Shown: positions 1 through 61,723, counted from the whole stretch's first letter. The stretch: 61,723 nucleotides of DNA, filler included, from Choristocarpus tenellus KU-1152 (GCA_964200185.2; 9 parts of 9 records of this genome joined end to end with filler, not necessarily neighbours in it); one strand, 5' to 3'. The notes: generated by a model not told the origin, from the sequence alone. Program-made: numbers and translations.

Positions 1-245
1 ACCTTTGTCCCTGTAGGGAGCAGTTCCAGCATCTGCTAGTGCCCCTGCGTGAAACACCAGATCCATGCGAAGATTACGGTCCACAGTGAAAGGGCTACCA
101 TCCTCCGTAGTGCAAGGGATGCCCATCCCCTTGCATAGTTGGTGCAGGCGTTTCACCATTGGCGTGTGCTGCCGTACCTGTCCCCCTGCCCTGGGGAAGG
201 TACGGGAATGTCTGGTATCAACATGTTGCCTCCTGCACCCTGCCA
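1..245 (-). mobile_element. Fragment of an RLE-type (CRE/R2-like) non-LTR retrotransposon: zinc knuckle and start of the restriction-like endonuclease
   Basis: Minus strand reads TRHSRTFPRAGGQVRQHTPMVKRLHQLCKGMGIPCTTEDGSPFTVDRNLRMDLVFHAGALADAGTAPYRDKG. It is homologous to 38440-38660 and has the R-M-D motif of RLE domains. Confidence 0.75.
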
Positions 246-506
246 CTGAGCCACAATATTGAATTTTTATCCCCGATTGGACGCAGCTCTACCCTCTCAG
301 ATACTTCGACTCTTCTGTTCAAGATAAAAAGACTGACTAAGAGAGGCAGTGTATTTTGACCAAAGCCCTCTTATTATTTTCATCATCCACCCAATTTCAT
401 TGGTCTTGTACGCAACTGCTCTATACGTACTCCAATCATACACCTTAATTAAGCAACTTCTTAGGAACTTTGACATTTTCTTCTGTAAATGTTACATATG
501 CATTAT

Positions 507-764
507 GAGCCAAAGTATCTTAGAGGGTAGGGCTGCGTCCATTTGGGGGCCAAAACCCAAAGTTGAAATTTTGTATGTAATGTTGTCTATCGTGTTTGTT
601 AGTAAGTGCATATCCTTGTTCCGGACACACCCTTTCATAACGTATACATTTTACCTACTCCTGAACATTTTGGAGTAGGAAAATGTCATAATAAACCCCA
701 TGGGAAGCCAAGCCCCAAATGGACAAACTGGGCGAATCTCGTACCCTTTAAGATACTTTCACTC
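507..764 (+). mobile_element. MITE family A (258 bp), Sola2-like
   Basis: TIRs gagccaaagtatctta / taagatactttcactc; TSD TTAT at 503-506 and 765-768; absent from the paralogous site near 12550. Confidence 0.9.
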
Positions 765-1093
765 TTATCAATCTTACTCTGTATGTTCTACGAAATCAGC
801 ATTTATCTTGTAAGTCTACCTATGTGTTACTAGTATCGTATATTGTTCGCACTTGTTAGAACGCGGGAAACAATGCTCACACTCTTCGCCTGTCACAAAT
901 GTTCATGTTTGCTAACAGATGAGAAGAAATGCTCGTGCTATACGCCTGTAACAGTCGCACGTTAGACATGAACATAGGTGTAGAGCGTAGGTGTCTCTAT
1001 CCTTGAAGTATGGGCACTTGAGTTGGTAGAATAAGGGCTAAGAAATAGTCATTTTTTCAATACTTCACAAACGCTGTCTTGACGATCCAACCA

Positions 1094-1351
1094 GAGACAA
1101 ATTATCTTAGAGGGTAAGGCTGCGTCCATTTGGGGATGAAAATTCAATGTTGCCATCTTGATGTAATTTTAGCTATTGCGTTTGTTAGGAAGTGTCAATA
1201 TCTATGTTTTGGAAACACCTTTTCATAACATACACATTTTACCTACTCCGCAACATTTTGGAGTAGGAAAATGTCATAAATAACCCCATGGGATCCTAGC
1301 CCCAAATGGACTAACAGGGCAAAACTCATACCGTCAAAGATATTTTCACTC
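1094..1351 (+). mobile_element. MITE family A (258 bp), Sola2-like
   Basis: Homologous to 507-764; TSD ACCA at 1090-1093 and 1352-1355; the empty site in the right arm (about 12170-12185) has a single ACCA. Confidence 0.92.
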
Positions 1352-2049
1352 ACCACCCACACAACAATTTCACTAAAGGAGCCTGGGAGGAGTGAAAAGA
1401 GCGTTATACATGTAAGAACTTGAGTATTGCCTTGACCTCGGTAGTCGGCAGATAGAAGTGCAGAGAGGGGTAGTATGTATATGGCTATGTTCTGGGTACG
1501 TGGGTAACTGAGTTGGTTGGCTCAATGAGGGACAAGATAGATGCAATTTCTAATACTCTCAAACACTTTCATTTCTTTCCCCTAGGCGAGAAGGCATGGC
1601 AAGGCATCATGTAGAGGTGGGGATTAGCCTAGGGCTAGGAAATCAACAATGGGGAGTACAGATGGAACGATGCGAGGTGGAGATGATCATGAGGAACCAG
1701 TCAGCATCCTTATTGAGGAGAAATAGTAGAGAACCCGGGTAAAAAAAAGGGGAGCATGGCCTACACCAATTCAGGATTGAGAGAGCAACGAGGATGACAA
1801 ATATTAGAACACTCAAATCAGCTGGGCAGAAGGACTGGAAGTGGAATTTAGGGGAGGATTCATATTTCATCTGAGAGTTAACCAGAGGGGCTGGGTGTTG
1901 TAGGGCTTCGCCTATGAAGGCTTATCGCTGAGACCTACTTTTGGGTAGGCATACACCGACGACGTGAAGTAGACTGTCTTGTATTGTCTGCATCGTCCCG
2001 CCACCTGACGCACTTATTAAACTGACTCATCATACCGCTATGTACGATA

Positions 2050-2207
2050 CTAGTTCCTCGCCCTCGGGTGCAGGACTAAGCTAGGATGGAGACACAAGAG
2101 GATATAGAAAATGTCTTTCACATTTACAACTGTTACTTTTTCAAGTGTTGTGACATTTGAATGGTTCAATTGTTTTTTCACCTGACACGCCTCCAAAATG
2201 TCACACG
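2050..2207 (+). repeat. Short 3' UTR fragment of the RLE LINE family
   Basis: Shares gggtgcaggactaagctagg and caactgttactttttca blocks with 15045-15230 and 39058-39250. Confidence 0.7.
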
Positions 2208-3012
2208 CTACAACAATTACTATTATCTACTGTATTTGTTAAGGAGGGAGGGAGTTGTAAAAAGTATTCAAGGAAAGAGGCGGAGGGAATATTAGTCATA
2301 CTCGCACTACCCAACCCAACATTCAAAAATATTCAAAGAGAAAAAGGTAAGTGGAAAATTACTTTTGATTCCACAGCTATGAAAAAATATGGCAAAAAGA
2401 ATATACATTACCTTCGACCATTTGTTCTTTCTTCGCTCCACTCCTCCATATGATCAAATCCATGGTGTGGCTAGAATGTTTGTTGGTATGGGGTTGATCC
2501 TGAATGTATTCTATTGAGAATAATGACAGTGGAAGATATTTATGTAGTGGAGTACACTTTTTGACACAAGAATACCTATAACTACTACCACCACAACTAC
2601 TAATTTAAGACTACTACTATGTAGAAGCCAACATTGAAAAAATCCTTACGTTTCACCTAGATTCTATAATATTCTTTTCCTTTGATATTCTCTCCTCTTC
2701 TTCCAATCACAAAATTCAATTCATCCTTTCCATCCACTTCAATTCTATAGACTTTTTCAAAATTCGACATTCTTTCATACTCTTTACCTCATTTATTATT
2801 GGATCTGGTTGTTACTGTTTCGAATATCTACATCTGTGGATATTCCGATTTGAAGTTCTATTCGAATCCTACATAGGATCAAAAAAATATTTCGCACTAA
2901 ATCATCTACAAATGTCAGATGACACAAAAAGAAGTTATCCCATTGGAAATCTACGAATCATTATACTGTAGATTCTTGATCGGATTGTTTTTGTGATGAA
3001 CCAATAATACAA

Positions 3013-3110
3013 ACAGTACCTACCCCGATGTTATGCCAACTATTATGAACCAGATCGAAAAAATATGCGATTGTGTACCGCTGGGTGCACAAAATCGGGG
3101 TAGGTACTGT
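3013..3110. mobile_element. Mini TIR element (~98 bp)
   Basis: Perfect 17-bp inverted repeat acagtacctaccccgat (3013-3029) / atcggggtaggtactgt (3094-3110). Confidence 0.6.
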
Positions 3111-3448
3111 ACATACTATTAAGTGTAAGCTCTAAACTGTACACACCATCATCAGAAGATTATGTATTTCGGTCTTCTTCCCAATCAAGATAATCAGAAA
3201 GGCCTCACACATGAGAAAAACACTTATGAATCCTCCTATAAAGGGAGTTAGAATATCGATTTCCAGCATATACACAGACCACATACATACCGAATTATGT
3301 TTCGGGAAAGGAAGATGTCAATAATACAAATTTGAAACAACCTCAATACTTCACCCTCTAAACATATCTCAATCGCCCCCTACTGCTCATACCTCTTTCT
3401 CACTCAGTCATTCTCTTCTTGGAACGAGCAAGCAGTACTAAGGCCAAT

Positions 3449-3841
3449 ATGTCGACTCCACATATCCTGCGCCTCATCTTACTCGTCGTCTCGCTACTTG
3501 CGGCAGTTTCCAGCCCCAGTACAGTCTAAGAATCCAGTGTAGAGACGAGAGTGCAGCGTGGTCTACAGACGTGTGGCGCCGCGTGCAAAACGAAGCGCCA
3601 CCTAAGAAATGATGGGTCGAAGAGGAAGAAGACCTTCTTCTGCGATGACAGGTGTACATCGATGCAGGGTGATCCTCTGCTAGGAAGTGGTTGCGGTAAA
3701 AGCATTACAAACTGCCGTAAATGCTTTTTCAAGAAGGCTGCGCTGAAGAAGAAGGCCAAGAAGGGAAAGCACTTCCCAAAATGCTCTACCAAAGAGACTA
3801 TCAATAAGAGTAAACCCTACGTACGCCGTCTCTTGGACTAA
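3449..3841 (+). pseudogene. Secreted Cys-rich cationic peptide, copy with a nonsense codon
   Basis: ATG at 3449 gives MSTPHILRLILLVVSLLAAVSSPSTV then TAA at 3527-3529 (CAA in the paralog). The frame continues to TAA at 3841 with all 8 Cys retained. Confidence 0.85.
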
Positions 3842-6800
3842 GAGGAGACGGTTTTGAGCACCTTCCTTGTTTCTGATTAGGTATGTTTGGTATTGGGGTG
3901 TACTAAATTGGGATAATCTAGTATTTTAGGATGCCCTGATTATTGTCACTTCGCCTTTGTATACATTAGAGCGTCAGTACGGACCTTTCAATCCCTGCTC
4001 GCTACACAGAGCTAGGTATGCATGAATGATGTGAAAGGAAACGTGGGTGGACACCCTTGTCTGCCTGCGGTGAACCTGCTTGGATACGACACAGCTGTTC
4101 GTGCAACAAAATCGTTTCTGTTTAATCTTCTCCCGCTTCCATACACAACAACCCGCTGACAGGAACGCAATTTAGAATGAGAGACGTCTGTGGCCCTTGG
4201 TGAAATTTCTCTTGATAATACTGTGCTTGTTCCATGTTTTCTTTGCTTGTCTTCTGAAGTCAACGGTCATTGAGTTTTCTGATGAACAACAAACGAAACG
4301 TGGCTTTTCTCAGGACCGAACAGCTGCTGTACGATGACTTCTTTGAATGCGCTAGCTTCCAGCTATCTTGGTCCTTGGTTTGGCCCCTTTGTCTCCGACT
4401 CAGGGCGCACAGTTTGCGTTAGTGAGGTATTGTTGTCGTAGGAGGAAAACAATGAGCATCGTGGGGTTGATATCCCCTTCTTCTTGCATCTTACTTAGTG
4501 ACTTCGGTAATTCGACGAGATAACCTGCTTGGTTGGTCTTGATTTCTGTTGCCGAATTCGAAGGTAGGAGGGTAGGAATATAGCAAAACATCAATTCGTA
4601 CCACAAAAGGCGTCAAGGTGAACTTGTAAGATGCTGTCGCTGTATCATAGGTCTGTTTGAAGGTTAGCGCATAGACAGGTTGGAGAACGAGTTGAGGTTG
4701 TGTTATTTTGACTGTCTCTTTCTTACTTGTCGAGTTTGTTTACAGCAGTCGTGATGCGTGATGGCACTGTGCTTCAAAAAGATACTTCCACAGCCCGAGT
4801 GGATGCCGATGTGGTAAACTCTTGTAGAACTTGATCACCGCTTTTGCGCCTATTTTGGTCTCAGGTAGTTGGAACTACGGGTACTACATGGTTGTGCTAC
4901 TGTCAGTTGTATATTGGCAAAGATACAACTGACTTGTATGTAAAAAATAATATATACTCATATAGAAATTTTTTGTTAATGATACTCAATCAAAGCTTGG
5001 GCGTACCATACCACTGGTTGTATGGATCTAAGCTTAGAAAACTGAAGCTATACTAGTTTTGTTTGTGCTCTTTCCAGACGACACACCACTCCTCTTTATA
5101 CCTAAGATCTTCCTTAAGTGTGAATCCATGACCCGCTCAAGAAAAATCGAAGAACGTATGGCAGAGGGGTCGATTGTGATGTTGAAACAAGAATAATATA
5201 TATTTTATATATGTAAATATATTTTCATCACGTGCCCCAAAGCACAGTTCAGCTGTGGTAAGAGGAGAGTAGCTGCACGTCCAAGAGAATCAACACCGTA
5301 TGATATCTGTATTGATTTTGACTCAACAATAATCAATTATTTGAAATTGTCTATTGCTAGATGTAAGGCGCTGGATGTTTGTATCTGCCTGTGTCCTACA
5401 CACTCCCTCTCTCTCCAACCACTTGCTTGTCAAAGGATATAAAGGGTCTAGTTATCCCAGAGTAAGATATATTTCATGCAGTCTGGCAAAACGTGGGCCT
5501 ATTATGTGATGATGCCACTGTCGTTGATGTTGGTCAATAATTTGTTAAAGTATCCCCAAAATCATCAAAGAGGGTAAAGGTGATAAACCCGGCGAGATTG
5601 CTTGGTGTCTGNNNNNNNNNTGGTGTCTGTAGAGTGATTTATTAAATTTAGGTGGGGCATGCAAGCCCCCATACAATCAGAAATATTTCCTTTATATGAG
5701 AAAGATTCTCCTTCAATTAATCACTAGTAAAAGGTTCTGATAACTCAACCACTAATTGATTGTTCCGTTACTCTGTAACTGTCAGCGTAACTGTCCGATA
5801 GAGTTGGAAGAGTCTAATCGAATATAATTCCCTTTTTGCCACGCTGAAGCTGAAAGTGCACACATGGGCGGCTTTTATTTATTGATCATCGCGGATTAGT
5901 CCGATGCAATGATGCTCAAACGTTTGACAGGTATTGTCGTGGAAGAAAAAGCAACAAAAACGGTTAGAATATGCCTCAACGTGTAGTTGTTGAAAAGAGA
6001 GACAGTACCAAAAGAGAAATTCAAATGCAACAAGACCAGACTAACAAAATAGCTTAGATTAAAGAATTGGATCATTACGCGATATCTTTAAGAGGAAGAA
6101 ATGTATGCTCAAAGAACGATATTTTGAAGAAGCGTGGAGGGATCAGCAATCGAAATCCACATCGCAAATAAACCGACAGGTGTGACCTCCACCATCTCGG
6201 ATCACAATAAGTTCAACTCAAGACATGAATCCCCTAACGGACTATTTCTCTCTCTCTCCTCTCTCTCTACTCGTATGCATGCCCCCATATTGTCCGATAT
6301 ACACCTCTAGTATCAACACCCATAGAAAATCGGTTGTTTAAAAAATATCACCTTTCTTGTCATGCTATCTTCACGTGTACTTGGATCATTGACCAAGCGT
6401 CTACTACAACAATAACGATCTTTTGCGCCCCCCCTCCCCTGTCAAGCAGTGAAAAAAAAGTTGACTGAATGGAGCTATCGGTATTGTATCATTGGTGTAA
6501 ATAAATTTAGGCAGAATAGGGAGGAGGAAGTACTCAAAAGGTTAATCCCATTACCAATACCTTCAATGAACCATAACCCTTAAATCTGTTCGAATGTTGC
6601 TGCATGATGTTCTTCTGCATATGTGGAGGTGTAAAGCGTGCCTGGGTGTCAATGCACGGAGAAATGGCCAATCCTTGGCAATACTATTCCACCAGTCTTT
6701 ATAGCTGAGAAAGAATCTTCTTCCACCTGGTCACCGCCACTCTCACAATCATTTCAAAACTCACCAGTTCCCACTTATAATATTATATATTCAAGTTGTT

Positions 6801-7435
6801 GATATGACAACAGAATACTAAAGTGGTCCACACTTTGTTCTTGCAACAATTTCACAATCACCACTATAAAATCATACAATTCAAGACCGGGTATCTTCAT
6901 CATGCTCTCCTCTCTCTGCATCTCTAATTGGACAACATTTCTAACTTTAAGGAAACGTCAAAATATATACAAATGGAAACATGAAAAATTGAATATCTAT
7001 AAAACAATCCCCCTCGATGAGTCCTACTACAAAATAGTCGAGGAGAATTTTCTTTAAATCAAATAGCAAAAAATCCCACTGTGGTGTCGGTGGTAATAAA
7101 AATAATAGACATAGTAATAGCTACTTAGAGGTGTACACCTCAGTATGTTCTATATCCATTTTGGAAAAAAATGAAAACCTAACCCTAACCCTAGCCACCC
7201 TACCTTCACATTACAAATACAAGGAACGCAAGCAAGCACGACTGCTCTCCTAACGCCTTCATAATCTTACAGAACCCCTACATTCACATCTCAGCACGAT
7301 TGCCGCTCTTATCACAACCACAGAATCCCGAGGCCAACCAAACAACCGTCTAACCTAATCCTAATCCTAACCCTCCTAACTCTGAGCAAGCAGGAACAGT
7401 ATTGAAGACTGAGAAATATGTACATACAGACACAA

Positions 7436-7438
<3 letters not shown>

Positions 7439-7476
<38 letters not shown>
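7439..7476. repeat. (TG)n microsatellite
   Basis: Direct observation. Confidence 0.95.
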
Positions 7477-7479
<3 letters not shown>

Positions 7480-8110
7480 CACCTCAACCTCTCTGTCCCC
7501 AATTGAGAGAGAAATGCTTTTTGAGGGCAGAGTGGCTGCAGTTAGGCAACAACAAGAGCATGCTGAGCACAGCAACCTGGATACCAAGGTGCAGTTGGTT
7601 AGGGAGGAAGGCAATCCCATTAATGTGGTAGAAGACCGGTAGCAAGTGGGCGACACAGGTGTACAGGTGTGGCCACCAAAAAGGAGGAGAAGGCCCGCAA
7701 GAAATGCTCCAACCTCACATTCAATTCTAAGGTAACTGGTATCCTTGATCATGCAGCAACCTTGTCCACACAAGACAGAGCAAAGCACCTTCTGCACTGC
7801 CAGCTAACACATAGTCAGAGAGTGACGCTGTCCAATCAAATCAACCCTACGTTAACTCGATGAAAATTTGCCTGCAATGCTTCAACGTGTACAAGAAGAT
7901 GCTGCTGACTGTGCTGCAACAGCCTTTTTTGCATTGAAACATTGCGGCGAAACTCTATCGAGTTGGTGTAGTGTGTATGGGATCAGGTCTTACAACAGCT
8001 TGTCTGCATTGAAGCATTTCAGTGAAATTTTATTCTGTTGGCTTGGTGTTGATCGGATTGGATAGCCCTCTGGCTGTGTCTTAGCAAACAGTACGTGAGC
8101 GTTGTCTAGT

Positions 8111-8295
8111 GACCCAAAGTATCTGGGGGGGGGGGGGGGATCTACACCAGGGTGTCCATTTGGACCAAAACCAGGAAAAGTGCACTTTCATTATCCATTC
8201 AAACGTATGGAACCAAATATCATCAAAACCTCGCGACATGAAGAAATTGGCCCCAAATGGACAGCCACCACCCCCCCCCCCAGATACTTTGAGCC
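8111..8295 (+). mobile_element. MITE family B (~185 bp, poly-G/poly-C subtermini)
   Basis: TIR gacccaaagtatctg(G)n / (C)ncagatactttgagcc; internal ccatttgg/ccaaatgg motif shared with family A. Confidence 0.88.
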
Positions 8296-8411
8296 AGTTC
8301 TCTCTTCTGGTGAACTAGGTTGCACGTCCAAGGATACCAGTGATCCATGACTCGAATGCAAAATTGGAGAGTCCTTACACGCCTTCGTGGCCTCACATGC
8401 ATATGACAGCA

Positions 8412-11400
8412 TATAATCAATTATTGTGAGTCAAACGCAATACAGATATCATACAGTGTTGATTCTCTTGGACGTATACCTTCTCTCCTCTTGCCACAGC
8501 TGAATGGTGCTTCTGGGCACATGACGAAAAATACATTTATTGATAGTATACTTGTTTCAACATCACAATCGACCCCTCTGCCATACGTTCTTCGATTTTT
8601 CTTGAGCGGGTCATGGATTCACACTTAAGGAAGACCTTAATTGTATAGAGAAGTGGTGTATCGTCTGGAAAGAGCACAAACAAAACTAGTATAGCTCCAG
8701 TTTTCTAAGCTTAGACCCATACAACCAGTGGCATGGCACGCCCAAGCTTTGATTGAGTATCATTAGTACAAAATTTCTATATGAGTATATATTATTTTTT
8801 ACATACAAGGCAGTTGTCTCTTTGCCAATATTCAACTGACAGTAACACAACCATGTAGTACCCGTAGTTCCAACCACCAGAGACCAAAATAGGCGCAAAA
8901 GCGGGGATCAAGTTCTACAAGAGTTTACCACATCGGCATCCACTCGGGCTGCTGAAGTATCATTTTGAAGCACAGTGCCATCACACATCACGACTGCTGT
9001 ACACAAACTCGACAAGTAAGAAAGAGACCGTCAAAATAACACAACCTCAACTCGTTCTCCAACCTGTCTATGCGCTAACCTTCAAACAGGATTATGATAC
9101 AGCGACAGCATCTTACAAGTTCACCTTGACGCCTTTTGTGGTACGAATTGATGTTTTGCTATATTCCTACCCTCCTACCTTCGAATTCGGCAACAGAAAT
9201 CAAGACCAACCAAACAGGTTATCTCGTCGAATTACCGAAGTCACTAAGTAAGATGCAAGAAGAAGGGGATATCAACCCCACGATGCTCATTGTTTTCCTC
9301 CTACGACAACAATACCTCACTAACGCAAAATGTGCGCCCTGAGTCGGAGACAAAGGGACCAAACCAAGGACCAAACCAAGGACCAAACCAAGGACCAAGA
9401 TAGCTGGAAGAGCGCATCCAAAGAAGTCATCGTACAGCAGCTGTTCGGTCCTGAGAAAAGCCACGTTTCGTTTGTTGTTCGTCAGAAAACTCAATGACCG
9501 TTGACTTCAGAAGACAAGCAAAGAAACATGGAACAAGCACAGTATTATCAAGAGAAATTTCACCAAAGGCCACAGACATCTCTCATTCTAAATTGCGTTC
9601 CTGTCAGCAGGTTGTGTAAGAAAGAGGGAGAAGAACGAAGACAAATCATTTTGTTGCACTAATAGCTGTGACGAGTCTGCAAGTAGGTTCGCCGTAGGCA
9701 GACAAGGGTGTCCACCCACGTTTCCTTTCACATCATTCATGCATACCTAGCTCTGTGCAGTGAGCAGGGGTTGAAAGGTTTGTACCGACGTTTTTATGTA
9801 TAGGTGAAGTGACAATAATCAGGGCATCCTAAAATACTAGATTATCCCAATTCAGTACACCCCAATACCAAACATACCTGATCAGAAATAACGAAGGTGC
9901 TCAAAACCGTCTCCTCTTAGTCCAAGAGACGGCGTGCGTAGGGTCCACTCTTATTGATAGTCTCTCCGGTAGAGCATTTTGGGAAGTGCTTTCCCTTCTT
10001 GGCCTTCTTCTTCAGTGCAGCCTTCTTGAAGAAGCATTTACGGCAGTTTGTAATGCCTTTGCTACCGCAACCACTTCCAAGCAGAGGATTACCCTGCATC
10101 GATGTACACCTGTCGTCGCAGAAGAAGGTCTTCTTCCTCTTCGACCCATCATTTTTTAGCTGGGGCTTCGTTTTGCACGCGGTGCCACACGTCTGCAGAC
10201 CACGCTGCACTCTCGTCTCTACATTGGATTCTTGGACTGCACTGGCGCTGGAAACGGCCGCAAGTAGCGAGACAACCAGTAAGACGATGCGCAGGATTCG
10301 TGAAGTCGACATATTGGCCCTCGCACTGCTTGCTCGTTCCAAGAAGAGAATGACTGAGTGAGGAAGAGGTATGAGCAGTAGGGGGCGATTGAGATATGCT
10401 TAGAGGGTGAAGTACTGAGGTTGTTTCAAGTTTGTATTTTTGACATCTTCCTTTCCCGAAATATATTTGATAAATATTCATGTGGTCAGTGTAAGTGCTG
10501 GAAAATCGACATTCTAACACCCTTTATCCGAGGATTCATAAGCGTTTTTTTTTTATGTGTGAGGCCTTTCTGATTATTTTGATGGGGAAGAAAACCGAAA
10601 TACATAATCTTCTGATGATAGTGTGTACAGTTTAGAGCTTACACTTAATAGTATGTATAGTACCTACCCCGATTTTGTGCACCCATGGGCATGCCCGAAA
10701 AAAGCGGCACAGAATTGATGTGGTACAATATCGTTTTTGTAGTAATTAGGGTTAGGGTTAGCTGGGAATCAATCGTTGAAGCAACTGATCAATCGTGGTG
10801 AGGTGGGAAATCAATCGTCGAGAATATGAATGGAAAAGATGAATTGAATTTTGTGAGTGGAAGAAGAGGAGAGAATATATCAAAGGAAAATAATATTATA
10901 GAATCTAGGTGAAACGTAAGAATATTTTCAATATTGACTTCTACATAGTAGTAGTAGTTTAGATTAGTAGTTGTGGTGGTAGTAGCTTACAGGTATTCTT
11001 GTGTCAAAAAGTGTATCTCCACTACATAAATATCTTCCACTGTCATTATTCTCAATAGAATATATTCAGGATCAACCCAACACCAACAAATATTTTAGCC
11101 ACACCATGGATTTGATCATATTGAGGAGTGGAGCGAAGAACAAATGGTCGAAGGTAATGTATATTCTTTTTGCGATATTTTTTCACAGCTGTGGAATCAA
11201 AACTAATTCTCCACTTGCCTTTTTCTTTTTGGATACTTTTGAATGTTGGGTTGGGTATTGCGAGTATGACTAATTTTCCCTCCGCCTCTTTCCTTGAATC
11301 CCTTTTACTACTCCCTCCCTCCTTAACAAATACAGTAGATAATAGTATATTTATTACTGTAGCGTGTGACATTTTGGAGACGCATTTTCTATATCCTCCT

Positions 11401-12734
11401 GAGTCTCCATCCTAGCTTAGTGCTGCACCCGAGGGCGAGGAACTAGCATCGTACATAGCGGTATGATGAGTCAGTTTAACAAGTGCGTCAGGTGACGGAG
11501 CGATGCAGACAATACAAGAGAATCTACCTCACGTCGTCAGTGTATGCCTACCCAACGGTAGGTCTCAGCGATAAGCCTTCATAGGCAAAGCCTTTCAACA
11601 CCCAGGCCCTCTGGTTAACTCTCAGATGAAATATGAAAACTCCCCTAAATTTCATCTCCACTCCTTCTGCCCAACTGATTTGAGAGTCCTAATAGTTGTC
11701 ATCCTCGTTGCTCGCTCCATCCTGAATTGGTGTAGACCATGCTCCACTGTTTTTTGCCTGGGTTCTCTACTATTTCTCCTCAATAAGGATGCTGACTGGT
11801 TCCTCGCGATCATCTCCACCTCGCATCGTTCCATCTGTACTCCCCATCGTAGATTTCCTAGTCCTAGGCTAGTCCCCACCTCTACATGGTGCCTTGCCAT
11901 ACCTTCTCGCCCAGGGGAAAGAAATGGAAGTGTTTGTGGGCAGTTGGAAGTTCAATGGAGTAATTGCGGAGTATTAGAAATTGCATCTATTTTGTCCCCC
12001 ATTGAGCCAACCAACTTAGTTACCCACATACCCAGACCAGAGTCACATACATACTACCCCTCTCTGCACTCCTATCTACCGACTACCGGGGTCAAGGCAA
12101 ATACTCAAGTTCTTACATGTACAAACGCTCTTTTCACTGCTCCCAGGATCCTCTAGTGAAGGTGTTGTGTGGGTGGTTGGATCGTCAAGACAGCGTTTGT
12201 GAAGTATTGAAAAAATTACTATCTCTTAGCCCTTATTCTATCAACTCAAGTGCCCATACTTCAAGGATAGAGACACCTACGCTCTACGCTATGTTCACCT
12301 CTAACGTGCGACTGTTACAGGTGAATAGCGCGAGCATTTCTTCTTGTGTCCTAACAAAATGCGAGCATTTGTGACAGGCGAATAGTGCGAGCATTTCTTC
12401 TCATGCAGACATGAACATTTGTGACTGGCGAATAGTGCAAGCATCGTTTCTCGCGTTCTAACAAGTGCGTACAATATACGAGATTAGTAACACATAGGTA
12501 GCCCTACAGAATAAATGCTGATTTCGTAGAACATACAGAATAAGATTCGTAATGCATACGTAACATTACAGAAGAAAATATCAAAGTTCCTAAGAAGTTC
12601 CTCAATAAAGGTGTATGATTGGAGTACCTATAGACAGATGCATAGAAGACCGAAGAAATCGGGTGGATGATGAAAATAATAAGAGGGCTTTGGTCAAAAT
12701 CCTCTACCTCTCTTAGCCAGTCTTTTTATATCTT
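8412..12734 (-). repeat. Right arm of the large inverted duplication
   Basis: Reverse complement of 321-5341, lacking the two family A MITEs and with its own indels (e.g. triplicated ggaccaaaccaa at about 9356-9400). Confidence 0.95.
9917..10312 (-). CDS. Secreted Cys-rich, Lys-rich small protein (131 aa), intronless
   Basis: MSTSRILRIVLLVVSLLAAVSSASA is a typical signal peptide, followed by a short pro-segment ending RGLQ, a domain with 8 Cys and about 18 Lys, and a C-terminal RRLLD. The frame is conserved in the paralog. Confidence 0.8.
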   Translation of the reverse strand: MSTSRILRIVLLVVSLLAAVSSASAVQESNVETRVQRGLQTCGTACKTKPQLKNDGSKRKKTFFCDDRCTSMQGNPLLGSGCGSKGITNCRKCFFKKAALKKKAKKGKHFPKCSTGETINKSGPYARRLLD

Positions 12735-13013
12735 TCTTGTCCGACCATCCCTTGATCATCATGGTGCCCCACAACTGCGCCATACATCTATGCTTGCTTT
12801 CACCATCATATACACAAATTATACAGTACTGCTTATTATATGGACCTCTAGAGTACTTACTACCTATCTATCATCTCACCTAGCGGCCCATGTTCACCTA
12901 CATGTACGTAGAAGGGATACTGTGGGAGATTTATATATATTTTTTTCTTATCGTTTTTGCTACAGGTGGCAACACNNNNNNNNCCGTCTATATAAAATTG
13001 CTCACAATCAGGA

Positions 13014-13403
13014 CTAGCCGTAGCCCAAACCCTAGCTCTAACAGTAGCCCTAGACCTAGCCGTAGCTCCAGCCCTGAGCTACAACTCTTCAATCGAAAGA
13101 AACCGCCGACAGTGCAGGGAAACTGAACGGATACTGATACCGATAACGATACCGATGTCGATACTGGTACTGGTACTGGTACTGGTACTGGTACTGGTAC
13201 TGGTACTGGTACTGCACAGAAGAATTGAAGACCATTAATGGTATCTTTGCCTGTATCTTTGCCTGTATCTTTGCCCGTATCTTTACCTGCATCTTTTCCT
13301 GTATCTTTGCCTATATCTTTGCCTATATCCTTACCCTCATATTTGCCTATATCTTTGCCTGTATCTTTGCTTGTATCTTTGCCTATATCTTTGCCTATAT
13401 CTT
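13014..13403. repeat. Cluster of simple repeats: degenerate CCCTAR hexamers, (TACTGG)n and a 12-bp gcctgtatcttt array
   Basis: Hexamer run at about 13163-13214 and about 13 copies of the 12-mer at about 13241-13403. These explain the low-complexity ORFs here. Confidence 0.9.
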
Positions 13404-13773
13404 CGCATATGTATACATTTATACGCTTATACGCACACGCGTGCATAGATAGGCACCATACATACAGCAAGATGTCGAGATATAAAGACACGGAGGCATC
13501 GGTGCATCAAGGTATAGAAAGGATACATGATATCAATATGTGACTTGAGGAGCAATATTCCTTGGGCGCTGTGGCATGGAGCGTTTGCCAGCGAATTTTG
13601 AAAATAAATAAAAATAAAATACATATATAAATATATATAGATATATAGATATATAGATACATATATTGTTTTTTTTAAGGGTACGCAAAACGTTTCTGTG
13701 GATTTATAGTTGTCTGTTGCATGGATGTTGTCAGGAACGGCCATACCACGCAGATCGCACCACATCCCATCTG

Positions 13774-13873
13774 NNNNNNNNNNNNNNNNNNNNNNNNNNN
13801 NNNNNNNNNNNNNNNNNTTAATTAATTAANNNNNNNNNNNNNNNNNNNNNNNNNNNNNNNNNNNNNNNNNNNN
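13774..13873. other. Artificial contig linker; also at 17780-17879, 23884-23983, 37652-37751, 44767-44866, 48548-48647, 54744-54843 and 58095-58194
   Basis: Identical 100-nt N spacers containing TTAATTAATTAA (stops in all six frames). Confidence 0.97.
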
Positions 13874-14927
13874 ACACCAAAAAGAGTGAAAAGCGGATGA
13901 CGACGACGCCCCCCCTCCCCCCCTCCCCCCCTCCCCCCAGATACTTTGACCCTCAACTCAAACTAATTTAAAATTACAAATATTTCTATTTGTTTTCAAG
14001 CACTTGATTTATTCGTTTTGTTGAACACGCACGGCGTGTGTTAACCCTATAACCCTATCCCTAACCCTAACAACTATAATATACTCTTCCAGTTACGGCA
14101 AAATATCCCTGTTCTACGTGAGTTTTCAGTTTTCATAGACAGCACAGTATGAGTAAGAAGAAAAAAGGTGACGGTATATGTGAGAATGGGTCTTACCGTT
14201 CGGGGGTTAAATGTCATACATTCATACCGCTCCTCCATCTATACTGTCAATTTCCGAGGTGTTGTAGGGCGAAAAAGTTTTGGATTTACTAAAACATATT
14301 TAATCAATCGGCAGTTGACCTTTAAAAAAAAAGTTCTTTTTTTTTAAGCACTGGCCTACTCTTGTAGTGGACATTCTGGAAATTTCTTGAGAGAAAAAGA
14401 CCTATGGGAGTGTAATAACAGGTAGTTGTTACTTTTCTATTTCTCATTTCAGAACTTTCTCTTCCGTTTTCCCAAGGTGTCCACGACGCGTACCTTTTTT
14501 GGAAAATAAAAATTTCCCCCGGAAGAGCTGGTGCCGAAATGCAAACAAGACTCTTTTTTTTCTGTTTTTTTTCTTATTTTATCGATGCCATTTTTTTCCC
14601 CCTTAGAGTAGGTTTTAAGGTATGAGAAAAGACTCGGAAGGTGTGATAACGAATTGTTTTAAATATGTATTTATTTTTTATTATTATTATTATTATTTAT
14701 TTGTCGCTGTACGCTCTCTAGAACAATAACCTCACGTCCTCACACGGGATGAGTCGGATAGGTGATCCACCAAGGAGATTTCCTCATGGAAAGTAGGCCA
14801 TTGTTGGACATTTCAATGCCAGCAGTCAGTCCACCAATCGCAACCCTAGTAGATGTCCAAATGTAAACGCCTTCTCCACGCTGCAGTCGATAAATCTGGT
14901 AAGATACAGATGAGAAATCCCGCCCAC

Positions 14928-15260
14928 AACAGGTAGTGTCTGTCCTAACCCTAAGCAGCCCTATCTACAAGTGCCATGTGTTTTAAGCTGGAGACACCAG
15001 GGAGATGGGCAAGGGGGGGCTTGTTTGATTCTTGGGATGCTTCCCTAGCTCCTCACCCTGGGGTGCAGGGCTAAGCTAGGTTGGAGGCACAGGAAGGCAG
15101 TGGTACAACACAGCTGGTAGTAAAATAGTAAATATATTAATGTCTTTTCACACTTACACCAACTGTTACTTTTTCAGGGGTTGTTACGACATTTGAATGG
15201 TTTTTCATTGGTGTTTCCCCTGACACGTCTGTAAAATAATAATAATAATATGTCAGAGGG
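14928..15260 (+). mobile_element. 3' end of the RLE LINE family (5'-truncated copy)
   Basis: Colinear with 38940-39270 (aagctggagacaccagggagatgggcaag ... gatgcttccctagctcctcacc ... ccctgacac). Confidence 0.8.
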
Positions 15261-15420
15261 CATAATAATGAAAATATAGCTGTCTGTATGTCTACAGTAG
15301 TACACCTTCATTCCTTTATTTTACTTAAGTAACCTCTTTTTTTGCGCAAAATTGTCTGGCTTACAATGTGAAGGACGAATCAGAGATTCCTGCCAAGTAG
15401 ATGCTGAGAAATCGGAGGAA

Positions 15421-15738
15421 GTTACTATTTTTACCGTCAGTTACTATTTTTACCGTCAGTTACTATTTTACCGTCAGTTACTATTTTTACCGTCAGTTAC
15501 TATTTTTACCGTCAGTTACTATTTTTACCATCAGTTACTATTTTTACCGTCAGTTACTATTTTACCGTCAGTTACTATTTTACCGTCAGTTACTATTTTT
15601 ACCGTCAGTTACTATTTTACCATCAGTTACTATTTTTACCGTCAGTTACTATTTTTACCGTCAGTTACTATTTTACCGTCAGTTACTATTTTTACCATCA
15701 GTTACTATTTTTACCGTCAGTTACTATTTTTACCGTCA
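15421..15738. repeat. Minisatellite, 17 copies of the 18/19-bp unit gttactatttt(t)accRtca
   Basis: Counted directly; there are no spacers between units. Confidence 0.97.
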
Positions 15739-16279
15739 ATATGACAAGATACACCGATATCGGTATGTGCTCAATTCTTCATTCCGTCATTGGTTTCTTT
15801 CAAAATAGTTGCCTAGTCATACCGTTACTACCAGTTTCTTTTTGAAGTAGTTGCTTGGTCATACTGTTATCAGTTTCCCTTGACATAGTTGCATAGTCAT
15901 ACCATTACCAGTTTCTTTTTATAGTATTTGCTTAGTCATTCCGTTCCGCTGATGCTGACAATTCTATATATTTGGTACAGTTTTATGAAGGGGCAAAAAC
16001 ATAAACACAAAGATTGTGAGAAAAGAGTATTTTTTACTTGTGACATTATTTATCTAAAATAAAATAAGTGTATTCATATATATATATATATATCATTTAT
16101 ATGTGGTGCCCCCTCCCCCAACCCCCCTTTGAGATCTCGCATTGCTATACAGTATGTAATACCACACAGGTGCTCTCAATACCCAACGAAACAATGATAA
16201 AAAATATATAAAATATAAATATGCAACACCAAGTACTCGCAACACGTTTTTTTTATGTATCCTTCACAACAACAACAAA

Positions 16280-17635
16280 AAATGGAAATACAATAATTAT
16301 ATCATTTTTTAAAGAATGGAAATACAATAATTATATCATTTTTTAAGAATGGAAATAGAATAATTATACCATTTTTTAAAGAATGGAAATACAATAATTA
16401 TATAATCTTCAAGAAAAAACAGATACATCCCTTTCTGGGCACTGGGCTTGGACGAAGGAGGCGTGGCCGGCGCACATGTCTTTCGCCGCAAACGCCTTGC
16501 AAACCGCCTGGACATCCCTGTTGAACTCCTCCCCACTCTGGCATGCCTCGTGGGCAACGATTGGATCGATCCTGGAGATCATTGTACCCGGTGAGGTTCT
16601 CCTCGTGGTTTTTCTTTTTCTTTTTTTTTCAAATCAGCATGGAAGTCAATGGAGAGCTCTGTGGAATAGATAGAAGTGTTTTTGACGTGTGTTTGTTTGT
16701 TTCCGTTGAATTTTATTATTTTTAAGTGTTCTAACTAGTGTATTGTTATTGTATTTTGTATTTTTTTTGCTCTGGGAAATAGAAGAAGTGTTTTTTATAT
16801 GTGTTTGTTTCCATTGAATTTATTATTTTTGAATGTTCTAAATAGTGTATTGTCATTGTATTTTTGTATTTGTTTCTCTGGGGAATAGAAGAAGTGTTTT
16901 TATGTGTGTTTTTATTTCCGTTGAATGTATGATTTTAAAATATTCTAACCAGTGTATTGTCATTATATTTGTATTTATTTCTATGGGGAATAGAAGAATT
17001 TTGTTTATGTGTGTTTTTGTTTCCGTTGAATGTATGGTTTTAAGATGTTCTAACTAGTGTATTCTATGTGTTGCAGTAATTGTGCAGTGTATTGTCATTG
17101 TAATGTCGGAGAATATTATTATTTATTATGAGATGCTGTTGTAGAATCGTCCTTATTTCTTCTGGCAGGGGGGTTTCTTCATTTCTAATAGCTGTAGTTT
17201 TTGTAGGATCTTTTCCCCTGATATTGTTCTTTTTTTTTATTATTATTATTATTATTACATTATAATACTACCACTGCCACTGCCTGGTACAGGATTTGGA
17301 TTTGACATACTAATATTTCAATTCACATCTTCCTGCCGTGTTTTGGTTTTTTAAAAAAAATCCAAAACTACTATCCTTCCGCTTTTCTTTTTTTTTTCAA
17401 AAAGGATTTAAATTTTACTTTTAATTTTTTTTTTATCTCACCGTTTTTGGTGCCCGTACTGCATCCTCTACCTGGAACATCCAGTGTACGCTATATTACA
17501 TATTACATTTTCTACTAGCAATACAACTAGTGTTTTCCTTATTGTATTACATGTTCTACTAGCAATACAACTAGTGTTTTCCTTATTGTATTACATGTTC
17601 TACTAGCAATACAACTAGTGTTTTCTTTATTGTTT
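16280..17635. repeat. Three further tandem arrays: ~34 bp x4 (16280-16405), ~105 bp x4 (16657-17065), 44 bp x~3 (17511-17635)
   Basis: Units aatggaaatacaataattatatcatttttt, ctctgggaaatagaagaagtg...tagtgtattgt and tctactagcaatacaactagtgttttccttattgtattacatgt are seen repeated. Confidence 0.88.
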
Positions 17636-18312
17636 ATTCGTGTTGGTTTGTTTGACTCATGCATGCTACACAAACAGAGCTGTGGGAATGTGGTGTCGGG
17701 AATTGTGTACCCCTCACCACGGCATGCTAAATTCGGAACTGTTTTCTGTCTATCGTTGCCCCCTGCTCACCCCCCTTCGNNNNNNNNNNNNNNNNNNNNN
17801 NNNNNNNNNNNNNNNNNNNNNNNTTAATTAATTAANNNNNNNNNNNNNNNNNNNNNNNNNNNNNNNNNNNNNNNNNNNNTGGGATACACCCCTGCATGCC
17901 CAAGGCAAAAGCTGTTATAGGGAAGGGGGGAAGGGTTATGTCATTCGAAATTTCGGATCAACCATTTCATGTCGGTGAAGTAAAAATGTGCTTCTGAATG
18001 CCTTTTTCGGACTGCGATGCACTCAACACCTGTTGACCTCGTAACATGTGTGGTATACATAATAACGGAATGGGTCAAGGCATGACTTTGCACGCCAAAT
18101 GCTAAATATTACGACTTAGGTCGCGCTTGGAGTTGTGAATCGCACAACAATATGCATGGTCCAAGGTGTTCGAGATATGCGCGTGGTGGATGGTCCTGAC
18201 CAGTGTGCAACACAAGTCCTATGTTTTACTCACAAGGGCGATCTGGTAGAGTCCTAAATTATTTCCTTCACTCCTTCTTTCTCCCTGAATTGTTCTCTTC
18301 TCGCCACCTCAC

Positions 18313-18502
18313 CTTTCCAGAAGAGCAGATAGGAATCGTTCCCTCGCTTTTGTATCTGTGATGCAGCCTCGTCCACGGCATGTTGATAAAGTCTCACTCT
18401 CAGGTAGTAGTTGATCAGACTCTTGTAGGAAGTAGTGGGCAATCCTCCCCCCCCTGTGTTCCCTGGTCCAGTCTCAGAAGCACTCCTTCTTCCACCGTAC
18501 AT
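18313..18502 (-). CDS. IFT139: First exon of IFT139/TTC21B-like intraflagellar transport protein (rest not in this contig)
   Basis: YKSLINYYLRVRLYQHAVDEAASQIQKRGNDSYLLFWK resembles the TTC21 N-terminus (K.LINYY...Y..H........K.G.D....F). Donor AAG|GTGAG after 18313. Confidence 0.72.
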
Positions 18503-18868
18503 CTTTGATGCCAACTACGATGGATGACACTATAATGGATCGGATTGTGATGGATGTAAGATCGACATGGCGTGAAACTGCCACACACAGAACGCAACAT
18601 CGCAGAAATTAATAAACAACCAGCATCAAATCAAGTCATTTCATAAATAATACACCAGACTTAACAAATTACAAAATAGATCTCACCAAAAAGATAGAAA
18701 TGTAGAATTGCGTAGACGACCTCTAGAAGTAGAACATGAATAAATATTAACCTACAGATACTGTCGTCGTCAGGGACATGTGTTACTTGGAATCTTCGAC
18801 ACGTTGATATGACACATGCAATCAGTGAATTTCATTACGCGCGCACCTTCTTGGATTGAGGCATGTCA

Positions 18869-19050
18869 GACCCAAAGTATCTGGTGGGGGAAGAGGGGTT
18901 CTACACCAGCGTGTCCATTTTGGTCTTAACCAGGAAAAGTGCACTTACATTTATCCATCCGACGTATGCAACCAATTCACCCAAAAATCGCGACATGAAA
19001 AAATTGGCCCTAAATGGACACTTGCCACCCCCCCCCAGATACTTTGAGCC
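18869..19050 (+). mobile_element. MITE family B
   Basis: Homologous to 8111-8295 with both TIRs. Confidence 0.88.
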
Positions 19051-20541
19051 TCGACATCATGCGATGGGGGTCAGACGCACAAACAGCTCGGGAACCTATA
19101 CATGAATCAGATCATTCAAATCTGCAAATCCAGGATTATATTTTCTATTCTGACTGCTCGCAACCAATCATTGATCAACATATTTCGCTGAGGCTCTCAA
19201 TCTGCGGCCAGGATGCCTCGGCCCCACCTATTACTTCTTTTCTGAACCTTTCTTTGGCGGTCCTTATCACCCCCCATCGCACAGAACTTGGTCATAAACA
19301 CTAAACAAAATTGTGTGCCTCAAAATAATGTACCTTTTGTCAATGAACTATTAATAGGTGCAAATTATTCTGTCACTACAATAAGAAAGAACCTGCCTAG
19401 TAGTTGTAGAACCATATTACTAAGAATTACTATATGACACCATTGACAGCAAGAAATTTGTGAACAGGCGTAGCAAGCAACCAGTCTCAGAAGCTAATTT
19501 TCTAGGTCCTGAAAAATATTTATCATTTCAATGTGTGTGACCGACTGTATCACGCTAGCATAGTCTTAACAGTACGTTCTTAGAGGTGATACTTGCATAC
19601 AGTGAAGATTAGTAAACTCACCAAAAAAACTGTGTACTATAGAGAGATGAGGTCGCATTATAGACATGGATGCCAATTGTCTAATCAAGTTGTATTCACC
19701 TATCAGATTGTATTGACTATTGTATGGAAGGCCTCTCCGTTTTGAGCCACATTAGGCTGGTTATGTTTGACGAATTGCTGCCATTGGAACTTTATGGAGA
19801 CACCACCCCCCACTCTGATTCTTCCTATATGCGAGAATATCATTTTTGCTTTAGACACATCTTGATGGTTCGTAGCGTAATTTACATTCAGATATACACA
19901 TTATCGCTAATATTGTCTTCTGGTGGTGCAAATATTTTCTAAGTAGTCTTGTATCATATTATGATGATGCCCACCGACATTTTGTAAATTCATGTTCACA
20001 AAGAAACATTGTTCTGTTATTGCTTCAAAGTTATTGCATGTTTCATTCTGTTATGTGGTGTATAGAACCTACTCTAGAGCAAACACAGTGCATCCAACCG
20101 AGATGAACAGCTGAATATTATTGTATGGACAACATACACCATGCCGTTCCCATCCTAAGTTTGTTCTGTTTTTACAAAGTATTATTCATAGTAAAAATAT
20201 GTAACACCATGGCAGAGTGTGGAAACCCGAGCAAACAAAACTAGAAATATAACCCCACTTCGTAGCACGAGATGATCATGACATGCATGAGTGCTACGTA
20301 TGCCGGACAATCAATATCATACATCCACCATGAACACCTAGAAAATGGACGATGCCCAAGGTAGGATGATCAACCACCGGCATGATGAGGTTATTTTTTG
20401 TACAGAAGGAGCAACCCTGTACCTGGATATACAGCAGAAAAGTTCATTAATACTAATGTTGTGGGACAATGTTAGGTAAAGGTAATAATGAGCCCACTCC
20501 AAAGGCAAGGGTTCGCTACATTTTCCTCCCAACCCAACTCT

Positions 20542-20797
20542 GAGCCAATTTATAGAAGATGTACTCAGGGTTGCATTTTGAGGATGCTGACATGTAATGT
20601 GCAAAATTAGACTTCTGGTACAAAAGCGATGAGAAATTTTCTGAGTTTTGTCGAAAACTCTCAGATAATATAGAAATCAGCACTCTCGAGTCAATGTTAA
20701 AATCCTTCATAGAAATACGATCAAATTGCAAAATAGAAAAAAGTGGCATCAAATGTAGAACAGCCAAAACCTGTGTACCTCTCGTTTTCTTTGGCTC
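20542..20797. mobile_element. MITE family C (degenerate)
   Basis: Ends gagccaatttatagaagatgtac / gtacctctcgttttctttggctc, similar to 59459-59718. Confidence 0.65.
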
Positions 20798-22115
20798 TCT
20801 ATTTTACATATATTTTTCACAATGATCAACCCACATCAGAAGAAGCTGGCCTTGCTTCCCCCCTGACAGCATCATTTACCTGGAAAAAATTGTTGGGCAT
20901 ATAAGAGTACTTGCGATATTGTCTAGTACTACTTGAAAAAATTACTTGTAATTTCACCTAAGATTTGGATAGAGAATCACTACTTCCAAATTATCCGTCG
21001 GACTCATTGGAACAGTGTTTCAAGCAAAACTGGAAAACAGAAAACAGAATCTCCACAACCAATGGGAACAACCTGCTCCATTGTATTTACTGTATTGCAT
21101 TATGTCCTCATATTCTAGCATCAGTTATTCATGAACATAGTGGAGATACCTATGAGACATTGGAATTGCCGAGCAACTATTGTACACAATTTTCATTCTA
21201 CTAGACGATCTCTGCTCTTGTCCTCAGCCTAAATATCCCACAACTTGGTGGTGCTTTTCGTCTTTTCAGCTCCGGGTGGCGTGCCTCCAATCAAGGGGTG
21301 TTGCTCTGAAAGAACCGGTGTCAATACTGGCCCATGAAAACCAAGTACTGCTATGTTGTGCAGCATATGCAGAGATTCTGTCCCAACACGGTTCATTTAA
21401 GTAAATCTGCCTCATTTAAGAATATTTGGCACAAGCATCAAGTATGTGGCTCTCTCCACTGACCTCTTATCGAAGTTGACACATAAACGCACAAATTATT
21501 CAACACAAAACACAGAAACATAGAAAAAACAAGATACACCCATCAACACTCATCAAAATCCACTTCAAGGGCTCCAAAGGTTTAACGTAGGTTGAATACC
21601 AATGAGCACAGCTGCCAACACTCCAAACATTTAATTAAAAGCAAGCCCCAAAAGGGTAAAGGTGCGGGGAAAATTACATCCCACGAAAAAGACACCATAA
21701 ACATTCCTTTAACCCACGTGGAATTGGGACACTCCGTGTGTCATTCAAGACCACTTACAGTCCAAGAGGTACACATACAAGCCCAGTCTGCTGCTGGTCT
21801 GCAACGGAAAACTGATGACACAGTATATGAACACCAAAGGGCCTCCACCCATGTACAAATGAGTGGGATGGGGCACGCTTGTGAAGTGTCAAAGACTCTA
21901 CATGGTCCAACTCGGGGGAAGTTCTGCTTGACACCTTCCCTTCAAAACCAAGCCCCCGCTCATGTTTATACACACAAGCCTTGTCACGTGTAGACAACGC
22001 AGCACCCTACAATATACCACTCCGTGCTTATGACTTACTGTCATCATTTGCACTACACTGTACCAATAAAAAAATGTCACACAGCACCTGCACTCCACCA
22101 TTGCCATCAGCAATG

Positions 22116-23883
22116 TTACACACCCCCTCCAAGCATTTGTTCAACTGCTGCATTGACGTTCCCCCTTGTTCGTACCAATGCTCGGATGCACGCCTGCCTG
22201 TCGGTGAAACCCATATCACTCATCTGTGTGATCTGGCTTGCGTAAGTCTCTTCCGGGTTCACAGCTGCGGGTTGTGGAACAGGTGCCACTCCAGAGGTTG
22301 ACTGCCCGGGGACTGTTCCTGGTGTCCCCGATCCCCCCCCCCCAAGGAGCGCAGAGAAGTCAAGCCCACCAGTGGGTGCAGCTGGAGGGGCTGAGGTGGA
22401 GGAACATGTCATCCAGGTGGGGCAAGGGGGGAATGGAGAGGAAAGTTGAGTGATGGATGTACTTTTCAAGTCTTGATGGAAATGTGCACAGAATCACATG
22501 AGAATGCTGATTCAGGACAGGTGCACTGAATCATCATCCACAGTCCTGGAGGCCAAGTTCAGAATCTTGAGAGATCTAAAGATTCAGTGCATGCAGACAC
22601 AAACTGTTTCTGTTTTTTCTTCTCACCACCACCAAGGTTGAGGTTAGCAAAGTCTCCCAGTCCGGCCATCCCTGGAGCACCAACCCCACCCATTCCTCCT
22701 GTTCCAGCAGCAGGTATGAGTCCAGAACGCTGCAACTGCTGCATTGCAGATTGCATGTTCATTATTGCCTGCATGTTCTGTGGGTCTGCCATCTGACGCA
22801 TCAGGGTGGGAAGCTGTTCACGCATACCTGGGTTAGCCTAGGAATACAAAAAGGGAACAGGGACGGGGGTGGGGGATGTGGTGCAAAATCAACGCAAAAA
22901 CATAAAAATAATGTTGAGATCGGTGGGATAGCAAAAGAACAGGATTTGCATCAGGTAAATAAATAACTTCAAAATGCACAGTATTGCCAAACCTTAAAAC
23001 TCCTACCATTGCCATGAAGTACTCACATCCAATCACCATAGGTTAGTTACATCGTCATTGGTTTGTACTTTTTTCAGGGTCAAAAATACTGTACCACACA
23101 CAGACTAACCACAACCTCATTACTATTTTTTACACTGATGTTTCAACCTAGCCAAAGAGCAAAGTCCTTCAACCTCTTGGAATAATAAAATGTTCACGTG
23201 CATGAGCTGCTCAAAAAATGTGAAGGGGATATGAGAAGCAACGCACCTCCACCGCCTGTCGCAACATAGGGTTGTTCTGGATCATCCCCTCCAACATTGC
23301 TGGATCCTGTGCCATATGCTCCACCATCTAAATGAATAACATTCCAATCCAGTGAGGCATAGAGAATACAAAAAGTTACGAGGTCATGAAAGGGTACAAT
23401 AAATAAGGAGGTAGGGATTACATCATGAGTTAGTTCCTTGGTCTTCCACCTAAGACAAGACAACCTACAGAGGTAAGTAGAAGATAGAAGCAGGTTGCAT
23501 GTAAAAACAAAGGGATCTGCACTAATAACATCTTGCAGACACGTGTTGAGGTGTGATTCACTGTGGAAAGCACACTAGGCTTGAAATGTTGTGCACCTGC
23601 AACAGCAATGTATAATATTGAGGGAACACAAACTCATACCCACCACACTCATACCAGTCATGTTCTCTTGAAATATAGGGCGTTGCTTAGCTGATAGTAA
23701 AGGTACATCTCTTTTCTATAACTATCGATGTTGGTGCTCATATATCCACTACTTCTCTACAAATCACAAAATGAGGTATCATGGTCTCAACACACCTGTT
23801 GCACCATAGGGTTGTTCATCATCTGTGTCATCATTGCAGGGTCCATTTGCCCTCCCATTCCCATACCCGGCATTCCCCCACCC
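22116..23883 (-). CDS. DSK2: Ubiquilin/DSK2, 3' part; exons >23883-23796, 23327-23247, 22837-22627, 22390-22116
   Basis: GT-AG exons join in frame: STI1 repeats (MMNNPMVQQ|MVEHMAQDPAMLEGMIQNNPMLRQAVE|ANPGMREQ) and a C-terminal UBA domain (PEETYASQITQMSDMGFTDRQACIRALVRTRGNVNAAVEQML). Confidence 0.93.
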
Positions 23884-25133
23884 NNNNNNNNNNNNNNNNN
23901 NNNNNNNNNNNNNNNNNNNNNNNNNNNTTAATTAATTAANNNNNNNNNNNNNNNNNNNNNNNNNNNNNNNNNNNNNNNNNNNNATCTCGCCGGGTTTATC
24001 ACCTTTATCCTCTTTGATGATTTTGGGGATACCTTTACAGGTCTCTCTCTATGATCTCGATGCAAAAGAGCACAGATTGCCTCACTGTGTGCACTAGGTC
24101 ACGTCAATGACCCACACTCGAGATCATGGCTTCAGTGTCGCTCTCAATGACCTTGGAGCTATACAAAAGAGTGAGGCCGGCTTACTGTGTATCACATTGT
24201 GTCAATGGCATGTGCTCCAGACCATGACTTCAGGGTCTCCCTCTGATAACGGGAAGCCCTCTAGATTACGAATGTGGTCGCTGTCAGCACTACTGTTGTG
24301 CGTTCCATGTGTCCCGAGTTTATGTAAAGCGCATTCCACATTTTTTGCAAAGTCTTGTCGTCCATTGGTGCTCTCACAGCTTATTCGCGCTCTCCTGGTT
24401 TGCAATCCCCACTGTTGTGTGCGGAAGTAACCAGGATTTGATCACTCCCTACTCAGACGTAGACTTGCGCTGTTAGCCTTCTAGAAGGATGGGGGGCTAA
24501 GGAAAGACAAGATGTGCTTTCTTTGTCACCCGTAGGTACCCTTGTCAAGAAGGTGTGATACTAGGAGAAAGGAGAGGTGACAGGATACTCGGGCTGAGTA
24601 ACTTGAGAATTAGACTGAAGAATGGTGGGGCAAGTAAACATTTCCAGTCTTCGAGAGCAGTAAACAAGAGCAAACTGGGGGTGGCAAAGGGGAGGGGGAG
24701 ATTGCTACATATGGATGAGTGGGTCACGGTACCCTACTGGATCTGGTTCCAACAAGGAGTCTTGCTGTGATACACCGTGTACTTCTATGTGATTGTGAGA
24801 CATATTTTGTGTGCATATTTATTTGCATCATATTTTTGACAGAGGAAGTCTTTGTACGACAGCACACTTTTTCTGTGCTCAGCCAGTACTAGGAATCCAC
24901 AAGGAGAACAGTAGAATCACCCTGTGCCTGAGTGATAGTTGCGGTGGCGATGCAAGAGACAAGTCATGGATAGTGTACAGCAGAAAGGGAAAGGGTGAAG
25001 GCACGCCTGCAACATAATTTTGTCCATTAAGACAAGTAGCAATTTCAAGGTGCGCCATGCATACTGGAGATTCTTGGTGCACAAAATATCGAGAAAACTG
25101 AGTAAAAAAATATATATCTCTATTCAAAGGTGT

Positions 25134-25395
25134 GAGCGAACGAAAAAAAAGGTAACCAGTTCTTGCCCGTTTTGCATTTGAAGCCAGTTTTTCAATCTTT
25201 TGCAATTCACCCATACAGTATTTCTATGGATGAAGTGCTAAGTTTGACTTGAAAGGGTTTGTCTTTTGTTTGAAAGATTTCGACATAATTCGGTAAATAT
25301 CCTATACACAATTTTCTCACAAAAAGTCGAATTTTGCACTTATTTTCCGATATTCTTAAAATTCAACTGTGGGTACCTCTCGCTTACGTTGACTG
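25134..25395. mobile_element. MITE family C (degenerate)
   Basis: End gggtacctctcgcttacgttgact and internal ggatgaagtgctaa shared with 40033-40292. Confidence 0.65.
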
Positions 25396-26698
25396 TAATA
25401 TTATTCTTGTGCAAAGAGTTGATGTCTCCTTAGATTGTTAACTCAACAGTTAAAGCAGTCTATGAAACTCTCGAGAACTTGGACAATCTCTGCTCGTGAC
25501 ATGAAAATCCAAAGAGATTTGTGACTATATAATAAAGTTGAGGGAGTTTGCTCCTCAGAGTGGTCTCCACTAAAGTGTGAAAACCCATGCTTTAATGAAT
25601 AATAAAATGTTACAAGAAAAAGTAAACGTGCATAAGAAACCTACAGCACACACATCAAAAGCTGCAAATGACCACTAGTCACTGGGAGCGATTCAAAATA
25701 TATTCGTTCTAAATATTTTTTTGACCATTGAGTCAAATTCGTCTGGTCTATATGCTCCAGTGTATCATATACTACCATTTGCCTTGAAGGGCCACGACCC
25801 AGACGGAGAGCCTTGTTTTGCTGCACGGTTGCTGGACCCACATCTCTCCTAGATGTATCCACACAAAATATACATGCAAAATGCACTCTGCACACAAGAG
25901 AGTGACTGATTTAGCGATTTTAAACTCCTGCTTGCTTCTAAACAGTATGAGTAGTATGTACATGCTGTGCCCTTCTACTGTTTGGATTTGCGAATTATTG
26001 CAGATCGAGGGCCAAGCATACAACATACCAGAAAGCAAGAAAAAGTGGATAAACGCATCAGAATATACATGTGTGTTACACATGCTGACAACGGAAAAAA
26101 ACACAACAAATCGCGCTGTACTCTTGGTTGCAAACATTTACTCAAGCGTTGTAATTTCATTCAAAAAACAGAAAAAAAACGAACACCATTGGTTATTGGC
26201 AACAAAAAGTCAAAAGGGTGCAACAACAAAAGGTCTAGTCAACCATGCACTCCCAAATGCATCATTGCAAACAGCTGGCCAGGCAGAAACAATATTTGAC
26301 ACATGGAAACGTATGTGAGTTTATCCAGTGTAAGTTCCATAAACATGTGGGGAGCTACTTACCAGTATATTTCAAATGGGAATTAAACATATAGATAGTA
26401 GTAACATAACTGCAACATGACATATCGTGTCACAACAATAGTACAGACATTAGAACCATCTATGCATAGGAGAATGACATATTGCCAACACTCATATGTA
26501 TTACAGACAGGAAAGACACCTATTTGCCCACCTGATACACTGGGTGTAAGTACGTACAATGCAACAAGAGGACACACCAATATATAGTACACACAGCAGT
26601 TTAATACCCAGGCACACATGGTTGAGTACACGTGCCTACATGTGTGCCTTTCCTATGAAAGGCAAGAACCTTCTCTTGTGATTATGGTAGTCCAACAA

Positions 26699-29600
26699 TC
26701 AGTCGGATTGGTGGCCTCGACGAAGCTTCCTCTTCAGCTTGTTTCTCATCCCCCCCTCCCCAACTAACCCCTCATTATCGTTGTCCTTGCCTTGTGGTGA
26801 AGACACCAACTTAGTCGGGCTCTTGCTACTGACTTTCCCTGCATCCTCAGATAATGCCCCAGACTTCAATCTCTCCTGGGCCACCATTTCCTCTCTCAAC
26901 CACCCAGCATCCTCCCCAACATTGCCAGCTGCTCCTCCAGTAACTTCAGCAACCAATCCAAATCGCCTTGTGTAGGCATGGGAAAGATTACTGCGCATAT
27001 CTTCAGGTGTGAGGGGGACAAGACCTAGCTCTTCCACTCCGCCCTCCTCACTTGCATCCTCAACCTGCCGGGGGTGCCGAGGGTTTCGTCTGCGTCCCAT
27101 TGGCTGGGTGCCCAGAAGACGTGTTGTTGCTTCAATACCAGATGTGACCTTGCTTGTCGCTCCCAAAACACCTAACAGTTGGCAGAGAAAAACAAGAGAT
27201 AGAGAGAGGGTCAGTTGGAAAGTACTCTAGAGTAAATATACCGTAAATGGTATACCATCCACCCCCCAGGTCCGCTGCAAAGGATGCTGATGTTCGACCC
27301 TCTCATTAACAATATAATTTGATGCATGTGAAAAGGTTCTTCGATTTCAACTTGCTCATAAATCAGCATTCCTGCAGGATAATACGTCGACAAGAATCTT
27401 GAATCTGAACAGGGGGAAGCTGAACAGAGGGCTGACTGTACAATAAGCTTCTATGGTACACTAAACACAGCTGCAAAATTTCTCACTCAGCCCTTCAACA
27501 CCCATTTCAGCTCCACAACCTCCGAATACTCACTGTGAGTTCTACAGGATTATTGGAGGACTGCCTGAGAGTGCATTAATCCACAAACCAAAACATTCTT
27601 GCTCGTAGATTCACAATGCTCAAGATAAGTGAAAAACAATGTACTTCTCAGTTTGGGGTGGGTTGAATGTAACCTTAAGCTCCTGGTGCAGAGCTGAGTA
27701 AGCTCAAAGAAGCAAGACATCTAGCTTGATTACTCTTCCTCCTGCAATCAATCTTCAATAGAGGATGAGCCCTAATTTTTCCTCTAAGTTTGCAGAGATT
27801 GTCAGATAAAACGGGGAGTTGTTTGAATCACCTATATCTATAAACAAATAATTGTGAACCTGAGCGTTCCCAAGTGGGCACATTTAGCATTTTAAGCTTG
27901 TCATGTGGATGTGAAAAAAAGGGTGAGATTTCTGAAAAAAAAAATGAGCACCCCTTATGGCCATTATCTGCGGTGACAAAGTAAGAAGGCAATTTGCTCT
28001 ACACTATGCTACCTCTCTTGGTATCTGTGCATGGGGGGGAGGGCTTAAGGCCACCACCCTAGAGGGCAAGAACTACTCAAACTCAAATAGATGGCTTCGC
28101 TTTTTCTGGATTATGTATCTCTCCCCTCTCTCAACCCTGCCCTGTGTGCTTGCTTGTGCATGAACACTTAAATCTCACGAAAACAACACAGCCCCACTGT
28201 CTCACTTGAGATTCTGTGCATTTACCTGATACAGGTGCAGCTGCAAGTCCCACAACACCCTTGCCCACCCCCCTCATGAATCCCACGGCGCCACCCTCCT
28301 TGGCCCCTTTGTATGGTTTTGCCAAAACACCTTTCAAGCCCTTGGCCATGGTCACAAGGAAGTAATTGGCACCTTGTGCAACACCATGCCCAATGTGATG
28401 AACAGCTCTCTAATAAGACAAGCGCGGAAGTAGAGGGTATGATGGGAGAATCAGCAAAATGTTGTAGTCCATCAGGCTTAGTCTTCTCTATGTCCATTCC
28501 TATGATTCTTGCCCCAACTTGAACTTTGCCACCCCACGGGTGGCAAAAGTACTCGATGCACATACACACTAGCTTGAGCATTAAATAAAAACATTCCACA
28601 GTCTGGCAATAGAAATTCATCCAGCACTATCCCTTATTTACCACATTTCCTCTCTCACCTCTTCTCCTTTACCACCCTCCAGGTGAGTGTTCACCCAGTT
28701 TGATGAGGAATCAAATGGCTCATCAAGTGCTCCTGCTTCTCGCACCAAGTGGTCAAGAGCTCCTGCCACCTTGCTAGCACTGTTTGCTGCCCCACCAACA
28801 ATACCCTGGACAAGGGCTGTTGTGCCCTCCTTTGCCTGTCCAGTGCCGACCTTGAGTGTATCATAAGGCAGTGGGGAAAAGTATTGTGTGGAGAGGGGAA
28901 GTAGTTTTATCTGCCCATGCACAGGGAATTGACTTCGCTCGCTACGACAAACTAGAACTAAACAATCTTACAGACTCTATCAAATTCCCATCTGGGCAAT
29001 CTTGAGTGCTCATTTACGCCATCTGCATAACCTAAATTACATATAAAATTAATTTTGAAGCTAGTACGAGCAAAAAATTCCTTTTCAATTGCCTCATTAT
29101 CAAACCCAGACATAGGACCGCAATCCAATCCAACCCCTCTAGCTGCAAGCATAAAATAAGCTGCTTGTAGCGTAGAATTTCTAACAGCAGTATCCAGTGC
29201 AACTTCACCAGAGGATGCAAAAAATTTAATATTTTGTTGGCACCCAGCTGCATCGATTGTCACTGTGTTGTTTTTTAGATTAAAAGATTCTAATAATAAA
29301 GGGATTGCTGTTATTTCATTTGATTTGCTTTCTATCTGTTCTTCTCCTAGAATTAAGCCATTTTCATGGCACCAAGCGCTGACTGAATGTAAGTATTGAG
29401 AGTTTAAAGTTCAAACAGTATACTTTAAACTTAGCTCAATCTTGTCTCTAGAATCAGAGCACAACATAGCAATTTAACAATGCTTGCTACTTAAATAAAT
29501 TGTATATTTTTATAATGAACTGAAAAAATCAGACAGTAAAAAGAGTAGTTTTGTTTCGCAAACGATATAAAATCAAAAGAAAAAACAATTAAATATATGA

Positions 29601-32600
29601 CAAAAAAATATATATTATTAAAAAATTTCACTGCGGAATATAAAACAAAGGTAGTATTAGAGTTGCTAGAGTCAGATGTTACAATCTCGCAATTATCAAA
29701 AAAATATAAAATTACGCCAAAGATTATCCAAAATTGGAAGAAACAATTTTTGAGCAATGCGTCAATGTCATTTTAGCCGGCAAAAGTAGTCAGCGAGTAC
29801 AAAACAGAAATTGAAAAATTAAAGTCTCATTTGTCTTGATTTTTCAGTCCATTATCCTTTAATATCACCAGATAATAAATCTGATAACCCTGTAGCTGTT
29901 GCATACTTATTTTGGCAAATTAATAGTCTGAATATATGTCCAGTAGCTTGCTTCCCATTCTTAACTTTCAATTTATTTTTATACACAACATTTTTACAAT
30001 TTTTGCGCAATTTTTTCTATTTTTGCGTAAGGTGAGTTATTAACTGTACACTAAAAGCAGAGGGATTGGATCAGGATATCGTTGATTCGATCATTAAAGA
30101 TTATGACCTTGAAAAATTCCTAACACAAAAAGAATCTATATTCATAAACGCATCGAATCCAAGTCAACATGATAAGATCCAGTTTATTTGGAGAAATGAA
30201 TCCGCACATACTTTACTTTGGTCAATTGAGCACAATATTGTCAAGTTTCAAATTAATCAAAACCGGCCGGTTTTGGACACCCTACCCTGCCAGCAATTCC
30301 AAATATGAGCTAGAAGTCATAGTAGACCGAGTATCCAAAATAAAATTTTGGTAGAGAAATAGCTAAAAAAGTAGCAATATTAGTATAATTATGTAGCATA
30401 ATATAAATATTCACAAAAAATATTTGTATAGAATTATGCATTCGAAAAAGCATCTGAATTTTACAGCAATAAGGAACATGATAGCAAATTTGACTACTAT
30501 ACAAGACACCAGGATACACACCCATGCAAGGAAGGCACATCAAAGTAGGATACTGAACTGGAGTGCTTGTACTGAAATAGAGGAATGTAGGAGCAGTTAA
30601 GCATGGAAAAAGGTACAACAGGTAGAAACAAGACGAGAATATAATAATCATGATAGGTTTAGCAACATCTGCAGGATCTCAGAAGAAAACCCTAATCGGT
30701 CCTTGTTTATCGTTCAGTTATAACATTGTATCACCTTAGTCACAAATCTGAATACTCCGCCAGAGATGTTCTGTGTAAGGGCCAAAGGATCACCCAGTAT
30801 GTCAATGTGTCCCACAACCTTGTAGACCTTAACAAAAAAAAATTGGCTAGGGCGGGGTTGGGACGGGGGGGGGTGGATGGTAGGGGGAGTGACGGGGTGG
30901 CATAGACAATCAGTCAGCCACATGGACGATGGGATACAAATACGGAATATGATGGTGAGGGAAGGGATGCTGAAATTGGGAGGGTGCAGGAGGGTGGTCA
31001 TTCAGAGACGATCATGACAACAATTGGGATGCTCATAACCCACAAATCCCTACCCACCCACTCCGGCATACTTGAATCCTCCACAATATAGGGCTCATGC
31101 AACTCCAACAAAACGGGTCATCTGCCCTTCAGAAAATTTAGAACACAATCCACAACATTACTGTGAGAGAGAGGTCTGGCAGCAAACAGTCGCTTTTGGA
31201 CCCTTACAGAGAAAAGAATATACTCGTACACAGGTCAAGACAGGTACACCACAGTACACAAAATGGGCAAAATGACTTGCCAGTTGCAGCACCGCCCAGG
31301 TTCACAGAACCTTGGCAGCATAGCATGCTTGAATGGGATGTAAGTAAGTCTGTTAACTATAATAGAATTTGGAACAGCTCCAACAACTTGGAGACAGACG
31401 TTGGACAAGCACTTGCTGTACATACATTGGAGAGGAACAGAGCAAGACCCATCTCACCTCAACCCCTACACACGTACCTGCTGGATGCCTTGTCTCTCCA
31501 GACTCTCGACTACAGAGTCAATCAGCCTTTGTGTACTGCCATAGTAATTCACTTTAGTGTGGCTATCAAACACAAAGGTTGGAGAGGCATTGGCAACACT
31601 CCTCCCCAGACTGGATATCAGACCCCAGGCAACTGCTCCCAGTGCGGATGCTGGAACCATGCTTAGTGATGCACCCATGCTGACCTCCTCCTCCTCTTCA
31701 TCTGGTGAATCTTTCGACAACATAGCCAGTGCCTACAGAGTGGAAGATTGAAAGGTAGGGAGGAAGGAGAGAAGGTGTTAAAGATAAGGGGAAACAGAAG
31801 GGCAGGCGAAGGGGGAGTCAACGCACAGAACTTGCACTCACTGTCAGGTTGAGAGTAGCTACAGACCAGGAGCAGTACATGGGTAAGGAAAACACCCCAT
31901 CATCTTGCCTTTCTTCCGAGGTGAAAGTCGACGGCCAGCATCAGCTCTGATTGGGAAAAGGCACCGATGAAAATTGTGGAAGCGCTAACATCCTCCTTCA
32001 AAAGGTGTAGCTTAGATTGAACCATGGCATTCATCTCCTTCACAGACTGGAGGCGTACAACCTCAGGGCCAGCACTGGTCCAGTCAAGGGAAGCCCATAC
32101 TACTTCCTAAATATTAAGTGTTTGTGTACCAGAGAGAGAGGAGTGAGACAATGTTGGAGACGGTGACTACGTGTGTAGGGTGACGAAAGAAACACGAGGA
32201 CGGTGATTCATAGGGGGCCTTGAGCAATGGTTTACTAAACCCAAATTGGGTGCGAAGGTGGTATGGTCAGTGTTAACAGCATCAAGAAAGAATTGGACTT
32301 TTGTGGTGGAATATCTGCAAAGTGTACAGGGTCAGTTCAAGTCCAGGACTCAATTGAAACACACTGAAGTCTTGTAAAAGTGAGTGAGATAGGTATGTCA
32401 CAAAAAAAAAGGGAGACAAAGGAATTGCAATTCAAAACGTGTTCATGGTTGTGACCTTTGAGATCCTCATCAACCAAAGTAGGTTAGAGAACACGAAACA
32501 AGTGAGGAACAGCAGCGATGGTAGACAAAATTCCTTTTTCATAGCTAGGTCAGAATTTCCATGATGCAGCAGGTTGAGTAGGAGCGATGAAACTGGGGGG

Positions 32601-35600
32601 AAAGGGTCAGTGATAGTGAGACATCTTGTATGGTTGCTATGGGACCATTGAGCAAGTCTCTTGCACCCCAGTGAGTTGTCTTCCGATCTTGCTTTTGTGC
32701 ATTCATTTTTTGCGTGTAAACATGAAGTCAAACTCGGGTTCTAATATCTCCCCCCCATGCGCTCAATGTTTTCCTTGCCTGTAGCCCCATCCAATAATCA
32801 ACGAACACTGCACATTGCATTGCCGAGATCTTGGTATGCACATCACGGAGCACTGCCATTTTATGTAGGAGGCCCACCCTCACGTCACGATCCACTTCAA
32901 CCTGAGGGGAAGCGCAGTGATGTAGGCAAAGATATTCAATGCTAGTCAGTCGCAAAGTAGAAGATAATCTACTGCAGTTGTGACAGCAGGTGACAGGAGG
33001 GGGATGCAAAGGTGCAACCCTTAAGATTAACTAAAAAATGTCTGTTTGAGCGACAAGGTTGATAGAAAACCACTAAAGAGTGAAAGAGTCTTAGAGATAC
33101 GAGTTATTCCCTTTTTTGTCCATTTGGGGCTTGGCTTCCCATGGGTTTTTAATGACATTTTACACTCCAAAATGTTCCGGAGTAGGTGAAATGTGTATGT
33201 TGTGAAAAGGCGTGTCCAGAACAAGGATATTGACATCTCCTAACATATATGATAGGCAAAATTACAACAAAATTGCAAAATTTGGTTTTGGTCCCCAAAT
33301 GGTCCCGGCTCTACCCTTTAAGATACTTTGACTCCAAGTTGCAAATAGTTCCGTAAGAAATTGCACTTCATCCTTACCAAGTCTACATTTTCACAGTTCC
33401 CTCTACTTGCCACAGTACTGTTGACCATCTAGGCCCCTACTAGGTAGAAACGAGGTAAATTGTGATGCAATCCCTCAGATATTCCCAACCCTCCTTTCGC
33501 ACCTCTAGCATTGGGGTTGCCACATCCCGACCATCACTCGTCTCAGCAATGTGGCTACTAAAACCGGTCTCAATCGGCTGCAGAATAACAGGATGCTGCG
33601 ATCCAGGTCGCATATCATCCAGCTATTTTTTGTAGGGAAGATTGGCAGGGGAAGTAAGTTGGTAGCATTCAGCTGGATGAAAAAATATCCCCATTGCAGA
33701 ATCCTTGGGGTACAAAGGTGCAAGATACTCTAAACAATTCTACAGATGGGCATGTATCTCACTTAAATGCCTACCGACATAATGAAGTTGCAGAATCTCT
33801 GTACAACATGCACCTTCCTGCATCAGATTCAAACCACACTCTTATACACGGGTCAAAATGAACATGCCACTCATTCTTTCCCTTGAAGACCTGTATGTGC
33901 CACACGCTAAGGGCTGATCTCTGGGTTCCGGCTGGCTTTCCATACTCCAGATGGTCCACAGTCAGACTCAATAGCTCAGTTGTCCCACTCAATGAGCTCT
34001 GTGCGACATTGACCACAAGGCCCATCAGCCGGGCTTTCATCTCAACGTTTTCCCATATTTGTGCAAACAAGCACATCGCCTGTGCTTCTCCTACCCCCAG
34101 CCCCATCTCCAAGTCGCCAATGTGGAGATCACAAAAAAACACCATAGGGTAACACACCCCGAACGGTAAGGAAGGGTGGGGGGATAATTTTGGGGGAACG
34201 TGAGGGATATAGGGGTTGGCATTGCAGTTTACAGTAATCAGCGTGGATGAAATGGAGATAGGGATTGCAGTAACCATGTCACAATGCTAGTTTGTGAACG
34301 TTAACTAATTCCTGAAGAAATGGATGGCTAGGTGGGTGGGTGGGAGCATTTCATCACTACCCTGTTTATCACGTGCATTCCTAGAGAGAAAACTAGGGTA
34401 GGGAATCTTGCTTATCCTTGTGACAGAATTTTCCCATGTATGAGTGACAAATTGTTTGATTTGGTGGGAGCAGTAGGAAAAAGAACTGCCAGCGGGCATA
34501 TTTTTCGTCTGCCCAAGCTGCTATAAGATTGCCTACTCCTCACTGTTTTTTTGTAGTGTTCAGCAATTAAATAGAGAAAGGGGGTATAAGGGAGTTGGAA
34601 TGCTGTTCCTCGACCATGATATATTCTACCTGAGTCAAAGTATCTCAGAGGGTAGAGTCGCGTCCATTTGGAAGCCAAAATTCAATGTTGCAATTTTGAT
34701 GTAATTTTGACTATCATATTTGTTAGGAGATGTCAATATCCTTGTTCCAGACACACCTATTCATAATGTATACATTTTACCTACTCCTAAACATTTTGGA
34801 GTAGGTTAAATGTCATTAAAAACCCGTGCGTGGGAAGCCAAGTCCCAAATGGACAAAACAGGGCAAAACTCGTACCCTCTAAGATACTTTCACTCACCTC
34901 AGACATTATCCGCCGTACACCTGGAGGGTCAGCATTAGCTCTGTAGACTCCCCCATCGACCCCATTCACCCCGTGCAGGTGCTTGTGATTGGAGGCATCA
35001 GTGTCAACGCCCCCTTCACCTCCCTCTTGCTTTGGGTCAGAGAAAACAATGACCTAGGAGAACATTCAAGGTATGAAATGAGGTGGATTAGTTATGTTAG
35101 ACCACTGACCAGGCAATGGATTGGGAAAAAAAGTTGCAAGGGGGTGCCATTGAGCAGAGAGGAGGGGGGTAGAGGGGGTTTCAAAACATAGGGCAACTCG
35201 TTCATAATGCCTACTGGCGCGAATAATACAGGTCAGTGCATTCAAACTTCCTGGGACAACACCACAGGCGCACAAGCTCCAACCTCCCTCCTATTCAGCC
35301 TCCTTCCCCACCTGATACTATGTGTTACACACAAAATTGTCCTCTTGTGGAGGGGCTTCACAGTGGCCAGGTTGATACTCCAAAAAAATCTTGTTCCAGT
35401 CGTCAAAGTTGTACCGAATTAGACTGCTTGTATGATGTGCAAGATGCTATTGCGATACACCCCATACTCTGGATCCACACACTTTCACGTCAACCTCAAA
35501 CATACTCCCTACTATAGAAAATATCTAGCGTATTTAAAGTCCACATCTTGTTTCCTCAAGAGACACTGGTACCCATACAGTATACTATGGAGCAATTACA

Positions 35601-37500
35601 ATACGACCGAAACACTATATCAGATAGGTGTTGGTAGGAGTGAGAAACCTTCATATATCCTCTGATATTACTATGTACATGACAAATGACTCCTATAACC
35701 CCTATCAATATATCGATTGGACTTCCTTTATCTGTCCAATGATATCATGAGCCTTGCAGCACAGCTAGTGACAGATCAATAGCTCCACCATTCAGTACAG
35801 ACATCTGCTCAACATTCACCGGGTGGTACAGCAATAGGATCTTGAATCTACACCAGCTCTCCATTTTTTCAAGGTAACAAAATTCAGAACTTTGGTTTGA
35901 GGTGGTTACAGCAGACAAAAATGTACTCCAGCATACATACAATACGGTGTATGTTTTTTAAAAAAGGAAGGGAAGGTTCAACCGCCTACCACCCCTCATG
36001 CTTTGCAGGAGTCTCCAGACTAATATAATGTTTTCCTGCTGTTCTATGTTTGCCATTTTTTCTTCTCAAGTGTATCAGTAGCAAACTTACCACTGTACTG
36101 ATTTTTTCCGGGTGACGAAGGCTTTCAGCTTGGAGCATGACCCTGTTCTGGAACATTAGGTCAGGCAACCGTCCAATGCTGTCAGGAGCGTACCTCTGCC
36201 CAGTAAAGGTCTTCGTATCCACCACAGCGTGTGGTTTGCTGATGGTACCCTTCACCTCACCTATGCCCTGGTCCTGGACCCCACCTTCACTAACATCACT
36301 AACATCACTCACATCATTCTTGTTGACAATACTCATTCCACCAACGCCACTAGAGCCACTGTCTTTGCCCCACATTGTTGTATCGACACTTCTACCGGCT
36401 ATATTCCTGCCACCAGAAGAGAGTCTTGGCAGCAAAAGATGGCTGGGGGATACGGAATGAGGGAGGTCCTGGATGGCTCCCTGGGCTAGGGCATTGGGAT
36501 CTGGATGGTCAACTTCGATGAACCTGATTTACAGAAGTGTAAGGTAACAGGGGATGGGATCAAATAAGGTAGGCTAAAAGGGGGGTGGAGGAGGAAGAGG
36601 CCATGGGAGGAGTGGAAGGGGATGGGAAGCAATGGTGGGAGCAAGAGCTCTAGAGAACGTGATACTAATGACACTGAATCCTCTCAATATCACACCTAAG
36701 CTATAGAGATACACACACTTGAGTCAAAGTATCTGGGGGCGTGTGTGGCGGCTGTCCATTCGGCGCCAATTTTTCCATGTCGCGATTTTGTTTTGATCTT
36801 GACATCATAACACAGTCCACACAAATCCAAGTGCTAAGAACATAACCAAAGTGCAGGATATTCCATACTTCAAAAAAACAGGGCCACCCCTGAAGACACT
36901 CAAATAGATCATTTTTCCAAAATTTGGTCCGGGCCCGAATGGACACCCTGGACTAGACCCTCCCTCCCCCCACGGATACTTTGACCCTATTTCACATAAT
37001 AAGCAATTCCCAGCATCGTCCCATGACTACAAAGGAGGACAAACATCAACACACGAAAGTTCCAAATTCTGACGAGGAGGATTCAGTTGTTATCTATTAC
37101 AAGTAAACAGCGGTGGACGGACTACTTGAGGAAGATGTATCCGCCAATCAAATGCACACAGGCACATGGGTAACTGAAAGGTCATATACAATACTTGTAC
37201 ACATCCATACCAGAGTACTTAAAACACACCTCTCGTGCTCCTGGTGCCAGGATGTAGCATTCCATCGCATGGGCCCCAGCGATACAACCTCTCCTCCCTC
37301 ACCCCCAACACGATACATCAATGAGTGGACGGATGATCTGTTTTCCACCCGAAGAGGCGGACGCATGGTCTCATCCAATAGTGTTAAGCACAGTGTTGCA
37401 CCATTGCCAAGGAGAGAGCATGAGCAGCGTACCAATACATCCTCAAATGCCCCCCTCAACAGCCATATATATGACTCCTTCCGATATAAGCAAGAGATTA
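26699..37500 (-). CDS. VPS13: VPS13-family lipid transfer protein, 3' part. Resolved exons: 33622-33503, 32901-32779, 32106-31909, 31732-31478, 30827-30735, 28850-28695, 28409-28226, 27171-26699; more upstream
   Basis: VAB/SHR-BD-like PPLRVENRS...SW (about 37240-37480), HIQ|LDDMRPGSQHPVILQP, VYKVVGHIDILGDP, and the Gly-rich C-terminus GVLAKPYKGAKEGGAVGFMRGVGKGVVGLAAAPVSGVLGATSK. Resolved exon lengths and phases are consistent. The upstream boundary is approximate. Confidence 0.9.
28958..29228 (-). pseudogene. Bacterial RutE/YcdI-like nitroreductase, C-terminal fragment
   Basis: RNSTLQAAYFMLAARGVGLDCGPMSGFD...FF...NFICNLGY...RLPR.EFD..C is the malonic semialdehyde reductase-type signature; the N-terminal half is missing. 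Confidence 0.88.
29229..29395 (-). mobile_element. ISAs1-family transposase fragment
   Basis: LHSVSAWCHENGLILGEEQIESKSNEITAIPLLLESFNLKNNTVTIDAAGCQ carries the ISAs1 motifs KSNEITAIP and TIDAxGCQ. Confidence 0.92.
29516..29851 (+). mobile_element. Internally deleted IS3-family element with both IRs and a broken orfA
   Basis: IRs TGaactgaaaaaatcagacag / ttgtcttgatttttcagtcCA; HTH orfA FTAEYKTKVVLELLESDVTISQLSKKYKITPKIIQNWKKQFLSNASMSF*PAKVVSEYKTEIEKLK; orfB absent. Confidence 0.82.
29862..29960 (-). mobile_element. IS701-family transposase N-terminal fragment (frameshifted)
   Basis: MGSKLLDIYSDY[fs]ICQNKYATATGLSDLLSGDI matches the recalled IS701 N-terminus (LD.Y.DYLI....TATGLS.LL.G.ISHD). Confidence 0.7.
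30051..30228 (+). pseudogene. Bacterial DUF4272-like protein fragment
   Basis: KAEGLDQDIVDSIIKDYDLEKFLTQKESIFINASNPSQHDKIQFIWRNESAHTLLWSI resembles the DUF4272 pattern (T..E..F.....P....I.F.WR.E....LLW); recognised from memory. Confidence 0.65.
33078..33334 (-). mobile_element. MITE family A (VPS13 intron)
   Basis: Reverse-complement homolog of 507-764; no clean TSD. Confidence 0.85.
34632..34895 (+). mobile_element. MITE family A (VPS13 intron)
   Basis: Both TIRs present; TSD ACCT at 34628-34631 and 34896-34899. Confidence 0.92.
36721..36987 (-). mobile_element. MITE family B, longer variant
   Basis: gagtcaaagtatctggggg / ggatactttgaccc ends; internal catgtcgcgatttt as in other B copies. 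Confidence 0.8.
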
Positions 37501-37869
37501 GAGTTAGGAGAAAATGTAACATCAAGGATAGCGCTTAGGGGAGTTGGTGGAAGAGATATCGATTGACAACACAGACCATAGGTTACCATTATGCATTAAT
37601 CCCTCTTCTTCATCATATGCTCACCTGGTGTACAGCCTCAAGCGAGACAGCNNNNNNNNNNNNNNNNNNNNNNNNNNNNNNNNNNNNNNNNNNNNTTAAT
37701 TAATTAANNNNNNNNNNNNNNNNNNNNNNNNNNNNNNNNNNNNNNNNNNNNGATCTAAGCCCCAAATGGACAAGCAGGGAAAAACTCGTACCCTCTAATA
37801 TACTTTCACTCTATAGGCACAGATGCCTACAAGTTCGGGAGGGTTGGGTCTATCCTCTATGAAGCATCA

Positions 37870-39270
37870 CCAGCATGCAGCCTTTCTAAGATCACTAGTG
37901 GCTACTCTCCCCACCCTTTTAGCACGGCAACTAGGGCCTCTTTGAAAATCTTCCTCACAAGCCATCTGTATGAGCCCCGCAGTAAGGGCCTTGGGATCAT
38001 CGATTCACACCATCCTCTCGACAGGAGTCCCTTCAGAAGACTTGGCAGAAATTATTGACCAAGGCTGCGTAGCCTGGGGGGGAGGGAAGAGCAATCCCCA
38101 CAGCCGCCCCAGAGGTCCACATTCTGGCAACCCATGATGCCAGGATCACAAGGAGGGCACGGCACAGGATCACCCGCCTCCTAAACAGGATCTGCTTCTA
38201 CTCTTTCCAGACGCAATTGGCCGACTTACCTCACAAAGCAGAACAAGGGAAATAAAGTTCCTTGCTAGTCCTGACCTTCCACCGGAGGCAGTGTGGACAA
38301 GGGGCGAATGCATGGGCCTCCACATAACCCCTGGAACCAGCATGCCAGATCCCTCCCGTAGAGTTAGACTCACGGCCAGGGAGGGAGGAGGCCCTATCAA
38401 ACAGGTGCCCAGTGTCTGGGTGCAGGAGACATAATGTGGACACTAGATTTGCTCATACCTGCCCTATAGCAGGAGGACAGGTCCACCAAGCGCAGTCATG
38501 GTGAAGTGTCTAGGTCAAATCTGCAAAGGAATGGGCACCTCTGGTACTATGGAGGATACTAGCCCATTCACAGTGGACCGAAATTTCCGCATGGATGTGG
38601 TCATCCATGCTGGGGCACTTGTGGACACCGGATCAACTCCCTATGGCAACAAAGGTCTCCTCCAAGATGTTACGTTTGTAGAAGTCCAAGCAGCCTCCCA
38701 TTTTCCACACTCATCCACCAGCTATGGTGTAGCTTTTTCTCCAGGTGAGGTGTGAAAGTACACCCACTACGATGACTCTTTTGACCCTCGTAGTTAGAAC
38801 CTCAACACCTTCGTGGTGGAAAGTATTGAGCACCTCAGTAAGCCAGCAGAAAGGTTTCTGGATAAGTTGGCTACGCACGTGGTAGGGGGGAGAAGGGCAG
38901 GAGGCTACGGCAGGAAAGGGGCTGTCAAATCCCGTGTATAACAGGTAGTGCTGTCACAACACAAGTGGCTCTATCAAGACGTGTGTAATGCGTTTCTAAG
39001 CTGGAGACACCAGGGAGATGGGCAAGTAGGCGCTTGTCAGATTCTTTGGATGCTTCCCTAGCTCCTCACCTTGGGGTGCAGGACTAAGCTAGGTTGGAGG
39101 CATAGGAGGGCAGTGGTGTAGCATAGCTGGTAGTCCAAATAGTAAATAGATGATTGAATGTCTTTCACGTGTATGACAACTGTTACTTTTTCAGGGGTTA
39201 TTCTGGGATTGGCTTTTCATCAGTTTTCCCCCTGACACATCTGCAAAAATGTCCGAGGACATTGTAATAT
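37870..39270 (+). mobile_element. Degenerate 5'-truncated RLE-type non-LTR retrotransposon with 3' UTR
   Basis: Zinc knuckle CPVSGCRRHNVDTRFAHTC, then RLE motifs PFTVDRNFRMDVV...LLQDVT...K..HY..SFDPRS...FVVES...FLDKLATHVVGG..G...RKG, interrupted by stops and frameshifts. The 5' boundary is approximate. Confidence 0.82.
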
Positions 39271-39904
39271 AATACCTCCATCCATACAATACGCAAACAG
39301 ATTTGTTATGTGGTACGGTGTACGTACGGTACGAAATGTTTAGGACTGTACGGTACATTATCCACTTCTAGCTGCCTCTTCCTTCTCGACAGGTGACTCC
39401 TAAAGCATTTGTCTCCTGCCGTGTCTTCAGACAAAAACGCGAGCTCGATCTCCCTCAAGAGAGGCACGTGGTAACTTTCTATCTGCAGTCTTGGAAAAAA
39501 CACCATCTGTGCGCCTGGTGCAGTAGCACAATCTTTCGGTGTAGATCAAGGAAGGAGAGCTACGTCTAAATACATTGAAGTACTGGCCTGGTCATCCCGT
39601 CATAGATAAATGATAAATCACCCACCTTCACAACATCTCTTTCTTCCCTCACAACCACTATGCAGCTGTCACTGTAATTCGAGGTACTAGCCATAGATAT
39701 GTCTGCACTAATTCACATCATCCACAAACGGCATTAAGGTTAGGGCTTGGGTCGATTTAGAGGAAGGGATATTTGTGAGAATATAAAGTCGGTTTATTCC
39801 GCAAAAATACTTGCTTGCTGATAGACTATGATTTGCTATCTCTCAAGCGTGGTCAGTGCACCGAATGGGCAGGGTGTACTTGAACAAATGGTAGAGTTGA
39901 TCCT

Positions 39905-40409
39905 GAGTCAAAGTAAACGAGAGTTAACAAGAGTCGCATTATACGGATGCTGACAAATATGTCCAAAATTGGACTTTTTTGCAAAGATGCATAGGTTATG
40001 TTCTGACTTATATCGGAAACGTTTTGAACAGAGAGGCAAAGTAAACGAAAGGTACCCAGCGGTTTTGGGAGTTTTGCACTTAAAGCAATTTTTTATATCT
40101 TCGGTGATTCACTCATATTTCTAGGGATGAAGTGCTAAAATTGATTTGAGAGTATTGATTTTTCCTTTGTTTGAACATTTTCGACAGAATGTAGAAAATT
40201 CCCTACACTTATTTTTTCAATACGCCTAAATTTCCACAAATTTCTCAACATAAAAAAATGTAATGCTGTATATGTCTCGCTCACTTTGGCTCAGAATAAT
40301 AAACACTCTCAAGTGAAAGTTAGAACAGAAATATGTGTGAATTGCGTAAGATTGACAACTTAAAATGCAAAGCCGTCAAAACCTGGGTACCTCTCGTTTA
40401 TTTTGGCTC
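39905..40409. mobile_element. MITE family C with a second family C copy nested at 40033-40292
   Basis: Outer TIRs gagtcaaagtaaacgagag / ctctcgtttattttggctc; inner gaggcaaagtaaacgaaaggtaccca / tctcgctcactttggctc. The outer halves rejoin to match 59459-59718. Confidence 0.78.
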
Positions 40410-43247
40410 TCATACCCATAGATTGTTCCTCAAATTGTTGTCAGCTGTACAGTCTCGCAGAAACAGGAGGCATTTAATCTCTGCCAAGATCTTGGAACCA
40501 AAATCTCTCTGCTATGTGGTGTGGATACCGTAAGTGCTATCCATTGGTGTACTGTAGATACACAGATTTACTCATGCAGTTAGTTCTCCAGGTGTCTACT
40601 ATCGTGGGGGTTGGAAGGGGATTACCATTGATGCAACATCTTGCCGCTACGCCAAGAAGTAACTTCGGAAAATTGAAGGTTACCGGGTATTTTGCCTAAG
40701 AGTGCCTGCAGTAATACCACTCCCTTTTCCTTAAGATCCTCCCTTTACATACACAATTTGACTCCGTGGACCCTGCTGTATCTCTTCAAGGAGGAACTGC
40801 AATCTACGGACCTAGGTCCTTCCGTCCACCCTAGGCATCTAGTTCTCTACTGTTAAGAATTGTCCGTGAATCCCGTTAGTGATGTCATATTGCTTATTTC
40901 AATAAGTCGCCATGGTGAGTCAAAGTGTCATGTCAGAGGACTCACGTTTTGATATTGTGAGTCAGCCCTCGTATTGGTTGTATTTCCCTGAGGTTCTAAT
41001 TCATATTTACTTCATGGATACCATCACCAGGCACCAACTACTTGCAGATTACGAGTTATAGTAAAGGAGTGTGTGGGGTGCAAAGATAAAGTCTGTGGCT
41101 TGTACGCCGAACTTACCGCTCCATATGGGCTACACATACCTCGGCTGCCGAAAGATTCAAGTAGAAGCTGTTCCCCACTGATCGGTGAGGTAGAAGTGAT
41201 ATCAAAGAATACCTTCAACCGTTCAAACACAATACTTCCATTGACTTCTTCTCCCTCTCCCTTTTCTATATCTTTTCTCTTTTCCTCTCTAAGTTTCGAT
41301 CACTGGACAGTTCTGCAGGCATTGCACGATTGCAAATACTACGCTACCATTCGCGAGTCGTCTATAGACAATCCTCGCCGTTTCTACGCCGAATGCTCTA
41401 CTCACCTTCCAGGTTTGCTCGGTTGCTCGTCGTCTTTGGTGCAGAGGCTGTCGATGTTTTCCGATTATATGAGGTTGTGACTGTTTGTGGTGTTGACATT
41501 GACTGACACTCACTCCTGTTCCTTCGAACCGTCAATAGATCTACCGCACTTGGTTACTCCAGGAAAAGGTATACCACGTTTTGCCTACAGAACCACCACC
41601 TAAACAACGATGTTCCCCTCTTCTTCCACTTTTTTGCGACACTTCTTGTGTCTATTCTCCAAGCACCTCTTCACATGGGTACCTCTGGTTTCATATTTCG
41701 GCAGGATCAGTCCAGGCAATATGTTGCTCTTTTTTTCGTGTTAGGTTGGATGCTTATATTGCAGAACACTGTCGCCTTCGGAGTATGGTCCCCATCATCA
41801 GAATCAATGACTTTACGCCCCCCTCGAGCGATTGGGTTCACGTCTAGCCTCCACTCGACACATGTTCCGTTAATCGATGGCGAATTGACTTTACTGTGCT
41901 GTGGTAGAGGGCGAGATCTATCGACATCGCGGGCTTGGAAGTCAGGCTTCAAGCGAAAGGTGCTAACTACTTCCATCACAACGATTTCGAGTCATGTTTG
42001 AAGCACTTGTAGGGCAGGTCCTTGCCGTTGCAAATTGCTGTTCATATTTCCCGAGGATGCATACCTTTTCTAACGTATTGATCGTTTGTTCACTAGAGTA
42101 TTGGTAGGGGACGCCTGGATCGATTTTTTTTGTATTGGTTCAAATCCTCCCTGTATCTGTATTGTTGCATAGATGGTGTTGGCGTATTTGGTGTTTCCTT
42201 GGCGAACTGTAGTGATGATCCCTGTTGGAGTGGTTTCTGTTGAATGATTGTAGAGAAAGGGGGGCTAATAATGCTGCAAGGCGACCGTCATTGGTGTAAG
42301 GTCAATGCTGGGAAGTGGTCTCTGCTCTCCCAACTTATGTGTCGAATCCCCATCTCTCCCAAATCGTGATACCCAGCTTTTCTGGTCGACAGTAGTGGTT
42401 CATGATAGCAATTACCCGGTGCATTCAACTCAGCAAAGAGGACTTGTCGCTATGTCAAGGGGGATCGAAAAGTAAACGATCCCCAACTCAGTGACAGTTC
42501 GTCTGCCACTCAATTGTTGTATATCCTCGACTCCTCGTACTCCTTGCCGAGACATAGCATTGCAGCCTTGGGACGGGCTCGAGCGTTGCTCCTTCTTTAC
42601 CTCTCCCTTTATTGTTGCCGTACCTACTTCCCTGCTCGCTCATATATATGCCTCCAGGTTGTCGTGTTCCATTCAACATGGATTTCGATTCTCAGCAATG
42701 CCTCGTAAAACATGAGAACTCTGTTCCAGGACAAGAACAAGCTTCAACAAGCTGAATAGTGTACTGAATTCAAAGATACACGGGGAGATCGTTTTCCCCA
42801 TTTGGTTTCCTTACGACGACTCACACCACTTTCGTTCGTCCCACGCCTTCATTCTCCCCTACCAATACACGAACCTCTCCCCTCACATCAATTCACCATC
42901 AATACCGACTGAAGATTATTCATTAATGGCATCATGGATATCCACCAGATTTTAGGTCAAGGTCCCAGCATGTTGCCTATGCTCCCGTGCTGTGTTATCC
43001 CTTGCTCCTTCCCCCTTGACCCAGCACCATCAACTTCCAAATGATTCTCCCTTTGTCTCCCACTCTCTAGGTGCCCGACTCAGTTGTCACCTTACTGCCA
43101 CTTCACCTCGCCCGGTGTATGCTAGATACGCACCGCCCTCTACAAAGGTAGCCCCAGCCTTCTTAATACTAACTCTCCCCTCCCTCCCCTCCCACCCCTC
43201 CCTCCCCTCCCTCAACGGTCTTTAAATTCATCCATCCAAAGCCTTGT

Positions 43248-43598
43248 ATGTCTGCTGGCAGATCCCTTTCTAGTCTTGCCACAAAATCACTAGCAGGGGT
43301 TTATATTCCCCAAACAATTGCATCAGTGGCATCAGTGGGAACAGTGGGGGGAGTGATCGCAACGGCCTCTGCACCTGCTATCACCTCTTGTTTAGTGCCT
43401 GCTGCTCTTCTGCAGAACCAGCCTTGTTGGTACCTGTGGATGGTACTTACGGCTGCATCAGGAGCAGGTCTGTGGTCAGAGCGTACAAGATGGGGGGCAG
43501 CACTGAGCTCTCCTCTTGTCACCATGTTGTTGACTGTCACAATGTGCAACCTTGGGCTGGTACCTTCCACTTCGCCAGTGTATGATGTCGTCAACAAG
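43248..43598 (+). CDS. Exon of a DUF819 (YjcL-like) membrane protein; 5' boundary uncertain
   Basis: W..W......GLWSERTRWGAALSSPLVTMLLTVTMCNLGLVPSTSPVYDVV is the DUF819 N-terminal pattern; donor AAG|GTATAG after 43598. Confidence 0.78.
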
Positions 43599-45879
43599 GT
43601 ATAGTATGTATGATTTTTTATATAGAGGTTTTTTTAGAATGACAAATTTTATTTTTGGTGCTTTTGAGTTATTGCTGAGAAGATTGTTGATCTATCACTG
43701 TAGATAGTGGAATAATGCTACTAGGTTGGATGACAAAGGATGGGATGGTGATGTGAATGGGGGGAGGGGAGGGGGCTTGGATCATGTATAAGCATTTGTT
43801 CTTTACAGGTTTGTTCCGGCTTGGTTGTAATTGTGGTCGTTAAATGGGTGCTAATTGTTGTATCACCTCCACTGAGTGATACCGTTTCACATGCATAGAA
43901 TACTCCTGTGCCACCCAGGGCTCTTGAACAGGTTGAGACATTTTCGTACTTCCTGATAAGTTGCTCTAAACTGCAGTTCATATGAAAATGCTTCACATGA
44001 CTGTGATTACCTCTCATTCAACCAAAAAAATCTTGCTGCCCAAGAGAAAGGTGATCCATCATTGGTCGGTGTCAATCTAAACCCCAGTCGCTTTTCTTAA
44101 GCCTGTACCTATTAACCAGACTCAAGGGATATTTTATTGCAAATATATATATTTACATATGAATATATATATGAATTCCCACAAGTCTATAAAAATAAAA
44201 TAAAAAATCGCTAGCTGCTACAGGTTAGCTTTTTCCTCTGCTCATTGCTGTATATCAAGCAGTCTGCCATACACGAGGAAAAAGAGAAAGAAGTATCTCT
44301 TTGAACTCCAACGCTGAGCAGAGTGAGAAGTGCGTAACCTCCTGTGGCGTATTAAAAAAAAAAAAACTGCGGCGCCAAACGAGCACACCTTCTTCAACAT
44401 TGTAGGGACTGGGGCAATGCTCCCAGCCGTTAAAGGAAATCTTAGTTCCTCAATACAATGGTGTGTCAACCACCCACTGTTCAAAATATTTGGTTGAAAG
44501 CCCTGAAGGATGGAGTGATCGCGTATGTATGTACCCGTGGATCATATCAGTGTACCCTCGATTGTAGTTCCCCTGCCTCGAGCAATCTCATGGAAGCCTT
44601 TCTCTTTTTCCTCTAAAGAATGCTTGCATGCCGTGATTTGTTGAGAGTTATTTTATTGGACAGTCTTGCAACCTGTAGCCAACTCCTGTTCCCCCCCCCC
44701 CCCCCCCCCCCCCCTCCCAACATACTTGTTCGTCCGTTTGCTTTTTTTAGTAGGAAAGCGAGAGGANNNNNNNNNNNNNNNNNNNNNNNNNNNNNNNNNN
44801 NNNNNNNNNNTTAATTAATTAANNNNNNNNNNNNNNNNNNNNNNNNNNNNNNNNNNNNNNNNNNNNCCCCCCCAGATAGTTTGAGCCCCATGCCCTAATA
44901 ACCCTGATGTCCTGAGGATATTGCAAAGATGCCTCCAACTTGCCTAAATCCACCCCCGCTCAGCTCTGATATGAGCCACTCTGACGCAGACACAAAATCC
45001 ATGAATTGAACACACATCCAATGGCGTCCAAAGTCTTCTCTCCTAGCCTTTCCTGTTGCTCCCCCTAACTCCGTAGCGAAGTGTAGCCTGCAAGGAGTGG
45101 GGGCATTCTGTTGCTTACTGTGTAGATAGCGCCGAGCAAGAGGAAGGAGCAGTATATGGTCGACTCACTGAGAAAGACGGGGAAATCTACCACTGCAGTA
45201 GTACACATTACAAAAAAGGGGATTGAATATACACAGAGGCAAGCACACTTACAAGATTTCAACTGCAAGCACCAGTATACTTTTCCAGTCTTTCAACAAA
45301 AACGGTTTTAGGAGACAAGAGAGGCATGGGGAAAGCCAGCATTATTACTCATTTATTATTATTCAAACCTGTACCATGAAGAGGATAACATATTAGAGCA
45401 CCCTTGGAGTACTAGGGAGAACCTAGAGTGAAGTCTAACCCCAGTCAACAACGAATTAAGAGACAATTACTTACGAATTAAGAGACATTGTGGATATTGA
45501 CCAAGATTTGGGTGTTCCTCACGATTATTTTCGGGTTATGATGCGACCACAATGTCCGAATATTTTACCTTGAGAGTGGTGGCTTCCTCTCCTGCCGCAG
45601 GTACTGAGTGTAACCCACTAAGTGAAGGCAGTCTAGGATGAGGTCCATCAAAACCAAAGAATTGCCTACAATGGCACAGGACACAGGACGTTATATCAAG
45701 TAGAGATTTAGGGCAAGTATGGTCGGTGTTGGGGTATCGACAGAGGTCGTCTAGGTCTTGGTCCATGTTTGGGGTTTAGTATGCTGAAGTTAGGTGACAG
45801 TGACTCTGTCCTGATTGGAAAAAAGCATCCAAAGCGAAACACCAAAAAAGAGGTACACCTTTAAGTAATGTAATATTAC

Positions 45880-45958
45880 CGGTAACACCGACTGACTTCG
45901 TAACCGCCAATTTTTCCTGGAGTTCCTCTTCCTCTTCACAGACTCCAAGTCTCTTCCC

Positions 45959-45997
<39 letters not shown>

Positions 45998-46415
45998 CCT
46001 CTCTCCTATTTTCGTCATATTTTCTCTTCCTGAGTCAGCTACGGACACCAAATTTGTTCGACTTTCCATCCCTGTCTTTGCCCCCACCCCTGCCCCAGAA
46101 CCTTCCCCAGATCCGTCACCCGCCTTGTACTGCTGCGGGGCACCCAACAATTGCCCAGAGGAGCTCAAAAGCCCTCTTGGTGGCACAGTTGAGGAAGAAG
46201 ATTGCACCTCTGATACAGTTGCACCTTCCCAAAATCTACCTTCAGCCTCCAGTCGTGCCTCAGGCACTGTTCTATCCTCAGACTCGGAGAACACTCTTGA
46301 CCCTGGCATAGACTTAGCCCAAGGATCGCTTCTCCTCTTTTCTACTTGCTGTTGATGCCTGGCACTGAACCGTTTGTTGCCATTGCAATGAACTTCATTG
46401 AAGGCCCTCATGTGC
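45880..46415 (-). CDS. Probable internal exon of an unidentified gene (low complexity, poly-Q)
   Basis: Lies in a long ORF, purine-rich coding-like composition, plausible AG acceptor and G|GTAATA donor; no domain recognised. Confidence 0.4.
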
Positions 46416-46614
46416 CTTTCAGGCAGAGGAGGGAAACATAAGGTGTCCGAGAGAAGTGATGCGCACACGTGTGCATTTGGGAATTGGGTAGGATGAGTTG
46501 TATTGAGAGCAAGGGGTGGGGAAAGTGCCAGCACCTTCTTTTAGTGTCTATGGAGATTCTACAAGTTGCAGTCTTCATGCCTTCAACTTTCAACCGAATA
46601 CATAAACTATTTAG

Positions 46615-46741
46615 GACCCAAAGTATCTGTTGGGGGGGGGGGGGGGGGGGGGAGAAGTATACAACCAAGGGTGTAAGTGGGAAAAAAAAAAGGAAAAGGG
46701 AACTACAAAATACATTTGTAAAATACAACAANNNNNNNNNN

Positions 46742-46780
<39 letters not shown>

Positions 46781-46937
46781 AGTAGTCTACACCAGGGTGT
46801 CCATTTGGACCATAACCAGGAAAAGTGCATCTACAATATCCATTTGACATATACAACCAAATCATCCAAAATTCACTACATGAAAAAACTGGCCCCAAAT
46901 GGACAGCCGCCACCTCCCCCTCCAGATATTTTGAGCC
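46615..46937 (+). mobile_element. MITE family B spanning a small N gap; further partial B ends at contig edges (about 13950, 44885, 48707, 58026-58094)
   Basis: TSD TTAG at 46611-46614 and 46938-46941; both TIRs present. Confidence 0.8.
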
Positions 46938-49900
46938 TTAGCTAGTTTATCGAAAGGCAGGAACCTGTTTGCATGATTGTGTTGTGATAAAACGTCACAC
47001 TTGTAGACAACAAGAACAAGAACAGGGCAAGAAGGTGGAAACTTAGATTCAATGGACGGAACTAATGGCCTGTTGGAGTCATGCTGGCAATGTCAACAAC
47101 TTTAACATTCAGGGGGGGGGGGAGATGAATGATACAAAAACGCGATGACTCTGTCAAAAGCATCGCATAATATGTGCTAAAATGAACCAATAGGGTGCAT
47201 TTGGCCCTGAAATGTGCCCTACCCCCTCAACGTTGCCACAACTTCTCATTGTGTGTCAAAGAGATATGAGTGCCACTATTGCAGCGGTGTAGTGGGTATC
47301 TCATTACCTTAAAAAGCTTCACCTAACCTACTCATTTGACAAAACTATTATGAATGACAACTGGAGCGATTTACATAGCTTATCGTAAACCTTCCTCAGA
47401 ATGAAATAGTAGTTAGAGTAGTCAGAAATCTCCGAGTATCATCGAACCCGATATAATATGGTAACAAGAGAACAGGAGTGTTCTTCTTACTTACCCATTT
47501 CCCCTCCTTGATATGTCCCCCTCCCAGACACCATTTGGCCTGTTGGACTGCAGGGTTACATCATCACATACCATTGAACCTTGAGAGAACGGCGACGATG
47601 TCTTGATGCAGCACCCGCAGGAAAAGCAGAACAACAAGAGTCGATCATTCATTAGTGTGCTTGTTCAGGTTTGGAGCGGAAATTGCAAGTCAAAAAAATA
47701 TTTAGATCGGAGAATAAGTTAGTCTTATTTACTGCGCCATGATGTTTGCAACACACAGCACTGCAATGGCCTTGAAGAGGAACCTCGACCGCCATGGTGA
47801 CACTACCTCCAAAACGTTTTGTGGTGAAGCAAAAAAACGCTGTATGAAAGGAAAAGAGAGGATATCTATCAGACACAGATAAGACAGAACAACTGAAGGA
47901 AACCATCATCTACGACTAGAACAACTGCGAAATCCAAATGGAAACAATAATCCTAGGGTTGCACGTTCAAACAATGAACTCAATCAACAACACACCTATC
48001 ATACAAGCGTGCAATTCTAGTCAGAAAACAAAATTCAGTCCTCACAGGTCGAGCAAAAGCAACACCACACCCAAATGATGTTCTAGGTACATCACCACCA
48101 AAATTTCTTGGCTCCTCCGACTATAACAAAAACATCTCACTCCCCTCGAGTGTGTTACACATGTATGCCAATCCTCACATGCGGTGGCTGTCCTTCTCCC
48201 TTCCTGGACTCATCAAAGGCAAAGTGCATTGATCCACTCTTAACCCAGTCCCCTTCCCTCCCCCCGTTGCTGATATTGTCACCAACACCCAACACCATGC
48301 CTCCAACAACATCCTGCTCATAGGCCACACCATTTGTTCTTGACTCCGCCCAACCCCTCTCACCTATCCACCTCCCATTCCCAATACCTCCCTCACATTC
48401 ACCAGAACCTCCACTGCAACCCCCACCGTTACATACACCCAAATGCCGATCTTTACCCTCACCCTTGCCTCTCTTGCTACGCTGCCCCCCAGCTACACCC
48501 CCCCCACCCCCCCCACGCCCCCCCCAGGCTGGACCCTCCAATTCTCCNNNNNNNNNNNNNNNNNNNNNNNNNNNNNNNNNNNNNNNNNNNNTTAATTAAT
48601 TAANNNNNNNNNNNNNNNNNNNNNNNNNNNNNNNNNNNNNNNNNNNNATTAAAAAACTGGCCCCAAATGGACAGCCGCTACCCTCCCCCCCCCAGATACT
48701 TTGAGCCTCCATTAACCTCAACGTTGATAGAGGGCATGAGGTAAATCGGAAAATAAAGACTTACCCTCTAACACAAACTCACCGTTCTTCTCATGGTTGT
48801 TTTTTCCACGCAGTCTGTGGACTTTGCCACCCTTGTCCCTACCGACCCCACTACCACCTCATCAGCCGATTTCGGAGATGGGGGGGTGTCAAATCTCGTT
48901 CGAGTGGACAAATGTGTCCGTGGCATCCCTGGGGAAGTAGTGTTGAAGTATCCCACACTGGACCTGCGGTTAAGGTTATCAATCGTGTGTGTTGGTAGAG
49001 GAGAATGCTCTTTGGTGTGAGTATATAATGTTAATGTTGCAAGGGGCTTATGGTCCTAGTTCCGTTGACTGAACTCATGGGACTCACAAACAACTAGTGG
49101 CATCCATTACTCTTCCTATATAGAGTGGGGTTTGCAATCGTCCACACTAACTGACTATGAATCACCTTGTTGTCTTCAGTATAACCAAGCGCATCTAGAA
49201 CATGACACAAATCAGTGGACATCAGCAAGTCATTACATCCTATTATGTACTCCACTAGTGGAGTCTAGAGTGTATCAGGACCAATGTTCACAAACAACTA
49301 GAGGCAAGGATGCATTCGTCTGCCAGGTGACTGTCTGCCTGTGACAGATTGGTTGTGGACGTGGGACATTAATCTACCTAAACCCCTTCTTTTAACCTCA
49401 ACATTGATTGAGGACTATGAAGGGAATAAAAATATTACGACGTGCCATTTGTGGATCCAGATGGAGAGGTTGAGAGGTGAATGGTGAGGTTGTGCTTCAA
49501 TTGTTGATCACTCCCGATTAGTGTATTTCTGATGTGGAGAAGAGTGATGAGGGCTACTGTGATGGTGATGAGTCAGTTTTGGTGTCAATGACTTCTTCTC
49601 TCTCAACCGGAAATAGCCTTGTTATTGACAGTTGCTTGGCCTTGAGATCAATGGTGGTGAGCTCCGGATCAACATCAACAAATGGCCTAGTGAGAGGAAC
49701 AGGGTGAATTATCAGGACACACTAGAGCAAGAGATAAAGGATATGGTGATGATGGTGATGATGGTGATGGTGGAGGAGGATGGCGAAGGAGGGGTGAGTC
49801 TTTCCCTCCACCTCTTTCGTGGAAGTAGCACCATATTTTCTTCAATTAATTGAAGGCGAAGGCGATAGAGAATGGATTAGATCGGGTCTGCACATTGCTG

Positions 49901-50407
49901 CACAAGGCAAAAAAGGAGTTCTTGAGCTCTTTTTATACTTGGACAGCCTTAGTGCAGACAGATAAGCTGTCAGACAGTTCTTTGAAGGGTGTATATAATA
50001 TGTGGTTCTATTATTCTCTGAACAAATAACATTGTAGGGATACAAATAATACCAGAAATAATAATAGAAGGTTACAAACAGGTAGGCGACACTTTTTTAA
50101 TGTTCCACTTTTTTTGAGGCCTTAGACCGGAAATGGTGAAAGACACGTTGAACCTGGGCTTCCACCAAAATTAAGTCGAGTTATAAAATAGTGATAAGGT
50201 CGTCCACTTCAGGTTCACACACGGTTGCCTTAAAATGTGGCGCCAACTCTATATTCTGTAACATTATGCAACATCAGAAGAATAAACAATAAAACGAAGG
50301 TAGAGAAGTAGTTTCAGTCGTAGTATTGCCATGGTAGGAATAACCTTCCCACAACAAATATCAGGTTTTCTTTTTTTTCCGTCCTTACTATTACAGACTA
50401 TATAAAG

Positions 50408-50632
50408 ACTTAAAACAGCCAATTTCAAAAATTGAGGATGGAGCTTTTCATTGAGGATGGTCTTGACCCAAAATTGACTGGGATAAAGTGACGATATGTT
50501 TTTTTTGGTATTGTTTTTGTATTGTAATTAAAAAATATATATATATCGACACTTTTTCCCAGTCAATTTTGGGTCAAGCCCATCCTCAATGAAAAGCTCC
50601 ATCCTCAATTTTTGAAATTGGCTGTTTTAAGG
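50408..50632. mobile_element. Foldback-type MITE with ~90-bp TIRs
   Basis: cttaaaacagccaatttcaaaaattgaggatggagcttttcattgaggatgg... is mirrored at about 50543-50631; flanked by TAAAG at 50403-50407 and 50633-50637. Confidence 0.85.
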
Positions 50633-52779
50633 TAAAGGTGTACATCAATTTCGGTGAAGGTTGGTAAAATACTCCATTGAAATAACTGATCAGTAGAGAA
50701 AATCTGACCTCAACGACATGACAGGGTTGAAAGGTAGTCGAATGTCATCTTACTACTTGTACAATATATAGAGAAGTACGAAGTAAATAGGAAAAATAAA
50801 GATAGTTTTGGAACTATACAGTTCGATCAATACATCATGATTGAGTAACACAATAATTTCATCGAGAAGGAACCAATACAGCTTACACCTTACAACAACA
50901 TACTTGACTAAACGACAATATATATTATTTATATTATTATGCCTTGTGACATTTTGGATATCTGAAAAATTCTTAAAGGAGTAACAGTTGTCAGAAATGT
51001 GAAAAATTATTGTGGTATAGTAATATATTATAATATGCTAGATAATCTGTATGTATGCGAAAATGGAAGAGAAAATAAAACCGAAAACTATGGTAATTCC
51101 CAAATAAAAGAAAAACGAGTGAGAATGATTGTCTGTTCGCTTGAAGGTCTTGAAGAGTGTTTCCTACAACATCGAGATAGATGGTATACTGGACATTGAG
51201 GTTTCTTCATTATTTCTCGGAAATGTGTTTCAACCATTGAAAGTGTAGGTACAATGTTACGGATTGAGCACAAAGTGGAATATACTACATGTATGTATAT
51301 TATGAGAAATAGCTCTACAAGTGTAGTGAAGTGTAGTAGTGTGCTTCTGACTACCAACGTAGAGTGGATGGTGTGGATTGTCTAATTTAAAGTGATAAAA
51401 AAACGTATTGACTCAACACAAGACAAACAACACAACAACAAACACAGCAACAAAAATATGAAGTTCCCTAATTCCATGATAATACTCTCACCAACTTCAA
51501 TAGTCAGGTGGTAGAGAGTAGACCTCTCACTATAGACCAACAAATACTACACATTAAATTGTAACATATATATATATATATATATATATGGATGCATACG
51601 ATGAAACAACAGAACTCTGCATAAATTTGATGGATACTACTTCCTACTTGTATAACAAATTCTACACCATGAATCCTTTATCGTATATACACCGGTTTCA
51701 TTTCGGTGTTAGGAGGGACTTCTCTCATTTCTCTTGGTGTTCATAAATGACATGTATTTCCTTTCTGTCATTATTTGTGTCCCCATCACCGCGTGTAAAT
51801 CAACAACAATAGTCATCAATGTATAAATCGAGTATGATTTTGTGCGCGCGGAAGAAAACAACACAAAAAGTAGAAACAAATCATAAAACTCGGGAAAAGA
51901 TGCGGCGAAAAATTGAGATGATCTGTTTTGTATCCCCGAGGTTTCCGGCTGGTCTTGACACCTAGCCAAAAAGAAGATCGAGACCGCTAATCCGTAAAAC
52001 ATGACGGTGTGAAAACGTACCAACCCCTTCGGCGAAGGCCGTAACTGGAAAAGTGCACAAACTTTGCTGTGCTTCAGCTAAAGCTGTTGTTGAGCATCCA
52101 TCGTATGATCCTACGCTACTGGCGACATTGGTGAAAGTGACACATTGTCATAGACCAACAATTGTACAACTCTGAACATACTCTAGTGCTGATTGGTGGA
52201 CACAAGCTACTTGGGTCGAAGAGAGTGGAGAAGGGAGGCCTCGTCGGGGACGAGAGAGAGGCGGTGAGGATGTGTGATGTCGCTGTATCCCCTTAAGCTT
52301 GACCATTTTGGACTCTAGGCACCAACACATGGATCAAGTCGTCGTAGCTTTCCCCTGTACCCAAAGGCGTAGTACATGTGACAGCTTAAACAACTTAAAT
52401 TATACTTCCAGAAGAGAAGTGGGGTGGACAAGTATTGCATACACACGTTGTGAGTCGAAGTCTGTCCGGATTGGTCCAGGTCAAGATTGCGACAAAAAAT
52501 CCCAGGTCTGATAGCTGCAATGAAAACGCAAGGGTCAGATTGTGTGGGAAGGACATTGTTCATGTGATGTAACTTTTCCCTCATTATTGTCTCACCCTCT
52601 TTCTTCTGCGCTCTACTGATTAATAGTATAATGGCTGTGCTTCCCTCTGTTGGTCGATGTTCACGAAACCAAACTTGTCTTATGTTCATCCAAGAGTCAG
52701 ACGGGCTTTCCCCAGCACACATGAACCTTAGACCCCGAACCCGAATGCTATTTCCCAGCAGACTCCGGACTCTTCGATC

Positions 52780-53964
52780 ATGGCGACAAGCTTATCACAA
52801 GAAGGAAACTTCGGGCCAGTGATGGGGCCCACCTCTTTGGCAGTGGGATCCATCCAACGCACATCGCACATCGGAAGAAGGAGAGGGACTGGAAACCATT
52901 CTCGATCACTACAAACCAACAGGCGTGGAGACGTCAGTCTGACGGTCGCAGCGCAAGGACTCTTTGCACAAAGTCTTACTCAACACCTGGGGAGGACCGA
53001 GAGTGAAATGGAAAGGCTTGGTGCTCGGGAACAGGAGTATGGTAGTGAGGTTAGGCAGCGCCAGGTTATGGGAAGCATTACTGCTCCGAGAAATTTGCGC
53101 AGGTGTGGCCCCGCGGCGTCAAAGGCTTTCATGCATTGCCTGATGCGTAATATTGTCATGAGAGTAGACCCACGGCGAAGGGGGGGCATCCGCTCGATGG
53201 TGCAACAGCTTCAGTGCGTGGCAAGCCGACCAGGTGCGAATCTGCGAATGGAAATAAAGCGCGAGGCCGTGGTCCTTCTTGGGCCCGAGTTGGCTAAGGA
53301 AGCGTTTGCGGCATCAATTCGCGAAGTCCGGCGCTACATCCGGACAGGTGGTCACAGCAATGGCACATCAATGAGGATCCCCCCTTTCCCTCTGCGTGAG
53401 AGACCATCCACTGTCGAGGCAAGGCATACACCTGATGGTGTTGACGAACTCTCCCTGTCACGAACTCAACGATCAGAGACTTTAGCAGCACGTTCTAATG
53501 CAGTAGTGGTGAGGACAGCAGGGGGGGAAACGGTACAAGGGAGGTCAGAATCTTCAGAGGAAGAGGAGGGTATCGACAGAACACCTGCAGCAGCAAGACA
53601 GGGTGGGAGTGGCGGAGGAGTTGCAGAGGTAGGTATCCTAGAACTGCCTAACCGAAAGAGGCACAGGAGCAATCACAATGCAAAAGGGGAGGATAACTCA
53701 GGGGATGATGAAGCAGTAACCGCTCCATTGCTACCACCAGAGGAGGTGGCAGAGCGTCTCCGGGCCTTGCACAAGGGGCCGCAGCACGAGGACTTCCACC
53801 TCTGCTGTGTCTGTATGGTGAGAGTACGAGATGCCACCCTCGTTCATGGCAAGACGGCACACCAGTCCTGCTGCTACGAATGTGCAATAGAAATTAAGGA
53901 ACGGGGACAGCTTTGCCCCTGCTGTAGGCAAAAGATCACCCTTGTGGTGAGGAACTACATTTGA
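52780..53964 (+). CDS. Intronless 394-aa protein with a C-terminal MDM2-type C2H2C4 RING (putative E3 ligase)
   Basis: Longest ORF in the window. C-x2-C-x10-H-x4-H-x3-C-x2-C-x10-C-x2-C with VHGKTAH, followed by a short hydrophobic tail. Confidence 0.87.
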   Translation: MATSLSQEGNFGPVMGPTSLAVGSIQRTSHIGRRRGTGNHSRSLQTNRRGDVSLTVAAQGLFAQSLTQHLGRTESEMERLGAREQEYGSEVRQRQVMGSITAPRNLRRCGPAASKAFMHCLMRNIVMRVDPRRRGGIRSMVQQLQCVASRPGANLRMEIKREAVVLLGPELAKEAFAASIREVRRYIRTGGHSNGTSMRIPPFPLRERPSTVEARHTPDGVDELSLSRTQRSETLAARSNAVVVRTAGGETVQGRSESSEEEEGIDRTPAAARQGGSGGGVAEVGILELPNRKRHRSNHNAKGEDNSGDDEAVTAPLLPPEEVAERLRALHKGPQHEDFHLCCVCMVRVRDATLVHGKTAHQSCCYECAIEIKERGQLCPCCRQKITLVVRNYI

Positions 53965-55252
53965 CTTCAACAGACTTGAGACAATGGGTGAGAGATGTTG
54001 ACCAGAAGAGAGGGGAGTACTTCTCACCCGGACTGCAGCGGCTTCCCTGATCACTGTCACCCCCTTGCTCAACATTGTGGCCAGGTGCCGGTGCTCTTGT
54101 GTGTCCTGTTAAATAGGAAATGTACTACTACATGAAAGGGATGACTGTTAAATGCCCCGATTTTTTTCAATCCTGTTTCTTGTTCAAAATGTGGTGTGCC
54201 CCTGCTGGCCAGGCTGCACATGTGTGCCAAACGCCTTGTGTCACTCCATGAACAGGGTTGCTTATGCGAGTGTTTGTTATTTTTTTTGTGGCGTCTATAA
54301 CTGCACAGCAGTGTTTCTCATACCGATACCAATGTGTTACTTAGCATTCTGATTATCATCTTTTGATGTTTTTCTAAGGGTAGTGTCGCAGGAAGGTGTT
54401 GTTGGTAGGGAAGGAAGATATAGGTATTGCTCCATACTAAAGATTACCCTTTGGCTTTGGAGTTGAACGTGCATGGAGCTCAAGTTCTATAGGAGAGAGC
54501 TCGGGTGGAGGAGTCAAGTGCATGTTGGTGAATATTGGCAGCAGTAAGACTTCATTCCCTGACGTACAAGTGATCCACTTATGAAGGGGGTGTGCAGTGG
54601 AGTGATGAACCATGAGATGTGCCTCATTTTGGAGAGGATTGTGTGTACTCTAGGTCTCCAGTGACTTTGATTGGAGGGATGTGGCAAAGATTGGTGTGTT
54701 TTGTCTTTTTGTGTTTTAGCTTATAGTATGTAGTGCAACAGGGNNNNNNNNNNNNNNNNNNNNNNNNNNNNNNNNNNNNNNNNNNNNTTAATTAATTAAN
54801 NNNNNNNNNNNNNNNNNNNNNNNNNNNNNNNNNNNNNNNNNNNGTACATGATGCAGCAGCGCGGGGACGGTCGAACGAGATGATATTGTTGAAGCATGAA
54901 GAACACATGTAGGTGGAGAAAGATAATGCAACTACGAATGCTGAATGTTGCAGTGTTGTTTGTATGCGGAAGCTTTCGCATGGTTAGAAGCAGTAGAGAC
55001 TCCGTAGTTAGTTATTGAGTTCCTTGAATCTCTTCAAGATTATAACCATAAGCATGTTACTTCTTTCCACCTATGACAAAAAATATCTGCAAGATGTCAG
55101 TGGGCATAAAAGGGTGCTATTACACAGTTACGATTATTAATGAAGTGAAGCTATCATCAGTGAATGATTGTTATATCAAGTGTGTTCAGACAATCCAACC
55201 AATATCCCCCTTATCAAGACCTAGCCAACCTCGTTATCTGAACCTTGCTTTA

Positions 55253-55510
55253 GAGTAAAAGTATCTTAGAGGGTACGAGTTTTTCCCTGTTTGTCCATTT
55301 AGGGCTTGGCTTCCCACGAGTTTTAATGACATTTTACCTACTCCAAAATGTTTCGGAGTTGGTAAAATGTTAACGTTATGAAAAGAAGTGTCCGGAACAC
55401 GGATATTGACATGTCCAAACATACATGATAGTCAAAATTACATCAAAATTGCAACATTGGATTTTGGTCGCCAAATGGACACGGCACTACCCTCTAAGAT
55501 ACTTTGACTC
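55253..55510 (-). mobile_element. MITE family A
   Basis: 258 bp, both TIRs, TSD TTTA at 55249-55252 and 55511-55514. Confidence 0.92.
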
Positions 55511-57199
55511 TTTAGCACTGCTATACGATTTGATGATGTTGATAAAGCAGGAGGTGAATAAGGTATATGATGGTGGGTAGACGGATGGACAACAAACTTG
55601 TCGGTTGTTCGTCAAAAGTTGTTTCTGTTTTTCAATTTACAGCCCAGACCCATCTATCCATGCTGTCGCTATTGTGTACAAACAAGGTAGAGAGGCTTCA
55701 GTATGGAGTGGCCCCGAGTCAAGTGCTGCACACAAGAAGAACTGAGGGAGAAGGGTGAGCAACGAGTAGAGGACAGCTGAACCCAAAGCACGAGCAAAGG
55801 GTACATCGGGCATCCGAATTAGTTGTAGTGCAAAGGCAGTTGGGTTCGCACCATTCAGAGCACAATTTGATCTTAAGGATTGACATTACTGTCACTAGAA
55901 ACTTAGATCTCCTTCTGAAGTATTGTGTAAACAGGGTACCAGATATAGTCAACGAATCGTCTGGCTGACGATTTTGAGGTTAAATCGTAGATTTGCCGAA
56001 ATAAATTGAAAATGTCGACACATTGCCACTGACAGAAGAAAATTTCTTGACGGTGACACTCTTCTCTGCTTCTCACCAAAAATCGTCTCACTCAGGAATG
56101 ATGGGTGGTGGTTGGAGGTGCTGTTGAAACACTAGACGGACTCCAGCAGGGGGCAATACTCCCGACCAGTGTCTCATGCGCCCCCCCAAGACTAAAAGCT
56201 AAGTCGGGGACCCCTCAGGCTTACTCCTATTGATCGAGCTCTTCCCTGCAGCTGCTGTCACCAACATGGATACCACCTGCGCCATTTTCCAAACTGTCCC
56301 CCTGTCCCCACCTCACCAACACCAGATGCCCCCACCCCACCACCAATCACGTCCAAGCACACATTCACAGTACAAGACGCACCCACAACCGACCTCACGA
56401 CAATCACACCTCACGCTGACTGCACAGCTCCTCCCCTGGCCAATCCACCCTGTCAAACATACCACCCACCACCTCTTGTCACACCTTTTTTATTACCCCT
56501 ACCCACCCCATCAGTGCCCCCGGCATTGGGAACCTCCATCTCCCTACAAATTGGCAAGCCACCTTCACTGGACTGTTGCAGCAACACTCATCATCACCTG
56601 GATTATTGTCCTCTTTGTCCTGCTGGTACCTGGATCGAGTCGTCATTTCTGTACTCCACCTGTGCTATGGCGACTACTGGCTGGCCTACAGTGACTATCC
56701 ACACCCACATCTACTGAATTACAATGGCCAGACACGGATTTCGGAGCTTGGATGCCTTGTACTCCTTAGACTTCTCCCCGTGTCCCCCCCCCCCAACCCA
56801 CCACCTTCCCATCCACAACACTTCCACACCTGCCCTTCGGTCTTTCCCTACACTTATCCACCACACTGTCAAGACCACCCCCATCCCCGCACCCTCCACA
56901 TTCTCTGCTCAAGATCCCCCCCCTATCTACACACCACACCTCCGGCCCAAGTCACACACCAAACCCACCACTGAACCTCGTCAAGACCCATACCACAGAA
57001 TGCTCATGGAAAACCTTAATACCAACCACATCTCCTGCTCAAGATTCTGACTACCCACAACACACACCAATGAACCTGGTCAAGACCTATTCCACAGAAT
57101 GCCCAAGCAACACGTTCATACCAACCAAATCTCCTGCTCAAGATTTCGACCACCCACACCACCAATCTTGTTCAAGCTCACCACAACCAACAACAAACG

Positions 57200-58030
57200 C
57201 TACTCTCGTGGGATCGAATCTCGCCGAGGTCACATCCGTCAAGAGGCTAAACACGCTGCCAGGATACACATCCGTCAAAAGGCTAAAACACGCCGCCAGG
57301 ATACACAACCTCACACTAGTAAACACCCCGCCGATGCCGGCCACTGATTAGAGGGATAGCAACCCGCGGGCGAAACCTCAACAAGTCTAACAACTTGCGA
57401 TCCCCAAGAGTAGCTTTTGTTGAAACACTAGTAAACCCCTGAGCCAGTTACATCCACCAACCATGCAGCAGGGCCCCTTGCCTGTTTGTTGCCTATTACC
57501 TTACCACCCACCACATATCGTTAAACATATTAGGAACATCACTAGTTGGGTGCTGGATGCTAGGAGGTCACCACTGACGATGTGGCACCTGTTGAAACAC
57601 TAGTAAACCCCTGCGCTACCGAGCAGGTAGTAACTAAACAAAAGTACCCTCGTGGGATCGAATCTCGCCGAGGTCACATCCGTCCAAAGGCTAAACACGC
57701 CGCCAGGATACACATCCGTCAAAAGACTAAAACATGCCGCCAGGATACACAACCTCACATTAGTAAATGCCCCGCAGAAGCCAGTCACTGATTAGAGGGA
57801 TAGCAACCTTCGGGCGAAACCTAAACAAGTCTTACAACTTGCGATCCCCGGGAGTAGCTTTTGCTCAACAGCTTTTGTTTCAACAGGTACCACATCGTTA
57901 GTGGTGACCACCTAGCATCCAGCACCCAACTAGTGATGTTCCTAATATGTTTAACGATATGTGGTGAGTGGTAAGGTAATAGGCAATAGGCAAGGGGCCC
58001 TGCTGCATGATTGGTGGGTGTAACTGGCTC
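57200..58030. repeat. Composite repeat A-B-A-B(inverted) containing an LTR-like unit at 57590-57870
   Basis: Direct repeat about 57200-57419 / 57645-57863; inverted repeat 57441-57599 / 57876-58030; unit bounded by TGTTGA...TCAACA. Confidence 0.8.
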
Positions 58031-59458
58031 AAAGTATCTGGGAGGGGGTGACAGCTGCCCATTTGGGGTCAATTTCTTCATGTCGCGATTTTTGNNNNNN
58101 NNNNNNNNNNNNNNNNNNNNNNNNNNNNNNNNNNNNNNTTAATTAATTAANNNNNNNNNNNNNNNNNNNNNNNNNNNNNNNNNNNNNNNNNNNNCCCGGT
58201 TATTCTCTTCGCCACCCTTGCCTGAGTGAACCACGCCGCCACAGAATCACACGATTCATACAACAGTATATTGAATTGGTAAAAAATGTCTAGATTCTAC
58301 TTCTACAACAGATTACTACGTAGAAGTACACTTTAAAGCACACACCCTTTGTAAAAGAGCCAAACACTAACACAGGGACCCAATCAGCATACTGTATACA
58401 TACGCATATTCTGACGGAAATTTTACATGTTTGCCGTGTAGTTTAATTTTTCCGTACACTAAAGGGAGCCAGTGCATATACAACAAGTAGCCAAGTACTA
58501 TTATTGCCCAATGCAGGGATGGTGGGGCCAAATGGATGCTTACGGCTGACTCTGTTGTTCATAGTGCTGAACATTTACTACACGATGTTCTTTCAAAATT
58601 CCAATCTACGTGACGGTTGTCAGTAGCCCAGATTGGACTAAGATATTGGACTTGAAGGCTAGAAACGAACCTCGTCTAGAAAAGTCAGATGACCTATATC
58701 TATTCCCAATGAGGGTGTGTGTATTCTGTATTTGGTCTCCCTGTAGTAATATCTCGTGATTTGCACGTTTTGCGGCCATCTGTGGGCAAAGTTGTCAAGT
58801 CTATCGACGCAAGCTATCGATACTAGGTCAGGAAAAGGCATCAACATGCACAGGAAAGGACCTGTATGTGACCATTTGGGCAATTTCACCATGGATCCCA
58901 ACTGCATATATCAAAACAAAAATGGGAAACATTACACATGCTTTACCCAGCCTTCCACACTGTGACATCTCTATCTCTCTCTCACGCTCTTTAATCAAAT
59001 TACTGTCACCATCTTGTATTTCTCAGGATGTAAACAAACAACAACAAATGATTGGCATTGACGTAGCGTTAAGGCTTTCTCAATTATTATCTATCTCCCC
59101 ATATCCCTTACATACTCCTACTTCTATGGGCATTTTGGGGTGTACAGCAGCTCTATTGGTGTGCAAAACCTCAATCAAATACCTGTACCACACACAGCAA
59201 GGAAAGGAAGAAGGTATCTGCCAAGAAGGTACAGTCGGGACCAACTCCAATTTTTTTGTCAATGGCTATTTACCCATTCGTTGGCGTTGTGTTTCTAGAT
59301 GCTGAAAATCATGAAGAGATGATGCAGGTGTGGACACGAGATCCATGAATACACATCTCTCCCACCTGATCTATGAAATATATTTTTAATTACCGTTATT
59401 GTCTTCGCATTTGTGTGGGGACATCCTGATCCATGGTCAGAGCCACTCACACTGCTCT

Positions 59459-59718
59459 AAGTCAAAGTAAACGAGAGGTACCCAGATATGCATTTTAAGG
59501 ATACTGGCAACTATGTTCAAAAGTCGGGGGTGGTTACAAATATGTGTAGGATATTCTGTGAATCATGTTGGAAAGGTTTCGAATAATACAAAAGTAAACA
59601 CTCCCAAGTCAAACTTAGAACTTCATTCATAGATATAAGAGGGAATCGTAAAATACTGGAAAACAGACTAAAAATGTAAATCGGTCAAAACCTGGGTACC
59701 TCTCGTTTACTTTGGCTA
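59459..59718. mobile_element. MITE family C (~260 bp)
   Basis: TIR gtcaaagtaaacgagaggtacccag / ctgggtacctctcgtttactttggc. Confidence 0.88.
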
Positions 59719-61723
59719 ACTACTTCTCATACTAGCTACTCAATAACAGTTGCACTACAAACAACAATCGTTCCTTTTCCTGTAGAATTGCAAGGAAATA
59801 TCTGTACCTGGTTGATCTATCCAAGTAAGCCGAAAAGCAAGATTTGTACACAACTGTTCTTTCCAACTAATTCACAACGCACTGCTTATAGATCGAGATG
59901 AGATAGGGATAGAAATGAAATATATAATTGCCTTCTTTTGACACATAGGGACAAATGATTCATAACATACATGTTGATCAAATGGTGAGTGATATATCAT
60001 ATTTGTACATCATTCCTCAACGCTGAGTTGTACTCAGTACAGGATTTGTGGTATAAAATATCCCCTGGATAGAAATTGCATCTTCACCCCTCCTTCAATC
60101 TTCACACAAAAATATTTGTACATATGATTATCCCACTTATTTGTGAAGCACAAATGAGGTAAATCATGACTTCTTCGATATGTGCATACTTCTTTTCGGC
60201 AATTGGATCTCAACTCCAAACTCTAACATTACCTGTAGCGGTCGTGCGTCTGTAGGACCACCTCGACGCAAAATGCAAGCCTCTTCTAGATAAATAGTAT
60301 TTCAGTGACAATATATTATACAGTAACTGCTCTCCAGTGCATACGTTGTGAAATCAATTTTGTCCCTGTACCATATAGAGCTAACTTTGACGGGTTGCAC
60401 TGGGCCTGGGACTTTCAGTCTTATGGAACGAAGAGCATGCGCATCACAAGGACTTATACCACCAGAGTAGTCTGCACTACACACTTCTTCTGCAGCATGC
60501 AGTTTGACCAAGTACTACCCGCTGCGTTTCAGCAACACCATGAGGAGTAGACCAGTCGTGGACTCTAAGTTGGTAAAACCTGTTTGGGGTTGCAGAAAGC
60601 GATAATGAGAAGGAGAACACCCCCCACCAATCGGTCGGAGTGCTTGGGCAGCGCCAAGAGGAAGGGTTCAAGCGGGGGACTGTGTGTTCTGTACCTGGGA
60701 GAAAAGAGTAGAAAAGGCTTGAGCAGTTTCAGGGGAAACGTACTAGGGGACCTGTCACTGTCTGGGTAGAAGGGGTGAATTTTGAAATGGGGGGGACAAG
60801 GAATGCCTGGGTAAATTTTGATGATGGGGCTTAGCATGGACGTGTACATGTGGGGTCTGTGCGTATGTTGACCTTCCATTGGCTAGTTATGAATTGTTGA
60901 AAGGAAATGATGGAATCACAGACCAGGGCACTGGAGGCTAGACAGCTACTAATAATAACCACATTCTCGGCCAACCGCCCCCTCAATCATCATGCTGAAC
61001 GAAGAGAAAAGAAAAGAAGAGAAGAGAAGGGAAAGTGGGTTGTCCAACAAACGTTTCAAGTACCCACTTAAGTCTTCCAATAGCTGCTAATATCTTTATC
61101 ATCAAGTCCGTTCTAGTTGTTCTTGTTGCGTAGTAGTGGTAGTACTAGTAGAAGTAGTAGTATGGTGATAGGTTATTCAACACATCCATCCAATTATCAA
61201 ACACAATTAATTATTGTTGTTATCACTATTACCTTTGCTCTACGACTACTACTAAATATCACTGCTACTCTTGCTACTATCACATACATGATGTGAGAAC
61301 ACTACTACTACTAAATATCACTACTACTCTAACTACTATCTTACTACTATCACATATGTGAGAACACAGATTTCAGAAAAAAAGGGAGTGAGTCAACAAT
61401 TTTGTGTTGGGAGATTCAGACAGAGGTAGATTCAGAGTGACGCACCCCATGTATTCGTATGCGTTTCTGATTGGCCACTGTTTGTACTACTACGTTGCGG
61501 CTTTACCACAGACTACTACTGTCCGATGCGACCAGCCTGATCAGTCTCAAGATCGACCATTATTCTTCAAACACCAACCTCGAAGAACATCCTTCTAAGT
61601 ACAACAACTTCGTAGATATTCAGTTTAGTGTGATCAGGAGGGCACCACTTCTACAATCGAAGCCAACCACATTTGAAAGAGGGCAGACTGAGAAGACTTG
61701 CGTCTCGCAACGGAGAGCATACG

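Follow-up and report, generated by a model that had tools for sequence, protein, structure and literature searches.

Bacterial DNA, probably from a Rickettsiaceae member, in a spliced VPS13 intron of the brown alga Choristocarpus tenellus

Introduction

Contig CAXNAD020001412.1 of the brown alga Choristocarpus tenellus carries a VPS13 gene, one intron of which hosts a block of DNA resembling bacterial genes and mobile elements. The contig is part of the window, the whole stretch of DNA analyzed, which measures 61,723 nucleotides, filler included. The locus raises three questions: whether the block is a true insertion in the nuclear genome, which microorganism supplied it, and whether the patchwork was made in the nucleus or in the bacterium. 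A first-pass annotation, drawn from the sequence alone, had viewed the block as shredded symbiont DNA ligated into a chromosome break.

Results

The host intron

The first-pass annotation had placed an intron free of N between in-phase VPS13 exons, and the assignment holds. The intron has canonical GT and AG ends, and in a contig of the RNA-like run X3 (depth 479) the two flanking exons are joined and 1884 nt are skipped, which places both exons on one transcript. The exon located 5' of the intron features 31 open codons, and its reading frame continues into the next exon. The annotated protein P0139 (620 aa) matches the C-terminal region of VPS13A/C (E 4.5e-23 and 2.4e-19). The exon at 28224-28409 matches residues 3512-3569 of VPS13C (E 3e-7), and is 100% identical to CAM9290264.1 of C. 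tenellus. Deprived of the insert, the intron would measure 324 nt; other introns defined by the same RNA run measure 249, 648 and 176 nt. The enlarged intron is still correctly removed from the transcript.

Table 1. Features of the VPS13 intron and of the DNA inserted in it; positions are those of the window
Feature	Position	Strand	Evidence or remarks
VPS13 exon, 3' of intron	28659..28850	-	RNA joints; within annotated protein P0139
Spliceosomal intron, 1884 nt	28851..30734	-	GT 30734-30733, AG 28852-28851
Inserted bacterial DNA, ~1,560 bp	28945..30504	.	GC 31.5%
RutE-type malonic semialdehyde reductase gene, 3' part (last 89-90 codons + stop)	28958..29230	-	NF003768
ISAs1-family transposase gene, internal fragment (~residues 92-152)	29228..29411	-	NF033564
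AT-rich stretch left of mini-IS3, 26.9% GC	29412..29515	.	No match in any search
Internally deleted IS3-family element (mini-IS3), 336 bp	29516..29851	+	Both terminal inverted repeats; OrfA first ~78 codons
MITE-like element, right ~170 nt, left end missing	29875..30047	+	Conserved terminal repeat, 26-27 nt, 30017-30043
DUF4272 gene, internal fragment	30048..30230	+	Pfam PF14094 E 1e-11, profile 49-112 of 208
AT-rich stretch	30231..30504	.	No protein or DNA match; 30319-30504 repeated in sequencing runs
VPS13 exon, 5' of intron	30735..30827	-	RNA-run contig joints 28850>30735, 30825>31476

Limits and physical reality of the insert

The insert is slightly wider than the limits first drawn for the bacterial DNA (28925-30460), and runs from about 28945-28956 to about 30490-30504. 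At the left border, homology to Rickettsiaceae loci stops a few nt past the RutE stop codon. The right border, uncertain by about 15 nt, is marked by a shift in GC content and by the point where the repeat contig 30319-30504 stops. The block is AT-richer than its surroundings, as already noticed in the first reading: GC content is 31.5% in the insert (27–37% in all pieces), 40–47% in the remainder of the same intron, 43–50% in three other introns, and 46–55% in the exons. Rickettsiaceae loci, at 33–35%, are similar to the insert.

Contigs crossing the borders were sought in sequencing runs, and their depth was compared with that of the flanks. In the DNA run X1 a contig of 4,122 nt (depth 19.3) matches 27300-29352 with 0 mismatches, and thus includes exon, intron, RutE and ISAs1 sequences; the right flank of the insert has a depth of 18.3–18.5 in the same run. 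Contigs from the DNA run X2 span 28916-29352 and 30460-31260, and in both DNA runs contigs pass from position 30460, within the AT-rich block, to host sequence. The contigs that cross either border have no mismatches, and their depth of 18–19 is that of the flanks. X3 contigs correspond, with 0 mismatches each, to 28824-29199 (exon, host part of the intron, RutE) and 30006-30327; among the RNA contigs listed, none bridges the right junction. As contigs bridge the host-bacterium junctions in two DNA runs, where they stand at host depth, and in one RNA run, the insertion is not an assembly chimera, and the bacterial DNA sits in the nuclear VPS13 intron as a real insertion. This evidence comes from Logan contigs, not raw reads, made by an assembler independent of that of the deposited assembly. 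All four runs are from one study and may be the source data of the deposited contig, so that the support is independent as to assembler and, for RNA, library, within the same strain and laboratory. For its central part (29352-30460) the insert has only short contigs, broken at repeats, and the internal order of the pieces therefore rests in part on the deposited assembly.

RutE and ISAs1 fragments

The RutE, ISAs1, IS3 and DUF4272 pieces proposed in the first-pass annotation were all confirmed. The RutE-like nitroreductase fragment matches NCBIfam NF003768 (E 8.8e-33), and has no internal stop. Since the match is restricted to profile positions 112-200 of 200, its score (113.5 bits) is below the family cut-off of 152, and denotes a gene fragment, not a gene. 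The marine Rickettsiaceae MAG JALZUG01 (locus L002) and Tara/OSD contigs are 93.8% identical to the fragment at the nucleotide and 97% at the amino acid level. Rickettsiaceae MAGs account for the next three closest matches as well (94, 87 and 67% aa); the RutE of Ca. Megaera venefica is found, at 69% identity, among the matches listed. In a quick tree the fragment falls in a 5-row Rickettsiaceae clade (SH-aLRT 98), nested in a 19-row, mostly Rickettsiaceae clade (98). Changes relative to the closest sequence reside mostly (13/17) at third codon positions, and dN/dS is 0.05; these figures, as the lack of stops in 89 codons, indicate that the insertion is recent.

The ISAs1 fragment (NF033564, E 5.4e-18, profile 95-152 of 314) is incomplete, scoring 65.2 bits against a cut-off of 70, and lacks element ends. 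It is fused in frame with the RutE fragment in one open frame, with a 3-nt overlap; a junction-spanning peptide pattern did not detect this fusion in the species-representative genomes searched. The fragment is 91% identical at the nucleotide level to an intact ISAs1 on a short contig (L023) binned as Cyanobacteria, and 80% identical to DNA of the Rickettsiaceae single-cell genome AH-545-L11. The binning of L023 is weak, because the contig carries IS genes only (ISAs1 and IS66 accessory-like ORFs).

Mini-IS3, MITE-like and DUF4272 sequences

The mini-IS3 is flanked by 24-nt inverted repeats (29512-29535 / 29832-29855), with no clear target-site duplication. Its 5' part corresponds to positions 2501-2816, its 3' end to positions 3799-3825, of locus L001. 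About 980 nt are thus deleted internally, OrfB is gone, and the element is a non-autonomous deletion derivative. The HTH_Tnp_1 domain is detected at 24.7 bits (cut-off 24.1), and the protein is 85% identical to an 'integrase' of IS3 type encoded by a Megaira plasmid. At the nucleotide level, identity is 82.5–83% to IS3-type elements on three plasmids of Ca. Megaira polyxenophila, the only plasmid matches to this IS3 among 72,556 records, and 85.5% to an intact relative (L097). Stops and frameshifts had been claimed for several pieces: the IS3 sequence has indeed a TAG in the OrfA frame (29774-29776) besides its deletion, but the RutE, ISAs1 and DUF4272 frames are open.

Sequences at about 29855-30016 had been ascribed to IS701, an assignment that is not supported, as they gave no Pfam or NCBIfam match at E up to 1, and no plasmid tblastn match. 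The region aligns instead to a short MITE-like element with terminal inverted repeats, represented in the window by the right end only. Many copies with different flanks reside in the sequencing runs, where reads and contigs split at 30047/30048 into at least 3 different flanks. The same terminus was found in 4 metagenome contigs; in L091 and L094 it forms inverted pairs with spacings of about 177 and 270 bp, respectively, and the interior of the L094 element is 71% identical to the window sequence. The terminus adjoins Rickettsiaceae RutE in OSD contigs, and was found also in contigs of Lutibacter (Flavobacteriaceae).

The MITE terminus (30043-30047) is a few nt apart from the DUF4272 homology, which starts at about 30051. 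No close relative of the DUF4272 fragment was found, the best plasmid tblastn match being 44% identical, in Vibrio. In the AT-rich stretch at the right-hand side, the repeat 30319-30504 has a summed depth of 116–128 in X1, where the host is at about 19. A 186-nt contig identical to this repeat was obtained also from another organism sequenced in the same study, in whose run no VPS13 match reached 85% identity. A weak IS30-like stretch (30315-30390), noted in the first reading, had no match in Pfam, NCBIfam or a further homology search.

The donor

The Rickettsiales origin guessed at first sight agrees with the nesting of RutE among Rickettsiaceae MAGs, and with the similarity of the IS3 to Ca. 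Megaira polyxenophila plasmids. As to a common donor of all fragments, the claim stands for RutE and IS3, while it is plausible, but unproven, for the ISAs1, MITE and DUF4272 sequences. A search of the DNA run for a co-sequenced donor revealed no RutE-bearing bacterium at ≥85% identity. The depth over RutE equals host depth, so that the donor itself was not observed in the culture. In the DNA runs, summed depths were 1,700 to 47,000 for sequences of MITE-like and ISAs1-like type.

Discussion

The preferred reading, with a probability of roughly 0.8, is that about 1.56 kb of Rickettsiaceae DNA recently entered a pre-existing VPS13 intron of about 324 nt, where it has no function; part of this reading is that the donor was a marine, Megaira-related member of the family. 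DNA freed from intracellular bacteria of the alga would have reached the nucleus, and may have been caught at a chromosome break by end-joining, as for organelle- and Wolbachia-derived inserts. The patchwork would be mostly inherited from a donor genome already scrambled by insertions of IS and MITE elements and by deletions. A few junctions at most (RutE/ISAs1, the truncated ISAs1 and MITE ends) would need nuclear end-joining or bacterial deletions. The insert would do nothing for the host, riding in the pre-mRNA and being discarded with the intron.

Three inner junctions, located exactly at mobile-element termini (both ends of the mini-IS3, and the MITE end abutting the interior of DUF4272), indicate that transposition in a donor genome riddled with IS elements probably produced much of the patchwork. 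These transposition junctions are taken to have arisen in the bacterium, not in the nucleus. In contigs matching the closest MAG at 98.5–100% identity, mobile elements are inserted at L002 positions 2538, 2985 and 3079, and RutE is broken in the window at L002 position 3001-3003; as RutE is repeatedly broken by mobile elements in relatives of the donor found in marine metagenomes, much of the mosaic probably predates the transfer. The view that a lysed symbiont supplied shredded DNA, of which at least five distant pieces were ligated at one nuclear break, all inner junctions being nuclear, suits only some junctions, and is rather unlikely as a whole. RutE/ISAs1, the sole inner junction that looks like end-joining, connects two gene interiors with a short overlap typical of the process, and was seen in no species-representative genome; internal truncations mark also the ISAs1 fragment at its other end and the MITE on its left side, and the orientations of the pieces are mixed. 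However, random breakage rarely yields exact mobile-element termini, donor relatives are similarly scrambled around RutE, and deletions in IS-rich symbiont genomes also yield internal-to-internal junctions. It is improbable that the pieces derive from several bacteria of the non-axenic culture or habitat (Rickettsiaceae, Flavobacteriaceae, cyanobacteria) rather than from one endosymbiont, although the best ISAs1 match is on the contig binned as Cyanobacteria, the MITE terminus is shared with Lutibacter, MITE- and ISAs1-like sequences are far more abundant than RutE, which is at host depth, and DUF4272 is without close relatives. IS elements cross phyla, and so their best matches say little on the donor; against several donors are the weak binning of L023, the related ISAs1 of a Rickettsiaceae single-cell genome, the presence of this MITE end in the Rickettsiaceae lineage nearest to the RutE fragment, and the uniformly low GC content.

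An artefact, such as a misjoined contaminant contig or two exons bridged through repeats by a short-read assembler, is very unlikely. The assembly was made from short reads of a non-axenic culture, and needed decontamination, and the insert has an inner 1.1 kb that is rich in repeats and broken up among Logan contigs, but for two DNA runs an independent assembler produced left-junction contigs without mismatches and at host depth, both runs link the AT-rich block to host sequence, the RNA library holds exon, host intron and RutE in one contig, and the splice joint puts the two exons on the same transcript. Least credible of all is a domesticated insert, as a co-transcribed source of small RNAs directed against the symbiont or its mobile elements. 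The gene is transcribed with the insert in its sense strand, and intronic RNA contigs occur at low level (depth 5–6, vs 150–480 for exons), but this signal is what ordinary pre-mRNA yields; an Rfam search of the insert gave nothing, and, save for the 24-nt IS3 ends, there is no long inverted repeat for double-stranded RNA.

Rickettsiaceae are a family of obligate intracellular bacteria, and the insert suggests that the lineage of this alga carried such microorganisms. An unrecognised symbiosis is plausible; a literature search found no report linking Choristocarpus with Rickettsiales, or of a rickettsial-type nuclear insert in brown algae. Possible, yet rather doubtful, is the wider proposal that C. 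tenellus, which belongs to the brown-algal order that branched off first, is, or was until recently, home to an undescribed and heritable marine endosymbiont of the family Rickettsiaceae, which repeatedly seeds the nuclear genome of the alga with its DNA; the intron would host one of many inserts, and IS-like sequences found at 3–7x host depth in the same runs would mark the living donor.

Comparison with known inserts

Inserts of this kind are known already, in Volvox carteri (rickettsial DNA) and in Wolbachia hosts. Mosaic NUMTs and NUPTs are made by DNA of intracellular compartments end-joined at nuclear breaks, are often intronic and concatenated, and feature microhomology. The VPS13 insert would similarly be foreign compartment DNA captured in the nucleus, but the donor is bacterial, and at least three inner junctions are read as transposition junctions inherited from the donor, not as ligation products; a NUPT example is found in PMC11110229. 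Wolbachia-to-host nuclear transfers have been described in insects and nematodes (PMC4558871, PMC3849323). These transfers, too, are reported to consist of mostly non-functional Rickettsiales pieces, often rearranged and rich in mobile-element fragments; the hosts are animals and the bacteria reside in the germline, whereas in the present case a brown alga is the host, and the symbiont is a putative one.

A Megaira genome has been recovered from the genome project of another brown alga (2023, PMC10132079). Both cases tie the Megaira group to brown algae through host genome data, but that one is a co-sequenced bacterial genome, not integrated DNA, and differs in algal species and bacterial clade. 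Rickettsial DNA marks also the mitogenome of the fern Haplopteris ensiformis (PMC10027690); Rickettsiales-derived DNA is fossilised in the genome of a photosynthetic eukaryote in both instances, the recipient being the mitochondrial genome in the fern, a nuclear intron here. In strain EVE of the green alga V. carteri, the rickettsial insert in the nuclear genome measures about 9 kb and includes four rickettsial genes; it was read as a trace of past infection, no endosymbiont having been seen in the strain (Kawafune et al. 2015, PMC4324946). DNA related to Megaira-type Rickettsiaceae resides in the nuclear genome of both algae, but in C. tenellus, a stramenopile, it is made by 1.56 kb of gene and mobile-element fragments lodged in a spliced intron, and points to a marine Rickettsiaceae donor, with a RutE only 69% identical to that of Ca. 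Megaera venefica.

Host gene and intron

Positions 23984-37651 make up the entire record CAXNAD020001412.1 (13,668 nt; assembly GCA_964200185.2). VPS13 searches were run with exons taken singly and with the annotated protein; five exons were concatenated only to check frame continuity. In a representative protein library, the exon at 28224-28409 (minus strand) is matched at 100% identity over the exon by P0139, a 620-aa protein (CAM9290264.1, "unnamed protein product [Choristocarpus tenellus]") encoded on the same record, whose gene model spans 26699-34906 on the minus strand. In a PDB sequence search, P0139 aligns with the C-terminal region of human VPS13A (E 4.5e-23) and VPS13C (E 2.4e-19), and the exon alone matches VPS13C residues 3512-3569. 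Exon 31906-32106 had no match in this search, and Pfam gave none for single VPS13 exons or for P0139. The ORF at 33771-34277 looks like a VPS13 exon, and an atlas search returned only weak lipid-transfer-protein look-alikes for it. A search for contigs encoding three window ORFs found none.

Logan contigs (assembled contigs, not raw reads) from the runs of one study, possibly the assembly's own data, were placed on 27300-32700. Run X3 behaves like RNA, as its contigs skip 28410-28658, 28851-30734, 30828-31475 and 31730-31905, segments which have CT..AC ends on the plus strand, corresponding to GT..AG for a minus-strand gene. The splice joint across 28851-30734 has a depth of 479. This intron starts with GT and ends with AG, and the exons at either side are in frame. 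Deprived of the block of bacterial DNA described below, it would measure 324 nt, a length of the same order as that of its neighbours (249, 648 and 176 nt).

Other features mark the record. A long inverted repeat (33098-33334 / 34632-34874), with arms of ~240 nt in three blocks, 85-92% complementary and ~1.3 kb apart, lies within the VPS13 gene model and flanks ORF 33771-34277 on both sides. It could be what remains of a host foldback or DNA transposon, or else a structure capable of promoting exon skipping or back-splicing. A G-rich tract at 30846-30900, just upstream of exon 30735-30827, is probably a polymorphic or hard-to-sequence low-complexity stretch; one contig of DNA run X2 carries six clustered differences there, and the contigs of DNA run X1 break. 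A second low-GC stretch (24900-26700, 34-39% GC), with several ORFs of 80-166 codons, was searched for bacterial similarity and none was found; it is probably an ordinary host intron or host repeat.

Chromosomal location of the bacterial block

The intronic block of bacterial DNA is a real feature. In X1, a 4,122-nt contig (depth 19.3) covers 27300-29352 with zero mismatches, crossing an exon, the host part of the intron, the RutE fragment and part of the ISAs1 fragment; to the right of the block, depth is 18.3-18.5 in contigs 30460-30845 and 30889-32700. X2 has the same breakpoints at lower depth. The host-to-RutE border is crossed without mismatch by assembled contigs. Because the depth over RutE equals that of the host, this piece is nuclear and present in a single copy. 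The IS3/MITE and MITE/DUF4272 junctions are bridged, again with no mismatch, by contigs 29786-29891 and 30006-30327. In X3, contigs 28824-29199 and 30006-30327 have zero mismatches and a depth of 5-6, against 150-480 for the exons, the level expected of pre-mRNA.

The abundance of related repeats in the samples breaks the contigs up at 29352-30460. Summed contig depth is ~1,700 over 29291-29471 and 29,000-47,000 over 29834-30195, figures which add up whole-contig means of every partly matching contig and are not copy numbers. The matching contigs are mostly only 90-99% alike, similarity of the ISAs1-like abundant ones is confined to an 89-nt core, X1 and X2 disagree in the ratio of abundant repeats to host depth, and X3 lacks any excess across the MITE. 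Most simply, plentiful culture bacteria, flavobacteria for example, would carry related elements. A living relative of the donor might be the source of sequences at 29677-29815 and 30351-30456, which have 60-137x depth and 0-2 mismatches. Run X4, from a second organism, contains a 186-nt contig identical to 30319-30504 (depth 2.6) and otherwise only high-copy pieces; a culture bacterium that both organisms have in common, or carry-over between libraries, would explain this contig.

Composition of the block

The block (28945-30504) has 31.5% GC, against 40-47% in the remainder of intron 28851-30734, 43-50% in three other introns and 46-55% in exons. Loci fetched from Rickettsiaceae genomes have 33-35% GC.

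Pieces of the bacterial block, with their positions in the window
Piece	Position	Strand	Evidence
RutE-type malonic semialdehyde reductase, last 89-90 codons and stop	28958-29230	minus	NCBIfam E 8.8e-33, profile 112-200/200
Internal ISAs1 transposase fragment	29228-29411	minus	E 5.4e-18, profile 95-152/314
Stretch without assignment	29412-29515	none	no match
IS3-family deletion derivative	29516-29851	plus	plasmid IS3 matches, inverted repeat, OrfA identity
Right end of MITE-like element	29875-30047	plus	terminal repeat in metagenome contigs, diverging flanks
Internal DUF4272 fragment	30048-30230	plus	Pfam E 1e-11, profile 49-112/208
Stretch without assignment	30231-30504	none	30319-30504 is a repeat in the sequencing runs

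The RutE and ISAs1 fragments form one open frame of 150 codons, their homologies overlapping by 3 nt. One join in three would be in frame by chance, and the open frame does not indicate function. Over residues 21-150, the fused frame has an apparent tblastn match in the Rickettsiaceae locus L004; this was discarded, as RutE sequence there aligns by chance over the ISAs1 part and the junction is not common to both.

The first ~320 nt of the IS3 derivative are 82.5-83% identical to the 5' end of IS3-type elements in three Ca. Megaira polyxenophila plasmids, the only matches among 72,556 plasmid records; the final 27 nt of the derivative correspond to the 3' terminus of that element. Both ends being present, ~980 nt are missing between them; together, the two ends make up the inverted repeat of the element. 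OrfA is 85% identical to Megaira over 59 residues, with one TAG where Megaira has GAG. Its relatives in the protein collection reach at most 86-88% identity, and none of them is from the alga's own runs.

The last 26-27 nt of the MITE-like end (30017-30043) recur in four metagenome contigs, in two as inverted pairs ~177 and ~270 bp apart; the interior of one paired element is 71% identical to the window. Copies in the runs diverge at 30047/30048 into several different flanks. This piece had been called IS701, and an IS30-like stretch had been proposed as well; the former turned out to be the MITE-like end, with no transposase similarity, and the latter had no match (both in Pfam and NCBIfam, and by tblastn against plasmids). 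For 29412-29515 and 30231-30504, no blastn or tblastx match to plasmids or any fetched locus was obtained. The DUF4272 fragment has only distant plasmid matches (36-44%), and a length-limited protein search, which has no bearing on full-length relatives, gave no candidate.

Donor

The fused frame was used as query against one genome per bacterial species. Matches to the RutE fragment are listed below.

Relatives of the RutE fragment
Locus	Source	RutE aa identity	nt identity
L002	Rickettsiaceae MAG (JALZUG01)	97%	93.8%
L003	Rickettsiaceae MAG	94%	87.7%
L005	Rickettsiaceae MAG	87%	77.5%
L004	Rickettsiaceae MAG	67%	80.9%
L011	Ca. Megaera venefica	69%	72.1%

In a quick, provisional maximum-likelihood tree (79 sequences, few columns: 88), the RutE fragment and L002 fall within a 5-row Rickettsiaceae clade (SH-aLRT 98), nested in a 19-row clade (98) whose rows are labelled Rickettsiaceae, Rickettsiales and, in one case, only Alphaproteobacteria. 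Ca. Megaera venefica lies in a neighbouring subclade. Tara Oceans metagenome contigs contain sequences identical to the L002 RutE, and others at 98.5% identity are present in 'KOPF15' contigs, taken here to be from Ocean Sampling Day; the lineage is accordingly marine. No mention of accession JALZUG was found in the literature searched.

A Rickettsiaceae origin is established for the RutE and IS3 pieces, and is plausible for the others. The ISAs1 fragment has its nearest match (91% nt) in an intact copy on an IS-only contig of 4.2 kb binned as Cyanobacteria, and is 80% identical to a Rickettsiaceae single-cell genome; the MITE terminus is found inside the L002 lineage, but also in the flavobacterium Lutibacter; the DUF4272 fragment has no close relative in the collections searched (plasmids, proteins).

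Origin of the mosaic

The first-pass annotation had read the block as symbiont DNA shredded and ligated at a break inside the VPS13 intron. Three inner junctions coincide exactly with mobile-element termini, namely both ends of the IS3 derivative and the MITE end, which lies a few nt before DUF4272 homology starts. Junctions of this kind are a routine product of transposition. Random breakage and ligation would seldom strike ends within a few nt, and is very unlikely at these three sites. Shredding and ligation may account for other borders: the RutE/ISAs1 junction joins two gene interiors with a 3-nt overlap, and could be due to bacterial deletion or nuclear end-joining, as could the truncated ISAs1 and MITE ends. 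Transposition at the element ends would have occurred in the bacterium. The segments 29412-29875 and 29875-30230, at the least, would each have been contiguous in the donor, and all 1.56 kb may have come as one donor chunk.

RutE is being lost in the marine Rickettsiaceae lineage of L002. Natural populations of this lineage have mobile-element insertions in RutE and its surroundings, at L002 positions 2538, 2985 and 3079; the RutE break in the window corresponds to L002 3001-3003. The broken RutE of relatives and the element-end junctions point to a donor genome riddled with IS and MITE elements, in which RutE was decaying. A patchwork of IS fragments need not imply nuclear shredding, as IS-riddled symbiont genomes already have this appearance.

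Loci L084-L090, marine metagenome contigs from Tara Oceans and 'KOPF15' that are 98.5-100% identical to MAG JALZUG01, feature at least three different mobile-element insertions in RutE and its upstream neighbour. The elements breaking RutE in Tara and Ocean Sampling Day contigs are unrelated to ISAs1 or anything in the window. In the metagenome contig L096 (1759-3094), a transposase gene of IS30 type (HTH_38 and rve) interrupts an IS3 of the family found in the window, at a position matching window 29606/29619, a further case of nested insertions in this family. Copies of the MITE terminal repeat reside in L091 (468-644), L094 (397-664), L092 (9243-9269) and L093 (73-99). This 26-27-nt repeat is common to short elements of bacteria that are not related, namely the marine Rickettsiaceae lineage, a Lutibacter flavobacterium and the source of a 42%-GC contig, where it lies beside rpsF-rpsR-rplI-like genes. 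These elements appear to form a MITE/IS family crossing phyla.

Age and function

The RutE fragment differs from L002 at 17 nucleotides, 13 of which are third codon positions (dN/dS 0.05, dS 0.29); the differences arose in bacteria, with the gene under selection. Neutral decay since transfer is slight, almost none, and coding fragments are still open; the insert is accordingly recent when set against the divergence of the bacterial lineages of the fragment and L002.

Lying in the sense strand, the insert is discarded when the intron is spliced out. Neither an Rfam nor a tRNA scan gave any match across 23984-37651, and no function is indicated. A role as a source of anti-symbiont small RNAs, which had also been raised, is pure speculation.

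Relation to known inserts

The Phaeoexplorer project sequenced C. tenellus, with short-read assemblies of non-axenic cultures and contig-level decontamination, and its text makes no mention of Rickettsia. Contig-level decontamination does not remove inserts of this sort. In the literature searched, no link of Choristocarpus with Rickettsiales or Rickettsiaceae and no report of integrated rickettsial DNA in a brown alga were found. If confirmed, the insert would be a dated molecular fossil, showing that obligate intracellular bacteria had access to the line of reproductive cells in a brown alga of early divergence, and would provide a precise PCR marker for symbiont and empty alleles in other isolates.

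Endosymbiont DNA is known in host chromosomes of insects, nematodes and the green alga Volvox, and the Choristocarpus insert adds a brown alga to this known phenomenon. It belongs to the general class of Wolbachia inserts in animals and mosaic NUMTs/NUPTs. Its closest precedent is a ~9-kb stretch of rickettsial DNA in the nuclear genome of Volvox carteri EVE, interpreted there as what an earlier infection of Megaira type left behind (PMC4324946).
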